Translations under genes and position numbers: made by a program | The notes under the pieces: model-generated | What the model saw: the letters and a program-made list of their open reading frames with translations, nothing else | The model's database searches: none | Told to the model about the DNA's origin: nothing | Shown here: one piece after another, positions 1-64,000 of the stretch | How the letters are laid out: the number at the start of each line of letters is the position of its first letter | Position numbering within the stretch: position 1 is the first letter of the stretch | Assembly (NCBI GenBank): GCA_041663665.1 | Contig: JBAYMG010000003.1 | Coordinates: forward strand, 3,991 to 67,990 | Direction of reading: 5' to 3' | DNA from: Candidatus Omnitrophota bacterium | GTDB taxonomy: Bacteria; Omnitrophota; Gorgyraeia; Gygaellales; Profunditerraquicolaceae | Length of the DNA: 64,000 nt

Positions 1-29
1 AATATTTAAAATACTCCGGGGTTAATTTC

Positions 30-533
30 TTGGTGCAAGGTCCGGCTAACTGGGTTGATTATGGAAGGCTTAACCTCGAAGGTAATAATATATTTTCTAT
101 TCCGATTAAACCAGACATCAGGGTTGATGAAGTACATTTTTTGCTGGGAGGCAATTATAGTAATAGTTATGAGCATGATTCGTTAATGCGCTTATATGGA
201 GACAAATATTTCTACGCAGTGCTAAAAGTTATTTTTGTTTATCAGGATGGTGTCTATAAAGAGCTTTCTGTGCCAGTTTTTTGGGATTGGTTTCGGATTA
301 ACCTTGGCGTATGGTCTAAAAACGGGGCAAGGATTGAATCTTTGGGGGAGAATCCGGTACGCAAAGATTGTAATATATTCCATGCCAGTTTTATTAATCC
401 CCGGCCGCTTGAGATGGTAAAAGATATTTTAGTTACGGATAGCTGGATAGATGATCGTCCGTTTTCAGATGTTTTTGCGGTTACGCTTAAGTCTTCTGAT
501 GTGTTCGAAGCAGCAGCAAAAGAAGGGAAATAG
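30..533 (+). CDS. hypothetical protein, possibly 5'-truncated by the window edge
   Basis: ORF track entry (TTG at 30). The frame stays open back to position 3, so the true start may lie upstream of the window. No recognisable catalytic motif. Stop is 1 nt before the purD start. Confidence 0.4.
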   Translation: MVQGPANWVDYGRLNLEGNNIFSIPIKPDIRVDEVHFLLGGNYSNSYEHDSLMRLYGDKYFYAVLKVIFVYQDGVYKELSVPVFWDWFRINLGVWSKNGARIESLGENPVRKDCNIFHASFINPRPLEMVKDILVTDSWIDDRPFSDVFAVTLKSSDVFEAAAKEGK

Positions 534-1805
534 ATGCGGATATTAGTTATTGGTTCCGGCGGCCGCGAGCATGCGCTAATTTGGAAGATTGCGCAATCAA
601 AGCTAACGGATAAGATTTTTTGCGCTCCCGGTAACGGCGGGATTGGACAGCTCGCTGAATGTATTGCTATAAAAGCAGATGATGTTTTTGGCTTACTTGA
701 ATTTGCCAGAAAAGAAAAAATTAACTTGACTGTGGTCGGCCCTGAAGTGCCTTTGGCTTTAGGTATTGTTGATGAGTTTGAGAAAGCCGGGTTAGAAGTT
801 TTTGGGCCGAATAAACAAGCTGCAAATTTAGAGGCAAGTAAAGTTTTTTCTAAAGAACTGATGGCAAAATATAAAGTACCTACTGCCGAGTTTAAAGTTT
901 TTGATAATCCTGACCAGGCAAAAAAGTATATTGAGAAAATCGGCTGTCCTTGTGTAGTTAAGGCTGATGGTTTAGCTGCCGGCAAAGGTGTAGTTGTGGC
1001 TAAAACTGTTGATCAGGCAATTGCGGCAGTAACTTCGATTATGCAGGATAAGGTCTTTGGCGATGCCGGTAAAAAGATAATTATTGAAGAGTGTTTGGTT
1101 GGACAGGAAGCATCAATTTTGGTTATTACCGATTCAAAAAAAGTAATAGCTTTAGCTTCGGCTCAGGACCATAAAAGAGTTTTTGATAATGATCAGGGAC
1201 CGAATACCGGAGGCATGGGTGTATATTCCCCGGCTGCGATAGTTACCGCGGATATTTTAAACGAAGTAATGGAGAAAATAATTTACCGCACCATTGATGG
1301 TTTGGCTAAAGAGGGAATAGCTTACCGGGGAGTTTTATATGCCGGGGTAATGTTAACTTGCGATGGCCCGAAAGCTTTAGAGTTTAATGTGCGTTTTGGC
1401 GATCCTGAAACAGAAGCAATCTTGCCAAGATTAAAATCCGATCTGGTGGAGGTAATGCTGGCAACCAGTCAGGGAAAACTTGTAAAAATAAAAAAATTAG
1501 AATGGGATAATCGTGCTTGTGTATGTGTTATTTGCGCAAGCCATGGTTATCCGGGTAATTACGCTTTAGATAAAGAGATTAGCGGCCTGGATGAAGCCGC
1601 TCAATTAAAAGATATAGTTATCTTTCATGCCGGTACTAAGAAAGTGGGAAATAAAATTTTAACTAGCGGCGGCAGGGTTTTAGGCGTAACCGGGCTAGGC
1701 GTGACAGTTAAGGATGCAATAAATAAGACTTATTCGGCGGTAAGTAAAATAAATTTTGAAGGCATGCATTATCGTAAGGATATCGGGCAAAAAGCTTTAA
1801 GGTAA
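534..1805 (+). CDS. purD: phosphoribosylamine--glycine ligase (GAR synthetase)
   Basis: N-terminus MRILVIGSGGREHALIWKIAQS, an ATP-grasp core, 423 aa; typical PurD. Confidence 0.95.
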   Translation: MRILVIGSGGREHALIWKIAQSKLTDKIFCAPGNGGIGQLAECIAIKADDVFGLLEFARKEKINLTVVGPEVPLALGIVDEFEKAGLEVFGPNKQAANLEASKVFSKELMAKYKVPTAEFKVFDNPDQAKKYIEKIGCPCVVKADGLAAGKGVVVAKTVDQAIAAVTSIMQDKVFGDAGKKIIIEECLVGQEASILVITDSKKVIALASAQDHKRVFDNDQGPNTGGMGVYSPAAIVTADILNEVMEKIIYRTIDGLAKEGIAYRGVLYAGVMLTCDGPKALEFNVRFGDPETEAILPRLKSDLVEVMLATSQGKLVKIKKLEWDNRACVCVICASHGYPGNYALDKEISGLDEAAQLKDIVIFHAGTKKVGNKILTSGGRVLGVTGLGVTVKDAINKTYSAVSKINFEGMHYRKDIGQKALR

Positions 1806-1816
1806 AGGGGGAAGAT

Positions 1817-2299
1817 ATGGCAAGAGTGAGTATACTTATGGGCAGCCAGTCAGATTTAGAAACGGTAAATGAAGCAATTAGTGTTTTAAAGGAATTTAAA
1901 GTAGATTTTGAGGCTAAAGTTTTATCGGCGCATAGAACACCTAAAGAGGTGGCGCAATATGTTCAGCAAGCGCCTAAAGCCGGAACAAAGGTTTTTATTG
2001 CTGCTGCCGGAATGTCTGCAGCGTTAGCCGGAGTGGTAGCTGCGCATACAACTTTGCCGGTCATTGGCATACCGATTGAAACAAAAAATTTAAAAGGCCT
2101 GGATTCGCTTTTGTCAACTGTGCAGATGCCCCCGGGGGTTCCGGTTGCTTGTATGGCGATTGGTAAGTCTGGTGCAAAGAATGCCGCACTTTTTGCGCTT
2201 GAAATTTTAGGTGTTACTGATCTTAAGATTAGTGCAAAATTAGCCGGTTATAAAAAGCAAATGCGCTTAAAGATAAAAAAGATTAAAATTAAATTATGA
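1817..2299 (+). CDS. purE: N5-carboxyaminoimidazole ribonucleotide mutase (PurE)
   Basis: MARVSILMGSQSDLETV...SAHRTP...AAGMSAALAGVVAA, 160 aa. GGGGGAAG Shine-Dalgarno 5 nt upstream. Confidence 0.93.
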   Translation: MARVSILMGSQSDLETVNEAISVLKEFKVDFEAKVLSAHRTPKEVAQYVQQAPKAGTKVFIAAAGMSAALAGVVAAHTTLPVIGIPIETKNLKGLDSLLSTVQMPPGVPVACMAIGKSGAKNAALFALEILGVTDLKISAKLAGYKKQMRLKIKKIKIKL

Positions 2300-3357
2300 G
2301 TTTGACCAGAATAGTTAAAGTTAATCCGCTTGATCCTGAAGAGGCAGGCATTAAGCAGGCAGCTAAAGTTATAGCCGGCGGCGGATTAGTAATTATTCCT
2401 ACTGAAACTGTTTATGGTGTTGCGGCGAATGCTTTGGACAAAAAGGCGCTCGACAGGCTTTATGAAATTAAAAAACGGCCTAAAGATAAACCTTTTGCCA
2501 TACTCATCGGACAGCTGGACAAGGTGGAGGAATTTGCTTGCGATATTCCGGCGGCTGCTTATAAATTGATCAATAAGTTTTGGCCGGGCCCTTTAACGAT
2601 TTTATTGAAAGCTAAAACTCAGGGCAAGGTTGGCTTGCGTATGCCGGATAATCAGGTTGCTTTAGATATTATTGCTCAAGCAGCAGTTCCGGTAGCTTGT
2701 CCTTCAGCTAATATCAGCGATAATTTAGCTCCGGCTGATTTTAAACAAGCAATTAAAGATTTGGATGGTTTGGTGGATTTGGCCATTGATGCCGGACAGG
2801 CAGCCTTAGGAATAGAATCCACTATTGTGGATTTAACAGTTATCCCGTTTAAAATAATTAGAAGCGGGGCGATAAAAGATGAAGATATAATTTCTACCGT
2901 TAAAAATAAGAAAGTACTTTTTGTCTGTACAGGTAATTCCTGCCGTTCGGTAATGGCTGAGGCGTATTTAAAGAAACTTTTAGCAAGAGACAGAAGATCT
3001 GATGTCCAGGTTAGTTCTGCCGGCATGATGGCGCTTGAGGGAATGGGTGCCAGTGGTGAGACGCGCCAGGTTTTGGAAGCAGAAGGTATAGATGCAGGAA
3101 CTCATCGTTCAGTAAGAGTGAGCAAAGAGTTAGTCGATCAGTCAGATATTATTTTGGTTATGGAAAAGATACATGAGGAGAGAATTCTGCAGCTTGCTCC
3201 GGAAGTAAAGAATAGGCTTTTTTTATTAAAAGAATTTGCTAAGATAAATGATAGTAATTTGAATATTTCCGATCCTATTGGAGGGTCTTTGGAATTTTAT
3301 CAAGAGGTGTTTTCGGTTATTAAAGATGCCGTAGAAAGGATAAGTAAGATTATATGA
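2296..3357 (+). CDS. fusion protein: L-threonylcarbamoyladenylate synthase domain (YrdC/TsaC, Sua5_yciO_yrdC) + C-terminal low-molecular-weight protein tyrosine/arginine phosphatase domain
   Basis: N-terminal ~190 aa IIPTETVYGVAANALD...WPGPLTILL (YrdC fold). C-terminal ~150 aa VLFVCTGNSCRSVMAEAY (CX5R P-loop) and ISDPIGG (DP motif) of LMW-PTP. Start overlaps the purE stop (ATGA). Confidence 0.85.
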   Translation: MSLTRIVKVNPLDPEEAGIKQAAKVIAGGGLVIIPTETVYGVAANALDKKALDRLYEIKKRPKDKPFAILIGQLDKVEEFACDIPAAAYKLINKFWPGPLTILLKAKTQGKVGLRMPDNQVALDIIAQAAVPVACPSANISDNLAPADFKQAIKDLDGLVDLAIDAGQAALGIESTIVDLTVIPFKIIRSGAIKDEDIISTVKNKKVLFVCTGNSCRSVMAEAYLKKLLARDRRSDVQVSSAGMMALEGMGASGETRQVLEAEGIDAGTHRSVRVSKELVDQSDIILVMEKIHEERILQLAPEVKNRLFLLKEFAKINDSNLNISDPIGGSLEFYQEVFSVIKDAVERISKII

Positions 3358-3854
3358 ACCCAATATTAATTGCTTCAGATCACGCCGGATTTGACTTAAA
3401 GGAAAAAATAATGACCTTTCTTATAAAAAAAGGAATTAGGGTCAAGGATTTGGGTACGTATTCTAAGGAGAGCTGTGATTATCCGGTTTATGCCTACGAA
3501 TTAGCTAAAAATATTTCTTCCGGTAAATATCAGCGCGGTATACTTATTTGTAAAAGCGGAATTGGAAATTCCATTGTTGCGAATAGATTGCGTGGTGTAC
3601 GCGCGGCACTTTGTCATTGTGTTAAAATAACTAAACTTAGCCGTGAGCATAATGATAGTAATGTTTTAGTAATGGGCTCAGGTTTTGTCAAAGCGGATCT
3701 GGCTAAAAGAATGGTTTTAGCCTGGATAAATACTAAATTTTTAGGGGGAAGGCATTTAAGAAGAGTGAAATTAATTGACAGCATTGATAAAAAAAATAAT
3801 AACTCGTGTCAGGTAGCGCAGTGTGCCCGTGTGGGCAAGGAGTGTGTAAAGTGA
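3354..3854 (+). CDS. rpiB: ribose-5-phosphate isomerase B
   Basis: [19 protein letters not shown]...[24 protein letters not shown]; RpiB/LacAB family. It has a ~20 aa Cys-containing C-terminal tail that overlaps the glyA start. Confidence 0.88.
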
Positions 3855-5098
3855 AAGATTTAAAACAAACAGATCCGGAAGTTTTTGCGGCAATTCAAAA
3901 AGAAGTTGTACGCCAGAATGATAATTTAGAGTTGATTGCTTCGGAGAATTTTACTTCGTTGGCGGTTTTAGAAGCACAAGGTTCAGTGTTAACTAATAAA
4001 TATGCTGAAGGCTATCCCGGTAAACGTTGGTATGGAGGATGCGAAAACGTCGATATTGTGGAGAGCCTGGCAATTGAACGGGCCAAAGCAATATTCGATG
4101 CTGAGCATGTCAATGTCCAGCCGCATTCCGGATCCCAGGCAAACATGGCGGTTTATTTTGCGGCGGTAAATCCCGGGGATACGGTATTGGCTATGGATTT
4201 GTCAGCCGGCGGACATCTTACACACGGCCATCCGCATAATTTTTCCGGAAGATTTTTTAAGATGGTTGGTTATGGCGTAGATAAAAAAACTGAAGCTTTG
4301 GATTATGACTCAATCCAGGAGTTAGCGAAGATACATAAGCCGAGAATGATTTTAGCCGGGGCTTCGGCATACCCAAGAATAATTGACTTTAAAAGATTCC
4401 GCCAGATTGCCGATAGTGTCGGGGCATATTTATTTGTCGATATGGCGCATATTGCCGGATTAGTTGCTGCAGGTTTGCATCCATCACCGGTGCCTTATGC
4501 CGAATTTGTTACTTCGACTACCCATAAAACTTTACGTGGCCCGCGCGGAGGGATTATTCTTTGTAAGAAAGAGTTTGCTAAAAAAATTGACAGCCAGATT
4601 TTTCCCGGAATTCAAGGCGGACCATTGATGCATGTAATTGCCGCAAAAGCTGTGGCATTCTGTGAAGTTTTAACTGATGAGTTTAAGCAATACCAGGTTC
4701 AGCTGACTAAAAATGCAGTGGAACTAGCTGTTTCTTTAGAGAAAAAGGGTTTTCGTATTGTTTCCGGAGGCACGGATACGCATTTAATGCTGGTGGATTT
4801 AAATTCGAAGAATATTACCGGCAGCGATGCTTCCAGGGTATTGGGGGAGGTTAATATAACCGTAAATAAAAACCTTATTCCTTTTGATCAAAAGAGCCCG
4901 TTAGTTACCAGCGGCATTCGCTTGGGAACTGCAGCGGTTAGTACACGTAAGATGAAAGAATCAGAAATGCAGAAAATTGCCAGCTTAATCAATGATGCGT
5001 TGGAAAATTATGACCGGCCTGAAAAATTAGCTCAGGTTAAAAAAGAGACTGTTGCTTTAACTAAAAAATTCCCAATATATTCGGAGTTATTAAAATAA
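3851..5098 (+). CDS. glyA: serine hydroxymethyltransferase
   Basis: Full-length SHMT ([14 protein letters not shown]-Lys region [12 protein letters not shown]). I prefer the GTG at 3851 (AAGGAG 10 nt upstream, N-terminus [12 protein letters not shown] matches SHMT length) over the track ATG at 3806. It overlaps the rpiB stop by 4 nt. Confidence 0.92.
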
Positions 5099-5099
5099 T

Positions 5100-5561
5100 A
5101 TGAAAAAAAAGATACTTGCACATAAACGGCCCAGTTGGGATGAATATTTTCTAGAGATGGCCTCTTTGGTGGCTAAACGGTCTACTTGTCTGCGCCGCAG
5201 GGTTGGAGCTGTTTTGGTAAGAGATAAAAGGATTTTAGCTACTGGTTATAATGGCGCACCCAGCGGTTTAAAACATTGTATTGAAATCGGCTGTTTGCGC
5301 CAGAAGTTGAAAGTTCCCTCTGGAGAGCGCCATGAATTATGCCGTGCACTGCACGCTGAACAGAACGCGTTGATTCAGGCATCTTTGCATGGTATAAGCG
5401 TCAAGGCAGCTATATTATATACTACCACCCAGCCTTGTGTTATTTGTGCCAAGATGCTGATTAATGCCGGGATAAAAGAGATTGTTATGACTCAAGGTTA
5501 TCCGGATAAAATGGCTATGGATTTTCTAAAGCAGGCAAAAATTAAAATAAGAAAAATATGA
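5100..5561 (+). CDS. dCMP deaminase (ComEB-type cytidine/deoxycytidylate deaminase)
   Basis: HAEQNAL zinc motif and PCVICAKML; 153 aa; dCMP deaminase family. Confidence 0.8.
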
Positions 5562-6028
5562 GATGTCCGTTTTGCGGGTATAAAGAAGATAAAGTCGTGG
5601 ATTCCCGTGCTACCGCTGAGGAGTCGGCAGTCCGGCGCAGAAGGGAATGTTTAAAATGCGGTAAGCGTTTTACTACTTATGAATATGTTGAAGAGAATTC
5701 ATTGCTGGTAATTAAGAAAGATGGCCGGCGCGAAGCATTTGACCGGAAGAAGATTCTGGCCGGTATAATCCGGGCTTGTGAAAAAAGGCCGGTGAGTGTT
5801 GAGAAGATGGATGATGTGGTTATTCAGGTTGAGCGTTTGATTGCTAAAAAAAGCGACCGTGAAGTTTCCTCGAGTAAAATAGGCGAGTTGGTTATGGAGA
5901 AGCTTAAGTCTATTGATGATGTTGCTTATGTGCGTTTTGCTTCGGTCTACCGGCAGTTTAAAGATGTCGGCCAATTTATGGTCGAATTAAAGGATATTTT
6001 GGGTAAGGATAAAAAGAAAAAGGGTTAA
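5558..6028 (+). CDS. nrdR: transcriptional repressor NrdR
   Basis: [22 protein letters not shown]...[20 protein letters not shown] zinc ribbon followed by an ATP-cone; start overlaps the upstream stop. Confidence 0.93.
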
Positions 6029-6029
6029 T

Positions 6030-6443
6030 ATGATTGAGATGGAGCTGAATAAAATTGTTATTGATGAGAAAAGGCATGACCAGCTGATTGTTTTAAAAGA
6101 AAAAGGGGGCAGCCGGGTTTTACCGATAGTTATCGGTTTAAATGAAGCCTCAGCGATTAAATTAAAAATCAGCGGTTTTAACCCGCCTCGGCCCTTGACT
6201 CACGATTTAATTTTTACCATGCTTAATAATCTTAATGCAACTATTGATAAGGTGCTCATTGATAAACTGGAAGAGAATACATTTCATGCTAAGATTATTA
6301 TTAAGGCCTCAGACGGCCAGTTTAAGACTGTTGACGCCCGGCCAAGCGATAGCATTGCTTTGGCAGTGAGGTTTCATGCACCAATATTTGTTGAAGAAGG
6401 AATTATTAATCAGTATGAGATTTTTAATAAAGATAAGCTTTAG
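6030..6443 (+). CDS. bifunctional nuclease (BFN/DUF151) domain protein
   Basis: LIVLKEKGGSRVLPIVIGLNEASAIKLKISGFNPPRPLTHDLIFTML, the typical BFN fold sequence; 137 aa. Confidence 0.7.
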   Translation: MIEMELNKIVIDEKRHDQLIVLKEKGGSRVLPIVIGLNEASAIKLKISGFNPPRPLTHDLIFTMLNNLNATIDKVLIDKLEENTFHAKIIIKASDGQFKTVDARPSDSIALAVRFHAPIFVEEGIINQYEIFNKDKL

Positions 6444-6469
6444 CTTAAATCCTTAGCCCTACACATTTA

Positions 6470-7960
6470 ATGCTTGTTCGTTGCACTCACAAATATTTCA
6501 CTAAATCAAAACTTATGATGCTTAAATTCAGCGAAAAAGAAAAAGATATTTTAAAGCCGGTTTATAACTTTGCTTTAGCTAAAAAAGTAAAGTTATTTCT
6601 TGTCGGGGGGGCTTTGCGTGATTTAATCCTTAAAAGAACGAAAGTAAATCCGGATTTTGATTTTTGTTTAAAAAAAGGAGCATTAACGTTTGGCCGCCGG
6701 CTCGCCCAGGAGATAAGAGCGGCTTTTGTAGTGTTGGATGAAGAGCATGCTGCTTGCCGCCTGGTTAAGAAAATTGACGGCCAAGTTTATACATTTGATC
6801 TATCGGATTTTCGTGCGGAAACTTTAGAAAGAGACCTGTTGCACCGGGATTTTACGATAAATTCTTTAGCTTTAGAGTTAAAGCATGTTTTTACAGGGCA
6901 AGACTTAGAGGAGTTAATTATTGACCCGAATTCCGGAAGAGGTGACATAAAGCGTAAAGTAATAAAAGTTACCAGCAAAGATTCTTTTAGCGAGGATCCT
7001 TTGAGAATCCTGCGGGCTTTCAGTTTAAGTTGTATTTTAAAATTTAATTTAGACAGAGAAACATTAGCTTTATCCAAAAAAGAAAGAAATAAGATTAGCG
7101 GTGTTTCAGCTGAACGTGTTCGCGAAGAGTTATTTAAAATCCTGGATAGCGGTTCAGCTTATGATTCTTTAGTAATTCTGGATAGACTTAAGATCCTGGA
7201 GATTATTTTTCCAGAAATTAAACCCATGCGCAAGATCGGGCAGGGGCCGCATCATCACCTGGATGTTTGGCAGCACACTTTGGAAACATTGAATCAGTTT
7301 GAGCTGATATTGAAATCGGTTAAGCGCGAAGAGATAAACAGTTATCTTAATGAAGAGGTTTCCGGGCTACGTAAAAGATCAAGCCTTTTAAAATTAGCTT
7401 GCATCTTGCACGATGTGGGGAAGCCTAAAGCATTACGCAGAGAAAAAGGGAAGATTATTTTTCACGGCCATGAGCGTGTGGGTTTGGGCTTAACCCGCGT
7501 TATTTGCCGCAGATTAAAATTATCCAATGAGGAATGCCGCTGTTTAGAGAGAATTGTGCTTTGGCATTTAAGGCCGGGATATTTGGCTTCAAGCAAGCGT
7601 CCTACCCAACGGGCGATCTTTCGTTATTTCCGGGACACAGGCAGCGATGCGTTAGCTGTGCTTTTGTTGTCTTTAGCTGATCAGCGTGCAACCAAAGGCC
7701 CTTTGGCTACGGCTCTTTCACGCGTCTGCCATGAGCGGACAGTTAAAGCGTTAATTAATAAATTATTAAAGAAAAACAGCGAAATTAAGCCAATGCGTTT
7801 TTTAAACGGCAATGATCTTATGAATAAATTTAAATTAGCAGCTTCGCCTTTGATTGGCAAGGTGCTTAGCCGATTAGAGGAGTCACAGGCTATCGGTATG
7901 ATTAAAAATAAAAAAGAAGCTTTAAGCCTGGCGGCAAAAATAATTAAACAACAGAAATGA
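6470..7960 (+). CDS. cca: CCA tRNA nucleotidyltransferase (PolyA_pol head + HD domain)
   Basis: LFLVGGALRDLILKR head domain and HD motif HHHLDVWQHTLE...LHDVGKP. The true start may be an internal ATG at 6515/6518, since there is no SD at 6470. Confidence 0.85.
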   Translation: MLVRCTHKYFTKSKLMMLKFSEKEKDILKPVYNFALAKKVKLFLVGGALRDLILKRTKVNPDFDFCLKKGALTFGRRLAQEIRAAFVVLDEEHAACRLVKKIDGQVYTFDLSDFRAETLERDLLHRDFTINSLALELKHVFTGQDLEELIIDPNSGRGDIKRKVIKVTSKDSFSEDPLRILRAFSLSCILKFNLDRETLALSKKERNKISGVSAERVREELFKILDSGSAYDSLVILDRLKILEIIFPEIKPMRKIGQGPHHHLDVWQHTLETLNQFELILKSVKREEINSYLNEEVSGLRKRSSLLKLACILHDVGKPKALRREKGKIIFHGHERVGLGLTRVICRRLKLSNEECRCLERIVLWHLRPGYLASSKRPTQRAIFRYFRDTGSDALAVLLLSLADQRATKGPLATALSRVCHERTVKALINKLLKKNSEIKPMRFLNGNDLMNKFKLAASPLIGKVLSRLEESQAIGMIKNKKEALSLAAKIIKQQK

Positions 7961-10389
7961 AAAAGTTTATTATAATCGGAATAATCCTATTTATAATTTC
8001 TTTAGGGGCTATTGCCTATTTAAATAAAGTAATCCTTCCTCAAAAAATCAAATCCCTGATTATATCTACGTTAAAAAAGCAGACCGGTAAAGATGTTACT
8101 ATAAAATCTCTGGAGTTTAGTTTATTCAAAGGTTTAGTCTTGCGTGATTTGGTTGTTACTGATAATCAAAATGTAATTTTAAGTACGCGTCAGGCGGACT
8201 GTAGCATCTTTATCTGGCCGATTTTTAAAAAACAGATTATTATTCCGAGTATTGCTCTGAGAAGCCCGTATATTTTCCTCGAGCGCAGGCAGGATCAAAG
8301 TTTTAACCTGCAGGACCTTTTTACCCCTGCTATTCCGGCTAAACCGGCGGATTTCAGTATTACTGTTTTTAAGGTAAGCGTAGTGAATGGTAATGTTGTT
8401 TTTCAGGATGATACGTTGGCAGTAAAATTTAAGAAAGAATTAAAAAATATTCAATTTAGTTTGCATTTGGGCCTACCGGTTAATATCAAATTTAATTTTA
8501 AAGGTGAAATTTCGAATAATCCTTCGGTTTTTATTGATGCTACCGGTGAATACAAAATCTTGAACCGGGAATTAGTTAGTAAAGTAACGGTTAAGAATTT
8601 ATCAATGGGAGAGTTTGCTGTTTATTACAATAATTTAAGCGGCTCAGTCTCAGGGTTGGTTAATTTAGATGCGCAGATTAATTTCAAGGGCCAAATGTTG
8701 CAGGCCTATGTTAATGCTAAAGCGGACAGCCTGGTTTTGGCAAAAGATAAATTAAAAGCTAAAATAAACTTAAATATTCAAACAAAAATTAATTATGACC
8801 TTGGAAGTAAAGTGTTTAGTTTTGATGGTTTATGCGATATTTTGCAGGCTGATATTTCGGGGATAGACTTTGTGGATGGTATTAAAAATTTGCGCGGCAA
8901 GTTTACTTTTAATCAGGATTCTTTAGTTGCGGAAAATTTAAAAGCAGAATTATTAGGTAAGCAGTTTGAAATTAAGCTAGGGGTCAAAGATTTTAATACC
9001 CCGGTGTTAAGCATCGATACAGATTTAGATTTAAATTATTTACCCAGTATCCTTAAGGATAGGTTTAAATTTACGATGATCGATTCAGCCAGCGGTAAGT
9101 CAACGCTATCAATCAAAGCATATCCGGGCAAGAATGGTGACTGGGCGCTCCGCGGGGATATGAATATTAAGGCAGCTAGTTTAAAGCTGGAGAAGCAAAA
9201 TGTCCCGGTAGAAAATATTTCGTTGAAATTAGCATTCAGCCAGGATGGCCTCAATTGGGAGAATGCTAAATTTAAATACCAGGGGATCGATTTTGAGAGT
9301 AGCGGTACTTTAGTTAATTTTGTTTCACCGGGCATTAAGTTAAAACTTTATTCCGCAGATTTATCCCTAGTTTCAGAGTTTGATTGTTCAGGTAAGAAGC
9401 TAAAACTTAGCCAGCTTAAAGGTAAATATCTTGATTCGCAATTTTTAATCAGCGGAGATATAGATAATACTAATCCTGAAAAACTACAGGTAGATTTAAA
9501 TGGTCAGGTTAATCTGGTGCTGGGAGATTTAAACCGGATATTGGCTAAACAGTATCCGGCAATAAAAACCATGAAGTTAGCCGGGCAGGTGGACATAAAA
9601 TTTAATTTGAATGGTGCTCCGGTTGATTTTAAAAACTGTTACCTGCGGGCGAAACTTACGAGCAATAATTTTTCTGGGTATGGCTTGCATGCGCAAAATT
9701 TGAATTTCGATTTTTTCCAGGATCAAAAAATAGTTAAGATTTCTGCCTTTCGTATTGGTTTTTATGATGGGTTAATTGAAGGTAGCGCTGAGTTAAATTT
9801 GGATGATCTTAATCCTGCGTATCAACTGGAGTTAAAGGCTGTGGGAATAAAAATTGAAAAATTAAAGCTGGATACCCCGTCAAAAGATAAAAATATTTCA
9901 GGTACGCTGCTTGGTGAATTAAAGCTCAATGGTTTTTTAAATGATTTAAATAAGTTAAACGGAGGGGGAAGTTTTTCGATCAGTGAAGGTAAACTTTGGG
10001 AGTTGAATTTACTTCAAGGAATAGGAAACATTTTGTTTACTAAGGATTTGGGGAGCATTACATTCTCCGATTGCAGCTCTGATTTTAAGATCAAAGATAA
10101 ATTTGTCTACATGGATAATCTAAAATTGAAAAGTGAAATCGCCAATATTTCCGGGTCTTTAAAAATTGGTTTTGATAGTTCTTTGGATGGGGCTCTAAAT
10201 GTTGAGATTATAAGTGCCATGATTCCGGTAACCGGAACCTTTAAGGATGTCAGTACCGCTATCCTGGGTAATGGCGGAGTATTCGGGGTTATTAAATTAG
10301 GCGGCACCCTTAGTCAGCCGAAGCATAGCTTTAAGCCGGCAGTAAGTAATATTATCCGGGGCTTGACGGATGTAATTTTTGGTAAATAA
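7957..10389 (+). CDS. AsmA-family outer-membrane biogenesis protein
   Basis: N-terminal TM anchor MKKFIIIGIILFIISLGAIAYL followed by ~780 aa of beta-rich repeats typical of the AsmA/TamB-like family; ATGA overlap with cca. Confidence 0.65.
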   Translation: MKKFIIIGIILFIISLGAIAYLNKVILPQKIKSLIISTLKKQTGKDVTIKSLEFSLFKGLVLRDLVVTDNQNVILSTRQADCSIFIWPIFKKQIIIPSIALRSPYIFLERRQDQSFNLQDLFTPAIPAKPADFSITVFKVSVVNGNVVFQDDTLAVKFKKELKNIQFSLHLGLPVNIKFNFKGEISNNPSVFIDATGEYKILNRELVSKVTVKNLSMGEFAVYYNNLSGSVSGLVNLDAQINFKGQMLQAYVNAKADSLVLAKDKLKAKINLNIQTKINYDLGSKVFSFDGLCDILQADISGIDFVDGIKNLRGKFTFNQDSLVAENLKAELLGKQFEIKLGVKDFNTPVLSIDTDLDLNYLPSILKDRFKFTMIDSASGKSTLSIKAYPGKNGDWALRGDMNIKAASLKLEKQNVPVENISLKLAFSQDGLNWENAKFKYQGIDFESSGTLVNFVSPGIKLKLYSADLSLVSEFDCSGKKLKLSQLKGKYLDSQFLISGDIDNTNPEKLQVDLNGQVNLVLGDLNRILAKQYPAIKTMKLAGQVDIKFNLNGAPVDFKNCYLRAKLTSNNFSGYGLHAQNLNFDFFQDQKIVKISAFRIGFYDGLIEGSAELNLDDLNPAYQLELKAVGIKIEKLKLDTPSKDKNISGTLLGELKLNGFLNDLNKLNGGGSFSISEGKLWELNLLQGIGNILFTKDLGSITFSDCSSDFKIKDKFVYMDNLKLKSEIANISGSLKIGFDSSLDGALNVEIISAMIPVTGTFKDVSTAILGNGGVFGVIKLGGTLSQPKHSFKPAVSNIIRGLTDVIFGK

Positions 10390-10416
10390 CACTTTGCTTT
10401 AATATATTGTGCTTTT

Positions 10417-11805
10417 ATGGCAAGGAGAGATATGTCGAATAATAAAATTTTTCTAGAAAAAAAAGATATCCCTAAACAATGGTATAACTTAGCTGCTGAT
10501 TTATCCGGGCCAAGGCATCCGCCTTTAGCTGCTGATGGTTCTACTCTTAAGGCTGGAATGCTAGAAAAGGTGTTTCCTGCTAATATTATTGAGCAGGAGG
10601 TTTCTACTGCCCGTTGGATTAATATCCCTGAAGAGATCCTGGAGATTCTAACTTTGTGGAGGCCTGCTCCGTTACGTAGGGCTTTAAGGTTAGAGAGATA
10701 TTTAAAAACTCCGGCGCGTATTTATTATAAAGATGAAAGCGTAAGCCCGGCAGGAAGCCATAAACCAAATACTGCTGTAGCTCAAGCCTGGTACAATAAG
10801 GAGTTCGGAATTAAGCGATTGACTACCGAAACCGGGGCAGGGCAGTGGGGTTCTGCTCTTGCTTTTGCTTGTAATTTAATTGGGCTTAAATGCAAGGTTT
10901 ATATGGTGCGCATTAGTTTTGATCAAAAGCCAATGCGTAAAACTATGATGCAGGTCTGGGGTGCAGAATGTGTTGCTAGTCCCAGTTCGACTACACGCTC
11001 TGGCAGAGAAATATTAAAGAAGATGCCGCATACACCTGGTAGCTTAGGTATGGCAATTAGTGAAGCAGTGGAGGATGCCCTTTCTGATAAGAGCGGTAAA
11101 TCCCGTTATTCTTTAGGCAGTGTTTTAAATCATGTTTTATTGCACCAGACAATTATTGGCTTAGAGGCAAAAAAACAGCTAAAAATAGCTGGTGAGAAAA
11201 AACCGGATATAGTTATTGGTTGTGTTGGCGGCGGGAGCAATTTTGCCGGTATTGCCTTTCCTTTTATTAGTGATAAAATTTGCGGCCAAAATATAGAAAT
11301 TATTCCTGTTGAGCCAACGGCTTGCCCGACTTTAACTAAGGGTCCATTTACTTATGATTTTGGCGATGTTGCCGGGCTTACTCCATTATTGGCTATGCAT
11401 ACATTGGGGCATAGATTTGTTCCAGAGCCGATTCATGCCGGAGGATTGCGCTACCACGGTATGGCGCCTTTAGTAAGCCAAGCAGCAGTCGAAGGTTTGA
11501 TTACACCGCGTGCTTATGATCAGATTAAATGTTATCAGGCAGCTTTCCTTTGGGCCAGAACTGAAGGAACAATTTGTGCCCCTGAAACAAGCCATGCGAT
11601 TGCTTGTGCTATTGATGAAGCCAGGAAAGCTAAAAAAGAAGGTAAACAAAAAGTGATTTTATTTTGCTATAGCGGGCATGGGCTGATGGATTTAGCCGGA
11701 TATGATAAATTTTTATCCGGTAAGTTAACCAGGTATGCGCTTCCAAGAAATAAATTACACAACTCTTTGAAGTCGATCAGAGGTTTGCCTAAAATAGAAT
11801 GTTAA
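10417..11805 (+). CDS. TrpB-like PLP-dependent enzyme (tryptophan synthase beta chain 2 family, TrpB2)
   Basis: 462 aa; conserved TrpB2-family regions (e.g. [40 protein letters not shown]), the TrpB2 N-terminal extension, and no trpA nearby. Confidence 0.85.
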
Positions 11806-12551
11806 GAATCGATTTAAATAACAATTTTTTTCGAAAATTGATTTATTTTAAAAAATATCTGTTTATTTTATCAGCTTTACCTTTGTTAATTTTATTTAAT
11901 CTTTTGCTCTGGGCGAATGCCGACGTCCTTCATTTAAAAAATGGCCGTAGCATTGAAGGGCTGATTAAGAAAGAGACCGCGGATAATGTTGAGTTAGAGA
12001 TAAGTTTTGGTTCTATGAAATTTTCTAAAGATCAGATAGAGAACATTGAAAGATCTTCACCTGTCCAGGTGGAATTGATCCGGCAGGAATGGAGTGAAGA
12101 AAAAGCCAAAGTGCAGGAAAGGGCTAAAGCGGTAGAAGAAGAAAGGGAGCATGCGCCAAAACAGGTAAGCGTGGATAAGAAAAGCGGGCATGTGATTGTG
12201 GTAACTACGTTAAATAAGGAAGTAAAAGCCAATCTTGTTTTAGATACCGGTGCTTCTTTGATGATGTTGTCAAATAAAGTAGCGGTTAGTTTGGGCTCAA
12301 GTATTAACTCTAGCAGCGGGAAGGTTATTGATTTAATAATGGCCGACGGCCGCAGAGTAGAAGCTAAAATGGTAATTTTAGATAGTGTAAGCGTGCAGGA
12401 TTCTGAGGTGCAAAATGTCGAGGCTGCGGTTTTGTCAGCAGAAGACAGTGATGCTGTTGTCGGTGACGGCCTGCTGGGTATGTCTTTTTTGAAACACTTT
12501 AATTTTAAAATTGACCAGAAGTATGGTAAGTTAATTTTGGAGAAGCTGTAA
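11799..12551 (+). CDS. membrane-anchored retropepsin-like (clan AA) aspartic protease
   Basis: N-terminal TM helix, a coiled-coil linker, and the retroviral-type protease signature [20 protein letters not shown]; overlaps the TrpB2 stop by 7 nt. Confidence 0.7.
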
Positions 12552-12968
12552 ATGAAATCTCACACCGAATATCTCTATTTTAATACCACTCAAAGGCAGG
12601 AGTTTGTTAATATAACTAGCCAGGTGGAGAAGGCTCTGGCTAAAAGCGCAATCCAAGAGGGTTTGTGTTTAGTTAATCCTATGCATATTACCGCCAGCGT
12701 TTTTATCAATGATGATGAAACTGGTTTGCATCAGGATTTCTCTCTTTGGCTTGAAAAACTAGCTCCGTTTAGTAAAGATAGATATCAGCATAATTCTACC
12801 GGCGAAGATAACGCGGACGCGCATTTGAAGCGTACGATCATGGGTAGGGAAGTAGTAGTGGCAGTAACCGGAGGAAAGTTAGATTTCGGCCCATGGGAGC
12901 AGATTTTTTACGCTGAGTTTGATGGCCAACGCAAGAAACGGGTGCTGATTAAAATAATCGGGGAATAA
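12552..12968 (+). CDS. YjbQ/UPF0047 family protein (secondary thiamine-phosphate synthase-like)
   Basis: 138 aa; typical YjbQ length and fold sequence ([21 protein letters not shown]). Confidence 0.8.
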
Positions 12969-12970
12969 TT

Positions 12971-13906
12971 ATGAAAATAAAAAATACCGAAATTAAAGTG
13001 ATGCTGGGTGATATTACTGAGCAAGAAGTAGATGCTGTTGTTAATGCGGCTAATAATAAATTATTGATGGGTGGAGGTGTAGCTGGGGCGATTAAGAAAA
13101 AAGGCGGCCAGATTATTGAAGATGAAGCAATAAAAGATGGGCCTATTGAAATTGGGCAAGCGATTGCAACTGGTGCAGGTAAACTCAAAGCAAAATATGT
13201 GATCCATGCTGCAACTATGGGTATGGATTTTAAGACTGATGAAATTAAAATTCGTAATGCTTGCCGGAGCTCGTTGGATTTAGCCGGGAAATTAAAAATT
13301 AGTTCAATTATCTTTCCGGCTTTAGGTTGCGGTACCGGAGGATTTCCTTTGTTAGCTTCAGCTAAGATTATGGCTCAAGAGCTTTTAAAAGACTTGCGTC
13401 AGGAAAAGTCAGGGTTAAAAGAGGTAACCTTCTGTTTGAATAATCAGGAAGCAGTTGCTGTTTTTAACAAAGGTGTATTAGGCTATTTAGAGTATGTAAC
13501 CACAAAATTATCCGGCGGTCCGTATGTTACAGTGGATGCAATTATTGAATTATCGGAAGGAATCGTGATTATCGAGCGTAGTAATCCGCCTTTTGGCTGG
13601 GCACTGCCTGGAGGATTTGTAGATTATGGAGAAAGCTTGGAGGAAGCAGTAATTAGAGAGACAAAAGAAGAAACTAATTTGGATTTAACTGAAATTAAAC
13701 AGTTTCATACTTATTCTAACCCGCAGCGTGACTTGCGATTTCACACAATCGGAACTGTATTTATTGCCAAAGCTAAGGGTATTCCTAAGGCTGGTGATGA
13801 TGCAAAGGGCCTAAAAATTGTTAAATTAAGTGAGATAGAGAAGCTGCAACTTGCCTTTGATCATAAGAAAATTCTTCAGGATTACCTTCAGGCAAAACAG
13901 GCTTAA
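12971..13906 (+). CDS. Macro domain (ADP-ribose/O-acetyl-ADP-ribose binding) fused to a NUDIX hydrolase (ADP-ribose pyrophosphatase-like)
   Basis: N-terminus [29 protein letters not shown]...HAAT (macro domain). C-terminus Nudix box [24 protein letters not shown]. Confidence 0.8.
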
Positions 13907-15807
13907 CCTTCGCGTAATTGTTTTTCGGCGTCAACAATATCGCGGTTAATTACGCGGATGGTTTCTTTGATTTTATCTTTAAGTAAATAGGAAGCAACCG
14001 GGGCACCGGAGATTTCCCTTAAAACTTGCACGCTCATCCGAAAATACCGGACTACTTCACCTTCATCGCAATCCGTCAGTAATAATGTTTTATCAAAACT
14101 TGTCCCGCGTAGCCAGGCTTCCATAGCAGAACAGAGATGAAAATAGGGAAGCTTGCTAAAAGGATAAATTTTATAGCGTCTTTCCTTATCTTTTATCTGG
14201 TCATAGGTTTCTTCGCATGTTTTTTTAAGCCAGCGGCTGGATTTGGATATGCTTGATGGCATGCGTTGATTTTTGCGGGGGTCGAAGACAACAGAGGCCG
14301 CTACTACGCCTAATCCGAATTCATCTTGTTGTTCAAGGATGTTCTGTTCGTATAATTCCGAGAGGACTAATTCATAGCCATAAACAGTTTTAGCAAATTT
14401 TCCTTTGTTGGTAAGTTTTCCGTCAGAGATATAGTTTAAGTCTTTGAGTAGTTTAAGTTTTGCATCCAAGAGATTTAATGCATGTTTCTGTTCGTTTTTA
14501 CGTGATTGGTAATAATGTAAAGAAAGAGGATAAATTTTAAATAAATCCTCCTGATATTTTTCATAAAGATTAAGAATAGTGGCATAAGAAGTATTTAATT
14601 GGCTTTTTACTTCCTCAGGCTTGCCATAAATTATTCTGCGTACATCATCAAAGGTCATTCTTTGTGAGTTAACTCGCGTATAGACAAACCCTTCTTTGTC
14701 AATACCGCGCCTTCCGGCCCTGCCGGCCATTTGGAAAAAATCGCGGGTTTTTAAATTACGGACATAGGTACCGTAAAATTTACGCAGGCCGTCAAACATA
14801 ACCGAGCGGCTGGGCATATTGATCCCCAGGGCAAATGTTTCGGTGGTAAAAATTACTTTAAGCAAGCGGCTGGTAAAAAGCCGTTCGATTACTTCTTTTA
14901 ATGTGGGCAGCATCCCGGCGTGGTGATAGGCAATACCGCGTTGAATGAGGGGGTAAAGCATTTGGGCTGATTGTTCATTTTTTAAGTTAAATCTTTCCAG
15001 CAGATCTTCATACATCTGGGTAATTGCCCGGCTTTCTTTAGCGTCTAAGAATCTAAATCCATATAATTCCTGAGCAAGCTCTTCAGCGCGTTTACGGCTA
15101 AAAACAAAATAAATTGCTGGAAGCCCGTCATTATTACGCAAATAATCAATTAGCGAGCTTAATCTGTTAGGTTTATTTGAGCGGATGCGTTTAAGGTGCT
15201 CGATTTTATCGACGATTTCATTTTGGCACTGGAAAAGGAAATGCAAGGGGACCGGGCGGTTGTCTTCAATAACTACTTGGACGCTCTTATTATGGATTGA
15301 TTCGATCCAGGCGGCAAACTGCTTGATATTCGGGATCGTCGCTGACAGTCCAAGCAGCTTCATGTGTTTAGGGAGGAAAATCAGTGATTCTTCCCAGACT
15401 GTCCCGCGTTCAGGATTATCAATGTAATGAATTTCGTCAAAAATAACCCAGGTGTATTTATCCAGGCTTTGCGGTTCATCCAATATTTTATTACGTAGAA
15501 TTTCGGTAGTCATGATTAAAACCGGGGCTTGTGGGTTAATTGAAACATCACCGGTTAGGATGCCGATATTATCTTGAAATTGTCCTTGGAAGTCGCGGAA
15601 TTTTTGATTGGAGAGGGCTTTGATCGGTGCAGTATAGATAACTCCTAAATTATTAATAATCGCGTTGCTAATAATATATTCGGCAATAGCGGTTTTTCCA
15701 GCTCCGGTTGGCGCTGAAACAATTACTGAGTGCCCATTGTTTATATGGTCAATGGCTTCCTGCTGGAATCGATCGTAAATCATGAATCCATTATAATCTA
15801 AAATCAT
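13903..15807 (-). CDS. Ski2/HelY-like DEAD/DEAH-box superfamily-2 RNA helicase with a DSHCT-like C-terminal domain
   Basis: Q-motif FQQEAI, motif [10 protein letters not shown], motif II FDEIHY, SAT motif GLSAT. This is the only minus-strand CDS in the window. Start is uncertain (ATG at 15807, 15786 or 15843; track TTG at 15993 would overlap the divergent gene by 150 nt). Confidence 0.8.
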
Positions 15808-15841
15808 TGATTTATCTATGTAAAAATAATATAATGCATCC

Positions 15842-16393
15842 ATGGGGTATGAGGTTGCGCTTAATAAAGCTTGGGATAATTTGGCTAACCAGAAGGCGCC
15901 CAATAATTTATCAGTAAAATTTATGGGCGATGAGTATAGTATAGACATTGTTCTAAAGCGTATCCTTTCTCTATCTTGTAACACTCCGGTCAAGGATTTT
16001 CCGGCTATCTTAATTTTGCATTATTTGCTGCAGAAATTAAAGGGGATGCCTGCAATAACTGGCCTCTGGCTTACTTTCAGGGAGTTTTCCGGGATTGAAG
16101 GTTATTATGACGCTTATCATAAGCGTTCAATTGAGCCGTTAATCCGTAAATATGGCAAGCATCCGGATGCCATTAAAGATGTTTTAAACCGGTTACCGGG
16201 CAGGCTTGCCAGCGGCGGAGATGTAGGTATTATTATTGAGGTTTTTGAGGATATTCCGGTATTGATCAAACTTTGGGAGCAGGATACGGAATTTGGCCCG
16301 GATGCCAATATGTATTTTGACGCAAGCATAAAAGACATTTTTTGTATTGAGGATATTATAGTTTTAGCTCAACTGGTTAGCAGTCAGCTTTAG
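15842..16393 (+). CDS. hypothetical protein, DUF3786-like
   Basis: 183 aa, no catalytic motif recognised. N-terminus YEVALNKAWDNL and the SLSCNTPVKDFPAILILHYL segment resemble the DUF3786 family as I recall it. An internal start at 15923 is possible. Confidence 0.45.
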   Translation: MGYEVALNKAWDNLANQKAPNNLSVKFMGDEYSIDIVLKRILSLSCNTPVKDFPAILILHYLLQKLKGMPAITGLWLTFREFSGIEGYYDAYHKRSIEPLIRKYGKHPDAIKDVLNRLPGRLASGGDVGIIIEVFEDIPVLIKLWEQDTEFGPDANMYFDASIKDIFCIEDIIVLAQLVSSQL

Positions 16394-16424
16394 TGTTTTT
16401 TAGTATTTATGCAGGGAGAGAAAA

Positions 16425-16985
16425 ATGAATAAAGTTATTATATTGTTGTTTATCGGGTTATTGGGCTTGACCGGCTATCTGTTTTGTGATGACCTTGATT
16501 CTCGGTTTCATTCTCAAGAAGAAGTTAAGCTCCAGATACCCTTTGGCAGAAATATCGATTACAATAATATTCTAGTATCCAGGGCTGTTGACGGAGATAC
16601 TCTGGTTTTAGAGAATAATGAACGGGTGCGTTTAATTGGTATTGATACTCCGGAAATGCATGAATCGAATAAGCTTAATCGCGACGCACAGCGTTCCGGG
16701 CAAGATGTTGAAGCAATAAAACAGATGGGCAGGCAAGCTTATGAGTTCACTAAAAAACTTGTCGAGGGCAAACGGGTACGTTTAGAGTTTGATGTTGACA
16801 GGCATGATAAGTATAAAAGAACTTTAGCTTATGTCTATCTGGAGGATGGGACTTTTTTAAATGCTAAAATTGTGGAAGAAGGTTATGCTTCGCTGATGAC
16901 CTATCCGCCAAATGTAAAATATGCAGATTTATTTTTAAAATTATATCAACAGGCTCGTCAAAATCAGCGCGGGCTTTGGAAATAA
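16425..16985 (+). CDS. secreted thermonuclease (staphylococcal nuclease, SNase-like)
   Basis: Signal peptide MNKVIILLFIGLLGLTGYLF, then the SNase core AVDGDTLVL...RVRLIGIDTPE...RTLAYVYLEDGTFLNAKIVEEGYA. Confidence 0.85.
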   Translation: MNKVIILLFIGLLGLTGYLFCDDLDSRFHSQEEVKLQIPFGRNIDYNNILVSRAVDGDTLVLENNERVRLIGIDTPEMHESNKLNRDAQRSGQDVEAIKQMGRQAYEFTKKLVEGKRVRLEFDVDRHDKYKRTLAYVYLEDGTFLNAKIVEEGYASLMTYPPNVKYADLFLKLYQQARQNQRGLWK

Positions 16986-17040
16986 TATTGGAGAGGTTAT
17001 GTTTTGTTCTGCTCCTTGGGATTTTTCTAAATAAAACATT

Positions 17041-18093
17041 ATGGAGGATATTATGTTAAGGTGTTTAACTGCAGGTGAATCGCACGGTAAAGGATTATTT
17101 GCTATTTTAGAAGGGTTTCCGGCCGGGCTTAAAGTTAATGCGGCAGATATTAATCAAGAATTAAAACGCAGGCAATCCGGGTTTGGCCGGGGCAAGCGCA
17201 TGCAGATAGAGCATGACCAGGTTGAGATTGTCTCCGGTTTAAAAAATAATCAAACTTTGGGCAGCCCGGTTACTTTGCTAATTAAAAATAAAGATGCCAG
17301 CATCGAGAAATTACATAAGGTTTTAGCTGCCCGCCCGGGCCATGCCGATTTAGCTGGGTTATTAAAATATGGTTTTACGGATATCCGGGAAGTTTTAGAA
17401 CGTGCTTCAGCGCGCAGCACAGCGGCTACTGTAGCAGTCGGTGCTTTATGCAAAATCTTCTTAAAAGAATTTGGGATTATTGTGGCCAGTAAAGTTTTGT
17501 CGGTTGGCGGTGAATCTGAAGAAGCGGCAATCGAGGAGAAAATAACCGAAGCAATTAACAATAAGGATACGGTGGGTGGGGTCTTTGAGGTAGCTATCAA
17601 GAATGTCCCGGTAGGTTTGGGTAGTTATGTTCAACCAGACCGCAGGCTAGATAGCCGCTTAGCTCAAGCAATTATTGCTATTCCGGGAATTAAATCTTTT
17701 GAGGTCGGTTTGGGCTTAGGCTATGCAGTTAGTTTTGGTTCTGAGGTGCACGATGCGATTTATCATGATAATAAAAAAGGATATTTTCGCCGGAGTAACA
17801 ATTCCGGAGGTATTGAAGGGGGTATTTCTAACGGCGAGGTTATTGTTTTGCGTGCTTGTATGAAGCCGATTGCTACTTTGATGAACCCGCTGGATTCAGT
17901 AAATATTAATACCAAAAAAATTGCTAAGGCTGCGGTTGAACGTTCGGATATTTGTGTTGTTGAATCGGCCGGGGTTGTAGCTGAATCAGCGGCGGCTTTT
18001 GTTTTAACGGAAGCTTTCCTTGAAAAATTCGGCGCTGACTGTTTAAGCGATATAAAAGAAAGTTATAAGAATTATTTAAAAAGAATTAGTTAG
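17041..18093 (+). CDS. aroC: chorismate synthase
   Basis: MLRCLTAGESHGKGLFAILEGFPAGL...RPGHAD; 350 aa. Confidence 0.95.
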   Translation: MEDIMLRCLTAGESHGKGLFAILEGFPAGLKVNAADINQELKRRQSGFGRGKRMQIEHDQVEIVSGLKNNQTLGSPVTLLIKNKDASIEKLHKVLAARPGHADLAGLLKYGFTDIREVLERASARSTAATVAVGALCKIFLKEFGIIVASKVLSVGGESEEAAIEEKITEAINNKDTVGGVFEVAIKNVPVGLGSYVQPDRRLDSRLAQAIIAIPGIKSFEVGLGLGYAVSFGSEVHDAIYHDNKKGYFRRSNNSGGIEGGISNGEVIVLRACMKPIATLMNPLDSVNINTKKIAKAAVERSDICVVESAGVVAESAAAFVLTEAFLEKFGADCLSDIKESYKNYLKRIS

Positions 18094-18142
18094 ATTCTAT
18101 CGCCTCGTTCGTCTATTGTCGGTAAGAAGGAGGTGATAGGAT

Positions 18143-18400
18143 ATGAAAGAAAACGAAATTAGTGTCAGCCGTATCTATAAGTTAGAGACTGATTCTAAAC
18201 TTAAGGCTTTTGCGGATGTTGCATTTTCGGGGATTGTAATCAAAGGCTTTAGTGTGGTTAACGGCGAAAAAGGATTGTTTGTGAGCATGCCTCGCCATCA
18301 AGGTAAAGACGGTAAGTGGTATGATACAGTTTACCCGGAAACCAAGGAGTTAAAGCAGCAATTAAGCGCAATTGTTCTGGAAGCGTATCAGGCTAGTTAA
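18143..18400 (+). CDS. spoVG: septation protein SpoVG
   Basis: 85 aa: KAFADVAFSGIVIKGFSVVNGEKGLFVSMPRHQGKDGKWYDTVYPETKELKQQLSAIVLEAY matches SpoVG along its full length. Strong SD AAGGAGGTGA. Confidence 0.9.
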   Translation: MKENEISVSRIYKLETDSKLKAFADVAFSGIVIKGFSVVNGEKGLFVSMPRHQGKDGKWYDTVYPETKELKQQLSAIVLEAYQAS

Positions 18401-18406
18401 AAAATC

Positions 18407-18460
18407 GGGGACGCTCCTATTTATTTTTTCTGTTTCTTAAGAATAAATAGGAGCGTCCCC
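18407..18460 (+). terminator. 19-bp perfect inverted repeat (GGGGACGCTCCTATTTATT / AATAAATAGGAGCGTCCCC) with a 16-nt T-rich loop; possible terminator, attenuator or RNA-stability hairpin after spoVG
   Basis: Read directly from the sequence. No canonical U-tract follows on the + strand, so the terminator call is tentative. Confidence 0.4.
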
Positions 18461-18485
18461 AGATTAAATGAAGGATTGATATAAA

Positions 18486-18989
18486 ATGAATATTTATTTA
18501 GTTGGATTTATGGGCACTGGAAAAACTTCAGTTGGCCGTTTATTGGCTAGTAAAAAAGGTTGGAATTTTGTCGATTTGGATGAATTGATTGAATTAAAAG
18601 AACAGCGCAGGATTGTGGATATTTTCGCTCAGGATGGCGAGCCGTATTTTCGTAAAATCGAAAAAAAGTTTTTAAAACAGGTTTCTACACAAGAGAGATT
18701 TGTGGTTGCTTGCGGGGGAGGGGTTGTTTTAGATAAAGACAATATTAAGGTGATGAAAAAAACCGGAACCTTAATTTGTTTAAGTGCCGAAAGTAAGGTA
18801 ATTTTAAAAAGAGTTTTAATCAGTTCTCATCGGCCGCTTTTAAATGTCGCTAAGCCTAAGGAGCGCATTGAGCTTTTGCTTAAATTGCGCCAGCCTTACT
18901 ATTTGCAAGCTGACAGTATAATTGATACTTCGTGTTTGTCAATCAAGCAGGTGGTAGGAAAGATCCTAAAAATAGCTAAAACTAGATGA
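18486..18989 (+). CDS. aroK: shikimate kinase
   Basis: MNIYLVGFMGTGKTSVGRLLA (P-loop); 167 aa. Confidence 0.9.
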   Translation: MNIYLVGFMGTGKTSVGRLLASKKGWNFVDLDELIELKEQRRIVDIFAQDGEPYFRKIEKKFLKQVSTQERFVVACGGGVVLDKDNIKVMKKTGTLICLSAESKVILKRVLISSHRPLLNVAKPKERIELLLKLRQPYYLQADSIIDTSCLSIKQVVGKILKIAKTR

Positions 18990-20071
18990 ATACGCTGGAA
19001 GCATTAGTGAGCTTAAATCTTATTCCGCAGATTGGCAGCGTACGCCTTGAGAATTTACTTAAATATTTTCTGAAGCCGGAAGCTGTGTTTACCGCTAGTC
19101 GAAAGGATTTATCTTCAGTAGTCGGTGAGCAAATAGGGGAAAGTATTGCTACTTTTGATGTAAAGCGGTTAGAAAGGGATTTAGCACTAGCTAAAAAATT
19201 AGGGCTAAAAATTATCACTCTTTTTGACCAAGAGTATCCGCAAGTCCTTAAAGAGATACCCGGTCCTCCGATTGTGCTTTATGTTTTAGGTAATATAGCT
19301 TGTGAAGATAATCTGGCGATTGGTATTGTGGGCTCTCGGCGCGCTTCACTCTATGGCTTAAGTTGTGCTGAGAAGTTTGCTGCTGAGTTAGGTGCTCAGG
19401 GAGTTACCATAGTTTCAGGGATGGCTCGGGGTGTGGATACTTATGCTCACCGGGGTGCTCTAAAAGTAAAAGGCCGTACGATTGCGGTAATCGGAAGCGG
19501 CTTCAATCATATTTATCCTCCGGAAAATGAAAGTTTAGCTAAAGAGATTTCTTCCTCCGGTGCGGTTATTTCGGAATTTCCTATGGAAACAGTGCCTTTA
19601 CCGATGAATTTCCCCCGTCGCAATCGTTTAATCAGCGGATTAAGTTTAGGTGTTTTAATTACGGAAGCAGCTAGGAATAGCGGGGCATTGATTACTGCTG
19701 ATTTTGCTTTAGAGCAAGGCCGGGAAGTTTTTGCTTTGCCGGGAAGGATTGATTTCAACGGCTCAACCGGAACCAATGCTTTGCTTAAGCAAGGCGCAAA
19801 GATGGTTACTTGTTGCAATGATATTCTCGAGGAATTAAATTTAGCTACGACTCAAGCAAAAGAGCCTGTGGATACAATCAAGAAGCAGGAGATTGCTTGC
19901 GGTAAAGATGAGGGCCTGCTTTATGAACATATAAGTAATCAGGCAGTGAGTATTGATGCTCTGGTTGAGAAAACAGCTTTGCCGAGCAGCCAAATATTGA
20001 ATTTGATTTTAAAGCTGCGCTTTAAAAAATTAATTAAAGAATTACCGGGTAAACAATTCATGAGGAATTAA
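18986..20071 (+). CDS. dprA: DNA-processing protein DprA (Smf)
   Basis: IVGSRRASLYG...GMARGVDTYAHRGAL Rossmann-like DprA core; dprA-topA synteny. Confidence 0.9.
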   Translation: MNTLEALVSLNLIPQIGSVRLENLLKYFLKPEAVFTASRKDLSSVVGEQIGESIATFDVKRLERDLALAKKLGLKIITLFDQEYPQVLKEIPGPPIVLYVLGNIACEDNLAIGIVGSRRASLYGLSCAEKFAAELGAQGVTIVSGMARGVDTYAHRGALKVKGRTIAVIGSGFNHIYPPENESLAKEISSSGAVISEFPMETVPLPMNFPRRNRLISGLSLGVLITEAARNSGALITADFALEQGREVFALPGRIDFNGSTGTNALLKQGAKMVTCCNDILEELNLATTQAKEPVDTIKKQEIACGKDEGLLYEHISNQAVSIDALVEKTALPSSQILNLILKLRFKKLIKELPGKQFMRN

Positions 20072-22066
20072 ATGGCCAAAAATCTAGTGATTGTTGAGTC
20101 TCCGACTAAAGCTAAAACTATCGGTAAAATTTTAGGGCCAGATTTTACCGTGGTTTCATCAATGGGGCATATTATTGATTTGCCGGCGAAAAAACTTGGC
20201 GTAGATATTGAAAATAAATTTGAGCCGGAATATGTGGTTATTCCGATTAAGAAAAAACTATTAACTCAGTTAAGAAAAGAAGCTAAGATCAGTGAAAATA
20301 TATATATGGCTACTGACCCTGATCGGGAGGGAGAGGCTATCGGTTGGCAGATAAAAGAGAAAGTTTTCAAAGGTAAAGATGTTTTGCGCGTGAGTTTTCA
20401 TGAAATTACCCCGCAGGCAGTCAGCCAGGCTTTTAAGAGTGGCCGTGAGTTTAATATTAGAATGATTGAAGCGCAGATTGGGCGCAGGGTGTTGGACCGG
20501 ATCGTGGGTTATTTTTTAAGCCCTTTACTTTGGAAAAAGATTGCCCGGGGTCTTAGTGCCGGGCGTGTGCAATCCGTGGGTTTAAGGTTAATTGTTGAGC
20601 GGGAGAGGCTAATTCAAAAATTTGTGGCCAGTGAATATTGGGAGGTGGCTGCGGAATTGTTCAAGCCTAAAATTTCCGGAGAAAGCAGTTTTAGCGCAAA
20701 ACTGGATAAGGTTGATGGTAAAAAATTAGAGGTAAATTGCCAGAAGGATGCACAGGATATTTGTGATCAATTAAAGGATCAAGAATTCAAAGTCCTTGAG
20801 ATTAAAAAAACAGAAAAGAAACGTAATCCCGCGCCGCCGTTTATTACCAGTACTATGCAGCAGGAGGCATTCAATAAGCTCAGGTTTAATGCTTCAAAAA
20901 CCATGTTAATTGCGCAGCAACTTTATGAAGGCATAAATATCGGTGCGGATAACCCGGTAGGTTTAATTACTTATATGCGTACGGATTCTCCGCAAGTAGC
21001 GTCGGAAGCAATTAACGAGGTGCGTGAATATATCGGTCGGAGTTTTGGTAAGGATTTTCTTCCTGAAAAGCCAAATGTTTATAAGGCTAAGAAATCAGCT
21101 CAGGAAGCGCATGAAGCAATCCGGCCAAGTTATGTCGGCCGGGCGCCTGAGAGCTTAAAAGATTTTCTCAATCATGATCAGATACGGCTTTATGAACTTA
21201 TTTATAATCGTTTTCTAGCCAGTCAAATGAAGCCGGCGGAATATTTGGCTACTGCGGTGAATATCGCAGCGGGTAAATATTTGTTTGTTGCTAATGGCAG
21301 CCATTTACTTTTTGAAGGATTTTTAGCGGCATATAATAAAACCGAAAGTGAGGAGAAAGAAGAAGAGGATGATGAAAAAGAAAAAAATAAAAATGTGATT
21401 CCTCCGCTTGAAATAGGAGAGATTTTGGGCTTAGATAAGCTTACTCCTTCGCAGCATTTCACCAAGCCGCCGCCAAGGTATTCGGACAGTTCTTTAATTA
21501 AGGCGTTAGAAGAGGAGGGTATCGGCCGTCCGTCGACTTATGCTCCGATTATTTATACGATTATTTTACGTGATTATGTGCGTCGGATCAAAGGTTACCT
21601 TAATCCTACGGAGTTAGGTTTTAAAGTTAACGATATGCTGGTTGAATATTTTCCTAAGATTCTTGATCCAAAGTTTACTGCGCTCATGGAAGAGGCGCTG
21701 GATGGAATTGAAGAGGGTAATTTTACCCGGCAAAAAGTTTTAGAGGATTTTTACGCGCCTTTTAAAGTTAGTTTAGATTTTGCCCAGGCAAATATTGTTA
21801 GAGAAGTTATAACCAGTGATCAGATTTGTGATAAGTGCGGCAAGCCGATGATTATTAAGTGGGGCAGGAGGGGTAAGTTTTTAAGCTGTTCAGATTTTCC
21901 GGCCTGTAAAAATTCAAAATCAATTACCTCAGGGGTCAAATGCCCTAATCTTGGTTGTACAGGAGAGTTGATTGAACGGCATTCTCGGCGTGGAGTATTT
22001 TTTGGCTGTTCAAGTTTTCCTAAGTGTACATTCACTTCGCGTACTTTGCCCGAGGATAAAGAATAA
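20072..22066 (+). CDS. topA: DNA topoisomerase I with C-terminal zinc-ribbon repeats
   Basis: MAKNLVIVESPTKAKTIGKILG Toprim, catalytic domains, three C-terminal C4 zinc fingers; 664 aa. Contains an acidic low-complexity insert EEKEEEDDEKEKNKN. Confidence 0.95.
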   Translation: MAKNLVIVESPTKAKTIGKILGPDFTVVSSMGHIIDLPAKKLGVDIENKFEPEYVVIPIKKKLLTQLRKEAKISENIYMATDPDREGEAIGWQIKEKVFKGKDVLRVSFHEITPQAVSQAFKSGREFNIRMIEAQIGRRVLDRIVGYFLSPLLWKKIARGLSAGRVQSVGLRLIVERERLIQKFVASEYWEVAAELFKPKISGESSFSAKLDKVDGKKLEVNCQKDAQDICDQLKDQEFKVLEIKKTEKKRNPAPPFITSTMQQEAFNKLRFNASKTMLIAQQLYEGINIGADNPVGLITYMRTDSPQVASEAINEVREYIGRSFGKDFLPEKPNVYKAKKSAQEAHEAIRPSYVGRAPESLKDFLNHDQIRLYELIYNRFLASQMKPAEYLATAVNIAAGKYLFVANGSHLLFEGFLAAYNKTESEEKEEEDDEKEKNKNVIPPLEIGEILGLDKLTPSQHFTKPPPRYSDSSLIKALEEEGIGRPSTYAPIIYTIILRDYVRRIKGYLNPTELGFKVNDMLVEYFPKILDPKFTALMEEALDGIEEGNFTRQKVLEDFYAPFKVSLDFAQANIVREVITSDQICDKCGKPMIIKWGRRGKFLSCSDFPACKNSKSITSGVKCPNLGCTGELIERHSRRGVFFGCSSFPKCTFTSRTLPEDKE

Positions 22067-22068
22067 TC

Positions 22069-22938
22069 ATGGAGAAGTATATAGAAAAATTTGTGCGCTA
22101 TTTGGAAATCGAGAAGAATTATTCCCCGAATACTATTGTAAATTATAAAGTTGACCTTGAGGGATTTAATAAATTTATTTCCTCTTCTGAGCTTGAGAAA
22201 ATTGATTATTTGATGCTCAGGAAATATTTAGCGGTGCTCAAAGAGAAAGGGCTGGGCAATCGCAGCGTTGGGCGCAAGCTTTCGACATTGCGCAGCTTTT
22301 TTAGATTTCTCACTCGTGAGGGGTACATAAAGAGTAATCCTATGCTTATGCTTTCCAGCCCCAAGCTTGAAAAGCATCTGCCTTCTTTTATGACCGAGGA
22401 TGAGGTTTATAAACTTATTGAATCAGCTTTTGCTAAAAATGAAAAAGATCTTTTAGGCTTGCGTGACCGGGCAATTCTTGAAGCATTTTATTCAAGCGGT
22501 TTGCGTATCTCGGAGTTAGTGGGTTTAAATCTCGGTGACATTGATTTTATCAGTGGTATTTTAAAGATAAAAGGCAAGGGTAAAAAAGAGAGGATTGTCC
22601 CGATGGGGGAAACTGCCCTTCTGGCAATTCGCAATTATCTGAGTAAAAGAAAGAAGCAGACAGATGCCACGTTTTTAAATAACAATAGCCGGCGGATTAC
22701 AGCGCGCGGAGTACGTTTTGTTTTAAAAAAATATTTAGTTGCTGCCGGAATTAAGCCGGGAGTTTCGGCGCATACTTTTCGCCATTCATTTGCAACGCAT
22801 CTATTAAACCGGGGAGCAGATTTGCGCACAGTCCAGGAGCTTTTGGGACATGCAAATTTATCGACGACTCAAATTTATACGCATTTAACTACTGAAAAAT
22901 TAAAAAGTGTTTACGATAAAGCGCATCCGCACGCCTAA
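22069..22938 (+). CDS. tyrosine recombinase XerC/XerD family
   Basis: N-terminal SAM-like domain plus the catalytic R..HxxR..Y region (HTFRHSFATHLL...TQIYTH); 289 aa. I cannot tell XerC from XerD. Confidence 0.88.
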   Translation: MEKYIEKFVRYLEIEKNYSPNTIVNYKVDLEGFNKFISSSELEKIDYLMLRKYLAVLKEKGLGNRSVGRKLSTLRSFFRFLTREGYIKSNPMLMLSSPKLEKHLPSFMTEDEVYKLIESAFAKNEKDLLGLRDRAILEAFYSSGLRISELVGLNLGDIDFISGILKIKGKGKKERIVPMGETALLAIRNYLSKRKKQTDATFLNNNSRRITARGVRFVLKKYLVAAGIKPGVSAHTFRHSFATHLLNRGADLRTVQELLGHANLSTTQIYTHLTTEKLKSVYDKAHPHA

Positions 22939-22946
22939 AACAAAAA

Positions 22947-24218
22947 ATGTTTATAATTTATAATTTAATATTTTTTATTTTTATGTTGGGGTATCTACCC
23001 ATTTATTTATTACGCGGTAAATTCCACCGTGGATTTGCCCGGCGTTTGGGGTTTCTACCTGATAACCTGAAATTGGATAATCCGATTTGGATTCATGCCG
23101 TAAGCGTTGGTGAGGCTATTGCGGTTAAAGGATTAGTTGCTGAATTAAGAAAAGCTTATCCGCAGAAAAGGCTGGTTATTTCTACTGTAACTGCTACGGG
23201 GAATAAACTTGCGGAAAGTTTAATAGCTGAGGGTGATTTTTTGACTTATTTGCCTTTAGATTTTAGTTTTCTCGTTAAACATGTTCTTAAACAGGTTAAT
23301 CCTTGCATGTTTATTATCGCTGAGACTGAAATTTGGCCTAATTTGATTACCTGCCTTTATAAGCAAAAAATACCAGTAATTACGGTTAACGGCAGGATTT
23401 CGGATAGTTCTTATTCCGGGTACCGGGCAATTAAATTTTTTATCCGGCCGATTCTAAATAAAATTACAAAATTTTGCGTACAATCAGGTACTGATGCGCA
23501 GCGTTTGCAAAATTTAGGGGTGGATAAAAATAAAATTCAGGTTACCGGGAATGTAAAGTTTGATATTAATTTAGAGGTAGTTTCGCAAATAGATGCATTA
23601 AGTTACCGCCAGAAACTTATGTTTGGTCAGGGAGATAAATTATTAATTTGTGGCAGTACGCATCCGAAAGAAGAAGAAATAATTTTTGAAGCTTACAAAC
23701 AGCTTTTAATAATTTTTCCTCAGATGAAACTTCTTATTGCCCCTCGTCATCCGGAGCGCAGTAAGGGTATTGCCAAGTTGGCGGTGGATAATGGTTTTAC
23801 GCCGGTTCTTATTTCAGATATACTTAACTTAAGCTTAGCCTCTATTAGCCGGCCAGTATTTATTTTAAATATAATCGGTGAGCTATTTAATTATTATTCT
23901 GCTGCAGATATTGTTTTTATTGGGGGTAGTTTTGTTAAAACCGGAGGGCATAATATTCTTGAACCGGCTAGTTTGAATAAGCCGGTCATTTTTGGTCCGC
24001 ATATGTATAATTTTCGGGACATCAGTGAATTATTTTTAAAAAATAAAGCTGCTTTCATGGTTTTTGATGCTGATGAATTGGCGGCAAAGATAAAAGAAAT
24101 TATTGAAAGCGATTCTTTAGTTCAAGGAATAGTTGCTCGGGCTAGGGAGTTAATTATTAAGAACCGGGGGGCAAACAAAAGGAACATTCAGGTTATCTGG
24201 GATCTAAATTTAATTTAA
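22947..24218 (+). CDS. waaA: 3-deoxy-D-manno-octulosonic acid (Kdo) transferase
   Basis: IWIHAVSVGEAIAVKGLVAELRKAYP matches the WaaA/KdtA N-terminal signature; 423 aa. Confidence 0.9.
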   Translation: MFIIYNLIFFIFMLGYLPIYLLRGKFHRGFARRLGFLPDNLKLDNPIWIHAVSVGEAIAVKGLVAELRKAYPQKRLVISTVTATGNKLAESLIAEGDFLTYLPLDFSFLVKHVLKQVNPCMFIIAETEIWPNLITCLYKQKIPVITVNGRISDSSYSGYRAIKFFIRPILNKITKFCVQSGTDAQRLQNLGVDKNKIQVTGNVKFDINLEVVSQIDALSYRQKLMFGQGDKLLICGSTHPKEEEIIFEAYKQLLIIFPQMKLLIAPRHPERSKGIAKLAVDNGFTPVLISDILNLSLASISRPVFILNIIGELFNYYSAADIVFIGGSFVKTGGHNILEPASLNKPVIFGPHMYNFRDISELFLKNKAAFMVFDADELAAKIKEIIESDSLVQGIVARARELIIKNRGANKRNIQVIWDLNLI

Positions 24219-24223
24219 GGAGC

Positions 24224-24700
24224 GTGAATATGGCGGGTGAAATTTATCTGACACAGGAAGGTTATGAAAAGCTGGTTAATGAATTAGAGTATTTAAAAAC
24301 CGTTAAGCGCCACCAACTTTCAAGAGCCGTAGGCGAGGCGCGGGCACACGGGGACATTAGTGAAAATGCTGAATATGATGCAGCTAAAGATGCCCAGGGT
24401 CATAATGAGAAACAAATTGTGGAGTTAGAAGATAAATTGGCGCAGGTGCGCATTCTTGATAAGAATATCTCCAGCGATGAAGTTTTAATCGGGGCGACAG
24501 TAAAGCTAAGGGATATGGATACTGATGAAGAGTTGGAATATACTTTAGTTTCGGAGCTGGAGGCAGATTATAACCGGGGTAAGATTTCTGTGAATTCTCC
24601 GGTGGGAGGTGGTTTGTTGGGTTATAAGGAAAATGAAATAGCGGAAATAAAAATTCCTGCGGGGATTTTAAAATATAAAATAGTTAAGATATCGCGTTAA
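24224..24700 (+). CDS. greA: transcription elongation factor GreA
   Basis: LTQEGYEKLVNELEYLKTVKR...AHGDISENAEYDAAKD; 158 aa. Confidence 0.95.
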   Translation: MNMAGEIYLTQEGYEKLVNELEYLKTVKRHQLSRAVGEARAHGDISENAEYDAAKDAQGHNEKQIVELEDKLAQVRILDKNISSDEVLIGATVKLRDMDTDEELEYTLVSELEADYNRGKISVNSPVGGGLLGYKENEIAEIKIPAGILKYKIVKISR

Positions 24701-24709
24701 GCTTAAAAA

Positions 24710-24877
24710 ATGCAAGAGAAGATCGGACATTTGAAAGTAAATATTTTTAAGATTAAGAATCGGGCAGGGTTTGCGGCTATTTGCTTTGAGCATCTTACTG
24801 AAGGTAAGACTCCTCAGGAAGCCTACGAGCGTATGGTTAAGGCTATACGCAGAAGCAATCACAAGCAGATAGGTTAA
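24710..24877 (+). CDS. small hypothetical ORF (55 aa), not in the ORF track
   Basis: ATG 24710 to TAA 24875-24877, in the only long (>200 nt) gap of this region. Peptide MQEKIGHLKVNIFKIKNRAGFAAICFEHLTEGKTPQEAYERMVKAIRRSNHKQIG. No SD seen; coding status unproven. Confidence 0.25.
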   Translation: MQEKIGHLKVNIFKIKNRAGFAAICFEHLTEGKTPQEAYERMVKAIRRSNHKQIG

Positions 24878-24911
24878 ACAGGTTGGTTGTTCTATTAATC
24901 GATAAAGCCAG

Positions 24912-25292
24912 ATGAAAAAAACTATTTTTAGTTTGTTGATTATTTTTCTAATTTGTATAGTTTCCATTGTTTTTGCCGGTCAGGATTTTTCACGAAAATT
25001 TAAGGTCATACGCGTTCCTTTGGGAAAGGTTATCGCTATACCTTTGGACTCAAATCCCTCTACGGGATTTAGCTGGCAGTTAGTAAAAATATCGGATAAG
25101 ATGATTCTAGAGTTTGTAAAAAAAGAATATATCGCTAATTCAGGAAACACAGTGGGTTCTGGGGGGATAGAGAGCTGGAGTTTTAAAACTCTTAAACACG
25201 GTACGGCAATTATTGTCTTAGAGTATGTTCGAGCTTGGGAAAAAGATTTAGCTACAGCAAAAAAAGAAGAGTTTACTGTTTTTGTTGAATGA
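24912..25292 (+). CDS. secreted chagasin-family (I42) peptidase inhibitor-like protein
   Basis: Signal peptide MKKTIFSLLIIFLICIVSIVFA. The NPSTGFSWQL motif matches the chagasin NPTTGY(S/T)W signature. 126 aa. Confidence 0.55.
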   Translation: MKKTIFSLLIIFLICIVSIVFAGQDFSRKFKVIRVPLGKVIAIPLDSNPSTGFSWQLVKISDKMILEFVKKEYIANSGNTVGSGGIESWSFKTLKHGTAIIVLEYVRAWEKDLATAKKEEFTVFVE

Positions 25293-25765
25293 AAAAACTA
25301 GATATAAAATTTATGCAGTTGGCAATGGCTAAGGCTAGAGCGGGGGTAGAAAGCGGCCAGACTCCTTTTGGTGCCTGTATTGTGAAAAATGGCAAAGTTA
25401 TTGCCTGCAGCCATAATATTGTCTGGCAGGATACGGATATTACTGCTCATGCTGAAATAACTGCAATTCGCCTTGCCTGCAAGTCATTAAGAACAATAGA
25501 CCTGTCTGGCTGTACTATTTATTCTACCTGTGAGCCATGTCCGATGTGTTTTTCTGCTTGTCATTGGTCGAGGATCTCAAGGATTGTTTTTGGTGCCGGG
25601 ATCCAGGATGCCCGGAGATTCGGTTTTAATGAATTGGCGATTTCTAACTTAAGGCTTAAGCAATTAACTAAAAGTAAGATTGAAATTATCTCAGGCTTAT
25701 TGGTTAAAGAGAATATCGGGCTTTTTGAGTTTTGGCAAAGACAGCCGAAAGCGAAAACTTATTAA
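25289..25765 (+). CDS. CDA-fold nucleoside/nucleotide deaminase (TadA / guanine deaminase-like)
   Basis: HAEITAI ... CEPCPMC zinc-binding motifs; 158 aa; ATGA overlap with the upstream gene. Confidence 0.8.
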   Translation: MKKLDIKFMQLAMAKARAGVESGQTPFGACIVKNGKVIACSHNIVWQDTDITAHAEITAIRLACKSLRTIDLSGCTIYSTCEPCPMCFSACHWSRISRIVFGAGIQDARRFGFNELAISNLRLKQLTKSKIEIISGLLVKENIGLFEFWQRQPKAKTY

Positions 25766-25769
25766 CAAG

Positions 25770-25783
25770 TAATTTGCAAATTA
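25770..25783. promoter_or_regulatory. 14-bp perfect palindrome TAATTTGCAAATTA 9 nt upstream of the STAS-PilZ start codon
   Basis: Read directly; sits where an SD or operator would be expected. Confidence 0.3.
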
Positions 25784-25792
25784 GATCCTAAT

Positions 25793-26515
25793 ATGTTAGA
25801 GATAAAAATAAGGCAGCTGGGGAATATTGTTATTTTAGATTTAAGCGGACGCATAGACGTAGATTCGGCTAATTTAGTGGAAGTAGCCGGCCAATGTGTG
25901 TCTAATGGTTACATAGATATTCTTTGTAATTTTGAAGATATTCAGACTATCGATTATATGGGTATTTCGGTAGTGGTTATTGCTTATAAAGAGGTGGTTA
26001 ACCATCTGGGTAGAATGAAATTTATCAATATTCCGGCACACCTTAAGAGTGCTTTAGTAGTTTCCGGCATAGACAAGGTTATTGAAACTTATGCTTCCGA
26101 AGATATAGCCTTAAATAGTTTTAAGGAAGATAAAATTATTGAGAAAATTAAGAAAATGCAGCTGCGCCGCAGGTTTAAGCGCTTGCCCATTGACCTAAAG
26201 GTAGAATTAAAATCTAAACAAGATAATTCTTTATCCTGTCCGGAACTTGACATGCTTAACTTAAGCGCTATCGGCGCTTATATATTCGGGTGTAATAAGT
26301 TTAAACTGGGGGATGAAGTATTGCTTAAGATGAAGCTTGCTCCGCAACAGGACCAGCTCTGTTTAGAGGCAATCGTAGTTTGGATACCGGATAGGGCTGT
26401 TCAACCGCATCAGTATCCGGGAATCGGGGTAGAGTTTGTTAATCTATCTATAGTCAACCAGCAGAAATTGATCGCATTTATTGAACGTAATCTTTCTTTT
26501 ATGTCTTCGGATTAA
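25793..26515 (+). CDS. STAS (anti-sigma-factor antagonist-like) domain fused to a C-terminal PilZ c-di-GMP-binding domain
   Basis: N-terminus IVILDLSGRIDVDSANLVE...KFINIPAHLKSALVVSGIDKV (STAS fold). C-terminus has RRRFKR (RxxxR) and NLSAIG (D/NxSxxG) PilZ motifs. Confidence 0.65.
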   Translation: MLEIKIRQLGNIVILDLSGRIDVDSANLVEVAGQCVSNGYIDILCNFEDIQTIDYMGISVVVIAYKEVVNHLGRMKFINIPAHLKSALVVSGIDKVIETYASEDIALNSFKEDKIIEKIKKMQLRRRFKRLPIDLKVELKSKQDNSLSCPELDMLNLSAIGAYIFGCNKFKLGDEVLLKMKLAPQQDQLCLEAIVVWIPDRAVQPHQYPGIGVEFVNLSIVNQQKLIAFIERNLSFMSSD

Positions 26516-26562
26516 AATTTCATATCTTGTTGTAACTCTTCAGTTTTTATTCTTTAAAACAG

Positions 26563-26591
26563 TTGCCCCGGCACTCCTTGTGTGATAAAAT
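26563..26591 (+). promoter_or_regulatory. sigma70-like promoter candidate for lpxK and the LPS operon
   Basis: -35 TTGCCC at 26563-26568, a 17-nt spacer, and -10 TAAAAT at 26586-26591. Confidence 0.3.
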
Positions 26592-26594
26592 ATT

Positions 26595-27689
26595 ATGTTT
26601 TGGTATACTTATTTTAAAGGGGGAATTCCGGTGGTTTCGCTAAAAGAGCACTTATGTAATTTGGTTACCGGCAAAACAAAAGGTTTGGTGGCTGGGCTTT
26701 TGAGGGGTTTTTTATTTGTGCTTTCTTTAATTTATGGTTTGATTGTAGTTATTTTGGCAGGGTTCTATAGGGCCAGGCCGGTTAAATTTAAAGCTAAAGT
26801 TATCAGTGTAGGTAATATTACCTTGGGGGGTACAGGTAAAACGACTTTTGTTGAGTATTTGGCTGGTAAATTAAATTTAGAAGGAAGGAAGATTGCAGTA
26901 TTAAGCCGCGGTTATAAAAGTAAAAAGCATGACGGCTTGCAAGCCAGGGGTGATGAGCCGGCTATGTTAGAAAAGAAATTGCCATTTGCTCTAGTGTTAG
27001 TTGATAAGAATAGGGTCAGGTCGGCTCTTAAGGCGACTAAAGATTATGCGGTAGATACCTTAATTCTTGATGACGGTTTGCAGCAGTGGCGGATATTTAA
27101 AGATTTAGAGATAGTGGCTATTGATGTCGGCAATGCTTTTGGAAATTCCCGTATACTTCCGGCTGGTTTCTTGAGGGAGCCGCTAAGTGCTTTAAAGCGT
27201 GCAGATGTCTTTCTGTTGACTCAAGGCTTTCTTGGGCAAGATGTAAATGAATTGACGGCTAAATTAAAACGCATAAATTCTCAAGCCCTAATTATTGAAT
27301 CCGTACATCAACCTGTGGGGTTTAGCCCCCTGGATAACCCGGATGAGCTGTTAAGTTTAGATTTCTTTAGAGGCAAAAGTGTAATGATATTTTCTGGTAT
27401 TGGCAATCCCCTGGGGTTTGAAAATAGCATTAGTTCATTGGGAGCCAATATTGCTAAAGCAATTAGATTTAGCGACCATCATGATTATACTATTGAGGAT
27501 GTCGATAAGCTTATTGTTGAAGCACAACGAAAGAAATTAGAAGCAGTTATCACAACCGAAAAGGATGCTGTTAAAATCAGGCAGTTAGGGATAAAGGATT
27601 CCGGCATATCGGTCTTAGGCATAGAGTTAAAGGTAATTAAAAATGAAGCCGAACTCGATCGTAGATTATTCAGCTTGTATTCTTTTTAG
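26595..27689 (+). CDS. lpxK: tetraacyldisaccharide 4'-kinase
   Basis: P-loop VGNITLGGTGKT; 364 aa. The in-frame GTG at 26631, with SD AAGGGGGAA 7 nt upstream, is a better start if the promoter at 26563-26591 is real. Confidence 0.88.
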   Translation: MFWYTYFKGGIPVVSLKEHLCNLVTGKTKGLVAGLLRGFLFVLSLIYGLIVVILAGFYRARPVKFKAKVISVGNITLGGTGKTTFVEYLAGKLNLEGRKIAVLSRGYKSKKHDGLQARGDEPAMLEKKLPFALVLVDKNRVRSALKATKDYAVDTLILDDGLQQWRIFKDLEIVAIDVGNAFGNSRILPAGFLREPLSALKRADVFLLTQGFLGQDVNELTAKLKRINSQALIIESVHQPVGFSPLDNPDELLSLDFFRGKSVMIFSGIGNPLGFENSISSLGANIAKAIRFSDHHDYTIEDVDKLIVEAQRKKLEAVITTEKDAVKIRQLGIKDSGISVLGIELKVIKNEAELDRRLFSLYSF

Positions 27690-29568
27690 GTTAGTAAGCT
27701 TTTTCACAGCTTACTTACCTTTAAATTTCAGTCTTTTTTTTGGCAGGAGGCTGGGTGATCTTATTTATCTATTTGATAGGAAACATCGCTTGATTGCCTA
27801 TACGAATATCCGGCACGCTTTAGCTGATAAAATTAATTGGCAGAGATGCAAAAAGATTACTCGTTCTGCTTACCAGTCTTTTGGCCAGAATCTTATGGAA
27901 ATTTCTTTCATCGGGCGTATAGATAAACAGTATCTTGAAAAATATATCCAAATTGAGAATAAAGATAACATCGATGCTGCTTTTAAGAGAGGTAAGGGGG
28001 TAATTTTCCTGGCGGTTCATGAAGGAGATTGGGAGCTTTCTAATATTATTTGTGCCAATTTAGGTTTTCCTTTTACTTTGTTTGTGCGCGACCAGGGGCT
28101 TCCCCGGCTTAATGATTTACTTAATTCATATCGGCTTAAACGGGGGGCAAAGATTATTCATAAAAAAGCCGGAGTACGCCAATTAATTGAAGTGCTTAAA
28201 AATAACCAGGCGATCGGGATGACTACCGACCAGGGCGGCAAGAATGGACAACTGGTTAGATTTTTTGGGCAAGATGCTTCAATGGCTGTGGGTGCTGTAA
28301 AGTTGGCATTAAAGTATGATTGTTCAATAATTCCGGTTTTTTATACGCGGATTAAAGGTCCTTATACTAAAGTATTTTTGGATCAAGTTTATACGGTTAC
28401 CAGAAGCGAAAACCCTGAGAATGATTTAAAGGATAATTTGCAGAGAATAATTAGTGTCTATGAAAATTATATCCGGAAATATCCTTATGAATATCTCTGG
28501 ACTTACAAGGTATGGAAGTACGGCAAGGATAAGGAAATCTTAATTCTTTCTGATGGAAAAACCGGCCATTTGCGTCAATCAGAAGGATTAGCTAAATTAA
28601 TTAACCAACAGTTGTCCAGCCGGGGCATAAAAACTAATTTGTTTATTAAAGAAGTAAAATTCGGCCGCGAGGCCTTAGTTTGGCTTCAAATAGCCAAAGC
28701 CATCGGCCGCATTGATTGTTTGCGCCATGCTTTAACTGATGAAAGCTGGCAAAGTTTAATGAGTTCTAAACCGGATTATATTATTTCTGCCGGAGGCTTG
28801 ATGAGTGTTCTAAATTATCTTTTAGCCCGGGAAAACCAGGCAAAATCAATTTGCTTAATGAAGCCGTCGAATATCAGCTTAAAAAAATTTAATTTAGTAA
28901 TTGTTCCGGAACACGACGGGAATTTTAAAAGAAAGAACGTCGTAATTACTGAAGGGGCGCTTAATTTAATTGACGCTGATTATTTAAATCAGAAACTAGA
29001 GAGAATAAGGCGCTCTGGCCTTATCAAAGCAGGTTTACTTAATCCTTGTATTGGGGTATTAATTGGAGGAGATAGTAAGAATTTTTCTCTCGATCAAAAG
29101 ATAATAACTAAGCTTGCTGTTCAAATTAAGAAATCTGCTGAAGAGTTAAATGCCAGCCTTTTGATTTCTACTTCACGTCGTACTTCTCCGGAAGTCCAGG
29201 AGCAGGTAAAAAATGAATTTGCCAATTATCCACGCTGCAAGTTGTTGGTTATTGCCAATGAGAATAACAATCCGGATGTTGTTGGAGGAATAATCGGATT
29301 AAGTAATATAATAATCAATTCTCCGGAAAGTATTTCCATGATTTCTGAAGCCGCGGCAGGAGAGAAATACGTTGTCGTATTTAAGGCTAGAGGCCTGAGT
29401 AGAAAGCATGAACGTTTTTTAAAAAAATTTCAAACCAAGAAGTATATCTATTTTAAACAGATTGAAGAATTAGCTGATTGTCTTAACTGGATATGGCAAA
29501 ATAAACCTCAAGTTAATTCTCCCCGGGATGATTTAAAAGTAATTGAGGGTTTAAATAAAATAATATGA
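27643..29568 (+). CDS. fusion: lipid A biosynthesis late acyltransferase (LpxL/HtrB family) + C-terminal ELM1-like (DUF1022) domain
   Basis: N-terminal ~300 aa: TM anchor, then LAVHEGDWELSN (H(X)4D/E-type acyltransferase motif) and the MTTDQGG region typical of Kdo2-lipid IVA acyltransferases. C-terminal ~340 aa starts ILILSDGKTGHLRQSEGLAKL, resembling the SDGkxGHenQ opening of the Mito_fiss_Elm1 family. 47-nt overlap with lpxK. Confidence 0.65.
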   Translation: MKPNSIVDYSACILFRLVSFFTAYLPLNFSLFFGRRLGDLIYLFDRKHRLIAYTNIRHALADKINWQRCKKITRSAYQSFGQNLMEISFIGRIDKQYLEKYIQIENKDNIDAAFKRGKGVIFLAVHEGDWELSNIICANLGFPFTLFVRDQGLPRLNDLLNSYRLKRGAKIIHKKAGVRQLIEVLKNNQAIGMTTDQGGKNGQLVRFFGQDASMAVGAVKLALKYDCSIIPVFYTRIKGPYTKVFLDQVYTVTRSENPENDLKDNLQRIISVYENYIRKYPYEYLWTYKVWKYGKDKEILILSDGKTGHLRQSEGLAKLINQQLSSRGIKTNLFIKEVKFGREALVWLQIAKAIGRIDCLRHALTDESWQSLMSSKPDYIISAGGLMSVLNYLLARENQAKSICLMKPSNISLKKFNLVIVPEHDGNFKRKNVVITEGALNLIDADYLNQKLERIRRSGLIKAGLLNPCIGVLIGGDSKNFSLDQKIITKLAVQIKKSAEELNASLLISTSRRTSPEVQEQVKNEFANYPRCKLLVIANENNNPDVVGGIIGLSNIIINSPESISMISEAAAGEKYVVVFKARGLSRKHERFLKKFQTKKYIYFKQIEELADCLNWIWQNKPQVNSPRDDLKVIEGLNKII

Positions 29569-31658
29569 AAATATTGCAGATATTGCCTGAACTTAATGTC
29601 GGAGGAGTTGAAACCGGGACTTTGGATTTATCCAAATATCTGGTTCGGCTGGGACATAAATCAGTAGTTGTTTCTGCCGGCGGGAGTTTGGTTAAAGAAT
29701 TAGAATCCGGAGGCGCTAAACATTATACCTTAGCAGTAAACAAGAAATCGATTGTTTCTATGTTCAAGTTGGTTCCGGAATTAGTTAAGATAATTAAAAA
29801 AGAAGAGATTGATATTGTGCATGCTCGTTCAAGGGTGCCGGCTTGGATCGCTTATTTTGCCTGTCGGCGGACCAAAGCAGTATTGATTACTACTTGCCAC
29901 GGTTATTATAAAAAACACTTTTTTGGTTTAGTCATGGGCTGGGCAAAAAGAGTAATTGCTATAAGCAATGTGATTGCCAGGCATATGATCGATGATTTTT
30001 CTGTTCCGCATGATCGTATTAAGCTTGTGCCGCGCAGCGTAGATTTAGAGAAATTTAAGTACCTTGACCCTAAAGAAAAAAGAAAGGAAGTTTTTAATGT
30101 CGGCATTATCGGCAGGATTACTCCACTCAAGGGACACTTGCATTTTATTAAGGCTATGGCGCATCTTTCCCGGGTTATTCCGCGCTTAAAGATTTGGATT
30201 GTCGGGGATGCTCCTGCTTCGAAGGAAGCGTATAAAGAAGAAGTCCAGGTTTTAGTCCGCAGGCTCGGGCTTTGGCATTGCACGCAGTTTTTGGGTACGC
30301 AGCGGGATATTCCTGGAATACTGGCGAATTTGGATTTAGTAGTTTTGTCGACTACAACCCATGAAGCATTCGGCCGGGTGGTGGTTGAGGCCCAGGCTGC
30401 TGGAGTACCGGTGGTAGCTACCAAGGTCGGAGGCGTAATTGATATTATTGAGGATGGTAAAAATGGGCTTCTTGTGCCTCCGGCAGATCACAAGAGTATG
30501 GCTGAAGCTGTGCTGCGGATATACAAGGATGTGCAATTAGCAAGAGAATTAGCTGAGAATGCTTATGCTAAGGTTAAAGAAAAGTATAATGTGGAATTAA
30601 TGGTTAAAAATACCCTGGATGTTTACCGGGATGCTTTAAGTAATTTTAAAATTCTAATCATTAAGCTTAGTTCTTTAGGGGATGTAATTCTAACTACCGC
30701 GGCGTTAAGGGCTATCCGGGAAAAATTTCCCCGGCCGAATTTTAAAATAAGCTTTTTAATTGGTGAAGAATCTAAGGATATACTTTTGAGGAGCCCTTAC
30801 ATTGATGAACTGTTAGTTTGTGACCTAAAGAATAAAGATAAAGGTTTATCCGGCTTATGGAACGTTGGGAATATTTTACGCAAGAAATATTTTGACATGG
30901 TCATCGACCTGCAGAATAGCCGGGCAAGCCATGTATTATCTTATTTAAGCGGTTCGATTAACCGGTATGGCTATGACAACAATAAATTTTCTTTTTTACT
31001 TAATCATACTATTAGAGATGACAAGTCGTTGATTGATCCGGTAACTCATCAATTTAGAATTTTAAAAATGCTCGGAATTGATCTTTTGAATAGCCGTCTT
31101 GAGCTTTGGCCGTCTATGGAAGATAGTAAAGCTATGGATGAGCTTTTGAACGCCCAGTGGGTAAGCCAGGCGCAAAAGATTGTTGGGATTAATATTAGTG
31201 CTTCTAAAAGGTGGAATACTAAAATTTGGCCGCTGGAATATCTAGTCTGTTTGTGCGAAGAATTAGGATTAAAAGATATACGTGTGGTAGTCACCGGTAC
31301 AGCTAGCGATATTTCTTTTGCTAACCGGTTGATTGGTTCAATAAAAAATACGAAGATTATCAATGTTTGTGGTAAAACCAGCATAAACGAGTTAGCGGCT
31401 TTAATTAGTAAATGTAACGTATTTATTTCTGCGGATTCTTCTCCGCTGCACGTTGCTTCTGCTGTTGGCACTGCTTTTGTTGCGTTGTTTGGCCCGACTG
31501 ATTACCGCCGGCATTTACCTCCCGGTAAAAATTGTGTTGTAATTAGCAAGAACCTGAATTGTAGCCCTTGTTATAAAACTAGCTGCCGGTCTAAGCGCTG
31601 TATGGCTGAGATTAAACCCAATGAAGTATTTGAAGCTGTGGTAAAATTGCTTAAATGA
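29565..31658 (+). CDS. bifunctional glycosyltransferase: N-terminal GT4 (GT-B, retaining) + C-terminal GT9 (heptosyltransferase-like) domains
   Basis: N-terminus MKILQILPELNVGGVETGTLDL...E(X)7E-type region VVEAQAAGVPVVATKVGG. C-terminus ILIIKLSSLGDVILTTAALRAIREKFP and ADSSPLHVASAVG (GT9 signatures). 697 aa. Confidence 0.8.
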   Translation: MKILQILPELNVGGVETGTLDLSKYLVRLGHKSVVVSAGGSLVKELESGGAKHYTLAVNKKSIVSMFKLVPELVKIIKKEEIDIVHARSRVPAWIAYFACRRTKAVLITTCHGYYKKHFFGLVMGWAKRVIAISNVIARHMIDDFSVPHDRIKLVPRSVDLEKFKYLDPKEKRKEVFNVGIIGRITPLKGHLHFIKAMAHLSRVIPRLKIWIVGDAPASKEAYKEEVQVLVRRLGLWHCTQFLGTQRDIPGILANLDLVVLSTTTHEAFGRVVVEAQAAGVPVVATKVGGVIDIIEDGKNGLLVPPADHKSMAEAVLRIYKDVQLARELAENAYAKVKEKYNVELMVKNTLDVYRDALSNFKILIIKLSSLGDVILTTAALRAIREKFPRPNFKISFLIGEESKDILLRSPYIDELLVCDLKNKDKGLSGLWNVGNILRKKYFDMVIDLQNSRASHVLSYLSGSINRYGYDNNKFSFLLNHTIRDDKSLIDPVTHQFRILKMLGIDLLNSRLELWPSMEDSKAMDELLNAQWVSQAQKIVGINISASKRWNTKIWPLEYLVCLCEELGLKDIRVVVTGTASDISFANRLIGSIKNTKIINVCGKTSINELAALISKCNVFISADSSPLHVASAVGTAFVALFGPTDYRRHLPPGKNCVVISKNLNCSPCYKTSCRSKRCMAEIKPNEVFEAVVKLLK

Positions 31659-31727
31659 ACCACGTATATTCTGTAATTTTAACTATGGAATGGGGTTTAA
31701 TGAAATGAATAAGGAAGAGGGTGTAAG

Positions 31728-32822
31728 GTGAATGTGCTTTTTATTGCTAATCATCTTAACGTTGGTGGAATATCCAGTTATCTGTTTACTTTATCTACCG
31801 GTTTAAAAGAAAATGGGCATAATGTTTATTTGGCTTCCAGCGGCGGAGAATTAGTTGAAAAGTTTGTTTTGTCGGGAATAAAACATATCCAGGTCCCCCT
31901 AAAGACAAAGAGCGAAATCAGCCCGAAAATTATTCTTAGTTTTTTAAAATTAAAAAAACTGATGCGGGTAAATAATATTGACCTGGTTCATTCCAATAGC
32001 CGGACTACTCAGGTGTTGGGTAATTTATTGAGCCGATCCAGGGGTGTTGTGCATATTTTCACTTGTCACGGTTTTTTTAAGCCGAAACTTTCACGCAGGC
32101 TTTTCCCATGTTGGGGAGAAGCTGTTATTGCTATCAGCCAAGAGGTAAAAGAGCATTTAATTTTCGATCTTAAATTACCTGAGTGTAAGATAAGTGTAAT
32201 AAATAATGGTATTGATGTTAAAAATTTCGGAGATTTTTCGCAAAGGGATAATTTACGTAAAAAATTAGGAGTTAATGACCAGTTTTTAGTCGGTATTATC
32301 GCCCGTTTATCTGATGTAAAAGGCCATATTTATCTTATTCGGGCAATGCCTGAAATTTTGAAAAGCTTTGCTCTGGTTAAATTATTAATTATCGGAGAGG
32401 GTAAGATGAAAACAACGCTAGTTAAGGAAGTTGATCGCTTAGGTATTAAGGATAGCGTTTTATTTATTGATCAGGCCAGCGAAACTAGGGACATGCTTTC
32501 AGCGATGGATATTTTTATTATGCCTTCATTGCAGGAGGGGTTGGGGCTTGCGCTTATGGAAGCAATGGCTCAAGGTTTGGCTGTTGTTGGTTCTCGTGTC
32601 GGAGGAATAAAGACCTTAATTCAGGATAAGGTTAATGGCTTATTAGTTAATCCGCAGGATTCCGCAATGCTGGCTGAAGCAATCATAACTTTACTTAAAG
32701 ACAGCCGGATGCGCCGTGATTTAGGATTGAATGCGCGTAAATTTATTATGGGTAATTTCTCTAACGAAAAAATGGTTGAAGGTACAGAACTAATTTATAA
32801 ACATTGTTTAAAAGATGGATAA
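31728..32822 (+). CDS. glycosyltransferase family 4
   Basis: MNVLFIANHLNVGGISSYLFTL...LMEAMAQGLAVVGSRVGG; 364 aa. Confidence 0.85.
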   Translation: MNVLFIANHLNVGGISSYLFTLSTGLKENGHNVYLASSGGELVEKFVLSGIKHIQVPLKTKSEISPKIILSFLKLKKLMRVNNIDLVHSNSRTTQVLGNLLSRSRGVVHIFTCHGFFKPKLSRRLFPCWGEAVIAISQEVKEHLIFDLKLPECKISVINNGIDVKNFGDFSQRDNLRKKLGVNDQFLVGIIARLSDVKGHIYLIRAMPEILKSFALVKLLIIGEGKMKTTLVKEVDRLGIKDSVLFIDQASETRDMLSAMDIFIMPSLQEGLGLALMEAMAQGLAVVGSRVGGIKTLIQDKVNGLLVNPQDSAMLAEAIITLLKDSRMRRDLGLNARKFIMGNFSNEKMVEGTELIYKHCLKDG

Positions 32823-33852
32823 AAGGCACAGTTATAAACGTATTTTAATATTTAACGTTAATTGGCTGGGGGATGTTTTATTTTCTACCGCAACCATAAG
32901 GAATATTCGCATGAACTATCCTGATAGTTATCTTGCCTGCATAATTCCTAGCCGTTGTTCTGCGATATTAAAAGGCAATCCCTATCTGGATGAAGTGATT
33001 CTCTTTGATGAGAAAGATAAACATCGGGGAGTGTTCGCCAAGCTTAATTTTGTCAATCTTCTTAAAAACAAAGAATTTGATGCTGTTTTTCTGTTACACC
33101 GCTCGTTTAGCCGGGCACTCATCTGTCGCTTGGCCGGTATTGTTAACCGCATCGGGCATATTACTAAGAAGCGCGCATTTCTTTTGACTAAGCGGATTGT
33201 TCCTCCGAAAGTTGATTCTCTGCATCGTATAGATTATTATCTGGATATAATCAAGAAGGATGGGCTGCGTGTTGTAGACCGGCACCTGGATTTCTTTTTT
33301 GCCGTTGAAGATGAAGAAGCTGTTGATAAGTTTTTAATTAAAAATTCAGTTTTCAAGGATAATTTTGTAATCGCGCTTAATCCCGGAGGAAATTGGCTGC
33401 CTAAACGCTGGCCTCGGGAATATTGGGCAGAATTGGCGGATAAATTAATTAGTCAGTTAAAAGCGAAAGTAATTGTTACCGGTAGTTCAGCTGATTTATT
33501 ATTGGTTAATCAGATTAAAGAGAATATGCGGGAGTTACCGTTAGTTGCTTGCGGGGTTTTTAATATAAAGCAACTGGGGGCATTAGCAAAAAAGGTTGAC
33601 CTTTTTATTACTGCCGATACCGGCCCATTACATATTGCTAATGCTGTGGGCGCTAAAAAAATAATTGCGATATTTGGGCCGACTGCCAAAGAGATTACCG
33701 GTCCGTATCCGCCTACGAATGTGATTATTTTACAAAAAAATACAGGGTGTTTGATACCCTGCTATAAGGTTGATTGTCAGGATAACCGTTGTATGAAGGC
33801 AGTTACTCCTGATGATGTTTTTGCTGAAGCCAGAAAAGTAATAAAAAAATGA
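32815..33852 (+). CDS. glycosyltransferase family 9 (LPS heptosyltransferase-like)
   Basis: ILIFNVNWLGDVLFSTATIRNIRMNYP, ADTGPLHIANAVG; 345 aa. Confidence 0.85.
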   Translation: MDKRHSYKRILIFNVNWLGDVLFSTATIRNIRMNYPDSYLACIIPSRCSAILKGNPYLDEVILFDEKDKHRGVFAKLNFVNLLKNKEFDAVFLLHRSFSRALICRLAGIVNRIGHITKKRAFLLTKRIVPPKVDSLHRIDYYLDIIKKDGLRVVDRHLDFFFAVEDEEAVDKFLIKNSVFKDNFVIALNPGGNWLPKRWPREYWAELADKLISQLKAKVIVTGSSADLLLVNQIKENMRELPLVACGVFNIKQLGALAKKVDLFITADTGPLHIANAVGAKKIIAIFGPTAKEITGPYPPTNVIILQKNTGCLIPCYKVDCQDNRCMKAVTPDDVFAEARKVIKK

Positions 33853-35855
33853 AGATTCTTTTTGTAACCTTAAGCAATATTGGGGATTGTATTTTGACTC
33901 TTCCGGTTTTAGATGTTTTGCGGGAAAAATACCCGCAGGCAAAAATTACCTGTCTTGTGCCGCCCCGGCCTAGCGAGATTTTTGTTAATAATCCGGTAGT
34001 TGATAGAGTGGTTGTATTTGATAAGCATGTTAAGTTAAAAGAAAAGATTAATTTATTCCTTTCATTAAATAAGGAAAAATTCGATTTAGTTGTCGATTTG
34101 CGGAACAGTTTTTTCGGTGCTTTCCTTGCGGCTAAAAAAAGAACTTCTCCTCTGCGCAGGATTCCTAAAAAGTTCAGGCATATGAAAGACCGGCATTTAT
34201 TTTGGGCTGAATTTTGTGATTATGTTTTGAAGAATAAATTAAATCGGTCTTTAGTGATTACTTCTGGCGATAGGGATTATATTGCGGGTATGCTTAAGGA
34301 GAATAATTTAGCTGATTGTGATAAATTGATCGTGGTTGCTCCTGGTTCACGGAGCCAGTCTAAGTGTTGGGACAAGCAAAATTTTAGCCAGCTCTGCCGT
34401 CGGCTAGTTAAGGAAGGTTTTGATTTGGTTTTAGTCGGTGATAAGGCCGATCAGTTTGCTTGTTCGTATGTGCAGAAATCCTGTCCGGAAGCTGTTAACC
34501 TTTGCGCTAGAACATCTATAAGCCAGTTGGCTGCTTTATTGAAAAAAGCAAAATTATTATTGACCAATGACAGCGCGGTGATGCACTTAGCAAGCTATTT
34601 GGATGTACCGGTTGCAGCAATATTCGGGCCAACCGATGAAGCCAAATACGGTCCATGGTCGAAAAAAAGCGTGGTGATTAAAAAAGATATTTTTTGTCGG
34701 CCTTGTCAGAAAGCGCAATGCCGTTTTCAAACTTTAGCTTGTTTGGCGGCAATCAAACCCGATGATGTGTTCTTGCAGATAAAGCCCTTACTTGAGGATA
34801 ACGGCCAAATAATCCTTGGAAATAATAAGCAGTACCGCAGAATTCTTATCAGCCGTACAGATCGCATGGGGGATGTTCTTTTATCAACTCCGGTTATTCA
34901 GGCCCTAAGGGAAAGTTTTCCCCAGGCTTATATTGCGATGATGGTTACTCCTTATGCTCGAGATATCGTCGAAGGTAACCCTTATTTGGATGAAGTTATC
35001 CTCTACGATAAAGACGGCAAACATAAAAGCTGGGTAGGGAGCCTTAAATTTGCCGGCAGATTAAAGAAGAAAAAATTTGACTTGGCGATTGTTTTGTATC
35101 CTAATAACCGCGTACATTTGATAACTTTTTTAGCCGGGATTAATCAACGTTTGGGTTATGATCGTAATTTTAAATTTTTACTTACAGATCAAATTAAGCA
35201 CACTAAACAATATGGGGAAAAGCATGAATCCGAGTATGCTTTAGACCTGGTTAGGTATTTAGGGGTTAAGCCTAAAGAAGTTTCGTTGTTTATGCCGATA
35301 AAGCAGGAGTCCGAGGAATGGGCTAATGCCTTGTTCAGAGAAGAAGGTATTAAGGGTACGGATAGATTATTAGTTATTCATCCGACTGCAAGCTGTGATT
35401 CAAGGATTTGGCCGGCTGAAAGGTATGCGCAAGTTGCTGAAAAGCTTATTCAGAAATATGGTTTTAAAGTTTGTATTGTTTCCGGCGGTAAGGATATTCA
35501 AAAAGCCAAAGCGGTGGTTAAAAACATGCGCAGTAAGGTGGTGGACCTAATTGGCAAGACTTCAATTAGCCAGGTGGCTAGCCTGTTAAAGAGATCACAA
35601 TTGTTTATTTCTACGGATTCCGGGCCCATGCACGTGGCAGTGGCTTTCGGTGTGCCGGTGGTTACGATTTTTGGCCGCAAACAACCAGGGCTTAGCCCGA
35701 AGCGCTGGGGGCCGCTGGGTAAACAAAGTAAATATCTTCATAAAGATGTGGGCTGCATTCAGTGCTTGGCGCATAATTGCAAAAAAGAGTTTGCCTGCCT
35801 TAAAGCAATCAGCGTTGATGATGTCGTTTTAGCCGTAGAATCAATTTTAAAGTAA
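33849..35855 (+). CDS. tandem double GT9 (two heptosyltransferase-like domains in one 668-aa polypeptide)
   Basis: Domain 1 ILFVTLSNIGDCILTLPVLDVLREKYP...NDSAVMHLAS. Domain 2 ILISRTDRMGDVLLSTPVIQALRESFP...TDSGPMHVAVAFG. Confidence 0.8.
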   Translation: MKILFVTLSNIGDCILTLPVLDVLREKYPQAKITCLVPPRPSEIFVNNPVVDRVVVFDKHVKLKEKINLFLSLNKEKFDLVVDLRNSFFGAFLAAKKRTSPLRRIPKKFRHMKDRHLFWAEFCDYVLKNKLNRSLVITSGDRDYIAGMLKENNLADCDKLIVVAPGSRSQSKCWDKQNFSQLCRRLVKEGFDLVLVGDKADQFACSYVQKSCPEAVNLCARTSISQLAALLKKAKLLLTNDSAVMHLASYLDVPVAAIFGPTDEAKYGPWSKKSVVIKKDIFCRPCQKAQCRFQTLACLAAIKPDDVFLQIKPLLEDNGQIILGNNKQYRRILISRTDRMGDVLLSTPVIQALRESFPQAYIAMMVTPYARDIVEGNPYLDEVILYDKDGKHKSWVGSLKFAGRLKKKKFDLAIVLYPNNRVHLITFLAGINQRLGYDRNFKFLLTDQIKHTKQYGEKHESEYALDLVRYLGVKPKEVSLFMPIKQESEEWANALFREEGIKGTDRLLVIHPTASCDSRIWPAERYAQVAEKLIQKYGFKVCIVSGGKDIQKAKAVVKNMRSKVVDLIGKTSISQVASLLKRSQLFISTDSGPMHVAVAFGVPVVTIFGRKQPGLSPKRWGPLGKQSKYLHKDVGCIQCLAHNCKKEFACLKAISVDDVVLAVESILK

Positions 35856-35960
35856 CTTAAATTTATCTGTTTTGCCTTATTTTTCCGCGTACCGTTTTAC
35901 TTAAAAACCTGAATAAATCTGCACCTTAAAACAAGCTAATCCGGTTAAGAAAATCAACCG

Positions 35961-36020
35961 TTGTACGCTGAGTCAGTATTGTTAAAATCTATTTGCTTTA
36001 GTGCTAGATTATGCTAAAAT
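35961..36020 (+). promoter_or_regulatory. two tandem sigma70-like promoter candidates upstream of the DHS-like gene
   Basis: TTGTAC-16nt-TAAAAT at 35961-35988 and TTGCTT-16nt-TAAAAT at 35993-36020. The second leaves only ~5 nt of leader before the ATG at 36033. Confidence 0.3.
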
Positions 36021-36032
36021 TATACCTTCAAG

Positions 36033-36962
36033 ATGATAAATATTAAGAAGATTAAGACCTATTCAATAAATACTCGTTTAAGCAAGGTAAGTAAGGGTGA
36101 TTTTGCTCTTAAACCTGTTAAAGGCAAGAGTTTTAGTGCCTTTTTGGATTCTTTGCCCAATATTTTAAAAGCCAAAGATTTGGACGCGGTTTCTTCAGAT
36201 ATAGTTTCGGCGGCTAAGAAAAAGAAGGGCGTAATTTTTATGGCCGGAGCCCATGTTATTAAATGCGGGCTTAATCCGGTATTAATTGAATTAATCCAAA
36301 AGAAAATAATTACCTGTATTTGTTTGAATGGCGCAGGTATTATTCATGATTTTGAGATAGCTTTCCAGGGTAAAACTTCCGAAGATGTTGCTGAGAACTT
36401 AAAGACCGGAAAATTTGGCATGGGCAGAGAGACTGCTGATTTTTTAAATGTTGCTTCGACGAACGGAGTTAAAAAAGGTTTTGGTTTAGGCTATGCTGTA
36501 GCTAATGCGATAGCTGCGGAAAATTTACCAAATAAAGATTTAAGCCTGCTTTATAATGCTTATAAACACAAGGTGCCGGTTTGTGTTTTTGTGGGTATTG
36601 GAACTGATATAATTCACCAGCATCAATCATTTGATGCCGCCTCTACAGCGTTAGGTTCTTTGCGCGATTTTCATATTCTCGTTGACAATATCCGTTCGAT
36701 AAATCAAGGCGGGGTAGTTTTAAATTTTGGTTCGGCAGTATTATTGCCGGAAGTATTTTTAAAGGCGCTTAATCTTGCACGTAATTTGGGGAATAAAGTT
36801 AAAGATTTTACTACTGCAAATTTTGATATGATTTATCAATACCGGCCAAGCCAGAATGTGGTCAATCGCCCGGTTTTGTCAGGGGGTAAAGGCTATTATA
36901 TTATTGGCCATCATGAATTAATGCTTCCGCTTTTAGCCCAAAGTGTAATGGAAAAGATCTAA
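36033..36962 (+). CDS. deoxyhypusine synthase (DHS)-like family protein
   Basis: KKKGVIFMAGAHVIKCGLNPVLIELIQKKIITCICLNGAGIIHDFEIAF aligns by eye with archaeal/eukaryotic DHS ([46 protein letters not shown]). Later VPVCVFVGIGTDIIHQH aligns with IPIFSPAITDGSLG. 309 aa. Confidence 0.6.
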   Translation: MINIKKIKTYSINTRLSKVSKGDFALKPVKGKSFSAFLDSLPNILKAKDLDAVSSDIVSAAKKKKGVIFMAGAHVIKCGLNPVLIELIQKKIITCICLNGAGIIHDFEIAFQGKTSEDVAENLKTGKFGMGRETADFLNVASTNGVKKGFGLGYAVANAIAAENLPNKDLSLLYNAYKHKVPVCVFVGIGTDIIHQHQSFDAASTALGSLRDFHILVDNIRSINQGGVVLNFGSAVLLPEVFLKALNLARNLGNKVKDFTTANFDMIYQYRPSQNVVNRPVLSGGKGYYIIGHHELMLPLLAQSVMEKI

Positions 36963-37015
36963 AGGCCTGTAGAAAATAATATTTTAATCGGGTAAGAATA
37001 AGAGGATTTTAATCG

Positions 37016-38029
37016 GTGAAAAATTTAAAAAATATTATTAATAAATTTAATCGAGCTAAGATTTTAGTTGTCGGCGACCTGATTCTTGATGAATATATTC
37101 GTGGTACAGTTGAGCGGATTTCTCCTGAAGCTCCGGTTCCCGTGCTTTGGGCCAGCAAGCGTACTTTTGTCCCCGGCGGTACAGCTAATGTTGCCAACAA
37201 TATCAATTCGTTGGGCGGAAAAGTTACCTTGTTGGGGGTAGCCGGCAATGACGCTAACGCAAAAATTTTATTTAGTGAGTTGGAAAAAAGAAAAATCAGC
37301 ACCCAGGGTATTTTTATTGAAAAAAACAGGCACACAACTGTAAAAACAAGGATTCTTGCCGGGCATCAGCAGGTGGTTAGGGTTGATTGGGAACATACAC
37401 ATGATTTAACCGGAGAGCTCAACACGAAAATTTTGAAATTTATTGAAAAGAATATTGATTCTTTTGATGCGATTATTATTGAAGATTACGGTAAAGGAGT
37501 AATTAATATTGCGTTACTTGAGAAATTAATTTTGCTAGCGCAGCTTTATCATAAAATTATTACTGTTGATCCTAAAGAAGAAAATTTCCGGTATTATCGT
37601 GGAGTAACTTCGATTACTCCCAATCGTAAAGAATTAGAGAATGCGGTTAGAAATCTTAAGGTCCAGGATACGGCCAATCGTTTTAAAATGAATACGGATA
37701 AATTGTTTACCGATAAAGATGTGGATTTAGCCGCGCGCGAAATTTTAGAGTATCTTAACCTGGATTCTATTCTGTTTACTTTGGGTGAGCAGGGAATGAA
37801 GTTGCTGGAAAACAACGGCCATCTGACACACATCCCGACGCAAGCTCAAGAAGTTTTCGATGTATCCGGTGCCGGGGATACTGTCATTAGCACTTTTACT
37901 CTGGCTCTTTGTTCGGGGGCCTCAAAATTAGAAGCAGCTTATATTGCGAATTTTGCCGCAGGTATTGTCGTCGGCAAGTCCGGAACGGCAGTTACGGATA
38001 CTCAGGAACTTTTAGAGAGGATAAAATAA
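37016..38029 (+). CDS. hldA: D-glycero-beta-D-manno-heptose 7-phosphate kinase (RfaE domain I, PfkB family), monofunctional
   Basis: ILVVGDLILDEYIRGTVERISPEAPVPVL and DVSGAGDTVIS (ribokinase-like anion hole). There is no fused adenylyltransferase domain. GTG start with SD AAGAGGA. Confidence 0.8.
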   Translation: MKNLKNIINKFNRAKILVVGDLILDEYIRGTVERISPEAPVPVLWASKRTFVPGGTANVANNINSLGGKVTLLGVAGNDANAKILFSELEKRKISTQGIFIEKNRHTTVKTRILAGHQQVVRVDWEHTHDLTGELNTKILKFIEKNIDSFDAIIIEDYGKGVINIALLEKLILLAQLYHKIITVDPKEENFRYYRGVTSITPNRKELENAVRNLKVQDTANRFKMNTDKLFTDKDVDLAAREILEYLNLDSILFTLGEQGMKLLENNGHLTHIPTQAQEVFDVSGAGDTVISTFTLALCSGASKLEAAYIANFAAGIVVGKSGTAVTDTQELLERIK

Positions 38030-38770
38030 ATGGATGTAATCGGAGTTATCCCTGCAAGGTATTCATCGACTAGGTTTGCGGGTAAGGTACTTGCGGATAT
38101 TATGGGTAAGCCAATGTTGCAGCATGTTTGGGAACGCGCCAGGCAATCACGCATGTTGGATGATTTGATTATCGCCTGTGATGACGAAGCTATCCTTAAA
38201 GCGGCAAAAAAATTCGGCGCTCATGCCGTGATGACATCTAAGGAGCATACTTGCGGAACAGACAGGATTAGTGAAGTGGTTAATCCTTTGGATGTTAAAG
38301 TTATTATTAATATCCAGGGTGATGAGCCATTAGTTCACCCGATGATGATTAATAGCGTTGCCCGGGCATTATTAGAAGATCCTTCTTTGAATATGGCTAC
38401 ACTGATGAGAAAAATTGAAGATTCAATGCAGGTATTTGATCCGAATGTTGTAAAAGTAGTGGTAGATAAAAATAATTTTGCTTTATATTTTTCGCGTGCC
38501 CCTATTCCGTTTCTTGCTCCGAATGCCGATATTGAACAGGTAACTTATTATAAGCATATCGGTCTTTACGGTTATACCAAGGATTTTCTTTTTACTTATA
38601 AAAATCTTCCTGCGTCGAATCTTGAGAAAACGGAAAAATTAGAACAGCTGCGCGTTTTATCTGAAGGTTTTAAAATAAAAGTAATTGAAACAACTTTTGA
38701 TACTGTCGGCGTGGATACGGTGCAGGATTTAGAAAAAGTTAAAGCACAATTGCAGAAGGGGATAAACTGA
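38030..38770 (+). CDS. kdsB: 3-deoxy-manno-octulosonate cytidylyltransferase (CMP-Kdo synthetase)
   Basis: MDVIGVIPARYSSTRFAGKVLADIMGKPMLQHV; 246 aa. Confidence 0.93.
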   Translation: MDVIGVIPARYSSTRFAGKVLADIMGKPMLQHVWERARQSRMLDDLIIACDDEAILKAAKKFGAHAVMTSKEHTCGTDRISEVVNPLDVKVIINIQGDEPLVHPMMINSVARALLEDPSLNMATLMRKIEDSMQVFDPNVVKVVVDKNNFALYFSRAPIPFLAPNADIEQVTYYKHIGLYGYTKDFLFTYKNLPASNLEKTEKLEQLRVLSEGFKIKVIETTFDTVGVDTVQDLEKVKAQLQKGIN

Positions 38771-39582
38771 TGCAGCAGGTTAATGTTAAGAATATAAAAT
38801 TTGGGGATAAATATCCGCTGGTACTTATTGCCGGGCCTTGTGCAATTGAAAGCCAGAGTTCTTGTTTAGCAGCAGCTAAACAGATTAAGGATATCGCCGC
38901 CGGCCAAAACGTGCCGTTTATATTTAAGTCTAGTTTTGATAAAGCTAACCGGCTTTCTCATGGTTCTTATCGCGGGCCGGGATTAAAAAAAGGATTAGCA
39001 ATCTTAAAAAAAGTAAAAAACCAGCTTAAAGTGCCTATTTTAAGTGATGTGCATTGTGCAAAAGATATGTCTGCAGCTGCGCAAGTTTTGGATATTATCC
39101 AGATACCGGCTTTTCTCTGCCGCCAGACCGATATTGTGCTCGCGGCTGCTTCAACCGGTAAGGTTGTAAATATTAAAAAAGGGCAATTTCTTGCGCCTTG
39201 GGATATTTTGCCGATAATTAAAAAAGTCGAATCTGCAGGCAATAAGCAAATTTTGATTACCGAGAGAGGGGCAAGTTTCGGTTATAATAATCTAGTTACT
39301 GATTTTCGTAGTCTAAAAATTATGCGCGATTTTGGTTATCCGGTAATTTATGATGCTACGCATAGCGTGCAACTTCCCGGAGGCAAGGGCAGTTGTTCCG
39401 GAGGACAGAGTGAATTCGTTGCCGGACTTTCCCGCGCGGCTGTGGCTTTTGGTTGTGATGGATTATTTTTAGAGGTGCATAATGACCCAAAGAATGCGCC
39501 TTGTGATGGAGCTAACATGATTAATTTTAAAGAATTAGAGGATCTGCTCAAGCAGATAAAAAAGATCAGGGCGGCGTTATGA
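38770..39582 (+). CDS. kdsA: 2-dehydro-3-deoxyphosphooctonate aldolase (Kdo-8-P synthase)
   Basis: LVLIAGPCAIES...KSSFDKANR; 270 aa. Confidence 0.95.
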   Translation: MQQVNVKNIKFGDKYPLVLIAGPCAIESQSSCLAAAKQIKDIAAGQNVPFIFKSSFDKANRLSHGSYRGPGLKKGLAILKKVKNQLKVPILSDVHCAKDMSAAAQVLDIIQIPAFLCRQTDIVLAAASTGKVVNIKKGQFLAPWDILPIIKKVESAGNKQILITERGASFGYNNLVTDFRSLKIMRDFGYPVIYDATHSVQLPGGKGSCSGGQSEFVAGLSRAAVAFGCDGLFLEVHNDPKNAPCDGANMINFKELEDLLKQIKKIRAAL

Positions 39583-40547
39583 AAATAAATGTGGCTAAAC
39601 GGGCAAAAGAAGTTTTTGATATTGAAGCTGATGCTATAATCCAGCTTAAAAGCCGGATAGGGAAAAATTTTATTCAGGCGATAGAATTAGTTCTTAAATG
39701 TAAAGGCAGGGTGGTAGTCAGCGGTATGGGTAAGACTGGAATTATCGCTCAGAAATTTTCTGCAACTTTAGCTTCTACCGGTACGCCTAGTTTATTTCTG
39801 CATACGGCTGAAGCTATCCATGGAGATTTAGGCAAGGTTACCGTTGACGATATCGTAATTATTCTTTCCAATAGTGGCTCAACCGCAGAGATGAAGCAGC
39901 TTTTGCCGATACTTAAAAAAATCGGTTCGCCAATAATCTCGCTTACCGGAAATATAAAATCAATTCTTGCTAAGTATAGCGATGTTGTGCTGGATGTTTC
40001 AGTAAAAAAAGAAGCTTGCCCGCTAGGTTTGGCTCCTACGGCTTCAACTACTGCTTCGCTGGCTATGGCTGATGCTTTAGCGGTATGCTTGTTGGAATGC
40101 AAAGGTTTTAAAGAAAAGGATTTTGCTTTTTTTCATCCGGGAGGAGCTTTGGGCCGCCGGTTGCTTTTGAGTGTTGAGGATATTATGCGCCGAGGGCAGG
40201 CCAATGCAATCGTTAGTGAAGATAAAAAAGTTTCGCAAGTTTTATGTGCGATTACCCGGGCTCGCGCCGGATCAGCGATAGTTGTGGATAAAAAAGGAAA
40301 AGTGAAAGGGATTTTTACTGACGGGGATTTGCGCAGGCATTTAGAAAGCGATGAAAATTTGCCGAGCCGCCGGATAACCGAAGTAATGACTAAAAATCCT
40401 ACGGTAGTTAAAAAAGATATGTTGGCTGCTGAGGCAATGCATATTATGCAGTCTAAAAAAATCGATGAAATTCCGGTAGTTGATAATAATTTTCACCCGC
40501 TGGGTTTATTGGATGTACAGGATTTACTTAAAGCAGGATTGGTGTAA
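39579..40547 (+). CDS. kdsD: arabinose-5-phosphate isomerase (SIS + tandem CBS)
   Basis: VVVSGMGKTGIIAQKFSATLASTGTPS (SIS) plus C-terminal CBS pair; 322 aa. Confidence 0.88.
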   Translation: MKINVAKRAKEVFDIEADAIIQLKSRIGKNFIQAIELVLKCKGRVVVSGMGKTGIIAQKFSATLASTGTPSLFLHTAEAIHGDLGKVTVDDIVIILSNSGSTAEMKQLLPILKKIGSPIISLTGNIKSILAKYSDVVLDVSVKKEACPLGLAPTASTTASLAMADALAVCLLECKGFKEKDFAFFHPGGALGRRLLLSVEDIMRRGQANAIVSEDKKVSQVLCAITRARAGSAIVVDKKGKVKGIFTDGDLRRHLESDENLPSRRITEVMTKNPTVVKKDMLAAEAMHIMQSKKIDEIPVVDNNFHPLGLLDVQDLLKAGLV

Positions 40548-40549
40548 AA

Positions 40550-41092
40550 ATGGATAAGCTAGCTATTGGCGAAGAATTGTGTGTGCGTTTTAAGAAAATT
40601 AAACTTCTCCTCTTGGATGTTGACGGAGTTCTAACCGATGGGAGGATAATTTATGATTCGCAGGGCAGAGATTCAAAATTTTTTGATGTGCATGATGGTT
40701 TGGGCGTTTTTGTTTTACATAAATCCGGAATTAAGACGATTTTGATTACAGCTAAAAGTTCAAAAACCATAAAGCCGCGTGCTCGCGATATGCATGTTGC
40801 TCAGGTCTTCGCCGATATTTTTCCAAAAACTGTTGTTTTGGGCAAAATTTTGATGAAATACAAAGTTTCATCGGATGAGGTTTGTTTTATTGGCGACGAT
40901 TTAGTGGACTTAGCGCTGATGCGAAAAATCGGTTTACCGATTGCAGTCGCTAATGCTTCCGCGCCGATTAAAGAAGCAGCTGTTTATGTTACTAGCCATT
41001 CCGGCGGACGCGGGGCAGTTAGGGAAGTTGCCGAGTTAATTCTTAAGTCACAGGACAAATGGAAAGATATCTTGCATTTTTATGAAGCATAA
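40550..41092 (+). CDS. kdsC: Kdo-8-phosphate phosphatase (HAD superfamily, subfamily IIIA)
   Basis: LLLLDVDGVLTDGRIIYDSQG...FIGDDLVDL; 180 aa. Confidence 0.85.
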   Translation: MDKLAIGEELCVRFKKIKLLLLDVDGVLTDGRIIYDSQGRDSKFFDVHDGLGVFVLHKSGIKTILITAKSSKTIKPRARDMHVAQVFADIFPKTVVLGKILMKYKVSSDEVCFIGDDLVDLALMRKIGLPIAVANASAPIKEAAVYVTSHSGGRGAVREVAELILKSQDKWKDILHFYEA

Positions 41093-41966
41093 AAAAATAG
41101 TTTTAGTTTTTACGTTTCTATTCCTTTTATCTTCCATTCTTTTAGCTGAAGAAAACAAAGAAGCAAAAGAGTCTACTCAACAGATTGGAGATTTTTCCCT
41201 TTCCGGGTTTGGAGATAAAGGGAAGAAGTCCTGGGATTTAGCCGGAAAATCTGCAGATATTTATAATGATGTAGTCAAGCTTAAAGAAGTAAAAGGCAAT
41301 CATTATGCACCGAAAGATAGTATTAATTTAACTGCCGATAATGGAGATTTTAACAAAAAAAGCGGCATGGTGCATTTACAGGATAATGTGGTGATTACTA
41401 CTTCAAGCGGCGCAAAGCTGACTACGGATTCTCTGGATTGGGATCGTAAGCAGCAAATCGTCAGTACTTTAGAAAAAGTTAATTTAAACCGGGCAGATAT
41501 GAATCTTTCCGGAGTTGGGGCAAAGGGGCAGACTGCCTTAAAACAAGTGGTATTAGAAAAAGATGTCCGATTGGATGTTGCGCCTTTTGATAAACAAAAA
41601 AATAAAAAAGAGAAGATTACTATTACCTGTGACGGACCGCTAGATGTGAATTATGAAAAAAATATTGCCATATTTAATAATAATGTTAAAGTAGAAAAAT
41701 CAGATTTAACTATTTATAGTGATAAGATGCAGGTCTATTTTTCTCCCAAGCAGGAAGAAGGTAAAGTCGTTAAGGAAGATGGCGTTACTTCAAGCTCGAT
41801 TAATAAAATTGTAGCTTTAGGGAATGTGCGTATCTTGCGTGGTGAGAACACAACTTATAGCCAGGAAGCAATCTATAATGCATTAGATAGAAGAATAACT
41901 TTAACCGGTAAGCCACAGATAGTTATTTACCAGACGGAGAATCTGAATGCGACTTTTGGAAACTAA
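41082..41966 (+). CDS. LptC/LptA-like (OstA-like beta-jellyroll) LPS transport protein, apparently an LptC-LptA fusion
   Basis: N-terminal TM anchor, then an LptC-like segment ([40 protein letters not shown]) and an LptA/OstA_N-like segment ([20 protein letters not shown]...[22 protein letters not shown]). It sits between kdsC and lptB as in the E. coli kdsD-kdsC-lptC-lptA-lptB order. Confidence 0.6.
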
Positions 41967-42669
41967 AGGGTTAGCTAAGTCTTACGATGGCCGAGCTGTG
42001 GTTAAGGGGGTCGATATAACGGTTAAGCGTGGGGAGATTGTCGGGCTCCTTGGGCCTAACGGTGCAGGCAAAACTACGACTTTTTACATGATTGTCGGTA
42101 TTGTTCCGCCGAATAACGGAACAATTGTTTTTGATAATCACGACATTACTAATTTGCCGATTCATGAGCGTGCGCGTTTTGGCATAGGCTATCTTGCGCA
42201 GGAAGCTTCAATCTTTCGTAAACTTACGGTTGAAGACAATATTACTGCCATTTTAGAGACTTTGCCTTTTTCCCGTGCGGAAAGAAAACGCAGGCTTGCT
42301 TCTTTGCTTGAAGAGTTAAACATTGCGCATCTGGCTAAAAATAAGGCTTACACTTTAAGCGGAGGAGAAAGAAGGCGGCTTGAGATTACTCGGGCCTTGG
42401 TAACTAATCCTTCTTTTATACTTTTAGATGAACCTTTTAGCGGTATTGATCCGATAGTGGTTAATGAGGCGCAGGAAATTATTAAAGAGTTAAAAGCAAA
42501 AGGGCTGGGTATCTTATTGACTGACCACAATGTACGTGAAACTTTAGCTATAACCGACCGGGCGTATTTGATTTCCGGTGGGGAAATTCTTATAGCCGGT
42601 ACGGCGCATGAACTGATTAACCACCCGCAGGCGCGCCAGGTTTATTTGGGTGAGAAATTTAAAATGTGA
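41947..42669 (+). CDS. lptB: LPS export ABC transporter ATP-binding protein
   Basis: Walker [10 protein letters not shown], signature [11 protein letters not shown], Walker [12 protein letters not shown]; 240 aa. Confidence 0.93.
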
Positions 42670-42792
42670 GTGAAGCTATAACTAAAAGTAAGCACTTGGC
42701 TTCTTAAGATGTTTGGCTGAACTTATCCTTAAGTTCTATAGGTTTTAAATCTTTAAACTTGAGGATTCGGAATAACATTAGAAAGGATAGTA

Positions 42793-43668
42793 ATGAAAAC
42801 TGAAGTTAAGAAATTGGATAGTTCTAAATGTGAAATTAGTGTGGCGGTAAGCGGGGAGTTGGTTAAAAATAAGTTTGAAACTGTTTTTTCTCAAGTGGCC
42901 AAAGATGCTAAAGTTCCCGGTTTCCGCCCGGGTAAAGCGCCAAGAGATGTTTTAGAGAAACATTATGCTTCTCTTGTCCATGAGCAAGTTTTAAAAGAAT
43001 TGGTTCCGGATGTTTATAATCAGGCAATTGAAGCTGAAAAACTTGATGTAATTGAATTGCCTCAGATAACCGACGTGAAACTTGATCGCAGCAATCTTTC
43101 TTTTAAGGCTGTTGTCGAAGTAACCCCTGAGATTGCGGTTAAGAATTATAAGAATCAAAAAATTAACTTTAAAAAAATCGAGGTAACCAGCGAAGAGATA
43201 AAAAAACAGATTGATTCGGTTAAGGAATCGCGGAAGGCTGAAACTGTTAATGAGAAATTTTGCCGTTCTCTGGGGTATCCGGATTTAGCGGAGTTTGAGA
43301 AAGCAATCGAGAGGCAGATTTTTATCAGCAAAGAGAATCAGGAGCGTCAGCGAATTGAGAATGAGTTGATTGAAAATGTGATGCAGGGTCTAGAGTTTAA
43401 GCTGCCTCAAGGCTTGGTTGCCCGGCAGACTCAGGATATGCTTAAGTCAACTAAAATTGATTTAGCCATGAAAGGTATCCCCAGAGATAAAATCGATGAG
43501 CAGGATAAATTGCTTTTAGAAAGTATTGAGCCCGAAGCTAAAAAACAAGTTAGGGTGTATTTAGTTTTATCTCAAATTGCTAAAAAAGAGAATATTGCAA
43601 TTGATGATCATATGCCGCGTAAAGTAATGGAATTTTTATTAAGCGAAGCGGAATGGCAGATAATTTAA
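42793..43668 (+). CDS. tig: trigger factor, short form lacking the central PPIase (FKBP) domain
   Basis: N-terminal ribosome-binding domain with GFRPGKAP signature, then directly the C-terminal chaperone arm; 291 aa rather than ~430 aa. tig-clpP synteny. Confidence 0.78.
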
Positions 43669-43682
43669 TAAGGAGGAAAAAT

Positions 43683-44294
43683 ATGCCGACGAAAATGCAA
43701 ACATTTGTTCCTATGGTAATTGAACAGACTCCCCGTGGTTTTGAACGGGCTTACGATATTTATTCCCGGCTCTTAAAAGACCGTATTTTATTTATCGGCA
43801 CTGCGATTGATGATTATGTAGCAAATTTAATTATTGCCCAGCTGCTTTTTCTGCAGATGGAAGATAAAGACAAAGATATCAATGTTTATGTTAATTCACC
43901 AGGTGGTTCAGTGACTGCGGGATTGGCTATATATGATACGATGCAGTTTATTAAGTGTGATATCGCCACTTATTGCGTTGGGCAGGCTGCCAGTATGGGT
44001 GCGCTTTTGCTTGCTGCCGGTACAAAAGGGAAGCGGTTTGTGCTCCCTAATTCCCGGGTTATGATTCATCAGCCGTGGGGCGGAGCGCAGGGGCCGGCCT
44101 CGGACATATCCATTCAGGCCAAAGAAATTTTAAAACTGCGTGACCGGCTTAATGAAATATTGGCGCATCATACGGGTCAGAATTTAGAGAAAATACAGAA
44201 GGATACCGACAGAGATTATTTTATGTCGGCTGAAGAATCTAAAGATTATGGTTTAGTTGATGAGGTAATTTTACCGGAAAATAAAAAGAAATAA
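43683..44294 (+). CDS. clpP: ATP-dependent Clp protease proteolytic subunit
   Basis: Catalytic triad context [24 protein letters not shown] prefer ATG 43683 (AGGAGG 7 nt upstream) over the track start at 43653. Confidence 0.93.
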
Positions 44295-44323
44295 AATAAT
44301 TATATTAATTTAGGGAGAAGAAA

Positions 44324-45460
44324 ATGAGAAAAGAATATTTATTAACACCAGGCCCCACTCCTTTACCGCCTCAGATAAGTTTGGCTATGGCCAGGCCGAT
44401 TATTCATCATCGTACGCCGCAATTTCAGGCGATTTTAAAAGAAGCCAGTGTTGGATTAAAATGGGTATTTCAAACAGCTAATGATGTCTTCATTATTTCA
44501 TCTTCAGGGACCGGGGCAATGGAAGCTGCGATAATTAATTTACTTAGTGCTGGTGATACTGCTTTAGTGGTACATGGGGGTAAGTTTGGCGAGAGGTGGT
44601 CGGAGATTGCTAAGGCTTACAGCATTAAAGTAGAGATTATTGATGTTGAATGGGGCAAAGCGGTTAGCCCTGAAGAAATAAGGAAAAGATTAAAAGCTAA
44701 TCCGGAAATAAAAGCGGTGTTTACTACTTTATGCGAAACTTCAACGGGCGTAGATAATGACCTTGCCTCAATTGCCTCAATTGTCAAAGAAACTTCTGCA
44801 GTTCTAGTGGTTGATGCTATTAGTGGGCTGGGAGCAGTGGATATTAAGACTGATGTTTGGGGTATTGATGTAGTGATTGCCGGATCGCAAAAAGGATTAA
44901 TGCTGCCTCCGGGGTTAGGTTTTATTTCGCTTAGCCCTAAGGCTTGGAAATTAGTTGAGGCCTCAAAATCTCCACGCTACTATCTGGATTTGAGAAAAGC
45001 CAAGAAGGCCTTGGACAAAAACGATACGCCGTTTACTTCCTCGATTACTTTGATTATTGCTTTAAACGAAGCTTTGAAAATAATGCAAAGCGATGGATTG
45101 GAGAATATATTAAAACGCCATAAGACTATGGCTAATGCTACCCGCACGGCAATGAAAGCGCTGGGTTTAGAGTTATTTGCACCAACTGCTGCCTCTGACG
45201 GAGTAACGGCGGTTAAAGTGCCGGCAGGGCTTGATGGTGAAAAATTAGTTAAAACTATGCGTGATACTTACGGAGTGACAATCGCCGGAGGGCAGGATGA
45301 GTTAAAGGGTAAAGTTTTCCGTATTGCACATATGGGTTTTATTGCCGAGTCTGATATTATTACCGGTTTAGCCTGTTTGGAAAAAGTATTGACTCAACTC
45401 GGGTATAAATTTAATTTAGGTTCTGGAGTAAAAGCAGCTGAAGAGGTATTTTTATTATAG
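44324..45460 (+). CDS. class V aminotransferase (phosphoserine/serine-pyruvate aminotransferase type; probable SerC given the serA neighbour)
   Basis: 378 aa; aminotransferase class V fold with PLP-Lys region GSQKGLMLPPGLGF; immediately upstream of serA. Confidence 0.7.
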   Translation: MRKEYLLTPGPTPLPPQISLAMARPIIHHRTPQFQAILKEASVGLKWVFQTANDVFIISSSGTGAMEAAIINLLSAGDTALVVHGGKFGERWSEIAKAYSIKVEIIDVEWGKAVSPEEIRKRLKANPEIKAVFTTLCETSTGVDNDLASIASIVKETSAVLVVDAISGLGAVDIKTDVWGIDVVIAGSQKGLMLPPGLGFISLSPKAWKLVEASKSPRYYLDLRKAKKALDKNDTPFTSSITLIIALNEALKIMQSDGLENILKRHKTMANATRTAMKALGLELFAPTAASDGVTAVKVPAGLDGEKLVKTMRDTYGVTIAGGQDELKGKVFRIAHMGFIAESDIITGLACLEKVLTQLGYKFNLGSGVKAAEEVFLL

Positions 45461-45556
45461 CCACATTTCGTGTTGTTAATATTCGACGCTTTAAGTATTG
45501 CGCCGGTGCGTGTTGATTAGGCAGCGTAAAATAACTATGCGGGTAAGGAGAGTGAA

Positions 45557-47143
45557 ATGATTAAGGTTTTAGTTAGCGATGCGTTAAGCGAGGAAGGTCT
45601 AAAAATATTTAAAGATTGCAAGGAACTTTCCTTTGATGTAAAAACAGATTTGAAGCCTGAGGCTTTAAAAGAAATAATTAAAAATTATGATGCTTTGGTT
45701 GTGCGCAGTGCAACTAAAGTTACCAAGGATGTAATTGCTTCTGCTACGAAACTAAAAGTTATCGGCCGAGCTGGCGTGGGTTTGGATAATGTTGACTTGG
45801 AAGCTGCCACGCAAAAAGGGATTATTGTCATGAATACTCCGGCCGGAAATACTATTTCTACCGCCGAGCATACTTTTAGTATGATTCTGGCTTTATCCCG
45901 GAATATCGCTCAGGCAAATTCTTCGATGAAAAAAGGGGAGTGGAAGCGTTCTAAGTTTATGGGTGTTGAGTCATACAACAAAGTTTTAGGTATTGTCGGA
46001 TTCGGCCGGATTGGTTCAGAGGTGGCAAAACGCGCATTATCTTTTGGTATGCGGGTTTTAGCTTTTGATCCATTCTTATCCAAGCAGGTAGCTGAGGGAA
46101 TTGGGGTGGAAATTGCGGAGTTAAAAAAAGTTTTGCAAGAGGCTGACTATATTACAGTGCATACGCCTTTAACTGATGAGACTAGGCATATGATCTCAGA
46201 TAAAGAGTTTGGAATAATGAAAAAAGGCGTGCGGATTATCAATTGCGCCCGGGGTGGGATTATTGACGAATTGGCTTTAGTCAAAGCGCTTAAAGATGGC
46301 AAGGTGGCCGGTGCGGCTATGGACGTTTTTGAAAAAGAACCGCTGGCAGCCGATAGTGAACTTTTAAAGTTTGATAATGTAATTACAACTCCGCATTTAG
46401 GTGCTTCTACTGAAGAGGCGCAGGTTAATGTAGCAATTGAGGTTGCTGAGATTGTGCGTGATGCGCTCTTGGGGCGCGGAATTCGCAATGCTGCTAATTA
46501 TCCATGCTTAGATGCAGAAGTCTGCAAAATTCTTAATCCTTATATTAATTTAGGAGAGAAAATCGGAATGTTTGCCGGGCAGTTAGTCGAAGGCAGGTTT
46601 GCTGAGGTAACCATAAGCTATAGTGGGCAAATTACTAAATATAATTTAAGCCCGGTAACTATGGCTTTAGTTAAAGGCCTGCTTACTCCGATATTAAAAG
46701 AAACTGTTAATTTTGTTAATGGCGTTTCGCTGCTTAAGGAAAGAGGAATAAAACTTTTAGAATCAAAGTTTGCGCAGGAAGGCGAATTTGTTAACCTTAT
46801 TCAGTTAGATATTAAGACAGATAAGGAGACTAAATCGATTTTTGGCACGCTCTCTAGCAATAAACAGCCGCGAATTGTTAAGATTGATGATTATTATTTG
46901 GAATTGCATCCGGTTGGGCAAATGATTTTTATCCGTAATCTTGATAAGCCGGGGTTAATCGGTAATTTAGGAACCTTGATGGGTAAAAGCGGTATGAATA
47001 TTGCCGCTATGGCTTTAGGCCGTAATAAACCAGGTGATAAAGCCATTAGTGTCTGGAGTATCGATAATCAGGTAGGTCCGGAAATTCAGGAAAAAATAAG
47101 AAAATTGGATAATGTTTTGACGGTAAAAGTAATCAAAATATGA
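45557..47143 (+). CDS. serA: D-3-phosphoglycerate dehydrogenase (with ASB and ACT domains)
   Basis: NAD motif GIVGFGRIGSEVA, catalytic region, C-terminal ACT domain; 528 aa. Confidence 0.93.
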   Translation: MIKVLVSDALSEEGLKIFKDCKELSFDVKTDLKPEALKEIIKNYDALVVRSATKVTKDVIASATKLKVIGRAGVGLDNVDLEAATQKGIIVMNTPAGNTISTAEHTFSMILALSRNIAQANSSMKKGEWKRSKFMGVESYNKVLGIVGFGRIGSEVAKRALSFGMRVLAFDPFLSKQVAEGIGVEIAELKKVLQEADYITVHTPLTDETRHMISDKEFGIMKKGVRIINCARGGIIDELALVKALKDGKVAGAAMDVFEKEPLAADSELLKFDNVITTPHLGASTEEAQVNVAIEVAEIVRDALLGRGIRNAANYPCLDAEVCKILNPYINLGEKIGMFAGQLVEGRFAEVTISYSGQITKYNLSPVTMALVKGLLTPILKETVNFVNGVSLLKERGIKLLESKFAQEGEFVNLIQLDIKTDKETKSIFGTLSSNKQPRIVKIDDYYLELHPVGQMIFIRNLDKPGLIGNLGTLMGKSGMNIAAMALGRNKPGDKAISVWSIDNQVGPEIQEKIRKLDNVLTVKVIKI

Positions 47144-48867
47144 AAAATATTAGAAGCATATTGCTTGTTTTAGTTTTTTTATTTTTAATGAGTAATTTTT
47201 TGTACGCTAAAGATATCACTATTGTCTATAGCGGGCAGACCCACGCTATGCTTTATACTTGCAGCTGCCCTATTGAGCGGGACGGCGGGATTGCTCGTCG
47301 AGCTTCCTTGATAAAGGAATTAAGAAAAAGCGATCCAAATCTTTTACTTTTAGATTGCGGTAGCTTTTCTGCCGGTGGTTTACTGGATGAATATACTCAA
47401 AGTGCCAAGCTGGATATGCAGCGGACACTGGTTAATTTCAAGGCACTGGAGCTTATGCGTTATGATGCCGTAGGCATTAGCTCTGATGAGTTTAATTTCG
47501 GCAAAGAATTTTTTTTAAAAATTTCCCGGACCGCTAATCCTGCTTTCTTAAGCGCTAATCTAGAATCAAGGCAGGTTATTCCCTATGTAATTAAGGATCT
47601 AAAAGGTATCAAGGTTGGGTTAGTCGGTTTGACTGGTCTGGCTGTCAGCCAAAAATCAGAAGGCATAAAGATAAGCGAACCTAAAAAAATCTCGGAATTA
47701 ATCAGCCGTTTAAAACAAGAAGGGGCTCAAGTAATTGTTCTTTTGAGTACGCTGGGTGAGAAAGAAGACTTAAAGTTAATTTCTGAAGTTAAAGGTATTG
47801 ATATACTTTTTGTCGGGCAAAATCCCTTAAAAGATGAGCCACTGACTAAGGTGGATTCTACTTTTATCTTGCGTCCGTTATGGCAAGGGCGTAAAATTGG
47901 TAAATTAACTTTAAAAATTAAAGATGGCCAGCTTACCGATTGTAAAACTGAAGAAATAAAAGTCTCGGAGAGATTTACTGATGACCCTCAGATATTATCA
48001 ATTCTTCCGCGTTGTTATTCTGATGCTAATTGTAAGAAAGAAGGTTTTGCCGGTAATTGTGCAAATCCCGGTGATTTAAGTGCGCAGTGCGTATTTACCC
48101 GGCCAAACGAAATCAGCTTGCGTGTAATTACTGTAAAAGATTGCATTGTTTGTAATGAAGAGCCGGTAATTAATTTATTGAAAAAGAAATTTCCCGGGAT
48201 AGTTGTGAAATATCTTTATTACCCGGATCTTGCTGTACAGGAATTAATTAAGGGCCTGCCGGTAGAAAGCTTGCCCGTTTATTTATTGGGTCAAGAAATT
48301 GAGAAAGAAGATAATTTTTATAGTATAAAGGATGATTTTATATTGGTTAAAGACAGCTATTTGCTTAAGCCTCAACTAAGCGGTTTAGCTTATTTTTTCA
48401 AACGGAATAAAAATGAAGGAAGTCTGGATTTATTTTTTAGTATATTTGAAAAAGATGCGGATAAACTCTTAAGCGCTACCGAGGACCTTAAGCCTAATTT
48501 GCATTTTTTAATAGTTGAAGATGCGCAAGGTTTTACTGCTAAGCATGGTGCTTTAGAAGTGGAAGAGTGTCTGCGCGGGGCGTGTGTGCAGAAATACTAT
48601 CCCAAGGTATTCTGGAATTATTTAACCTGCCGATCTAAAAAAATCGATAGTTCTTATTGGGATGATTGCCTTAATGCAGCGCAATTGCCTGAGATTAGAA
48701 CTTGTGCTAGGGGGCCTGAGGGCATAAAATTGCTTAAAGAAAATATCAGTTTAAGTAAAGAGCTGCAAATTATGTTTGGCCCAACTTATCTTTTGAATAA
48801 TCAGGAGATTTTTTCTCTTCGGGATGTCCCGAAAAAAGAGGAACTTAAGAAAATAATTAAGAGGTGA
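47140..48867 (+). CDS. secreted multidomain protein: degenerate calcineurin-like/5'-nucleotidase-like domain + two thioredoxin-fold (DsbA-like) domains, one with a CIVC motif
   Basis: Signal peptide. The N-terminal half follows the metallophosphoesterase motif order but the metal ligands are substituted (GQTHAM, LLLDCGS, GISSDEFNFG, FVGQNP). The C-terminal half has KDCIVCNEEP (CxxC) and two cis-Pro-loop-like segments (SLPVYLLGQE, GPTYLLNNQE), and is Cys-rich. Confidence 0.45.
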   Translation: MKNIRSILLVLVFLFLMSNFLYAKDITIVYSGQTHAMLYTCSCPIERDGGIARRASLIKELRKSDPNLLLLDCGSFSAGGLLDEYTQSAKLDMQRTLVNFKALELMRYDAVGISSDEFNFGKEFFLKISRTANPAFLSANLESRQVIPYVIKDLKGIKVGLVGLTGLAVSQKSEGIKISEPKKISELISRLKQEGAQVIVLLSTLGEKEDLKLISEVKGIDILFVGQNPLKDEPLTKVDSTFILRPLWQGRKIGKLTLKIKDGQLTDCKTEEIKVSERFTDDPQILSILPRCYSDANCKKEGFAGNCANPGDLSAQCVFTRPNEISLRVITVKDCIVCNEEPVINLLKKKFPGIVVKYLYYPDLAVQELIKGLPVESLPVYLLGQEIEKEDNFYSIKDDFILVKDSYLLKPQLSGLAYFFKRNKNEGSLDLFFSIFEKDADKLLSATEDLKPNLHFLIVEDAQGFTAKHGALEVEECLRGACVQKYYPKVFWNYLTCRSKKIDSSYWDDCLNAAQLPEIRTCARGPEGIKLLKENISLSKELQIMFGPTYLLNNQEIFSLRDVPKKEELKKIIKR

Positions 48868-50108
48868 ATATGGATAAGAAACCAATAATTTATTTGCTGG
48901 ATGTAACCAATCGGGACGGAGTTCAGACTTCACGGATCTGTCTATCTAAATTACAGAAAACCATGCTTAACTGGTATCTTGATCAGATGGGGGTTTCTCA
49001 GTCAGAATTTGGTTTTCCGCTTACCCGCCATGAAACAAATTATTTAAATGCTAATCTGGAACTGGTTAAATTAGGCGGATTTTCCAGAATCAGGCTCAGC
49101 GGTTGGCTGCGTGCGACCAAAGATGATGTCAGAACTGCTTTTAAATTGATCCCGGATTTAAAGTATTTAAATCTTTCTATTTCAACCAGTGATCAGATGA
49201 TTGTGCATAAATTTAAAGGTAAGCTTGATCATCAGTCGATAATTCAGGAAATGCAGGAGGCGGTGCATGTGGCTTTAAAGTTAGGCGCAGAGTCAATTGG
49301 GGTAAATGCTGAGGATGCTTCGCGTACCAATCTGGATTATCTGATTGAATTTTCGCTTAAAGCAAAAGAAGCCGGTGCAAATAGGATTCGTTATTGTGAT
49401 ACCTTAGGGTGTGATACCCCTTTTAGTATTTATGAAAGAATTAAATTAGTGGCTGAAGCAGTGGGGTTGCCTATTGAAGTGCATTGTCATAATGATTTAG
49501 GCCTGGTAATAGCGAATTCAATTGCCGGAGCAAGAGCGGCAACTGACGCCGGAGTAGATTCGTATATTAATACTTGTGTTAACGGTATGGGGGAGCGGGC
49601 AGGAAACGCGGATTTGGTATCAGTTATTCTGGCGCTTAAATACGGTAAAGGAATGTCGGGATATTGCTTGGATGAAAAAGTAAATTTAAAGTTGGCCTGG
49701 AAAATTTGTAAATATGCATCTTATGCTTTCGGAGTGCCTATCCCGATTAATCAGCCGGGAGTTGGAGCAAATGCTTTTGCTCATGAATCCGGGATTCATG
49801 CTGATGGAGCGCTCAAGGATCGGCGTAATTATGAGCTTTATGATTATGAAGAGCTTGGCCGAGGCGAGCCGGAAATAATTGAGACGGGGAGAAAAATTAC
49901 TGCCGGAGAATATTCCGGAATCAAAGGTTTCCGCAATGTTTATGAAAAATTAGAAGTAGTTTTTAAAGATGATGCCCAGGCTACGCGCATATTAGAATTA
50001 GTCAGGTATGCCAATGTCCACAATCAAAAACCTTTAGTTGACGATGAGTTAAATTTTATTGCCAAATATCCGGATATTGCCCATAAGATATTTACCATGA
50101 CACCATAA
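48864..50108 (+). CDS. HMGL-like (DRE-TIM) family synthase: homocitrate / citramalate / 2-isopropylmalate synthase-like, short form
   Basis: LLDVTNRDGVQTS (a variant of the TLRDGEQ motif) and EVHCHNDLGLVIANSIAGARA (HxH metal site); 414 aa with no LeuA regulatory domain. Confidence 0.7.
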   Translation: MNMDKKPIIYLLDVTNRDGVQTSRICLSKLQKTMLNWYLDQMGVSQSEFGFPLTRHETNYLNANLELVKLGGFSRIRLSGWLRATKDDVRTAFKLIPDLKYLNLSISTSDQMIVHKFKGKLDHQSIIQEMQEAVHVALKLGAESIGVNAEDASRTNLDYLIEFSLKAKEAGANRIRYCDTLGCDTPFSIYERIKLVAEAVGLPIEVHCHNDLGLVIANSIAGARAATDAGVDSYINTCVNGMGERAGNADLVSVILALKYGKGMSGYCLDEKVNLKLAWKICKYASYAFGVPIPINQPGVGANAFAHESGIHADGALKDRRNYELYDYEELGRGEPEIIETGRKITAGEYSGIKGFRNVYEKLEVVFKDDAQATRILELVRYANVHNQKPLVDDELNFIAKYPDIAHKIFTMTP

Positions 50109-51390
<1,282 letters not shown>

Positions 51391-51392
<2 letters not shown>

Positions 51393-51440
51393 GTACTTGA
51401 AGACAAAGTACTTGACTATAAATATCAGGTGTGTTATATT
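51391..51440 (+). promoter_or_regulatory. sigma70-like promoter (TTGACT-17nt-TATATT) overlapped by a 10-nt direct repeat AAGTACTTGA x2
   Basis: -35 at 51412-51417 and -10 at 51435-51440. Repeats at 51391-51400 and 51406-51415, each containing the palindromic AGTACT. Lies upstream of the OmpA-like lipoprotein gene. Confidence 0.4.
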
Positions 51441-51480
51441 TAATTTTAATAATTTAGCAAAAGTCAAAAGGAGAGGTAAG

Positions 51481-52152
51481 ATGAAGAATAAGTTTTTTAA
51501 AATCGCTTTAGCCTTGTTTATTTCTTTTAGTTTAGCCGGATGCACCTTTATTTTCCAAAAAGGCAGGCGTTCGGATCTTCAGAAGATAGATGAATTGAAT
51601 GCACAGTTGGATGAACTTTCCCGTTCAAAGGGATTATTGGAACAGAAGCTGGGACAGGAGATAAATGACAAACAAATAAAACTTCAGATGATGGAAAAAG
51701 GTTTAGTCATTACCGTCGTCGGAGATCTCTTATTTGATTCCGGGAAAACTAAAATTAAGTCTGAGGCTTATCCTTTATTAGACAAAGTTTCCGCTGTGTT
51801 AAAAGATAATATGGCACAGTTTAATATCGGTATCGAAGGGCATACTGATAATATTCCGATTAAGGTTTCCGGTTGGAAATCAAATTGGGAACTTTCCACT
51901 AGCCGTGCTTTAAGCGTATTACATTATTTAGCCAATGACCAGGGGATTTCTCCTGAGAGGTTATCTGCGATTGGTTACGGTGAATATCGTCCGGTTGCTT
52001 CCAATGAAACTAAATCTGGGCGTAAACAGAATCGCAGGGTAGAGATAGTCATACTGCCTAATGTTACTAAAATTAAAGGCGATGCTTCTGAGCCATCGGA
52101 ATCAAAAGAACTTCAGCCTGAATTAAAAGAACCTCAGGAAAATCTTAAATAA
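51481..52152 (+). CDS. OmpA/MotB-family peptidoglycan-binding lipoprotein
   Basis: Lipobox LAGC after a signal peptide. OmpA_C domain NIGIEGHTDNIPI...WELSTSRALSVLHYL...RRVEIVIL. ATG 51481 with SD AAGGAGAGG; the track start at 51397 would read through the promoter. Confidence 0.85.
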   Translation: MKNKFFKIALALFISFSLAGCTFIFQKGRRSDLQKIDELNAQLDELSRSKGLLEQKLGQEINDKQIKLQMMEKGLVITVVGDLLFDSGKTKIKSEAYPLLDKVSAVLKDNMAQFNIGIEGHTDNIPIKVSGWKSNWELSTSRALSVLHYLANDQGISPERLSAIGYGEYRPVASNETKSGRKQNRRVEIVILPNVTKIKGDASEPSESKELQPELKEPQENLK

Positions 52153-52164
52153 GAAAAGGCTTAA

Positions 52165-52545
52165 ATGTTTGAAAATTTAAAAAGTCGCGTTGTAATAGTC
52201 TTAGGGATATTGTTAGTATTATTTTTCTTTTCGACGCTTAGTTCATGTAATAGCGCTATGCGTCAGAAAACGGCTCGTGATAAAGAGATGGCTGCGCGCC
52301 TTGTTTTGGAAGAAAAAGTTAATAAGTTTTCCCAGGACCGGGCAGTTCTAGAAGAAAAAGCTAAAGCTAAAGAAAAAGAGGTATCGGAATTAAAAATTAC
52401 GCTTGAAAATGTAAATAAATCTTTGATCCAGGAGCAGATGGTTAATCAAAGTTTAAAAGATGAGCTGCAAAAGGTAGCTAAGCTTAAAGAAACCTTAGAA
52501 AATGATTCGAAGTCCAAGGACGATGGGAAAAAATTTAAAAAATGA
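52165..52545 (+). CDS. coiled-coil lipoprotein (hypothetical)
   Basis: Signal peptide ending in lipobox LSSC, then ~90 aa of a K/E-rich heptad-like coiled coil. Confidence 0.5.
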   Translation: MFENLKSRVVIVLGILLVLFFFSTLSSCNSAMRQKTARDKEMAARLVLEEKVNKFSQDRAVLEEKAKAKEKEVSELKITLENVNKSLIQEQMVNQSLKDELQKVAKLKETLENDSKSKDDGKKFKK

Positions 52546-52586
52546 AATAAGGAGGGGCAGAAAGTCGCAGGAGAACGTTTTTAGTT

Positions 52587-52609
52587 AAGGGGAGAGAATC
52601 CCCTTTTTT
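52587..52609 (+). terminator. rho-independent terminator
   Basis: AAGGGGA-gagaa-TCCCCTT stem-loop followed by TTTTTA, 40 nt after the 52165..52545 stop. Confidence 0.6.
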
Positions 52610-52625
52610 ATTGGAGGGAGGTAAG

Positions 52626-53606
52626 GTGAAAAAAATACTAAAGAATCTGAAGGGGAATCTCAAAAAAATTATTTCTAAGGTAGGTTCTAAAGCTAAAGCC
52701 AAGATTAAGAAGGTTGGTACCTCTAGGAAAAAAGTAAATGACCAAATTCAGAATGAAATTCCGAGTTTTCACGAAACCGCTATCGCCAATACAAAATTTT
52801 CTCATTCGGAAAATGCTGGTATTAAGCGTGCTATGCCGCAGGAGCTTCCATCTTTTTATGATCAAGATAAAATTGTCCTATTGGTCCGTGATCCTCACTG
52901 GCTGCATACCTACTGGGAGTTAAGAACTCAAACCTTTGAAACTGTAAAGAATAAATTGGGTAATGATTTCAATCATTCTAAAAAAGTTTTAAGAGTTTAT
53001 GACGTTAGCAATATCATGTTTAATGGTTCTAATGCTAACAGCTTTTTTGATATTGTAGTTAACGATTTTGCTAATAGCTGGTATATTGAGACAGCAGGCT
53101 CAGGCAGGTCCTGGTGTGTAGATTTAGGTTTAATGCTGTCTGATGGCAGGTTTATTACGATAATTCGCTCGAATGTCGTAACTACCCCTTTAGACGGGCC
53201 TTCTTGGGTGACAGATGAGGAATGGATGATTCCTGACGAAATGTTTGCCAGGCTTTATGGAATGGGTTTTGGCCTAGGTAAAACTTCTCCGGTTGGCGGT
53301 GCTTGGCAGGAACGCATAAAGCAAGGATTATTCAGTTCAGGATTATCTTCAAGCCCGGTGAAAAAAGAAGTTAAGGAAAGAAGTTTTTGGTTAAAAGTCG
53401 ACTGCGAGTTAATTGTTTATGGGGCAACCGAGCCGGATGCAAAAGTAACAGTACAAGGCGCACCGATTAAGTTAAGACCGGATGGTACTTTTACCTTACG
53501 TTATTATTTGCCTGACGGAAAACAAATAATTCCAGTCAAGGCAGTTTCAGCGGATAATGTCGAAGAACGTACTATTACTCCAATTGTAGTTCGAGAAACC
53601 AAATAA
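52626..53606 (+). CDS. DUF4912 domain protein with a Lys-rich N-terminus (GH57-associated)
   Basis: Family membership is inferred from the conserved adjacency with the GH57 gene; I did not verify it from a sequence motif. GTG 52626 after GGAGGGAGG. Confidence 0.55.
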   Translation: MKKILKNLKGNLKKIISKVGSKAKAKIKKVGTSRKKVNDQIQNEIPSFHETAIANTKFSHSENAGIKRAMPQELPSFYDQDKIVLLVRDPHWLHTYWELRTQTFETVKNKLGNDFNHSKKVLRVYDVSNIMFNGSNANSFFDIVVNDFANSWYIETAGSGRSWCVDLGLMLSDGRFITIIRSNVVTTPLDGPSWVTDEEWMIPDEMFARLYGMGFGLGKTSPVGGAWQERIKQGLFSSGLSSSPVKKEVKERSFWLKVDCELIVYGATEPDAKVTVQGAPIKLRPDGTFTLRYYLPDGKQIIPVKAVSADNVEERTITPIVVRETK

Positions 53607-53611
53607 AAACT

Positions 53612-55192
53612 ATGCTTAAAGGATACCTCTGTTTAGTTTTACATGGTCATTTGCCGTTTGTGCGCCATCCGGAACATGAAAATTTTCTGGAAGAAGATTG
53701 GCTTTATGAAGCAATTACCGAAACCTATGTTCCCTTAATTTCTGTCTACGAAGGGCTTGTTCGTGATGGAATAGATTTCCGCATCACTATGACTTTAAGC
53801 CCTACGCTCATTTCCATGCTCGCTGATCCCTTGTTAGAAGAGCGTTACTTAAAGCATATAAATAAACTTATTGAATTATCTCAAAAAGAGATCGAGAGAA
53901 CCAAGTGGCAGCCGGATTTTAAGAATTTGGCGATAATGTACTTCAATAAATTTGTGCATGCGCGGGATACTTTCTTAAAATATAATTGTAACCTGAGCCT
54001 GGCATTTAAGAGATTTCAGGATTTAGGAAAACTGGAGATAATTACCTGTGGTGCTACGCATGGATTTTTTCCGTTGATGGATGTTTGCCGGGATTCGGTG
54101 CGTGCACAGGTTAATGTGGCAGCTAATCATTATTATGATACTTTTGGCAGGAGGCCACAGGGTATTTGGCTACCGGAATGCGGGTATTGCCCGGGCCATG
54201 ATGAGATTCTAAAAAATGCAGGTATTCGTTATTTTTTAACTGATTCTCATGGGCTCCTCCATGGTACACCCCGCCCTAAATACGGAGTATTTGCTCCGGT
54301 TTATTGTAAGGGTACCGGGGTGGCTGCGTTTGGGCGTGATTTAGAATCTTCAAAACAGGTTTGGTCTTCTATTGAGGGCTATCCTGGTGATTATAACTAT
54401 CGGGAATTTTACCGTGATATTGGTTTTGATTTGGAATTTGATTATATTAAGCCCTATATTCATCCTGATGGGGTGCGTATTAATACCGGGATGAAATATT
54501 ACCGTATTACCGGTACAGACAATCATAAAGAGCCTTATATTCAAGAGCGGGCAAGAGAACGTTCAGCAGAGCATGCCGGTAATTTCATGTTTAACCGTCA
54601 GAAACAGGCGCATTATCTTAATGATTTGATGGGTAAGCCTCCGATTATTGTTTCTCCTTATGATGCTGAGCTTTTTGGTCATTGGTGGTATGAGGGCCCG
54701 ATGTGGCTTGATTTTTTATTTCGTAAAATAGCCTGTGACCAGGATGAAATCCGTATGATTACTCCTTCTGAATATTTAAACCAGAATCCGCGTAATCAGG
54801 TCATTACTCCATCGTTATCTAGCTGGGGGTATAAAGGTTATTCGGAGATGTGGCTGCAGGGTACAAATGATTGGATCTATCGTCATTTGCATGTAGCTTC
54901 AGAACGGATGAGCGAATTGGCCAAGAATTTCCCGGGAGCTCAGGGGTTATCCCTCCGGGCTTTAAATCAGGCTTTGCGCGAATTATTATTGGCACAGAGT
55001 TCGGATTGGGGATTTATCTTGGGTACCGGTACACATACTAGCTATGCGATACGCCGCACTAAAGACCATCTCTTAAGATTTAACAAGATTTACGAAGATG
55101 TTAAGTCTAATAATATTGACGAGAGCTGGTTAGCTGATATTGAACATAAAGACAACCTCTTCCCGAATATAGATTACCATCTACATCGGTAA
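53612..55192 (+). CDS. glycoside hydrolase family 57 (1,4-alpha-glucan branching enzyme type)
   Basis: N-terminal LCLVLHGHLPFVRHPEHE signature of GH57; 526 aa. Confidence 0.88.
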   Translation: MLKGYLCLVLHGHLPFVRHPEHENFLEEDWLYEAITETYVPLISVYEGLVRDGIDFRITMTLSPTLISMLADPLLEERYLKHINKLIELSQKEIERTKWQPDFKNLAIMYFNKFVHARDTFLKYNCNLSLAFKRFQDLGKLEIITCGATHGFFPLMDVCRDSVRAQVNVAANHYYDTFGRRPQGIWLPECGYCPGHDEILKNAGIRYFLTDSHGLLHGTPRPKYGVFAPVYCKGTGVAAFGRDLESSKQVWSSIEGYPGDYNYREFYRDIGFDLEFDYIKPYIHPDGVRINTGMKYYRITGTDNHKEPYIQERARERSAEHAGNFMFNRQKQAHYLNDLMGKPPIIVSPYDAELFGHWWYEGPMWLDFLFRKIACDQDEIRMITPSEYLNQNPRNQVITPSLSSWGYKGYSEMWLQGTNDWIYRHLHVASERMSELAKNFPGAQGLSLRALNQALRELLLAQSSDWGFILGTGTHTSYAIRRTKDHLLRFNKIYEDVKSNNIDESWLADIEHKDNLFPNIDYHLHR

Positions 55193-55193
55193 T

Positions 55194-55913
55194 ATGCAGA
55201 ATAATTCCAATATCCCCAAGCATGTGGCTTTCATTCTGGATGGTAACGGCCGTTGGGCAAAAGCCAGAGGCCTGAATCGTACTGCCGGGCATCGTAAGGG
55301 TGCGGATCGGGTAAAAGAAATTATTCGTGGTGCAGGTTCATTGGGTATTGAAATAGTAACGTTTTTTGCTTTCTCAACCGAGAATTGGTCTCGGCCAAAA
55401 ACCGAAGTAAATGTTTTGATGCGTTATTTAGATAGTTTCTTGAGCAAAGAAATTAAACACCTGCAAGAAAATAATGTGCGTTTTTTGTCAATTGGCCGTA
55501 CTTATCCGGTACCTAAGTATCTCCAAGCCAGGATAAAAAAAACAGAAGAGGAGACGGCAAGCAATACCGGTTTGCTGGTTGTTTTAGCTTTGAATTATGG
55601 GGGCCGGCAGGAGATCGTGGATGCGGCAAAGAAATTTGGTAAAGATGTGTTAGCGGGAAAAATCAATCCGGAAAATCTGGATGAGGAAAAATTCCGGGGT
55701 TATTTTTATGCTGCTAGTATTCCCGATCCGGATTTACTAATTCGCACCAGCAATCAAATGCGCATTAGTAACTTTTTGCTTTGGCAGCTTTCTTATTCCG
55801 AGTTTTATTTTTCGCATAAATATTGGCCGGATTTTGGTATGGATGAGTTAAAAGATGCTATTAAAGAATATCAGAGAAGGGAAAGAAGATTTGGAGGCAT
55901 AAATGTTAATTAA
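55194..55913 (+). CDS. uppS: isoprenyl transferase (undecaprenyl diphosphate synthase)
   Basis: HVAFILDGNGRWA...FSTENWSRP...RTSNQMRISNFLLWQLSYSE; 239 aa. Confidence 0.93.
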   Translation: MQNNSNIPKHVAFILDGNGRWAKARGLNRTAGHRKGADRVKEIIRGAGSLGIEIVTFFAFSTENWSRPKTEVNVLMRYLDSFLSKEIKHLQENNVRFLSIGRTYPVPKYLQARIKKTEEETASNTGLLVVLALNYGGRQEIVDAAKKFGKDVLAGKINPENLDEEKFRGYFYAASIPDPDLLIRTSNQMRISNFLLWQLSYSEFYFSHKYWPDFGMDELKDAIKEYQRRERRFGGINVN

Positions 55914-56691
55914 GAGGATAATCAGTTCTTTCATGCTTATTAGCATTATCTGCAGTGTAATCTTTTTTGATTGGTTATGCGGTTTAGTAGTTACTATTTT
56001 TATTATTGGAGGCTTGTATGAATACTTTCTGATGCTTGAAAAGAAAGGGATCAAAATTTATAAATATTTTGGTATTGGCATGGGGGCGGTCATTCCCTTA
56101 TCGATTATGCTTAGGTTCGAACCGACCAAAAATTGGGAGTTACTTTTTATTGTTTTGGCTTTATTTTTTCTTATCCTTATGCAATTTAAACGCAGGGATA
56201 ATTCCGGGGTAATTGTCGATATTTCAACTACTCTTTTTGGCATTCTTTATGTTTCCTGGTTTTTTAGTTTTCTTATAAAAATAAGGTATTTGCACGGTGG
56301 GCTAGGGTTTTTGGCCAGTTTGTTATTAATTACAAAATTGGGGGATATCGGTGCATTTTTAGTGGGTAGCCGATGGGGCAAGCATCTATTAATATCGCGA
56401 ATCAGCCCGAATAAAACAGTGGAAGGGGCCTTAGGAAGTTTAGTTTTTAGTATTTTCGGAGCGTTGGCCTGTAAATCGTTTTTGCCATTCAATAATGCCC
56501 AACTATTATTAATTGCAATTTGTTTGAATATTTTAGGCCAATTAGGAGATCTTTCAGAGTCTTTACTTAAGAGGGATTGTCAGGTTAAGGATTCAGGGAG
56601 GATATTTCCAGGTATGGGCGGAGTATTGGATGAAATTGACAGCTTATTGTTTACCGCCCCGGTATTTTATTTTATCTTAGCTCGATTATAA
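55903..56691 (+). CDS. cdsA: phosphatidate cytidylyltransferase
   Basis: Polytopic membrane protein with the CTP_transf_1 C-terminal signature SRISPNKTVEGALGS...GGVLDEIDSLLF. Confidence 0.85.
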   Translation: MLIKRIISSFMLISIICSVIFFDWLCGLVVTIFIIGGLYEYFLMLEKKGIKIYKYFGIGMGAVIPLSIMLRFEPTKNWELLFIVLALFFLILMQFKRRDNSGVIVDISTTLFGILYVSWFFSFLIKIRYLHGGLGFLASLLLITKLGDIGAFLVGSRWGKHLLISRISPNKTVEGALGSLVFSIFGALACKSFLPFNNAQLLLIAICLNILGQLGDLSESLLKRDCQVKDSGRIFPGMGGVLDEIDSLLFTAPVFYFILARL

Positions 56692-56693
56692 TT

Positions 56694-57839
56694 ATGAAGA
56701 AAATTGCGGTTTTAGGTTCAAGCGGTTCTATTGGCCAGAATACTCTGGCGGTTGTCAAGAGCTTAGCTGGAAAATTTAAGGTTGAGGCTTTAAGCGTTAA
56801 TTCCGATATTGTTAAATTAAAACAACAAATAGACGAATTCCATCCGCGTTTAGTATGCGTAAGAGATAAGCAGAGCGCTTATAAGTTAAAATCTGCCGTT
56901 GGTTCAAAAGTAAAAATTTTCTGTGGCGATGAAGGCTTGGCTGAGTTGGTTAAAGATAAGCAGATAGAACAAGTGATGCTTGCTATCTCCGGATCTGCTG
57001 CCCTTACGCCGTTGATTAGCGCAATTAAGGCAAGTAAAGACATCGCTTTAGCTAATAAAGAGGCAATAGTTATGGCTGGGCCGATAATTATGCGCTTAGC
57101 CGAAAAATATAAGGTTAAGATATTACCGGTTGACAGCGAGCAATCAGCTATCTGGCAGTGCTTAGGCGGATCCAGCCAAGATAATGTCAGGCGGGTATAT
57201 TTGACTGCTTCCGGAGGCTCGTTGAGAGACTTGCCGAGAAACAAGTTTAAGCAGGTAACTATAGAAAAAGTATTGCAACATCCACGCTGGAAGATGGGCA
57301 GGAAGATTACGGTAGATTCAGCGACTTTAATGAACAAGGGGCTTGAACTGCTCGAGGCAATGTTTTTATTTAATTTGAGAGTAGAGAAAATAAGCGTATT
57401 GATTCATCCGGAGGCTTTTATTCATTCGATGGTTGAATTTAATGATGGGGTGATTATGGCCCAGCTTTCAATTACAGATATGCGTATACCTATTCAGTAT
57501 GCCTTATCATATCCGGAACGTCTGTCTAGTCCGCTTTCCGGGATTGATTTTTATCGTTTGAGTAAGCTGCATTTTGCCAAACCGGACTTAAAAAAATTTC
57601 CTTGTTTAGGGCTTGCTTATCAGGCGGCTAGAGATTTAGGAACCATGCCGGCGGTATTAAATGCAGCTAATGAAGAAAGCGTTAATCATTTTTTAAATAA
57701 GCGAATTAATTTTTTAACCATACCAAAAATAGTGGATAAGGTAATGCGGCGCCATATAAAAAGTGCTAATCCTAGCTTTAAAGATATACTTTCTGCTGAT
57801 GCTTGGGCCAGAGAGGAAGTTGCGCGCTTTGCGTATTAA
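56694..57839 (+). CDS. dxr: 1-deoxy-D-xylulose 5-phosphate reductoisomerase
   Basis: MKKIAVLGSSGSIGQNTLAVV NADPH motif; full-length Dxr, 381 aa. Confidence 0.95.
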   Translation: MKKIAVLGSSGSIGQNTLAVVKSLAGKFKVEALSVNSDIVKLKQQIDEFHPRLVCVRDKQSAYKLKSAVGSKVKIFCGDEGLAELVKDKQIEQVMLAISGSAALTPLISAIKASKDIALANKEAIVMAGPIIMRLAEKYKVKILPVDSEQSAIWQCLGGSSQDNVRRVYLTASGGSLRDLPRNKFKQVTIEKVLQHPRWKMGRKITVDSATLMNKGLELLEAMFLFNLRVEKISVLIHPEAFIHSMVEFNDGVIMAQLSITDMRIPIQYALSYPERLSSPLSGIDFYRLSKLHFAKPDLKKFPCLGLAYQAARDLGTMPAVLNAANEESVNHFLNKRINFLTIPKIVDKVMRRHIKSANPSFKDILSADAWAREEVARFAY

Positions 57840-57851
57840 CCTTAATTAAAG

Positions 57852-58934
57852 ATGATCCCGATAATTATTTTCATTTTAATTTTAAGCTTACTTATTATCG
57901 TACACGAATTTGGCCATTTTATTGCTGCGCGTAAAAATGGCGTACGGGTAGAGCAATTTTCATTAGGTTTTGGGCCGCAGATTTTTAAGAAAAAATTTGG
58001 TGATACTGAATTTAGTATAAGCCTTATTCCTTTAGGCGGCTATGTTAAGATGTCCGGGGACAGTCAATCAGATTATAAAGGATTAGATTATGAGTATTTT
58101 TCAAAATCACCCGGGAAAAGATTCCAGATTATTTTTTTGGGCCCGTTTTTAAATTATCTTCTGGGGTTTTTATTTTTCTGGTTTATTCTTTTTATCGGTT
58201 ATCCCAGCCTGACCACCAAAGTCGGAGGATTAATTGATGGCTATGGCGCTCAAGAAGCCGGCCTTAAGGTTGGCGATAAGATTATCTCAGTTGGCGGTAA
58301 GCAAGTTTATTTCTGGGATGATCTCCAGAGCAGGATACAGGAAAGTAAATCTAATCCCAGCGTAGGAGTCAGTGTTTTGCGCAATAATCAAGAATTAAAA
58401 TTTAATGTCTTGCTTAAAAATAAAGTTTTTGATGATCAGTCGGGTAAAAAACGTGCTTTAGGAATTATTGGGATTTCTCCTTTTGACGAAATAGTTGAAG
58501 TAAAACATGGTTTTTTTGAATCGGCGTATTTGGGCATGCAAAAAACTATTAATTTAACTGTTATAACTTATCAGGGTTTATGGGGTTTGATCAGCGGAAA
58601 GATGTCAATGCGTGAATCTATGACCGGGCCGTTAGGGATATTCTTTATTACATCTAAGGCGGCAAAATTAGGATTAATCGCAGTAATGCACTTGATTGCA
58701 GTATTAAGCGTAAGTTTAGCAATTTTTAATCTTTTGCCGTTTCCGATTTTAGATGGCGGGCATTTATTTTTATTGGGGCTAGAGAAATTAAGAAAAAAAG
58801 CGTTGGGGGTTAAAACGGAAGAGGTAATTGGTAACATTGGTTTTACGCTTTTAATTAGCCTGACAATATTTGTTACTTATAATGATATCTTGCGGCTTTA
58901 TGGAGATAAGATCAGTAAATTAATTACTAAATAA
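57852..58934 (+). CDS. rseP: RIP metalloprotease RseP (site-2 protease, M50)
   Basis: HEFGHFIAAR (HExxH), PDZ segment, NLLPFPILDGGH (LDG motif); 360 aa. Confidence 0.9.
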   Translation: MIPIIIFILILSLLIIVHEFGHFIAARKNGVRVEQFSLGFGPQIFKKKFGDTEFSISLIPLGGYVKMSGDSQSDYKGLDYEYFSKSPGKRFQIIFLGPFLNYLLGFLFFWFILFIGYPSLTTKVGGLIDGYGAQEAGLKVGDKIISVGGKQVYFWDDLQSRIQESKSNPSVGVSVLRNNQELKFNVLLKNKVFDDQSGKKRALGIIGISPFDEIVEVKHGFFESAYLGMQKTINLTVITYQGLWGLISGKMSMRESMTGPLGIFFITSKAAKLGLIAVMHLIAVLSVSLAIFNLLPFPILDGGHLFLLGLEKLRKKALGVKTEEVIGNIGFTLLISLTIFVTYNDILRLYGDKISKLITK

Positions 58935-58935
58935 T

Positions 58936-60009
58936 ATGGAAATCAAGCGAAGAAAATCCCGGGTAGTTAAAATTGGCAAGGTTTTAATCGGTGCAGGAAA
59001 TCCGGTTGCTGTTCAATCGATGGCCAAAACAAAGACTTCCGATATTGATGGTACGGTCGAGCAAATTAAACGTTTGGAATTAGCCGGTTGCCAAATAATT
59101 CGCTTGGCGATTAAGGATCAGTCGGATGCTGAAGCCTTAAAACAGATTAAGCCTCAAGTGGCAATTCCTTTGGTTGCGGATATTCATTTCTCTTACCGTT
59201 TAGCAATTACTGCGATTGAAAATGGGGTTGATAAAATTAGGTTAAATCCGGGTAATATTGATAATCTTAAGCAGATTGAGATGGTTGTCTGTGCGTTAAA
59301 GGCCGCTAAGATTCCTTTGCGTATCGGCCTTAACAGTGGTTCGGTCAAAGATACCGGTCCGAGGAAATCATTAATGACTGATAAGCTAGTCTCTGCCTGC
59401 CTGGGTTATGTTAAAATGATTGAGAAATTGAAGTTTAATAATTTGGTAATTTCGCTTAAGGCCAACAATGTTTTGGATACAATCGAAAGTTACCGCAAGA
59501 TAGCCAGGCTTTGTGATTATCCTTTGCATTTAGGAGTTACTGCTACAGGTGCTCCTTACGGCGGCATCATTAAGTCTAGTGTCGCAATCGGTGCTTTACT
59601 ACTAGAGGGTATTGGTGATACAATAAGGGTATCGCTTACGGATGATCCGGTTGAAGAGGTAAAAGCAGCCAAATGTATTTTGGAATCTTTGGGCCTGCGG
59701 AATCGGGGCATTCAGATAATCAGTTGCCCTACTTGCGGCCGTTGTGAAGTAAACTTGATTAATATAGTTAAAGAGTTAGAAGATAAAATAGCCGTACAAG
59801 AACATAAAAGGACAGCGTATCCTTTAAAAGTAGCAGTTATGGGTTGTGTAGTTAATGGCCCGGGGGAAGCCAAAGAAGCAGATTTGGGAATTGCTTTTGG
59901 TAGAGACCAGGGGATATTATTTTCAAAAGGAAAGATAGTTAGAAAAGTATTGGCTAAAGATTGTGTGCGTGTTTTATTGCGGGAGCTTAAATTAAACACC
60001 TCGCGTTGA
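58936..60009 (+). CDS. ispG: 4-hydroxy-3-methylbut-2-enyl diphosphate synthase (GcpE)
   Basis: Full-length IspG with C-terminal 4Fe-4S Cys ligands (CPTCGRC ... GCVVNGPGE); 357 aa. Confidence 0.95.
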   Translation: MEIKRRKSRVVKIGKVLIGAGNPVAVQSMAKTKTSDIDGTVEQIKRLELAGCQIIRLAIKDQSDAEALKQIKPQVAIPLVADIHFSYRLAITAIENGVDKIRLNPGNIDNLKQIEMVVCALKAAKIPLRIGLNSGSVKDTGPRKSLMTDKLVSACLGYVKMIEKLKFNNLVISLKANNVLDTIESYRKIARLCDYPLHLGVTATGAPYGGIIKSSVAIGALLLEGIGDTIRVSLTDDPVEEVKAAKCILESLGLRNRGIQIISCPTCGRCEVNLINIVKELEDKIAVQEHKRTAYPLKVAVMGCVVNGPGEAKEADLGIAFGRDQGILFSKGKIVRKVLAKDCVRVLLRELKLNTSR

Positions 60010-60066
60010 TATCTAACCGTAGTTAATAAGTGTTTTTCGGTGTGCCTTTATAGGCAAGGAGGCAGG

Positions 60067-61326
60067 ATGCAGCATACATTAAAAAATAGGGTGCGTGAAG
60101 ATTTTATTGCGAAATACAGTTATATTTTGCAAAAAAGTTCCGGAGACAAAGTCGAGGTGGCAACGGTAGTTAGAAATATCCTGGAGGGGATTTTAAGCCA
60201 GCCGCGAGGCTCGCTCAAAGATCAGGATCGGACAAATATTATTAACGAACTGGTTGATGAATTCTCAGGGTTTGGGCCGATTGAGAGATTAATGATGGAC
60301 CCGGATATTACTGAAATTATGATTAATGGTACACAGAATGTATATATAGAAAAACAAGGGAAGAAGCAGCTAACGGATATTAAGTTTGATAGTGATCAGC
60401 AATTGATGTATATCATTCAAAAAATTTTAGCGCCAACCAGAAGGAGGGTTGATGAAGTAGTTCCCTATACGGATGTTTGCCTTCCGGATGGTTCGCGTGT
60501 GAATATTATTATCCCTCCCTTAGCTTTAGACGGGCCGACAATAACTATTCGCAAATTCCTTAAAAAAATTGTCAAAGCTGAACATCTTATTGAATTAGGG
60601 ACTCTGGATAGAAGAATGGCGGATTTTTTGATAGCCTGTATTAAGGGCAAGATTAATATTATATTCGCTGGTGCTACGGGAAGCGGAAAAACTACTACTG
60701 TTGGAGTATTCTCCAGCTATATTGATAATGACGAACGTACCATTACTATCGAAGATACAGCTGAGCTGCATTTAGCTCAAGATCATGTTGTCAGGCTCGA
60801 GACAAAGCCTTCTAATATTGAAGGAAAGGGCGAGATTACTATCCGGGATATTTTTCGTAATACCTTGCGTATGCGCCCGCAGAGAATTATTTTAGGTGAA
60901 ATTAGAAGTGCTGAAGCTTTGGATATGCTTCAGGCAATGTGCTCAGGGCATAATGGGGCTCTTTCAGTTATTCATGCTAACACTCCTCAAGAAGTTTTGT
61001 ACCGTTTGGAGACAATGATTCTTATGTCCGGGGTACCGATAACTTTGGAGGCAATACATCGTCAGATTGCTGAAAGCTTGCATTTAATTATTCAGCAAGA
61101 TCAACTTGCTGACGGGACGCGTAAAATTACACGTATTACCCAGGTTCATGGATTAAAAAACGGCTGGGTGAATTTGGAAGATATTTTTTTCTACGAGATT
61201 AGCAATGTTGTTGAGGGCGGGAAGGTTTATGGCCGTTTCAAAGCTACAGGAATAGAGCCGGCATTTTATCCTCTTTTTGTTAAACGAGGAGTAAACTTGC
61301 CCAAAGAAATTTTTAAAAAGGATTAG
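60067..61326 (+). CDS. CpaF/TadA-like secretion ATPase (T2SSE family), paralog 1
   Basis: Walker A GATGSGKTT, Asp box ITIEDTAEL, His box, Walker B RIILGEIR. ATG 60067 with AAGGAGG 5 nt upstream (track start GTG 60040). Confidence 0.85.
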   Translation: MQHTLKNRVREDFIAKYSYILQKSSGDKVEVATVVRNILEGILSQPRGSLKDQDRTNIINELVDEFSGFGPIERLMMDPDITEIMINGTQNVYIEKQGKKQLTDIKFDSDQQLMYIIQKILAPTRRRVDEVVPYTDVCLPDGSRVNIIIPPLALDGPTITIRKFLKKIVKAEHLIELGTLDRRMADFLIACIKGKINIIFAGATGSGKTTTVGVFSSYIDNDERTITIEDTAELHLAQDHVVRLETKPSNIEGKGEITIRDIFRNTLRMRPQRIILGEIRSAEALDMLQAMCSGHNGALSVIHANTPQEVLYRLETMILMSGVPITLEAIHRQIAESLHLIIQQDQLADGTRKITRITQVHGLKNGWVNLEDIFFYEISNVVEGGKVYGRFKATGIEPAFYPLFVKRGVNLPKEIFKKD

Positions 61327-61327
61327 T

Positions 61328-62572
61328 ATGTTTTGGTCAAAAGTTTTTATTCCGACGTTAAAAGAAACACCTAAAGAGGCAGAGTCAATAAGCCATCAAT
61401 TGTTGCTGCGTGCAGGTTTTGTGCGGATGCTGATGGCTGGAGCTTATACTTATCTTCCTTTAGGTTTGCGAGTTTTAGAAAAAATTCAGGAAATAATCCG
61501 CCAGGAGATGAATGCTTGCGGGGCCAGTGAATTGCTGCTGCCGGCTTTACATCCGCTTGAGCTTTGGCAGAAAACGGGCCGGGATAATGATTTAGGCGAA
61601 GTAATGTTGAAACTTAAAGATCGTCGCGGGAGATCTATCTGCCTGGGTCCGACGCATGAAGAAGTAATTACGGATTTAGTAAAAAATAATATTTCTAGTT
61701 ACCGGCAGTTGCCTCTGGTTTTATACCAAATCCAGACAAAATTCCGCGATGAGATGCGGCCGCGTTTTGGATTAATCCGTGCGTGCGAATTTATTATGAA
61801 GGACGCTTACAGTTTTGACCAGGATGAGGTAGGTTTAGATAAAAATTATCAGTTAATGTTTGAGGCCTATAAGCGGATATTTGCCAGGTGTGGTTTAGAG
61901 GTTTTAATTACTGAAGCAGATTCTGGTGTTATGGGGGGAAAAGTTTCCCATGAGTTTATGGCCGCAGCTGCACTTGGTGAAGATATAGTTTTGCGTTGTC
62001 CGAAATGTAAGTCGGCCAAGGCTTTTAAAGAGAATAATAATTCTTGCCCTAAATGCCAGGCAGAGATGGAGAAAGTTAATACTATTGAAGTCGGGCATAT
62101 ATTTAAACTCGGTTTAAAATATAGCCAGGCAATGCAGGCAAATTTTTCTGATATTTCAGGCCAGCTTAAGCCGGTAGTTATGGGTTGTTATGGAATCGGC
62201 GTATCGCGCTTGATTTCTACAATTATTGAACAAAATAATGACGCTAATGGAATTATTTGGCCGAAAGAAGTTGCTCCTTTTCAAATTATGATTTTACCTT
62301 TGGATGTGACTAATTCCAGGGTGATGGAGGAGTCAATGTATCTTTACCGGCAGATCAATAATGCTGGTTTTTCAGTGCTTTTGGATGATCGCGATGAGCG
62401 GGCTGGCGTAAAATTCAAGGATGCTGAGCTCATTGGCATACCTTTGAGTATTGTTGTTGGTAAAAAAAATATTGAAGAAAATAATATAGAATTGAGAATC
62501 CGCAAGGATAAAGTAACTAAGCTTGTACCCAAAGAAGAATTAATCGAATTTGTTACCAAATTTAGTTCATAA
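61328..62572 (+). CDS. proS: prolyl-tRNA synthetase, bacterial-type catalytic core without an INS editing domain, with a Cys4 ribbon insert
   Basis: N-terminus FIPTLKETPKEAESISHQLLLRAGF, class II motifs, C-terminal anticodon-binding domain. 414 aa. Insert LRCPKCKSAKAF...CPKCQAEM sits where INS normally is. Confidence 0.82.
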   Translation: MFWSKVFIPTLKETPKEAESISHQLLLRAGFVRMLMAGAYTYLPLGLRVLEKIQEIIRQEMNACGASELLLPALHPLELWQKTGRDNDLGEVMLKLKDRRGRSICLGPTHEEVITDLVKNNISSYRQLPLVLYQIQTKFRDEMRPRFGLIRACEFIMKDAYSFDQDEVGLDKNYQLMFEAYKRIFARCGLEVLITEADSGVMGGKVSHEFMAAAALGEDIVLRCPKCKSAKAFKENNNSCPKCQAEMEKVNTIEVGHIFKLGLKYSQAMQANFSDISGQLKPVVMGCYGIGVSRLISTIIEQNNDANGIIWPKEVAPFQIMILPLDVTNSRVMEESMYLYRQINNAGFSVLLDDRDERAGVKFKDAELIGIPLSIVVGKKNIEENNIELRIRKDKVTKLVPKEELIEFVTKFSS

Positions 62573-62585
62573 ATATTGAAAATAA

Positions 62586-63821
62586 ATGGCTATGGATAAT
62601 CATTTACAAACTGCTAAAGATGACATTATAAGGAAGCTTGCTTTGCGCGAAGATGAGTTTAAGTCCAGCCTCGCTCAAGGCGATCGTCTTGGTTTTCAGC
62701 GCATGATCGAAGCTGCTTTTAGGTCTGTGGTTAGAGAAAACAGGATTTCTTTTAATCGGGAAGAGCAGGATGAAGTTTTAAGTGAAGTCATAACTTATTT
62801 TATAGGATTTGGCCCAATTGAGATTTTACTTAAAGATCCGGATGTTACTGAAATCATGATCAACGGGCCAAGCCAAGTGTACGTTGAGCGTAAAGGGAAT
62901 TTAGAATTAACGGATATCACTTTTGAAAATGAAGCTCAGGTTGCGCATATTATTGAAAAGATAATTTCGCCTATGGGTAGAAGGATTTCTGAGTTTGAGC
63001 CTTTTGTTGATGCTAGGCTTAAGGATGGTTCGCGGGTTAATATTGTCAGGTCTCCGGTCTCCAGGATTGGCCCGGTTCTGACTATTAGAAAATTTTCTTA
63101 CCGTGTTTTACGTGCCGAGGATCTTATTAAGCTTGGAAGCCTTACTTCTTTAGCTGCGCAATTTCTCAAAGCTTGTGTAATAGCTAGGATAAATATAATA
63201 ATAGCCGGAGGTGCCGGAACAGGCAAGACTACTCTTTTGAATGCTTTGATCGATTTTATTCCGGAGAATGAAAGGCTGATTACTATTGAAGATACCCGGG
63301 AGTTAATTGTTTCAAGGAAACATGTCGTTCCAATGGAGACCAGGCCTTTTAATATCGAAGGCAAGGGTGAGATTAGTATAAGAGATTTATTTAAGAATGC
63401 TTTACATATGCGTCCGGATAGAGTCATTGCCGGTGAAGTCAGGGGGGATGAAGTATTAGATATGATCCAGGCGATGAATTCCGGCCATGAAGGTTCAATG
63501 ACTACTTTGCATGCCAGTTCGCCGGTAGAGGCTCTAGATCGCCTTGAGATTTTAACTTTAATGGGCAGCAGTAATAATATATCAAGTGAAGTAGCCCGGA
63601 GGCAGATTGTTGGTGCAGTGGATATGGTTGTTTACTTAACTAGATTTCCGGACGGTTCAAGAAGAGTTACTCAAATTAGTGAAGTGGCGAAATCCAAAGA
63701 ATATTCTGTGCAGGATATTTTTGTTTATGATGATAATTCTAAAGCCCTTAAAGCTACAAATATTAAGCCTCACTTTGCTAATAAGCTAAAGAAGTCAGCT
63801 AATTATGTAATGCAAGATTAG
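62586..63821 (+). CDS. CpaF/TadA-like secretion ATPase (T2SSE family), paralog 2
   Basis: Walker A GGAGTGKTT, ITIEDTREL, RVIAGEVRG. Clearly paralogous to 60067..61326 (e.g. FGPIE(R/I)L..DPD(I/V)TEIMING...DGSRVNI...TIRKF). Confidence 0.85.
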   Translation: MAMDNHLQTAKDDIIRKLALREDEFKSSLAQGDRLGFQRMIEAAFRSVVRENRISFNREEQDEVLSEVITYFIGFGPIEILLKDPDVTEIMINGPSQVYVERKGNLELTDITFENEAQVAHIIEKIISPMGRRISEFEPFVDARLKDGSRVNIVRSPVSRIGPVLTIRKFSYRVLRAEDLIKLGSLTSLAAQFLKACVIARINIIIAGGAGTGKTTLLNALIDFIPENERLITIEDTRELIVSRKHVVPMETRPFNIEGKGEISIRDLFKNALHMRPDRVIAGEVRGDEVLDMIQAMNSGHEGSMTTLHASSPVEALDRLEILTLMGSSNNISSEVARRQIVGAVDMVVYLTRFPDGSRRVTQISEVAKSKEYSVQDIFVYDDNSKALKATNIKPHFANKLKKSANYVMQD

Positions 63822-63836
63822 AACAGAGGAACGGTT

Positions 63837-64000
63837 TTGGATAAAGAAGAGTTAGTGTTTAAGCTAAATGAGTTGATCAATGCCTGCCTTATTGATAATG
63901 GTAGTGAGTTGATTGATTTAATTTGCAGGTTTGAAGGTAAAAATTTAATTATTAAGATTTTTGCGGATAAGCTGGAAGGCAAGATAACTTTAGGAGAATG
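63837..64000 (+). CDS. rimP: ribosome maturation factor RimP, 5' end (truncated by the window)
   Basis: TTG 63837 with AGAGGA 6 nt upstream. (M)DKEELVFKLNELINACLIDNGSELIDLICRFEGKNLIIKIFADK matches the RimP N-domain pattern (xxLVDVEF.REGG...LRIFIDK). Confidence 0.55.
   Translation, partial: MDKEELVFKLNELINACLIDNGSELIDLICRFEGKNLIIKIFADKLEGKITLGE

Follow-up and report, generated by a model that had tools for sequence, protein, structure and literature searches.

The t6A modification is among the few that occur universally in tRNA, and the enzyme of its first step, TsaC/Sua5, is universal too. To our knowledge, the architectures described for this family are TsaC, Sua5, HypF, TobZ, TsaN and the Mycoplasma TsaC-HemK fusion. 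In Bacillus subtilis, the Sua5/TsaC2 protein YwlC and the phosphatase YwlE are encoded in that order upstream of rpiB (ywlF) and glyA. There, ywlD lies between ywlC and ywlE, and ywlG between ywlF and glyA, so these genes are close together but not, as in a preliminary description of the present locus, directly adjacent.

The TsaC subtype carries Thr or Ser before the SxN motif (Thr138 in Ec-TsaC), and in the published model it arises repeatedly from Sua5 through loss of the SUA5 domain (PMC10321239). Single-domain TsaC proteins of Aquificae, Brachyspira, Lactococcus and Erysipelothrix have the Sua5-type Pro at this position and neither linker nor SUA5 domain (PMC10321239). Without its linker and SUA5 domain, the catalytic domain of Pyrococcus Sua5 is unstable and inactive (PMC6004061). 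In the phosphatase family, YwlE and DARP have Thr (Thr11) at P-loop position 5, which determines specificity, and the pTyr-specific LMW-PTPs have Ile there (PMC7772506). In B. subtilis, TsaD is phosphorylated on arginine, and its ClpCP-dependent degradation is governed by McsB and YwlE (PMC7546277). Gram-negative-type bacteria are generally held to lack phosphoarginine machinery (bioRxiv 10.64898/2026.01.13.697720).

A hydrolase and a YrdC domain are also found in one chain in HypF, the [NiFe]-hydrogenase maturation carbamoyltransferase (PMC9654439). HypF is built of acylphosphatase, Zn finger, YrdC-like and Kae1-like domains, so its hydrolase fold is acylphosphatase rather than the LMW-PTP fold of the protein described here, and its domain order also differs.

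A two-domain gene within a housekeeping cluster

The window analysed here is a stretch of 64,000 nt from a Candidatus Omnitrophota bacterium (GCA_041663665.1, contig JBAYMG010000003.1, positions 3,991-67,990, forward strand). It encodes a TsaC-type domain and an LMW-PTP domain in a single polypeptide (Table 1), as the preliminary description had stated; Pfam, TIGR00057 and a reading of the intact catalytic motifs agree on this. Direct reading of the sequence finds no stop codon inside the ORF, and the protein is identical to a public-collection entry (P0001) named 'L-threonylcarbamoyladenylate synthase [Candidatus Omnitrophota bacterium]'. A frameshift or hidden stop, which would make this two genes, is excluded because all 120 closest relatives keep both domains at 351-372 aa.

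Table 1. Features of the fusion gene and its neighbours (window coordinates)
Feature	Position	Strand	Details
purE (AIR carboxylase), upstream of fusion	1817..2299	+	Pfam PF00731, 4.7e-60
TsaC-LMW-PTP fusion gene	2296..3357	+	one ORF, 353 aa, ATG to TGA
TsaC-type threonylcarbamoyl-AMP synthase domain	2323..2892 (aa 10-199)	+	K59/R61, S137/N139, Pro136
Short inter-domain junction	2869..2913 (aa 192-206)	+	helix predicted at aa 195-203 (AlphaFold2 model)
LMW-PTP-fold cysteine phosphatase domain, YwlE clade	2914..3336 (aa 207-347)	+	PF01451 LMWPc
P-loop C211-T-G-N-S215-C216-R217-S218 (CX5R-S)	2926..2949	+	sequence; Ser at specificity position 5
D326-P327, general-acid DP motif of D-loop	3271..3276	+	sequence; aligns to DP of YwlE
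rpiB (ribose-5-phosphate isomerase B)	3354..3854	+	PF02502, 6.2e-53; TIGR01120, 166 bits vs cut-off 139
glyA (serine hydroxymethyltransferase), GTG start	3851..5098	+	PF00464, 3e-170; public gene call of 415 aa from same start

Successive genes of the cluster share 4 nt. The purE stop and the fusion ATG overlap in ATGA (2296-2299), the fusion stop and the rpiB start in ATGA (3354-3357), and the rpiB stop and the glyA start in GTGA (3851-3854), the last provided that glyA begins at GTG 3851, the start used by the public call for this contig; in the mechanical ORF list glyA begins earlier, at 3806. The two downstream overlaps had been pointed out before, and the one with purE adds to them. Promoter-like and terminator-like sites show no excess across the cluster, which together with the overlaps is consistent with a single transcription unit.

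When all 61 large ORFs of the 64-kb window were compared with Pfam, neither a McsB-type kinase nor a ClpC pArg reader was found, nor were tsaB, tsaD or tsaE genes. An LPS pathway is encoded in this genome, and the host, unlike B. subtilis, is a Gram-negative-type bacterium. Several further fused genes are present in the same window.

The two halves and their junction

The domain scan proposed earlier places both domains well above their cut-offs. For the N-terminal half, PF01300 (Sua5_yciO_yrdC) matches aa 25-191 (E 1.4e-50, 171.7 bits vs cut-off 25.1), and the NCBIfam equivalog TIGR00057 (L-threonylcarbamoyladenylate synthase) reaches 197.2 bits against a cut-off of 123.2. The motifs PTETVYG (aa 35-41), K59-K-R61, P136-S137-A-N139, S175-T176 and R189-x-G191 can be read directly, and the KxR...SxN tetrad and associated motifs align to Sua5 structures. 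This half is nearer to TsaC/Sua5 than to YciO, the non-t6A paralogue, and far nearer to Sua5/TsaC2 (2e-42) than to E. coli TsaC (2e-7). A set of 53 diverse fusions with only 33-52% identity shows no variation at S137, N139, S175, R189 or G191, and 48 of them have K59.

A difference from B. subtilis YwlC is that the fusion lacks the ~40-residue Sua5 linker (PGM / HY motifs) and has no Pfam match to the SUA5 domain PF03481; the Sua5 interface motif KPSPT is not found, the fusion reading ISDNLAPAD there. To describe the gene as ywlC joined to ywlE is thus right about the two families, but not about the whole of YwlC. The residue before SxN is the Sua5-type Pro136 (CPSAN) instead of the Thr or Ser of single-domain TsaC1, PSAN occurs in 120/120 close homologues, and the GVE-like motif G172-I-E174 is kept. 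In the 53 diverse fusions the signature position is occupied variously (P27/T19/S4/A3), and there is no conservation of E174. Pro136 and the missing linker and SUA5 domain fit the model in which TsaC arises from Sua5 by SUA5 loss. They are features shared with the Pro-signature single-domain TsaC proteins, although the latter stand alone, whereas the C-terminus of the fusion runs on into the phosphatase domain.

The C-terminal half belongs to the LMW-PTP superfamily by family model and by its LMW-PTP fold (PF01451 at aa 207-347, E 7.8e-31, 107.6 bits vs cut-off 23.2). The catalytic Cys, Arg and Asp of YwlE and its second P-loop Cys are all found here. CTGNSCRS occurs in 119/120 close homologues, and the catalytic residues are invariant in all 53 diverse fusions (C211, N214, C216, R217, S218 and, in 53/53, the DP motif). 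Of the proteins with solved structures, sequence comparison finds the YwlE arginine phosphatases nearest to this half (Geobacillus YwlE 4pic, 4.6e-25; B. subtilis YwlE 1zgg, 3.1e-18), ahead of Wzb/PtpA-type enzymes (1e-15 or weaker) and YfkJ (1e-8). A rough neighbour-joining tree puts the YwlEs of known structure among syntenic Bacillota LMWPc genes. At position 5, Ser215 retains the hydroxyl but is not the Thr of YwlE, and the same holds in 119/120 close homologues. The 53 diverse fusions have T32/S15/M3/I2/V1 there; two-domain fusions are about evenly split between Ser and Thr, and 31/32 three-domain fusions (see below) have Thr.

The halves are joined by a short segment that the AlphaFold2 model predicts with pLDDT 89-95 (pTM of the model, 0.85). 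Between G191 and C211 lie 19 residues in every one of the 63 close homologues aligned, and 18-19 residues in 35 of the 53 diverse fusions. Together with the pTM value, the fixed junction length is a hint that the two domains form a rigid unit.

Recurrence of the fusion and its neighbourhood

Each of the 120 closest homologues, from independent assemblies and 120 database clusters, has both Pfam domains in 351-372 aa, and wherever the source names the organism it is Candidatus Omnitrophota. Fusions account for at least 137 of the best 150 cluster representatives at 50% identity, at least 105 clusters at this level are two-domain fusions, and 18 fused two-domain loci come from different phyla and projects. 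By identity the two halves are conserved equally (71% vs 75% in close homologues; 39% vs 39% in diverse fusions).

Bacillota have a three-domain version of 467-653 aa (YrdC + Sua5_C + LMWPc) in which the same two enzymes follow in the same order. These proteins are database entries only, named just 'L-threonylcarbamoyladenylate synthase'. They keep the SUA5 domain (PF03481 present), so that the junction is SUA5|LMWPc as opposed to YrdC|LMWPc in our protein, and their P-loop is YwlE-like. The neighbour-joining tree places them within unfused Bacillota Sua5 sequences, an indication that the fusions were independent, and unfused Bacillota relatives share the downstream rpiB. By this phylogenetic and domain evidence, there were two or more fusion origins, which differ in their junctions.

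The order YrdC, LMWPc, rpiB (then glyA, dcd, nrdR) occurs in Omnitrophota, Planctomycetota, Verrucomicrobiota, Pontiella, Bacillota and a Desulfovibrio MAG. The conserved neighbourhood of the preliminary description therefore extends over several phyla, its first two genes being fused or separate: among 34 loci with both domains, 21 are fused and 13 have the domains adjacent but separate. A cultured isolate in which Sua5, YwlE-like and RpiB genes are separate is included in these loci, and the equivalent unfused order is present in Maledivibacter halophilus and other Bacillota; in Pontiella and a Clostridia MAG, too, each of the two domains has its own gene. A related MAG (L075) carries the pair in different reading frames with an 8-nt overlap, so that one indel could switch a locus between the fused and separate states. 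Most related loci have rpiB 3' of the LMWPc coding sequence, and the phosphatase gene is tied to it as tightly as to tsaC/sua5.

Other members of this neighbourhood have merged as well, with different partners: the cluster of Pontiella (L012) contains an RpiB-SHMT (rpiB-glyA) fusion, and MG259 of Mycoplasma genitalium is a TsaC-HemK fusion (PMC4615747). The Pontiella case pairs enzymes without an obvious shared reaction, which cautions against over-reading fusions.

Possible meaning of the fusion

We propose that neighbouring genes of an old conserved housekeeping cluster (tsaC/sua5, a ywlE-like phosphatase gene, rpiB and glyA) merged into a vertically inherited bifunctional gene that places two enzymes on one chain, a reading to which we give a probability of roughly 60%. 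The N-terminal half (aa 1 to ~200) would convert threonine, bicarbonate/CO2 and ATP to threonylcarbamoyl-AMP and thereby begin the synthesis of t6A37 in tRNA. The C-terminal half (aa ~205-353) would be a competent YwlE-clade cysteine phosphatase in which Cys211 attacks the phosphate, Arg217 binds it and Asp326 acts as general acid. Both activities would be made in fixed 1:1 amounts from a translationally coupled purD-purE-fusion-rpiB-glyA unit. We infer the two activities, the kind of substrate and, if there is one, a coupling of the halves. The phosphatase probably acts on phosphoproteins. Our best guess is a phosphoarginine-type substrate, because position 5 keeps a hydroxyl (Ser, or Thr in about half of related fusions) and is not the Ile of tyrosine phosphatases; Ser at this position and a Gram-negative-type host with LPS count against it. 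The earlier assignment as a protein-arginine phosphatase goes beyond what is established: YwlE-clade similarity and synteny fit it, but position 5 is Ser215 and no McsB-type kinase lies in the 64-kb window. A caveat to the two-enzyme view is that the Sua5-type Pro, together with the instability of the Pyrococcus Sua5 catalytic domain (PMC6004061), suggests that the halves are perhaps less independent than it assumes.

The phosphatase could instead serve the t6A machinery (TsaD/TsaB/TsaE, the TsaC domain, nearby translation factors), keeping it dephosphorylated and stable or active, with the fusion as a tether. We consider this fairly unlikely. The control of TsaD by McsB and YwlE in B. subtilis argues for such coupling, as do two or more fusion origins with distinct junctions, a tsaC/sua5-LMWPc adjacency kept across distant phyla and a tightly constrained junction length. 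However, B. subtilis YwlE has many substrates and so is not t6A-specific there (PMC7546277), the kinase and tsaB/D/E genes are absent from the 64-kb window, the phosphatase gene is as tightly linked to rpiB, and functionally unrelated cluster neighbours such as rpiB-glyA fuse too. The preliminary description had taken the fusion as physical evidence for a link between t6A modification and this phosphatase class. Recurrent independent fusions and the TsaD data leave a functional link plausible, but the ready fusion of cluster or genome neighbours (rpiB-glyA, TsaC-HemK and the other fusions of the window) makes the fusion weaker evidence than was claimed; the association hints at a link and does not prove one. 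We consider rather improbable a structural or chemical role in TC-AMP synthesis, in which LMWPc replaces SUA5 and linker as stabiliser or lid, or its P-loop handles a small phosphorylated molecule or by-product on behalf of the TsaC site, similar to the way in which the HypF acylphosphatase domain feeds the YrdC domain. The constant Pro136 of the close homologues, the greater similarity to Sua5/TsaC2, the retained G172-I-E174, the unstable isolated Sua5 catalytic domain, the short, helical, confidently modelled junction and the HypF precedent would all suit this role. Yet SUA5 and LMWPc have no detectable homology (hhalign probability 0.6%), the KPSPT motif is missing, and the signature residue and E174 drift among diverse fusions. 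Moreover, sister lineages (Pontiella, the Clostridia MAG) manage with separate genes, the three-domain fusions retain SUA5 as well, and the fully conserved Cys-Arg-Asp triad favours a true phosphatase over a scaffold. The hydrolase of HypF provides its YrdC domain with substrate, whereas no such hand-over is known or evident for threonine/bicarbonate-dependent TC-AMP synthesis.

Two further readings concern what the C-terminal domain is and whether the gene is real. That the domain is a thioredoxin-coupled arsenate reductase (ArsC, pI258 type) is very improbable: its P-loop CTGNSCRS is identical to that of pI258-type ArsC, and NCBIfam TIGR02691 and NF010053 match weakly, but at 51.1 bits (cut-off 174.3) and 50.4 bits (cut-off 215) they stay far short of their thresholds, and the assignment is effectively refuted. 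C211 and C216 are the only cysteines of the domain, which is thus without the downstream Cys pair required by the ArsC redox relay; the phosphatase DP motif is invariant, the nearest relatives are YwlE-type phosphatases, and the context is housekeeping with no ars operon. We give practically no weight to an assembly or sequencing artefact joining two genes through a missing base or lost stop. The L075 overlap shows that a single indel could make the switch, but no support for an artefact was found here, and the many independent clusters and loci with the same two-domain protein, from different phyla and projects, and its constant junction length speak against one.

Beyond the bifunctional reading, it is possible, if doubtful, that the phosphatase is integral to t6A synthesis in PVC-group bacteria, either as an obligatory stabilising or gating partner of the SUA5-less domain or as a switch that keeps TsaD and its partners dephosphorylated. 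If so, the 'arginine phosphatases' of the YwlE clade would have an ancestral role tied to translation, one that goes well past the Gram-positive McsB/ClpC stress system and reaches phyla thought to be without phosphoarginine signalling. The recurrent tie of t6A synthesis to the YwlE clade across phyla complements the single B. subtilis report on McsB/YwlE and TsaD stability (PMC7546277). As a natural experiment, the fusion also bears on the requirements of a Sua5-type catalytic domain after SUA5 loss, and the conservation of YwlE-clade phosphatases in Gram-negative-type PVC bacteria raises the question of which kinase, if any, opposes them. The biological weight is moderate because neighbour-gene fusions occur without obvious functional meaning and the mechanism is only proposed.

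The phosphatase fusion is not mentioned in the searched reviews of the TsaC/Sua5 family and is apparently undescribed in papers; the architecture is a new, uncharacterised variant of known enzymes that is common in public data. NCBI and JGI label these proteins TC-AMP synthases only, so the phosphatase half has been overlooked, and they would be better described as bifunctional.

Architecture of the TsaC-LMW-PTP protein

As the preliminary description had held, the fusion is a single uninterrupted ORF, with no internal stop in its DNA (2296..3357). A Pfam scan places PF01300 (Sua5_yciO_yrdC) at residues 25-191 (E 1.4e-50) and PF01451 (LMWPc) at residues 207-347 (E 7.8e-31), both with scores far over the curated cut-offs. 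The phosphatase motifs that had been called intact, a CX5R P-loop and a DP, are both in the sequence. The 4-nt overlaps are likewise real: ATGA between purE and the fusion, ATGA between the fusion and rpiB, and GTGA between rpiB and glyA, the last of which presupposes that glyA begins with the GTG at 3851, the start used by the public gene call for the same contig. A longer alternative glyA ORF, from 3806, overlaps in another frame the C-terminal tail of RpiB, which runs for 18 residues past the Pfam domain (window 3798-3854) and holds three cysteines.

The N-terminal half is, as judged from its sequence, a TC-AMP synthase domain. With the NCBIfam equivalog TIGR00057 (L-threonylcarbamoyladenylate synthase), the protein reaches 197 bits (cut-off 123), and this half holds the motifs PTETVYG, K59-x-R61, S137-x-N139, S175-T176 and R189-x-G191. 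Compared with structures, it matches Sua5/TsaC2 at 2.3e-42 and 2.7e-39, YciO at 1.9e-14 and E. coli TsaC at 2.3e-7. Pro136 occupies the position at which Pro is the signature of Sua5 and Thr/Ser that of TsaC (Pichard-Kostuch et al., PMC10321239); in the diverse two-domain fusions (YrdC+LMWPc), this residue is Pro in 27, Thr in 19, Ser in 4 and Ala in 3. However, the protein is not simply ywlC joined to ywlE, as the preliminary description implied: by Pfam, the Sua5 linker and SUA5 domain are absent, and the KPSPT interface motif is missing from the sequence. TsaC has been argued to have arisen repeatedly from Sua5 via loss of SUA5, and a few single-domain exceptions bearing Pro are listed (PMC10321239). 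The fusion matches this pattern, but a phosphatase replaces the C-terminus.

An entire LMW-PTP fold makes up the C-terminal half, and 53 fusions of only 33-52% identity all keep C211, N214, C216, R217, S218, D326 and P327. Among solved structures it is closest to the YwlE arginine phosphatases of Geobacillus (4.6e-25) and B. subtilis (3.1e-18). This nearness makes the arginine phosphatase class named in the preliminary description a candidate, but the specificity position carries Ser215 and not Thr. At this position, the fifth of the P-loop, YwlE and Drosophila DARP have a Thr that gives a preference for phosphoarginine, whereas Ile gives a preference for phosphotyrosine, and T11I switches specificity (PMC7772506). 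Ser215 is near-invariant across the close Omnitrophota clade. Two-domain fusion clusters have Ser about as often as Thr and seldom Ile, and 31 of 32 three-domain fusions (YrdC+Sua5_C+LMWPc) have Thr. Because Ser and Thr interchange freely, a hydroxyl at this position may be the property that matters, which makes a YwlE-like specificity our best guess for the phosphatase half. Arsenate reductase (ArsC), which has the same P-loop, was rejected: family scores fall far under the cut-offs, and the domain has two cysteines only, the relay cysteines being missing.

The two halves are equally conserved (71% vs 75% in the close homologues, 39% vs 39% in the diverse fusions). An AlphaFold2 model of the whole protein has a pLDDT of 86.2 and a pTM of 0.85, with the helical junction modelled well, and the spacing from G191 to C211 is 19 residues in all close homologues and 18-19 in 35 of the 53 diverse fusions.

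The families of both domains are well known, and the protein is already public (e.g. UniRef100_A0A2J0KWU1), labelled by database sources as TC-AMP synthase only. A phosphatase fusion is unmentioned in the t6A papers El Yacoubi 2009, Thiaville 2014, Su 2022, Pichard-Kostuch 2023 and Jin 2023 (TsaN), and the YrdC/TsaC-LMW-PTP architecture is undescribed in the YwlE/phosphoarginine phosphatase literature searched, where subscription journals are thinly covered. No solved structure spanning both domains was found. The fusion is therefore an apparently undescribed architectural variant of known enzymes, not a new kind of system.

Coordinates of the fusion, its phosphatase motifs and related fused or adjoining genes
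Feature	Source	Position	Strand	Details
Fusion ORF	window	2296..3357	+	ATG to TGA, 353 aa; mechanical ORF list
P-loop C211-T-G-N-S-C-R217-S	window	2926-2949	+	read from sequence
D326-P327 motif	window	3271-3276	+	read from sequence
Other fused genes	window	12971-13906, 27643-29568, 29565-31658, 33849-35855, 41082-41966
RpiB-SHMT ORF	L012, Pontiella sp. MAG	4266-5945		559 aa; RpiB N-terminus, serine hydroxymethyltransferase C-terminus
tsaC	L012, Pontiella sp. MAG	3084-3749		unfused
LMW-PTP gene	L012, Pontiella sp. MAG	3792-4250		unfused
tsaC + LMW-PTP pair	L075, uncultured Clostridia MAG	5995-7051		8-nt overlap, different frames

Distribution and origin of the fused form

A protein deposited from a Candidatus Omnitrophota MAG (P0001) is identical. 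In a collection of 5.8 billion proteins, the 120 best relatives are 351-372 aa long and 68-78% identical to the fusion, have both Pfam domains in every case, and come from Omnitrophota wherever the source gives an organism; CTGNSCRS is found in 119 of them and PSAN in all 120. When the representatives of 50%-identity clusters were searched exhaustively, 1,472 proteins matched at E≤1e-30, and the best 150 were classified: some 105 have two domains, a length of 330-400 aa and identities reaching down to 34%, and 32 are three-domain proteins of 467-653 aa (8 of the 32 Pfam-confirmed). Because the fused architecture is conserved across independent database relatives and loci, an assembly or sequencing artefact is ruled out.

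A profile of the 53 diverse fusions (A2) was run against a single genome for each GTDB species, and frame continuity was then checked at each locus. Two-domain fusions occur in Omnitrophota, Planctomycetota (Planctomycetales, Phycisphaerae, Sedimentisphaerales, Pirellulales and Lacipirellulaceae), Verrucomicrobiota, Candidatus Stahlbacteria and one Clostridia MAG, and three-domain fusions in three Bacillota MAGs. At 13 further loci, tsaC/sua5 and the phosphatase gene are separate but adjoining. Cultured Maledivibacter halophilus, for example, encodes a Sua5 of 351 aa and a YwlE-like protein of 151 aa, unfused and followed by rpiB, and unfused pairs are also seen in Pontiella, a Desulfovibrio MAG and a Clostridia MAG (L075). 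The L075 pair, a 201-aa TsaC with the Thr signature and a 152-aa LMW-PTP with the P-loop CTGNVCRS, is one indel short of a fusion.

The conserved neighbourhood proposed in the preliminary description holds, in that the order tsaC/sua5-phosphatase-rpiB(-glyA) recurs in several phyla, fused or separate. In most loci, rpiB lies downstream of the phosphatase coding region, often followed by glyA, dCMP deaminase and nrdR, and the order purD-purE-fusion-rpiB-glyA-dcd-nrdR-BFN is retained whole in Omnitrophota. In B. subtilis, ywlD and ywlG presumably intervene within ywlC-ywlE-ywlF-glyA. The main clades are the same in rough neighbour-joining trees built from either half. In these trees, the three-domain fusions nest among unfused Bacillota sequences, the unfused Pontiella pair adjoins a fused Verrucomicrobiota protein, and the solved YwlE proteins sit among syntenic Bacillota phosphatases. 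Within an old tsaC/sua5-ywlE-rpiB-glyA neighbourhood, fusion has taken place several times and at two different junctions, possibly with some splits as well.

A possible connection between t6A synthesis and the phosphatase

The preliminary description took the fusion as physical evidence of a functional link between t6A modification and this phosphatase class, and our results uphold that claim in part. In its favour, the association of tsaC/sua5 with the phosphatase is kept across distant phyla, independent fusion events took place at two junctions, and the junction geometry is constrained. In the single experimental precedent, B. subtilis TsaD is arginine-phosphorylated, and McsB and YwlE control its ClpCP-dependent degradation (PMC7546277). 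However, rpiB is linked to the phosphatase gene just as tightly, and other neighbours also fuse. In Pontiella (L012), it is other members of this cluster that have merged, rpiB-glyA being one ORF while tsaC and the phosphatase are separate, and in Mycoplasma genitalium TsaC is fused to HemK, another neighbour (PMC4615747). The window itself holds further fused genes: Macro+NUDIX, lipid A acyltransferase+ELM1-like, GT4+GT9, a doubled GT9 heptosyltransferase and LptC+LptA. Together they suggest that the genome tends generally to merge neighbouring genes. Stop/start overlaps are numerous within the window, and where operons are this compact and translationally coupled, the joining of two genes can be close to neutral. 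Neutral fusion is a serious alternative to a functional link. A Pfam scan found no protein kinase, t6A partner or ClpC gene among the 61 large ORFs of the 64-kb window, and phmmer and tblastn found no second copy of tsaC or LMW-PTP there.

A structural explanation is also conceivable, since the catalytic domain of Pyrococcus Sua5, when stripped of its linker and SUA5, is neither stable nor active (PMC6004061); a Sua5-type domain that has lost SUA5 might then depend on a rigidly attached phosphatase domain. We consider this unlikely. SUA5 and LMWPc show no homology (hhalign 0.6%), sister lineages encode the two domains as separate genes, interface residues vary across the diverse fusions, and the three-domain fusions still have SUA5, so that the evidence is mostly against a simple replacement of SUA5 by the phosphatase domain. 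The fusion lends itself to clean tests both of a possible connection between t6A and the phosphatase and of the way in which a Sua5-type domain functions once SUA5 is gone.

Genomic surroundings and minor observations

Housekeeping genes of the purine, LPS/Kdo, isoprenoid, shikimate and similar pathways lie in the window, those for LPS including LpxK, Kdo transferase, KdsA/B/C/D, heptosyltransferases and LptC/A/B. No tRNA genes or Rfam families were found in the 64 kb, and internal promoters and terminators are in no excess over shuffled sequence. The plus strand carries 59 of the 61 large ORFs, the exceptions being a DEAD/DSHCT helicase (13903-15993) and a 99-aa ORF (24668-24967), and GC skew is positive in all 2-kb bins (0.08-0.29). 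Three ORFs lack a Pfam match at E≤1e-5: 30-533 (167 aa), 52165-52545 (126 aa) and 47140-48867 (575 aa), the last with a signal-like hydrophobic N-terminal stretch. Genes for T2SSE-family secretion/pilus ATPases (60040-61326 and 62586-63821) flank a class II aminoacyl-tRNA synthetase gene (61328-62572).

LMWPc-like domains were also met in a different setting, the 1679-aa Elusimicrobiota MAG protein MFI5349297.1 (P0158), in which PEP-utilizers and PPDK_N domains are followed by five LMWPc-like repeats. Several of its P-loops are degenerate (CAGNACRS, CSFNTSRS, CTHNTSRS, CAANHSRS), and its cluster also holds a 3117-aa relative.

Follow-up and report, generated by a model that had tools for sequence, protein, structure and literature searches.

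A TrpB2, retropepsin, YjbQ and Macro-NUDIX gene cluster of Omnitrophota is very probably an ordinary part of a compact, strand-biased chromosome

INTRODUCTION

Orphan status is normal for the TrpB2 family of tryptophan synthase beta homologues. Characterised TrpB2 enzymes are reported to use O-phospho-L-serine in a condensation with indole (Busch et al. 2014, as cited in PMC11917138), and structures of the archaeal S. solfataricus TrpB2 are available (6hul, 4qys and 6hte). Of 176 complete Omnitrophota genomes, 174-176 reportedly have canonical trpE/G/D/A/B genes (bioRxiv 10.64898/2026.06.07.730766), forming full trp pathways at other genomic locations.

Two bacterial retropepsin-like aspartic proteases are relevant to the present work. 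APRc (ApRick) of Rickettsia conorii (5c9b, 5c9d and 5c9f) has one retropepsin lobe, a DTGAS active-site motif and, reportedly, an N-terminal membrane region such as is also expected for the clan AA DTGA family TIGR02281. RloA of Pseudomonas aeruginosa is described as retropepsin-like with an N-terminal signal peptide, and its gene lies in rloABC beside the genes for RloB (transglutaminase-like) and RloC (ATP-grasp). In this operon the secreted retropepsin is coupled with the cytoplasmic ATP-grasp protein (PMC11957051).

The YjbQ/UPF0047 family includes E. coli YjbQ and T. maritima TM0723 (1vmj). As cited in PMC3020362, the only activity known for the family is a weak, promiscuous thiamine-phosphate synthase activity (Morett et al. 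2008). According to a further study, YjbQ ‘has no clear function’, and in Pseudomonas its gene shares a transcript with an unrelated neighbour (bioRxiv 10.64898/2026.06.26.734693). MacroD-type macrodomains (YmdB, MacroD1 and TTHA0132) and ADPRase Nudix domains (NadM-Nudix) complete the set of families that we compare here with four adjacent genes of an Omnitrophota bacterium. These genes lie within a 64-kb stretch of DNA, all of which was analysed and which we refer to as the window. Our analysis concerns what their adjacency means.

RESULTS

Four plus-strand open reading frames occupy positions 10417-13906 and encode, in this order, TrpB2, the protease, YjbQ and the Macro-NUDIX protein (Table 1). 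The TrpB2 and protease genes overlap by 7 nt (ATGTTAA, 11799-11805), the stop codon of the protease gene abuts the start codon of yjbQ (TAAATG, 0 nt), and 2 nt separate yjbQ from the Macro-NUDIX gene. An AAGGAG sequence ahead of the ATG at 10432, together with a 457-aa gene call, suggests that TrpB2 probably starts at this codon rather than at 10417 (462 aa), in which case the gap to the upstream AsmA gene is 42 nt. On the other side of the cluster, the Ski2-like helicase gene is convergent with the Macro-NUDIX gene, a single TTAA containing the overlapping stop codons of both.

Table 1. Positions of the cluster genes, their predicted domains and the flanking genes in the window
Feature	Position (nt)	Residues	Strand	Basis
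AsmA/DUF748-like envelope protein, upstream flank	7957-10389		+	Pfam; part of conserved synteny block
TrpB2-type tryptophan synthase beta homologue, PLP enzyme	10417-11805		+	NF009057, TIGR01415, PDB matches, GSHKPN
Retropepsin-like aspartic protease, predicted to be exported	11799-12551		+	PF13975, PF13650, profile search, AlphaFold model, Foldseek
Protease, putative signal peptide	11799-11921	1-41	+	A-x-A|D site
Protease, predicted five-stranded beta domain	11922-12050	42-84	+	
Protease, predicted long helix	12060-12152	88-118	+	
Protease, predicted single retropepsin lobe, DTGA at residue 149	12159-12545	121-249	+	
YjbQ/UPF0047 family protein, predicted cytoplasmic	12552-12968		+	PF01894, TIGR00149, TM0723
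Macro-NUDIX fusion, 311 aa	12971-13906		+	PF01661 + PF00293
MacroD-like macrodomain	12974-13471	~2-167	+	PF01661
Nudix hydrolase domain	13526-13882	186-304	+	PF00293
Ski2-like DEAD/DSHCT helicase, downstream flank	13903-15783		-	Pfam; 626-aa gene call; kept beside Macro-NUDIX

The packing of the cluster was compared with that of the 64-kb window. About 98% of the window is coding and 60 of its 61 genes lie on the plus strand, the helicase gene being the sole exception. Same-strand neighbours are separated by a median of 1.5 nt, 57% of the junctions are 2 nt or shorter, and the window contains five runs of at least three such junctions. Unrelated genes show this kind of linkage too: the junctions within AroK-DprA-TopA-Xer measure -4, 0 and +2 nt, and there are mutual overlaps within PurE-Sua5-RpiB-GlyA. 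The G+C content of the cluster equals that of its surroundings. We conclude that the packing of the four genes is not above chance for this Omnitrophota genome.

Shine-Dalgarno-like motifs are situated within the preceding genes of the cluster, and a consensus scan identified no convincing internal terminator. Along with the overlapping and abutting genes, these features make co-transcription of the four genes plausible; they are probably read off the same long transcript, and their translation may be coupled. The corresponding consensus scan for promoters returned 42 promoter-like sites versus 25 expected, and neither scan is informative in AT-rich sequence of this kind. An Rfam scan for leader and riboswitch elements (T-box, Trp and thiamine elements) found no element, and a tRNA scan found no tRNA.

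The TrpB2 protein matched its family models over the full length with scores far above the cutoffs (NF009057, 694.5 bits versus 366; TIGR01415, 623 bits versus 518.85), whereas the canonical trpB model TIGR00263 reached only 148 versus a cutoff of 392. The nearest PDB entries are the S. solfataricus TrpB2 structures 6hul_B (E = 5e-127) and 4qys, and the 457-aa form carries the PLP-lysine motif, GSHKPN, at residue 108. Pfam searches of all genes in the 64-kb window revealed neither trpA nor any other trp gene. The protein therefore resembles S. solfataricus TrpB2 in its full-length match and PLP-lysine motif, and it resembles typical stand-alone TrpB2 in that its gene lies away from trpA and the trp operon; unlike the archaeal enzyme, it is a bacterial member of the family. 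Its likely role would be that of an extra, stand-alone tryptophan synthase beta homologue.

The protease exceeded the Pfam gathering cutoffs for PF13975 (54.7 bits versus 28.2) and PF13650 (53.5 bits versus 24.3), and fell just below the cutoff of the TIGR02281 subfamily model (57.8 bits versus 57.95). D149, T150 and G151 are invariant among 60 homologues. A PDB search with the single sequence gave no match, whereas a profile search identified ApRick/APRc (5c9b, E = 3e-12). An AlphaFold model was obtained with a mean pLDDT of 83.7 and values of ~80-93 over most of the retropepsin domain. The top Foldseek matches to this model were the APRc structures 5c9f (TM 0.77, rmsd 2.4 Å) and 5c9b (TM range for the pair 0.74-0.77, target-normalised in each case), followed by DDI1 and the HIV and FIV proteases. 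Thus, the modelled structure is that of a retropepsin fold. The protein shares with APRc the single retropepsin lobe and the DTGAS active-site motif, and with only one lobe per chain it would be expected to work as a homodimer, as APRc does.

Among the four cluster proteins the protease alone has an N-terminal hydrophobic segment, with none found in TrpB2, YjbQ or Macro-NUDIX. After this segment comes a conserved signal-peptidase site, A-x-A|D, in which 56 of 57 homologues have Ala at -1. The N-terminus therefore most likely serves as a cleavable signal peptide and not as a membrane anchor, and the protease would be exported via Sec and act outside the cytoplasm. A catalytic domain predicted to lie outside the cytoplasm is a further likeness to APRc; the differences from APRc and TIGR02281 are the cleavable-looking signal peptide, the small beta domain with an LKNGR motif, and the long charged helix. 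By description the protein is also like RloA, in being retropepsin-like with an N-terminal signal peptide and in having a gene beside those of cytoplasmic proteins. Unlike rloABC, however, the locus contains no RloB or RloC partner, and the neighbours are TrpB2, YjbQ and Macro-NUDIX. Differing compartments are not decisive against a joint function, because in the rlo operon one gene encodes a secreted retropepsin and another an ATP-grasp protein of the cytoplasm (PMC11957051).

YjbQ gave full-length matches to PF01894 (129 bits versus a cutoff of 27) and TIGR00149 (116.4 bits versus 67.75). Its nearest PDB entry is T. maritima TM0723 (1vmj, E = 4.7e-60), and in its full-length family match it is like this protein and E. 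coli YjbQ. We expect it to be a cytoplasmic protein doing its own separate job.

Both halves of the Macro-NUDIX protein carry intact signature motifs, as in MacroD-type proteins and ADPRase Nudix domains. The macrodomain scored 105.3 bits for PF01661 (cutoff 22), matched TTHA0132 in the PDB (2dx6, E = 1e-32) and contains both ADP-ribose-binding motifs, one of the N-x6-GGG type at residue 25 and GCGTGGFP at residue 119. The Nudix half scored 72 bits for PF00293, matched 2yyh (E = 3e-32) and contains the Nudix box (GX5EX7REUXEEXGU) at residues 215-237, with all of the catalytic Glu and Arg residues present and N at the usual G position. Across 139 full-length homologues the Macro GGG motif was found in 116 and the Nudix box in all 139. 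The named NCBIfam Macro equivalogs (O-acetyl-ADP-ribose deacetylase, ADP-ribose-binding protein and DarG) all scored below cutoff, the best being NF001667 (127 versus 252), with DarG at 38 versus 250. For the Nudix half, the best NCBIfam similarity was to the ADP-ribose pyrophosphatase domain of NadM-Nudix, also below cutoff. Hence the protein differs from the named NCBIfam equivalogs in falling under every cutoff. A proline ~16 residues past the box marks ADP-ribose specificity in Nudix hydrolases; in Macro-NUDIX a proline is found at +14, not at +16.

All homologues retrieved with Macro-NUDIX as the query were Omnitrophota proteins (77-83% identity), and among the best 150 representative clusters at 50% identity the architecture appeared in only about a dozen. 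Judged from these domains and motifs, Macro-NUDIX alone is a coherent candidate ADP-ribose-processing unit in the cluster, and it would be self-contained. The macrodomain would free ADP-ribose from O-acetyl-ADP-ribose, ADP-ribose-1''-phosphate or ADP-ribosylated targets, and the Nudix domain would then cleave ADP-ribose to AMP and ribose-5-phosphate. The chemistry expected of MacroD and ADPRase proteins, de-acylation or de-ADP-ribosylation followed by ADP-ribose hydrolysis, would make the fusion a logical two-step unit; unlike the known systems, the two predicted activities are fused in one 311-aa chain.

An earlier note on this DNA had described four plus-strand genes with a 7-nt overlap and 0-nt and 2-nt gaps, encoding a TrpB-like PLP enzyme that is an orphan without trpA in 64 kb, a TM-anchored clan-AA aspartic protease, a YjbQ/UPF0047 protein and a Macro/NUDIX fusion. 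On re-reading, all of the coordinates and junctions matched, and the profile HMMs confirmed each of the four domain calls. The retropepsin-like protease likewise stood, given the Pfam matches, the DTGA motif and the predicted fold, but the conserved signal-peptidase site makes a TM anchor less likely than a cleaved signal peptide.

Gene order was then compared across 80 species-level loci of Omnitrophota, the closest 80 of the 438 loci of relatives, with absence counted at the locus and not genome-wide. The conserved block reads NrdR-BFN-CCA-AsmA-[variable slot]-protease-(YjbQ)-Macro-NUDIX-helicase(-)-DUF3786-SNase-AroC, and in some relatives the protease gene directly follows AsmA. In 20 of 73 species TrpB2 adjoins the protease (73% lack it at the locus), and in 38 of 68 species YjbQ is adjacent (44% lack it there). 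Of 62 evaluable species, 14 have all four genes at the locus, and the four are contiguous in 7 of the 28 loci framed by BFN and SNase, so that the arrangement is not unique to one genome. On a Macro-NUDIX tree, TrpB2 underwent at least 10 state changes and YjbQ at least 9, and at the locus level the presence of one was uncorrelated with that of the other (odds ratio 1.3, Fisher p = 1.0). Gains and losses of the two genes are independent of each other. In other species, unrelated genes are found beside or between the members, including those for an Nth-like glycosylase, DUF6268, dCTP deaminase, a thioesterase, a pilin-like protein, a 731-aa membrane protein and GroES.

A first table of junction retention was biased by anchoring on the protease and was replaced by a control set of 28 loci framed by BFN and SNase. 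In these loci the inner junctions were kept in 36% (TrpB2-protease), 71% (protease-YjbQ) and 64% (YjbQ-Macro-NUDIX) of cases. The corresponding values were 96% for BFN-CCA and 75% for CCA-AsmA upstream, and 68% for Macro-NUDIX-helicase, 71% for helicase-DUF3786 and 82% for DUF3786-SNase downstream. Among the evaluable loci of the protease-anchored table, SNase-AroC was kept in 97% and NrdR-BFN in 100%. From the framed loci we conclude that the cluster junctions are no better conserved than the flanking junctions between unrelated genes (36-71% versus 68-96%).

Some of the associations at the locus speak against a plain array of independent genes. Where YjbQ is present, its junction with the protease is nearly always 0 or -4 nt, and the protease gene lies immediately upstream in 41 of 43 loci. 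The protease and Macro-NUDIX genes are close to each other, with Macro-NUDIX downstream and within 4.5 kb, in 55 of 68 species, down to ~36% protease identity; in many of the 17 loci without adjacent YjbQ, Macro-NUDIX starts 3-40 nt past the protease. In one lineage (L062 and L081) the protease, Macro-NUDIX and helicase genes occur together even though both flanks differ and the helicase gene is inverted, and persistence of this trio may reflect a functional tie among these genes. A separate clade (L028, L032, L036, L040, L064 and L082) has the protease in another conserved context without Macro-NUDIX.

DISCUSSION

The results are very probably explained by an ordinary stretch of a compact, strand-biased Omnitrophota chromosome, in which four functionally unrelated genes form part of a long co-directional array. 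The gene order of this array is maintained through much of the phylum. The four genes would be neighbours because the chromosome has nearly all of its genes closely spaced on a single strand, in an order that is preserved, and each of them most likely does its own job. A shared transcript and any translational coupling would reflect genome architecture rather than a common pathway.

An unlikely alternative is that a smaller core, consisting of the protease, an optional YjbQ, Macro-NUDIX and perhaps the convergent Ski2-like helicase, constitutes a functional unit, with TrpB2 as a passenger in the variable slot. Such a core might, for example, connect ADP-ribose turnover with RNA metabolism or with proteolysis in the envelope. 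The proximity of Macro-NUDIX to the protease in most species, its position just past the protease where YjbQ is not adjacent, and the trio that is retained despite replaced flanks and an inverted helicase gene are all in its favour, as is the precedent of a secreted retropepsin in an operon with cytoplasmic partners (PMC11957051). However, NrdR-BFN-CCA and DUF3786-SNase-AroC are equally conserved although they are functionally unrelated, one clade keeps the protease in a different context without Macro-NUDIX, and in several species thioesterase, pilin-like and membrane-protein genes lie between the two. We know of no mechanistic link between the domains of this core. It is quite unlikely that the exported protease and YjbQ and/or Macro-NUDIX, beside the Ski2-like helicase, which together are the most persistent portion of the locus in Omnitrophota, form a lineage-specific unit in which ADP-ribose metabolism would be connected with the processing of envelope or secreted proteins or with RNA turnover; if true, this unit would provide the first physiological context for YjbQ.

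The earlier note had also proposed that the four genes make up an undescribed small-molecule or ADP-ribose-linked modification and processing module, i.e. a dedicated operon for such a pathway. The tight junctions of -7, 0 and +2 nt are in keeping with this proposal, as are the species in which all four genes are present or contiguous. To our knowledge, no pathway covers TrpB2, a retropepsin, YjbQ and Macro-NUDIX. The packing, however, equals the genome background, membership is variable with TrpB2 and YjbQ lost independently and without correlation, the inner junctions are not better kept than the unrelated flanks, other species have unrelated genes lying between members, and the catalytic domain of the protease is predicted to be extracytoplasmic. 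The neighbourhood analysis has already largely refuted a dedicated four-gene operon, which we regard as very improbable.

Anti-phage systems include proteins with Macro, Nudix, helicase and nuclease domains. That the cluster is a mobile or defence island is nevertheless extremely improbable, since the PADLOC matches were weak and reflected generic single-domain similarity (Macro to DarG, 40 bits; Nudix to PDC-S07, 37 bits; helicase to HamB helicase cores; SNase to a candidate system) with no complete system, DarT or HamA, the composition is native, no integrase, tRNA or repeat is present at the borders, and in dozens of species the locus keeps its chromosomal position among housekeeping genes, a stable vertical synteny that argues against a mobile island.

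Interpretation of the locus as part of a conserved co-directional array carries a caution for similar cases. In compact, strand-biased genomes, overlapping or abutting genes and phylum-wide gene order are the background, and tight packing or conserved order is not evidence for a shared pathway unless it is weighed against the junctions of plainly unrelated neighbours. For the Omnitrophota, the analysis yields a cleaner description of a widespread retropepsin-like protease that is predicted to be exported, and of a Macro-NUDIX fusion that is conserved in the phylum; either could be a modest target for biochemistry.

Gene identities and predicted products

The four plus-strand reading frames of the TrpB2 cluster lie exactly where the earlier note had placed them (10417–13906), and profile searches confirmed all of its domain calls. 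TIGR02281 was borderline for the protease (57.8 bits, cutoff 57.95), and the canonical trpB model scored far under its own cutoff on TrpB2. Catalytic motifs are intact, i.e. the PLP lysine of TrpB2, DTGA in the protease, GGG and GxGxGGFP in the Macro domain, and the Nudix box. The described junctions were also confirmed in the sequence: the last 7 nt of TrpB2 (ATGTTAA) are also the first 7 of the protease, whose stop codon abuts the YjbQ start (TAAATG), and a 2-nt gap precedes Macro-NUDIX.

Features of the window, in window coordinates
Feature	Position	Strand	Basis or remark
TrpB2	10417–11805	+	NF009057, 694.5 bits; TIGR01415, 623 bits
Protease	11799–12551	+	PF13975 and PF13650 above cutoff
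Protease part 1, N-terminal helix			Signal peptide; AlphaFold model
Protease part 2, five-stranded beta domain	11922–12050 (residues 42–84)		AlphaFold model
Protease part 3, long helix	Residues 88–118		AlphaFold model
Protease part 4, single retropepsin lobe	Residues 121–249		AlphaFold model
YjbQ	12552–12968	+	PF01894 and TIGR00149 above cutoff
Macro-NUDIX	12971–13906	+	Macro PF01661; NUDIX PF00293
Ski2-like DEAD/DSHCT helicase	13903–15783	−	Gene-caller form, 626 aa
DUF3786	15842–16393		
Sua5/YrdC (t6A synthesis)–low-molecular-weight phosphotyrosine phosphatase fusion	2296–3357		353 aa
LPS/Kdo/Lpt array	22947–42669		Long, contiguous
Chagasin-family (I42) cysteine-peptidase inhibitor	24912–25292		Between GreA and TadA-like deaminase
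Class-V aminotransferase and SerA	44324–47143		Adjoining
Class II aminoacyl-tRNA synthetase	60040–63821 (with flanking genes)		Between two paralogous T2SSE/PilB-like ATPase genes
Reading frames of 167, 575 and 126 aa	30–533, 47140–48867, 52165–52545		No Pfam match at E ≤ 1e-5 or 1e-6

The closest structures to TrpB2 are those of Sulfolobus TrpB2 (E 5e-127). Its true start is most likely the ATG at 10432, right after AAGGAG, which gives the 457-aa form of the gene callers. Pfam scans of every window gene bore out the reported lack of trpA and found no other trp gene in the window. As complete canonical trp pathways have been reported in 174–176 of 176 complete Omnitrophota genomes (bioRxiv 10.64898/2026.06.07.730766), TrpB2 is an accessory second copy and its 'orphan' state is expected. 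PMC11917138, which also cites Hettwer & Sterner 2002 on TrpB2, gives O-phosphoserine as a reported co-substrate of these enzymes (Busch et al. 2014). The aminotransferase and SerA (3-phosphoglycerate dehydrogenase) pair would fit steps one and two of the phosphoserine pathway, but lies 30 kb from TrpB2.

The protease had been described as TM-anchored. A conserved A-x-A|D signal-peptidase site follows its hydrophobic N-terminus, position −1 being Ala in 56 of 57 homologues, which favours export instead; the protein is thus more likely to be exported than membrane-anchored, as predicted from these sequences. The protein divides into four parts in the AlphaFold model (mean pLDDT 83.7), and the best match by both structure and profile is Rickettsia APRc/ApRick. 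The beta domain, which is small and confidently modelled, carries a near-invariant motif beginning AD[TIV]; it weakly matches N-terminal modules of the Leptospira families PTPDL, LA_0442/LA_0875 and LB_137. The true start of the protease is uncertain. Its presequence, at 41 aa, is longer than most (homologue median, 31 aa), and initiation at codon 14, an in-frame TTG (about nt 11838), would leave a signal peptide of typical length (28 aa) and abolish the overlap with TrpB2.

YjbQ matches TM0723. A weak promiscuous thiamine-phosphate synthase activity is the sole one known for the family (Morett et al. 2008, cited in PMC3020362), which in 2026 still had 'no clear function'; in Pseudomonas the YjbQ gene shares a transcript with an unrelated one, and some species have lost it (bioRxiv 10.64898/2026.06.26.734693). 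Macro-NUDIX joins a MacroD-like domain to a Nudix domain closest to ADP-ribose pyrophosphatase domains, and is predicted to be a self-contained two-step enzyme disposing of ADP-ribose derivatives. The homologue search showed strong conservation within the phylum (77–83% identity), whereas among the best 150 representatives at 50% identity only about a dozen have the full-length architecture.

Gene packing

Strand bias is extreme: 60 of the 61 window genes lie on the plus strand, and every 2-kb bin shows positive GC skew. Neighbouring genes on one strand are separated by a median of 1.5 nt; 57% of junctions measure ≤2 nt, and there are five runs of at least three such junctions. The plainly unrelated AroK-DprA-TopA-Xer genes are joined by junctions of −4, 0 and +2 nt, and PurE-Sua5-RpiB-GlyA, equally unrelated, overlap one another. 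As the same geometry joins such genes, overlap or abutment is uninformative on shared function, and the packing of the cluster is not special against the window background. The four genes are probably co-transcribed within a long array.

The remaining genes are a housekeeping mix (purine, Kdo/LPS/Lpt, isoprenoid, ClpP, trigger factor and others). The LPS array comprises KdtA, LpxK, KdsB, KdsA, SIS-CBS isomerase, HAD phosphatase, LptC/LptA-like, LptB, an LpxL-like acyltransferase fused to an ELM1-like domain, and several GT4/GT9 glycosyltransferases, two of them double-domain. It is broken by GreA, the chagasin-type inhibitor, a deaminase and a STAS-PilZ protein.

The helicase is the only minus-strand gene. 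Its stop codon overlaps that of Macro-NUDIX (shared TTAA), leaving no space for a terminator between the convergent genes. The mechanical helicase frame, 696 aa from a TTG at 15993, runs into DUF3786; with the gene-caller start at 15783 the two divergent genes are 58 nt apart, and both strands of this interval have promoter-like sites.

Neighbourhoods in relatives

The protease and Macro-NUDIX match proteins of a Candidatus Omnitrophota MAG at 100% identity, and ENA contig k141_1036855 carries the locus. We placed twelve window proteins by tblastn on the closest 80 of 438 relatives' loci (one genome per species, nearly all Omnitrophota, protease identity 34–69%), and scored presence of the cluster genes at locus level. 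The cluster is part of a conserved block that extends well beyond it, NrdR-BFN-CCA-AsmA-[variable slot]-protease-(YjbQ)-Macro-NUDIX-helicase(−)-DUF3786-SNase-AroC, whose fastest-evolving protein is the protease. TrpB2 is directly upstream of the protease at 20 of 73 evaluable loci, and YjbQ directly downstream at 38 of 68; at 55 of 68, Macro-NUDIX is no more than 4.5 kb away. All four genes occur at only 14 of 62 loci. Elsewhere the upstream gene is an Nth-like glycosylase, DUF6268, dCTP deaminase or AsmA itself, and thioesterase, pilin-like or 731-aa membrane-protein genes separate the protease or YjbQ from Macro-NUDIX. Another clade has an SPL-like radical-SAM gene or GroES next to the protease, and the other three genes are missing there. 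On the Macro-NUDIX tree, TrpB2 changes state at least 10 times and YjbQ at least 9, and their presence at the locus is uncorrelated (odds ratio 1.3, Fisher p = 1.0).

The AsmA-protease slot is a gene-turnover hotspot across Omnitrophota (loci L008–L087), holding, by species, TrpB2, the Nth-like HhH-GPD glycosylase, DUF6268, dCTP deaminase, pyruvate kinase, DUF763, a 4HBT thioesterase or a second UPF0047 paralogue. The 731-aa protein is polytopic, lies between YjbQ and Macro-NUDIX in one lineage (L007, 7152–9347; L023, 11167–13362), and has no Pfam match on record.

Cohesion of the cluster

Because the loci had been anchored on the protease, the comparison was limited to the 28 loci framed by BFN upstream and SNase downstream, all internal junctions being scored on this same set.

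Junction retention at framed loci
Junction	Location	Kept
TrpB2-protease	Inside cluster	36%
protease-YjbQ	Inside cluster	71%
YjbQ-Macro-NUDIX	Inside cluster	64%
BFN-CCA	Flank	96%
CCA-AsmA	Flank	75%
Macro-NUDIX-helicase	Flank	68%
helicase-DUF3786	Flank	71%
DUF3786-SNase	Flank	82%

At evaluable loci, SNase-AroC was kept in 97% and NrdR-BFN in 100%. The four cluster genes were contiguous at 7 of the 28.

A smaller functional unit of the protease, (YjbQ) and Macro-NUDIX, perhaps with the convergent helicase, is improbable, because unrelated flanking pairs are equally conserved. In its favour, the protease and YjbQ are nearly always joined by a junction of 0 or −4 nt, the trio of protease, Macro-NUDIX and helicase outlives a rearrangement at two loci (L062 and L081, where the helicase and Macro-NUDIX share a strand), and secreted retropepsins can share operons with cytoplasmic partners (PMC11957051). 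A defence or mobile-island reading was rejected, as PADLOC matched generic domains only, composition is native and the cluster keeps its position from species to species; its borders have no tRNA, integrase or Rfam element.

The earlier proposal of one pathway or module finds no support, and ordinary packing, variable membership, the independence of TrpB2 and YjbQ, and junctions no better kept than the flanks all argue against it. The cluster is an ordinary one. Judged by junction retention and contiguity, it holds together no better than the housekeeping genes around it, and what is conserved is the general chromosomal gene order.

What the first reader, a model, noticed from the sequence alone, without database searches (positions are those of the whole stretch)
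12971..13906. Macro domain fused to a NUDIX hydrolase in a single polypeptide
The N-terminal macro domain ([21 protein letters not shown]) would bind or remove ADP-ribose or O-acetyl-ADP-ribose. The C-terminal Nudix box (GX5EX7REVXEEXN-like [23 protein letters not shown]) would cleave ADP-ribose to AMP + ribose-5-P. A covalent fusion suggests channeling of ADP-ribose released from a modified protein or NAD-derived signal, as in detoxification or signal termination in ADP-ribosylation or defence-signalling pathways.
Basis: partly seen in the sequence, partly recalled or inferred. Interest (0 to 1): 0.55.

Follow-up and report, generated by a model that had tools for sequence, protein, structure and literature searches.

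The report
Macro–Nudix fusion enzyme of Omnitrophota
This is a real single gene joining an ADP-ribose-binding macro domain to an ADP-ribose-splitting Nudix domain; it is a conserved housekeeping gene across the uncultured phylum Omnitrophota, is already machine-annotated in databases, and shows no link to phage defence.

Summary
ORF 12971..13906 (+) encodes a 311-aa protein with a Macro domain (residues 24-134, E=2.4e-30) and a NUDIX domain (186-304, E=4.9e-20). The identical protein is in NCBI as a Candidatus Omnitrophota 'macro domain-containing protein'.

The fusion family is confined to Omnitrophota-type MAGs. It sits at the end of a conserved housekeeping gene string that ends NrdR, BFN nuclease, CCA-adding enzyme. 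It is absent from the phage, plasmid and IMG/VR collections.

The Nudix domain belongs to the NadM/NrtR clade of ADP-ribose pyrophosphatases. Its Nudix box is invariant in 78 of 78 species-level relatives, so ADPR to AMP + ribose-5-P is the best-supported step.

The macro domain keeps all ADP-ribose-binding motifs (D14, N25/N28, GGGV, G-rich loop 2). It has Ala at the MacroD catalytic Asp, as in active Af1521 and viral Mac1. It has Gly at the essential Tyr/Phe position. Hydrolase or binder therefore stays open.

The macro ligand-binding half has decayed or been deleted in 21 of 78 relatives, in several separate branches of a rough NJ tree. The Nudix domain never has.

Verdict: a plausible two-step ADP-ribose clean-up enzyme and a modest variant of known kinds. 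Channelling is untested and the defence reading is unsupported.

The parts
12971..13906 (+). Complete macro-Nudix fusion gene (311 codons plus stop)
   Evidence: Single ORF. Identical to NCBI Omnitrophota protein P0001. AF2 mean pLDDT 89.1, pTM 0.77.
12971..13240 (+). Macro domain, N-terminal ligand-binding half (residues 1-90): D14 (adenine contact), N25/N28 (NAAN), G34-G36-V37-A38 (phosphate loop 1)
   Evidence: Pfam Macro. Aligns to YmdB N25/D35. It is the most conserved segment among the 55 intact relatives: mean major-residue frequency 0.78, 19/90 positions invariant. It is degenerate or deleted in 21/78 relatives.
13241..13405 (+). Macro domain, C-terminal half (residues 91-145): loop 2 A117-L-G-C120-G-T-G123-G-F-P126, then helix with K132, Q136, E137
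   Evidence: G123 occupies the YmdB Tyr126 position. K132/Q136/E137 are kept even in relatives that lost the N-terminal half.
13406..13519 (+). End of the macro fold plus a long linker helix (residues about 146-183; helix 159-179 containing the conserved G-Y172-L-x-Y/H)
   Evidence: AF2 secondary structure. Y172 is invariant in A2 and at least 90% conserved in A1.
13520..13903 (+). Nudix hydrolase domain (residues 184-311): Nudix box G215-x5-E221-x7-R229-E230-T-K-E233-E234-T-N-L, plus RDxRFHT, AGDDA and AFDH motifs shared with NadM/NrtR-type ADPR-binding Nudix proteins
   Evidence: Pfam NUDIX. PDB 2yyh E=2.8e-33; EF2700/2fml 1.9e-15; Francisella NadM 2qjt 8e-12; Synechocystis NadM 2qjo 2.7e-10. 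NCBIfam NadM-Nudix models E down to 9e-16. Box residues invariant in 78/78.
12552..12968 (+). Upstream co-oriented gene: YjbQ/UPF0047 family. Its stop is 2 nt before the fusion's ATG, so it is probably co-transcribed.
   Evidence: Pfam UPF0047 E=1.3e-37. TIGR00149 above cut-off. Adjacent in 26 loci of the window's clade.
6470..7960 (+). CCA-adding-enzyme-like nucleotidyltransferase with HD domain. It is the immediate upstream neighbour of the fusion in about 35 more distant Omnitrophota genomes.
   Evidence: Pfam PolyA_pol + PolyA_pol_RNAbd + HD + tRNA_NucTran2_2. NCBIfam CCA tRNA nucleotidyltransferase models, all below cut-off. Synteny.
13903..15993 (-). Convergent Ski2/Hel308-like DEAD-box helicase with DSHCT domain. 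Its stop overlaps the fusion's stop by 4 nt.
   Evidence: Conserved downstream neighbour in 29 loci.

Best explanation
A chromosomal housekeeping enzyme of Omnitrophota that clears ADP-ribose and its derivatives in two steps.

Step 1 (inferred, uncertain): the macro domain binds an ADP-ribose derivative. Candidates are O-acetyl-ADPR from sirtuins, ADPR-1''-phosphate, or ADPR esterified to a protein or nucleic-acid end. It releases free ADP-ribose by the substrate-assisted mechanism used by macro domains that lack the catalytic Asp, such as Af1521 and viral Mac1.

Step 2 (best supported): the NadM/NrtR-type Nudix domain cleaves the pyrophosphate bond of ADP-ribose with Mg2+/Mn2+. This gives AMP and ribose-5-phosphate, removing a reactive glycating metabolite and returning its parts to central metabolism.

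Shown: both folds are present, the ligand-binding and metal-binding motifs are intact, and they are under strong purifying selection. Inferred: the substrates, whether the macro domain is catalytic, and any hand-over between the two sites.
For: - Domains and motifs.
- The Nudix domain's closest characterised relatives are the ADPR pyrophosphatase domain of NadM and the ADPR-sensing NrtR proteins. In that family an intact Nudix signature correlates with ADPRase activity (PMC2330246).
- Relatives of this Nudix domain at about 45-61% identity are fused elsewhere to NMN adenylyltransferase-like and quinolinate phosphoribosyltransferase (NAD biosynthesis) domains. Phage hits to the Nudix part include several annotated as NadM-type NMN adenylyltransferases.
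- The Nudix box is invariant in 78/78 species-level relatives.
- In the 55 relatives with an intact macro domain, the ligand-binding half of the macro is the most conserved part of the protein. D14, N25, N28, G34, G36, V37, A38, G119-G121 and G123 are invariant in 52 homologs.
- The nearest eukaryotic relative by sequence and fold is PARP14 macrodomain 1, an active ADP-ribosyl hydrolase (PMC10499325).
- Housekeeping context: conserved synteny with purE, sua5, rpiB, glyA, nrdR and the CCA-enzyme gene. No full-length copy on mobile elements or viral contigs.
Against: - The macro domain lacks two of the three residues of the classical MacroD mechanism: Asp to Ala38 and Tyr to Gly123. Y126A abolishes YmdB activity (PMC5413906).
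- Its loop 2 (G-x-G-x-G-G-F-P) looks, from my memory of the macroH2A1.1 sequence, more like a non-catalytic binder.
- The closest solved homologs of both halves (TTHA0132/2dx6 and Aquifex 2yyh) have no determined function (PMC5413906; PMC5389931 lists 2YYH as undetermined).
- All NCBIfam hits are far below the curated cut-offs.
- No sirtuin, ADP-ribosyltransferase or Tpt1 gene lies in the 64-kb window, so no source of substrate is identified.
- The macro half has been lost or eroded in 21/78 relatives, so step 1 is dispensable in many lineages.
- Standalone relatives of the macro domain are not next to Nudix or NAD genes.
Confidence: 0.5

Rival explanations
1. The macro domain is a non-catalytic ADP-ribose reader. 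It binds free ADPR or an ADPR derivative and acts as an allosteric or targeting module for the Nudix ADPR pyrophosphatase. For example, it could switch the hydrolase on when ADPR rises, or bring it to ADP-ribosylated macromolecules, which the Nudix domain would convert to phosphoribosyl adducts.
For: - Gly123 replaces the aromatic residue essential in YmdB, and Ala38 replaces the Asp (PMC5413906).
- The top NCBIfam models are named 'ADP-ribose-binding protein'.
- macroH2A1.1, a binder, ranks among the top fold matches.
- Repeated loss of the macro ligand site with full retention of the Nudix domain fits an accessory regulatory module.
- Nudix enzymes can process protein-linked ADPR (PMC4680915).
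Against: - Loop 1 (NAAN...GGGVAGA) has the N-GGV form of the active SARS-CoV-2 Mac1 signature, without the Asp of the MacroD N-GGVD form (PMC8120803). From my memory of the macroH2A sequence, that binder lacks the NAAN motif.
- PARP14 MD1, an active hydrolase, is the closest eukaryotic relative (PMC10499325).
- A macro domain that sequesters ADPR would compete with the Nudix site for the same ligand.
- The NCBIfam names are not experimental, and all hits are below cut-off.
Confidence: 0.28
2. An RNA-end repair or decapping enzyme that works with the neighbouring CCA-adding enzyme. The macro domain removes ADP-ribose from 5'/3'-phosphorylated RNA ends, or dephosphorylates the ADPR-1''-phosphate produced by 2'-phosphotransferase-type RNA repair. 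The Nudix domain destroys the released ADPR, or removes NAD/ADPR-type caps.
For: - The CCA-enzyme-like gene (with HD domain) is the immediate upstream neighbour in about 35 deeply divergent Omnitrophota genomes, where the CCA enzyme is only 41-59% identical to the window's. It lies in the same co-oriented gene string in the window.
- Other neighbours act on nucleic acids: a BFN nuclease-domain protein, a Ski2-like DSHCT helicase, and an SNase.
- MacroD-type domains and PARP14 MD1 remove ADPR from RNA and DNA ends (PMC8120803, PMC10499325).
- Af1521-type macro domains have ADPR-1''-phosphatase activity (PMC5413906).
Against: - The conserved block is a long mixed housekeeping string (purE, sua5, rpiB, glyA, dCMP deaminase, nrdR), so adjacency may be inherited gene order rather than shared function.
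- In the window's own clade four unrelated genes separate the CCA enzyme from the fusion.
- No Tpt1/KptA, RNA ligase or 2H phosphoesterase was seen in the window.
- The Nudix domain is closest to ADPRases. NudC and RppH-type models score at least 9 orders of magnitude worse.
Confidence: 0.12
3. A defence or counter-defence component that degrades ADPR-derived immune signals such as cADPR isomers or gcADPR.
For: - Macro and Nudix domains are used this way by phages and by some defence systems (PMC9503650, PMC11204291).
- There are weak PADLOC hits to the DarG macro (40 bits) and to a candidate Nudix family, PDC-S07 (37 bits).
Against: - The position in a housekeeping gene string is stable across the phylum.
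- The composition profile of 9-18 kb shows no obvious break at the gene (GC 0.36-0.45).
- No neighbouring TIR, SIR2, ThsA/B, DarT or other defence genes.
- No phage, plasmid or IMG/VR sequence encodes the fusion.
- The protein evolves slowly (64-83% identity across thousands of clusters), unlike typical conflict genes.
Confidence: 0.03

Closest known systems
TTHA0132 (Thermus thermophilus, PDB 2dx6) / Af1521-type macro domains within the MacroD-like class
   Same: Best sequence and fold match for residues 7-140 (E=1.1e-32; TM-score 0.94 normalised to the target, rmsd 1.6 Å). It has the same NAAN...G(G/A)GVAGAI loop with Ala in place of the MacroD catalytic Asp, and the same Gly-rich loop 2 without an aromatic residue (alignment; PMC5413906).
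   Different: TTHA0132 is a standalone 159-aa protein with no reported activity. The window protein carries a C-terminal Nudix domain and an invariant Cys120 in loop 2, where TTHA0132 has Thr.
MacroD-type hydrolases (E. coli YmdB, human MacroD1/2, O. iheyensis MacroD)
   Same: Same fold, 34% identity to YmdB over 170 residues. The adenine-contact Asp, the NAAN Asn and the Gly-rich phosphate loops are conserved.
   Different: It lacks the Asp (Ala38), the assisting His (Lys42) and the distal-ribose Tyr (Gly123) of the N-GGVD-GVYG signature (PMC8120803).
NadM bifunctional NMN adenylyltransferase / ADP-ribose pyrophosphatase (Synechocystis slr0787, Francisella NadM) and NrtR regulators
   Same: The Nudix domain is of the same clade ('ADP-ribose (2)' in PMC5389931). 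It shares the TVD, WALPGGF, RDxR, AGDDA and AFDH motifs. Like NadM, it is a fusion that couples an NAD/ADPR-related module to an ADPRase.
   Different: The partner domain is a macro domain at the N-terminus, not an adenylyltransferase or a winged-helix DNA-binding domain. Unlike many NrtRs, the Nudix box is fully intact.
Aquifex aeolicus O67435 (PDB 2yyh, '8-oxo-dGTPase domain')
   Same: Closest solved Nudix homolog, aligned over 114 residues (E=2.8e-33).
   Different: It is a standalone 139-aa protein. Its function is listed as undetermined (PMC5389931), and the deposited name is not evidence of substrate.
Other ADPR-network Nudix fusions (KptA-Nudix of Bodo saltans virus, cREC-Nudix of jumbo phages)
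   Same: The same logic applies: an ADPR-derivative-producing or -processing domain is fused to a Nudix domain that is predicted to finish the degradation (PMC9503650).
   Different: Those are viral conflict or RNA-repair genes. This one is a cellular, phylum-wide, syntenic housekeeping gene with a macro partner.

Membership tests
Macro domain superfamily (Pfam PF01661) | Profile match above the gathering score | tested here: met
   105.3 bits against a cut-off of 22, covering the profile 1-118/118.
Macro domain superfamily (Pfam PF01661) | Three-layer alpha/beta/alpha macro fold | tested here: met
   The AF2 model matches 2dx6 with target-normalised TM 0.94 and rmsd 1.6 Å.
MacroD-type ADP-ribosyl hydrolase / OAADPr deacetylase (YmdB, MacroD1/2) | Asn of the NAAN motif that coordinates the catalytic water (YmdB N25) | tested here: met
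   N28 aligns with YmdB N25 and is invariant in 52 homologs.
MacroD-type ADP-ribosyl hydrolase / OAADPr deacetylase (YmdB, MacroD1/2) | Catalytic Asp in GGGVD (YmdB D35) | tested here: not met
   Ala38 aligns with D35, and the Ala is invariant. The same substitution occurs in Af1521 (active) and TTHA0132 (PMC5413906).
MacroD-type ADP-ribosyl hydrolase / OAADPr deacetylase (YmdB, MacroD1/2) | Aromatic residue of the GV(Y/F)G loop stacking on the distal ribose (YmdB Y126, Mac1 F132) | tested here: not met
   Gly123 aligns with Y126, and G123 is invariant in the intact subfamily.
MacroD-type ADP-ribosyl hydrolase / OAADPr deacetylase (YmdB, MacroD1/2) | Measured hydrolase activity on OAADPr or MARylated substrates | not testable with these tools
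   Needs a biochemical assay.
NCBIfam PRK00431 equivalogs (ADP-ribose-binding protein / O-acetyl-ADP-ribose deacetylase) | Score above the curated equivalog cut-off | tested here: not met
   Best scores are 127 bits against a cut-off of 252 (NF001667) and 116 against 200 (NF001664).
Nudix hydrolase superfamily (Pfam PF00293) | Profile match | tested here: met
   72.4 bits against a cut-off of 21.1.
Nudix hydrolase superfamily (Pfam PF00293) | Intact Nudix box G-x5-E-x7-R-E-U-x-E-E-x-G-U | tested here: met
   The box reads G215..E221..R229 E230 T K E233 E234 T N236 L. The only departure is Asn for the final Gly. The catalytic residues are invariant in 78/78 relatives.
NadM/NrtR-type ADP-ribose pyrophosphatase clade ('ADP-ribose (2)') | Closest characterised relatives belong to this clade | tested here: met
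   PDB: 2fml (EF2700) 1.9e-15, 2qjt 8e-12, 3gz8 2e-10, 2qjo 2.7e-10, with the RDxR, AGDDA and AFDH motifs shared in the alignments. NCBIfam NadM-Nudix 9e-16, against MutT 3e-6 and NudC 2e-6.
NadM/NrtR-type ADP-ribose pyrophosphatase clade ('ADP-ribose (2)') | Score above the curated NCBIfam cut-off for a NadM or NtrR equivalog | tested here: not met
   58 bits against a cut-off of 397 (NF003786). This is expected, because those models cover the whole bifunctional protein.
NadM/NrtR-type ADP-ribose pyrophosphatase clade ('ADP-ribose (2)') | ADPR hydrolysis to AMP + R5P; domain-swapped dimer | not testable with these tools
   Needs an enzyme assay and a structure. The model tool gives no coordinates and no multimer.
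Anti-phage defence systems (PADLOC: DarTG, Thoeris and others) | Match to a system protein together with the partner genes next to it | tested here: not met
   Only 40-bit (DarG macro) and 37-bit (PDC-S07) domain-level hits. No DarT, ThsB, TIR or SIR2 neighbours.

The most novel reading that the evidence does not exclude
The fusion is a near-universal Omnitrophota enzyme whose real substrate is an ADP-ribosylated or NAD/ADPR-capped RNA end. It would work with the ancestrally adjacent CCA-adding/HD enzyme. The Asp-less, aromatic-less, Cys120-bearing macro domain would use a mechanism different from MacroD enzymes. The conserved half-macro plus linker (K132, Q136, E137, Y172) would form part of the Nudix active unit, which would explain why it survives when the macro ligand site is deleted.
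Probability: 0.1. Interest if true: 0.6.

Novelty: new variant of a known kind. Interest (0 to 1): 0.33.

Why it matters
If the two activities are confirmed, this would be a natural one-polypeptide pathway from ADP-ribose conjugates or derivatives to AMP + ribose-5-phosphate. It would be a Rosetta-stone link between TTHA0132-type macro domains, whose activity is still unknown, and ADPR catabolism.

It would also give a first functional handle on NAD/ADPR turnover in Omnitrophota, a phylum of mostly uncultured, small-celled and partly predatory bacteria.

The repeated erosion of the macro ligand site next to an invariant Nudix site is a small natural experiment on which half is essential.

It is not a new kind of system. 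Both domains, their chemistry and the habit of fusing ADPR-network domains to Nudix are well known. Automated pipelines already label the protein as COG-type 'O-acetyl-ADP-ribose deacetylase / ADP-ribose pyrophosphatase'.

Tried and rejected
- **Defence or counter-defence reading: rejected.** PADLOC gave only weak generic hits. No full-length match exists in 50,697 phage records, 72,556 plasmids or IMG/VR. The one longer viral match, L151, is an NMN adenylyltransferase-like + Nudix ORF (NadM-type by sequence reading, no profile scan run); the adjacent ORF looks NadV-like.
- **Guilt by association for the macro half: led nowhere.** The closest standalone relatives (Ignavibacteria/Bacteroidota, 55% identity) sit next to unrelated genes: a GAF/cNMP histidine kinase, glycosyltransferases, and an RM enzyme.
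- **Literature: nothing found.** Five full-text searches found no description of a macro-Nudix fusion or of this Omnitrophota protein. This is a negative result for an open-access library only. De Souza & Aravind 2012 (recalled from memory) may list such architectures but was not retrievable.
- **Channelling geometry: could not be assessed.** The AF2 tool returns confidence and secondary structure but no coordinates or PAE. The afdb50 fold library was unavailable.
- **Linker Tyr172 as the partner-subunit Tyr of NrtR/NadM dimers: not shown.** HMMER alignments do not extend upstream of GPxxTVD.
- **Promoter and terminator scans: uninformative.** 37 promoter-like sites against 28±6 expected, and 13 terminator-like sites against 10±3.
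- **Cluster look-up of divergent fusion representatives: almost no taxon names**.
- **Antisense ORF 12949..13188 (79 aa):** taken as a chance ORF inside the gene; no test was run on it.
Full report
**1. The observation**

Pfam finds Macro (residues 24-134, E=2.4e-30) and NUDIX (186-304, E=4.9e-20), both far above their gathering scores.

The identical protein is deposited as 'MAG: macro domain-containing protein [Candidatus Omnitrophota bacterium]'. JGI labels close relatives 'O-acetyl-ADP-ribose deacetylase / ADP-ribose pyrophosphatase YjhB (NUDIX family)'. More than 5,000 90%-identity clusters match at E≤1e-10, and the 120 best at 64-83% identity all carry both domains. The fusion is therefore real and not an assembly or frameshift artefact.

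An AlphaFold2 model built on 52 homologs is confident (mean pLDDT 89, pTM 0.77). It shows a macro fold, a long helix (159-179) and a Nudix fold. No solved structure covers both halves: the query-normalised TM-score is at most 0.51.

**2. Where it lives**

Nearly all are labelled Candidatus Omnitrophota. The rest are coarsely labelled MAGs with the same gene order. GTDB R232 holds about 700 Omnitrophota species (bioRxiv 10.64898/2026.06.07.730766), so the family looks close to core for the phylum. That is an inference, because only the best 80 loci were inspected.

I clustered the ORFs of all loci and named them with Pfam. This shows an ancestral co-oriented string: PurE, Sua5/TsaC-LMW phosphatase, RpiB, GlyA, (dCMP deaminase), NrdR, BFN nuclease-domain protein, CCA-adding-enzyme-like nucleotidyltransferase with HD domain, then the macro-Nudix gene. 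The last two are directly adjacent in about 35 deeply divergent genomes.

In the window's own clade, an AsmA-like protein, a TrpB-like PLP enzyme, a retropepsin-like protease and YjbQ have been inserted between the CCA enzyme (6470..7960) and the fusion. A Ski2/Hel308-like DSHCT helicase converges on its 3' end.

The rest of the window is LPS/Kdo and Lpt genes, trigger factor, ClpP, SerA/SerC, PurA, isoprenoid genes, ProS and NusA. No sirtuin, ADP-ribosyltransferase, Tpt1 or defence gene is present. No phage, plasmid or IMG/VR sequence encodes the fusion; only single domains or NadM-type Nudix proteins turn up. PADLOC hits are weak and generic. This is a housekeeping context, not a conflict context.

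**3. The Nudix half**

The Nudix box reads G215-x5-E221-x7-R229-E230-T-K-E233-E234-T-N-L. Its catalytic residues are invariant in 78 of 78 species-level relatives.

- The closest solved homolog is Aquifex O67435 (2yyh, E=2.8e-33), whose function is undetermined (PMC5389931).
- The next are EF2700 (an NrtR-family protein), Francisella and Synechocystis NadM, and Shewanella NrtR. They share the TVD, WALPGGF, RDxR, AGDDA and AFDH motifs.
- NCBIfam ranks NadM-Nudix models (E down to 9e-16) far ahead of MutT, NudC or NudI.
- In this clade the Nudix domain binds ADP-ribose, and an intact signature goes with ADPR pyrophosphatase activity (PMC2330246).
- Relatives of this Nudix domain at about 45-61% identity are fused elsewhere to NMN adenylyltransferase-like and quinolinate phosphoribosyltransferase domains. 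They are also fused to IMPase, ROK and AMMECR1 domains.

ADPR to AMP + ribose-5-phosphate is thus the best-supported step, at roughly 0.7 confidence. It is inferred from subfamily membership, not from an equivalog match.

**4. The macro half**

All ADP-ribose-binding elements are present and invariant in 52 homologs: D14 (adenine contact), N25/N28 of NAAN, G34/G36/V37, and the G119-C120-G121-x-G123-G124 loop.

Aligned with E. coli YmdB (sequence taken from the annotated MG1655 genome):

| YmdB residue | Window residue | Status |
|---|---|---|
| N25 | N28 | kept |
| D35 (catalytic) | A38 | lost |
| H39 | K42 | lost |
| Y126 | G123 | lost |

PMC5413906 reports that Af1521 and TTHA0132 naturally carry Ala at the Asp position and that Af1521 is active. 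The same paper reports that Y126A abolishes YmdB activity. SARS-CoV-2 Mac1 has the signature N-GGV-GIFG (PMC8120803), so it also lacks the Asp but keeps the aromatic residue.

The window protein and TTHA0132 (its best PDB match, E=1.1e-32, rmsd 1.6 Å) lack both. PARP14 macrodomain 1, an active hydrolase (PMC10499325), is the closest eukaryotic relative. The binder macroH2A1.1 ranks similarly by fold. Sequence alone therefore cannot decide between hydrolase and reader. I put hydrolase at a little over one half.

**5. Evolution within the family**

Searching 1.84 billion 50%-identity representatives gave only about ten full-length fusion clusters. It also gave about 25 clusters of 250-300-aa relatives that match only from residue about 70-95 onward. 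Alignment shows that their NAAN and GGGV motifs are mutated away or deleted. Helix 'AKIMAQE' (K132, Q136, E137), the linker 'GYLxH' (Y172) and the whole Nudix domain stay conserved.

Among the 78 species-level genes, 55 have an intact macro ligand site, 21 are degenerate and 2 are truncated by contig ends. Degenerate forms occur in both synteny types and in at least five separate branches of a rough neighbour-joining tree, which implies repeated loss.

Where the site is intact, the ligand-binding half of the macro domain is the most conserved part of the protein: major-residue frequency is 0.78, against 0.73 for the Nudix domain. The macro site is therefore functional and selected in the window's lineage, but it is dispensable elsewhere. 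The Nudix activity is the constant. Why the C-terminal half of the macro domain and the linker persist is unexplained.

**6. Mechanism**

The best explanation (0.5) is a two-step ADP-ribose clean-up enzyme. The macro domain releases ADPR from a derivative such as OAADPr, ADPR-1''-phosphate or an ester-linked conjugate. The Nudix domain then splits ADPR into AMP and ribose-5-phosphate.

The rivals are:
- a non-catalytic reader or regulator macro domain attached to the same ADPRase (0.28);
- an RNA-end repair or decapping role linked to the neighbouring CCA enzyme (0.12);
- a defence-signal degrader (0.03).

Channelling between the sites is plausible for any fusion but could not be examined, because no coordinates were returned and no multimer model is available.

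**7. Comparison and novelty**

Both domains, their chemistry and the tendency of ADPR-network domains to fuse with Nudix are known; NadM-Nudix, KptA-Nudix and cREC-Nudix are examples (PMC9503650). Pipelines already annotate this protein with both functions. I found no paper describing a macro-Nudix fusion or this Omnitrophota family, and neither closest solved homolog has a known activity.

I rate it a new variant of a known kind, with interest 0.33. It is a tidy, testable bifunctional candidate with an instructive pattern of domain decay, but it would not surprise a specialist.

Noticed in passing
window 1..64000: Every ORF of at least 100 aa that was assigned a function or treated as a gene lies on the + strand, except the Ski2-like helicase (13903..15993) on the - strand. 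Many adjacent genes overlap or lie a few nt apart. GC skew is positive in every 500-bp window of the 9-18 kb stretch profiled.
   Followed up: partly
window 13903..15993 (-): A Ski2/Hel308-like DEAD-box helicase with a eukaryote/archaea-style DSHCT (NUC185) C-terminal domain. It is conserved as the convergent neighbour of the fusion in 29 loci. It gives 124-bit generic hits to the Hachiman HamB helicase models, but no HamA partner was seen among the neighbouring genes.
   Followed up: partly
window 2296..3357 (+) to 6470..7960 (+): The long housekeeping string Sua5/TsaC-LMW phosphatase fusion, RpiB, GlyA, dCMP deaminase, NrdR, BFN nuclease-domain protein and CCA-like enzyme keeps its order across very divergent Omnitrophota, where the CCA enzyme is only 41-59% identical.
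   Followed up: partly
window 6470..7960 (+): The CCA-adding-enzyme-like protein (PolyA_pol head, RNA-binding domain, HD/HDIG, tRNA_NucTran2_2) scores far below every NCBIfam equivalog cut-off (best 170 bits against 439). Its exact activity (CCA-adding, A-adding or poly(A)) is therefore open.
   Followed up: no
window 47140..48867 (+) and 52165..52545 (+): A 575-aa and a 126-aa predicted protein with no Pfam hit on record, embedded among housekeeping genes (SerA to HMGL-like; OmpA-like to DUF4912).
   Followed up: no
window 36033..36962 (+): A 309-aa protein with only a faint deoxyhypusine-synthase (PF01916) hit, sitting between heptosyltransferase-like genes and a PfkB kinase in the LPS/Kdo cluster.
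   Followed up: no
window 15842..16393 (+) versus 13903..15993 (-): The listed TTG start of the helicase ORF (15993) overlaps the DUF3786 gene start (15842) by about 150 nt. Relatives have 626-629-aa helicases, against 696 aa here. The true helicase start is probably an internal codon and the two genes are divergent.
   Followed up: partly
P0150, P0153, P0157, P0160 and others: After the Omnitrophota family itself, the best-scoring macro-domain relatives include very long (1,000-3,100 aa) proteins with 3-5 tandem macro domains at 29-38% identity. These are presumably PARP14-like eukaryotic proteins.
   Followed up: no
L087 and L088 (Ignavibacteria-type contigs): Standalone TTHA0132-like macro genes sit directly or closely downstream of a cNMP-binding/GAF histidine kinase in two unrelated contigs. 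This may be a conserved pairing.
   Followed up: no
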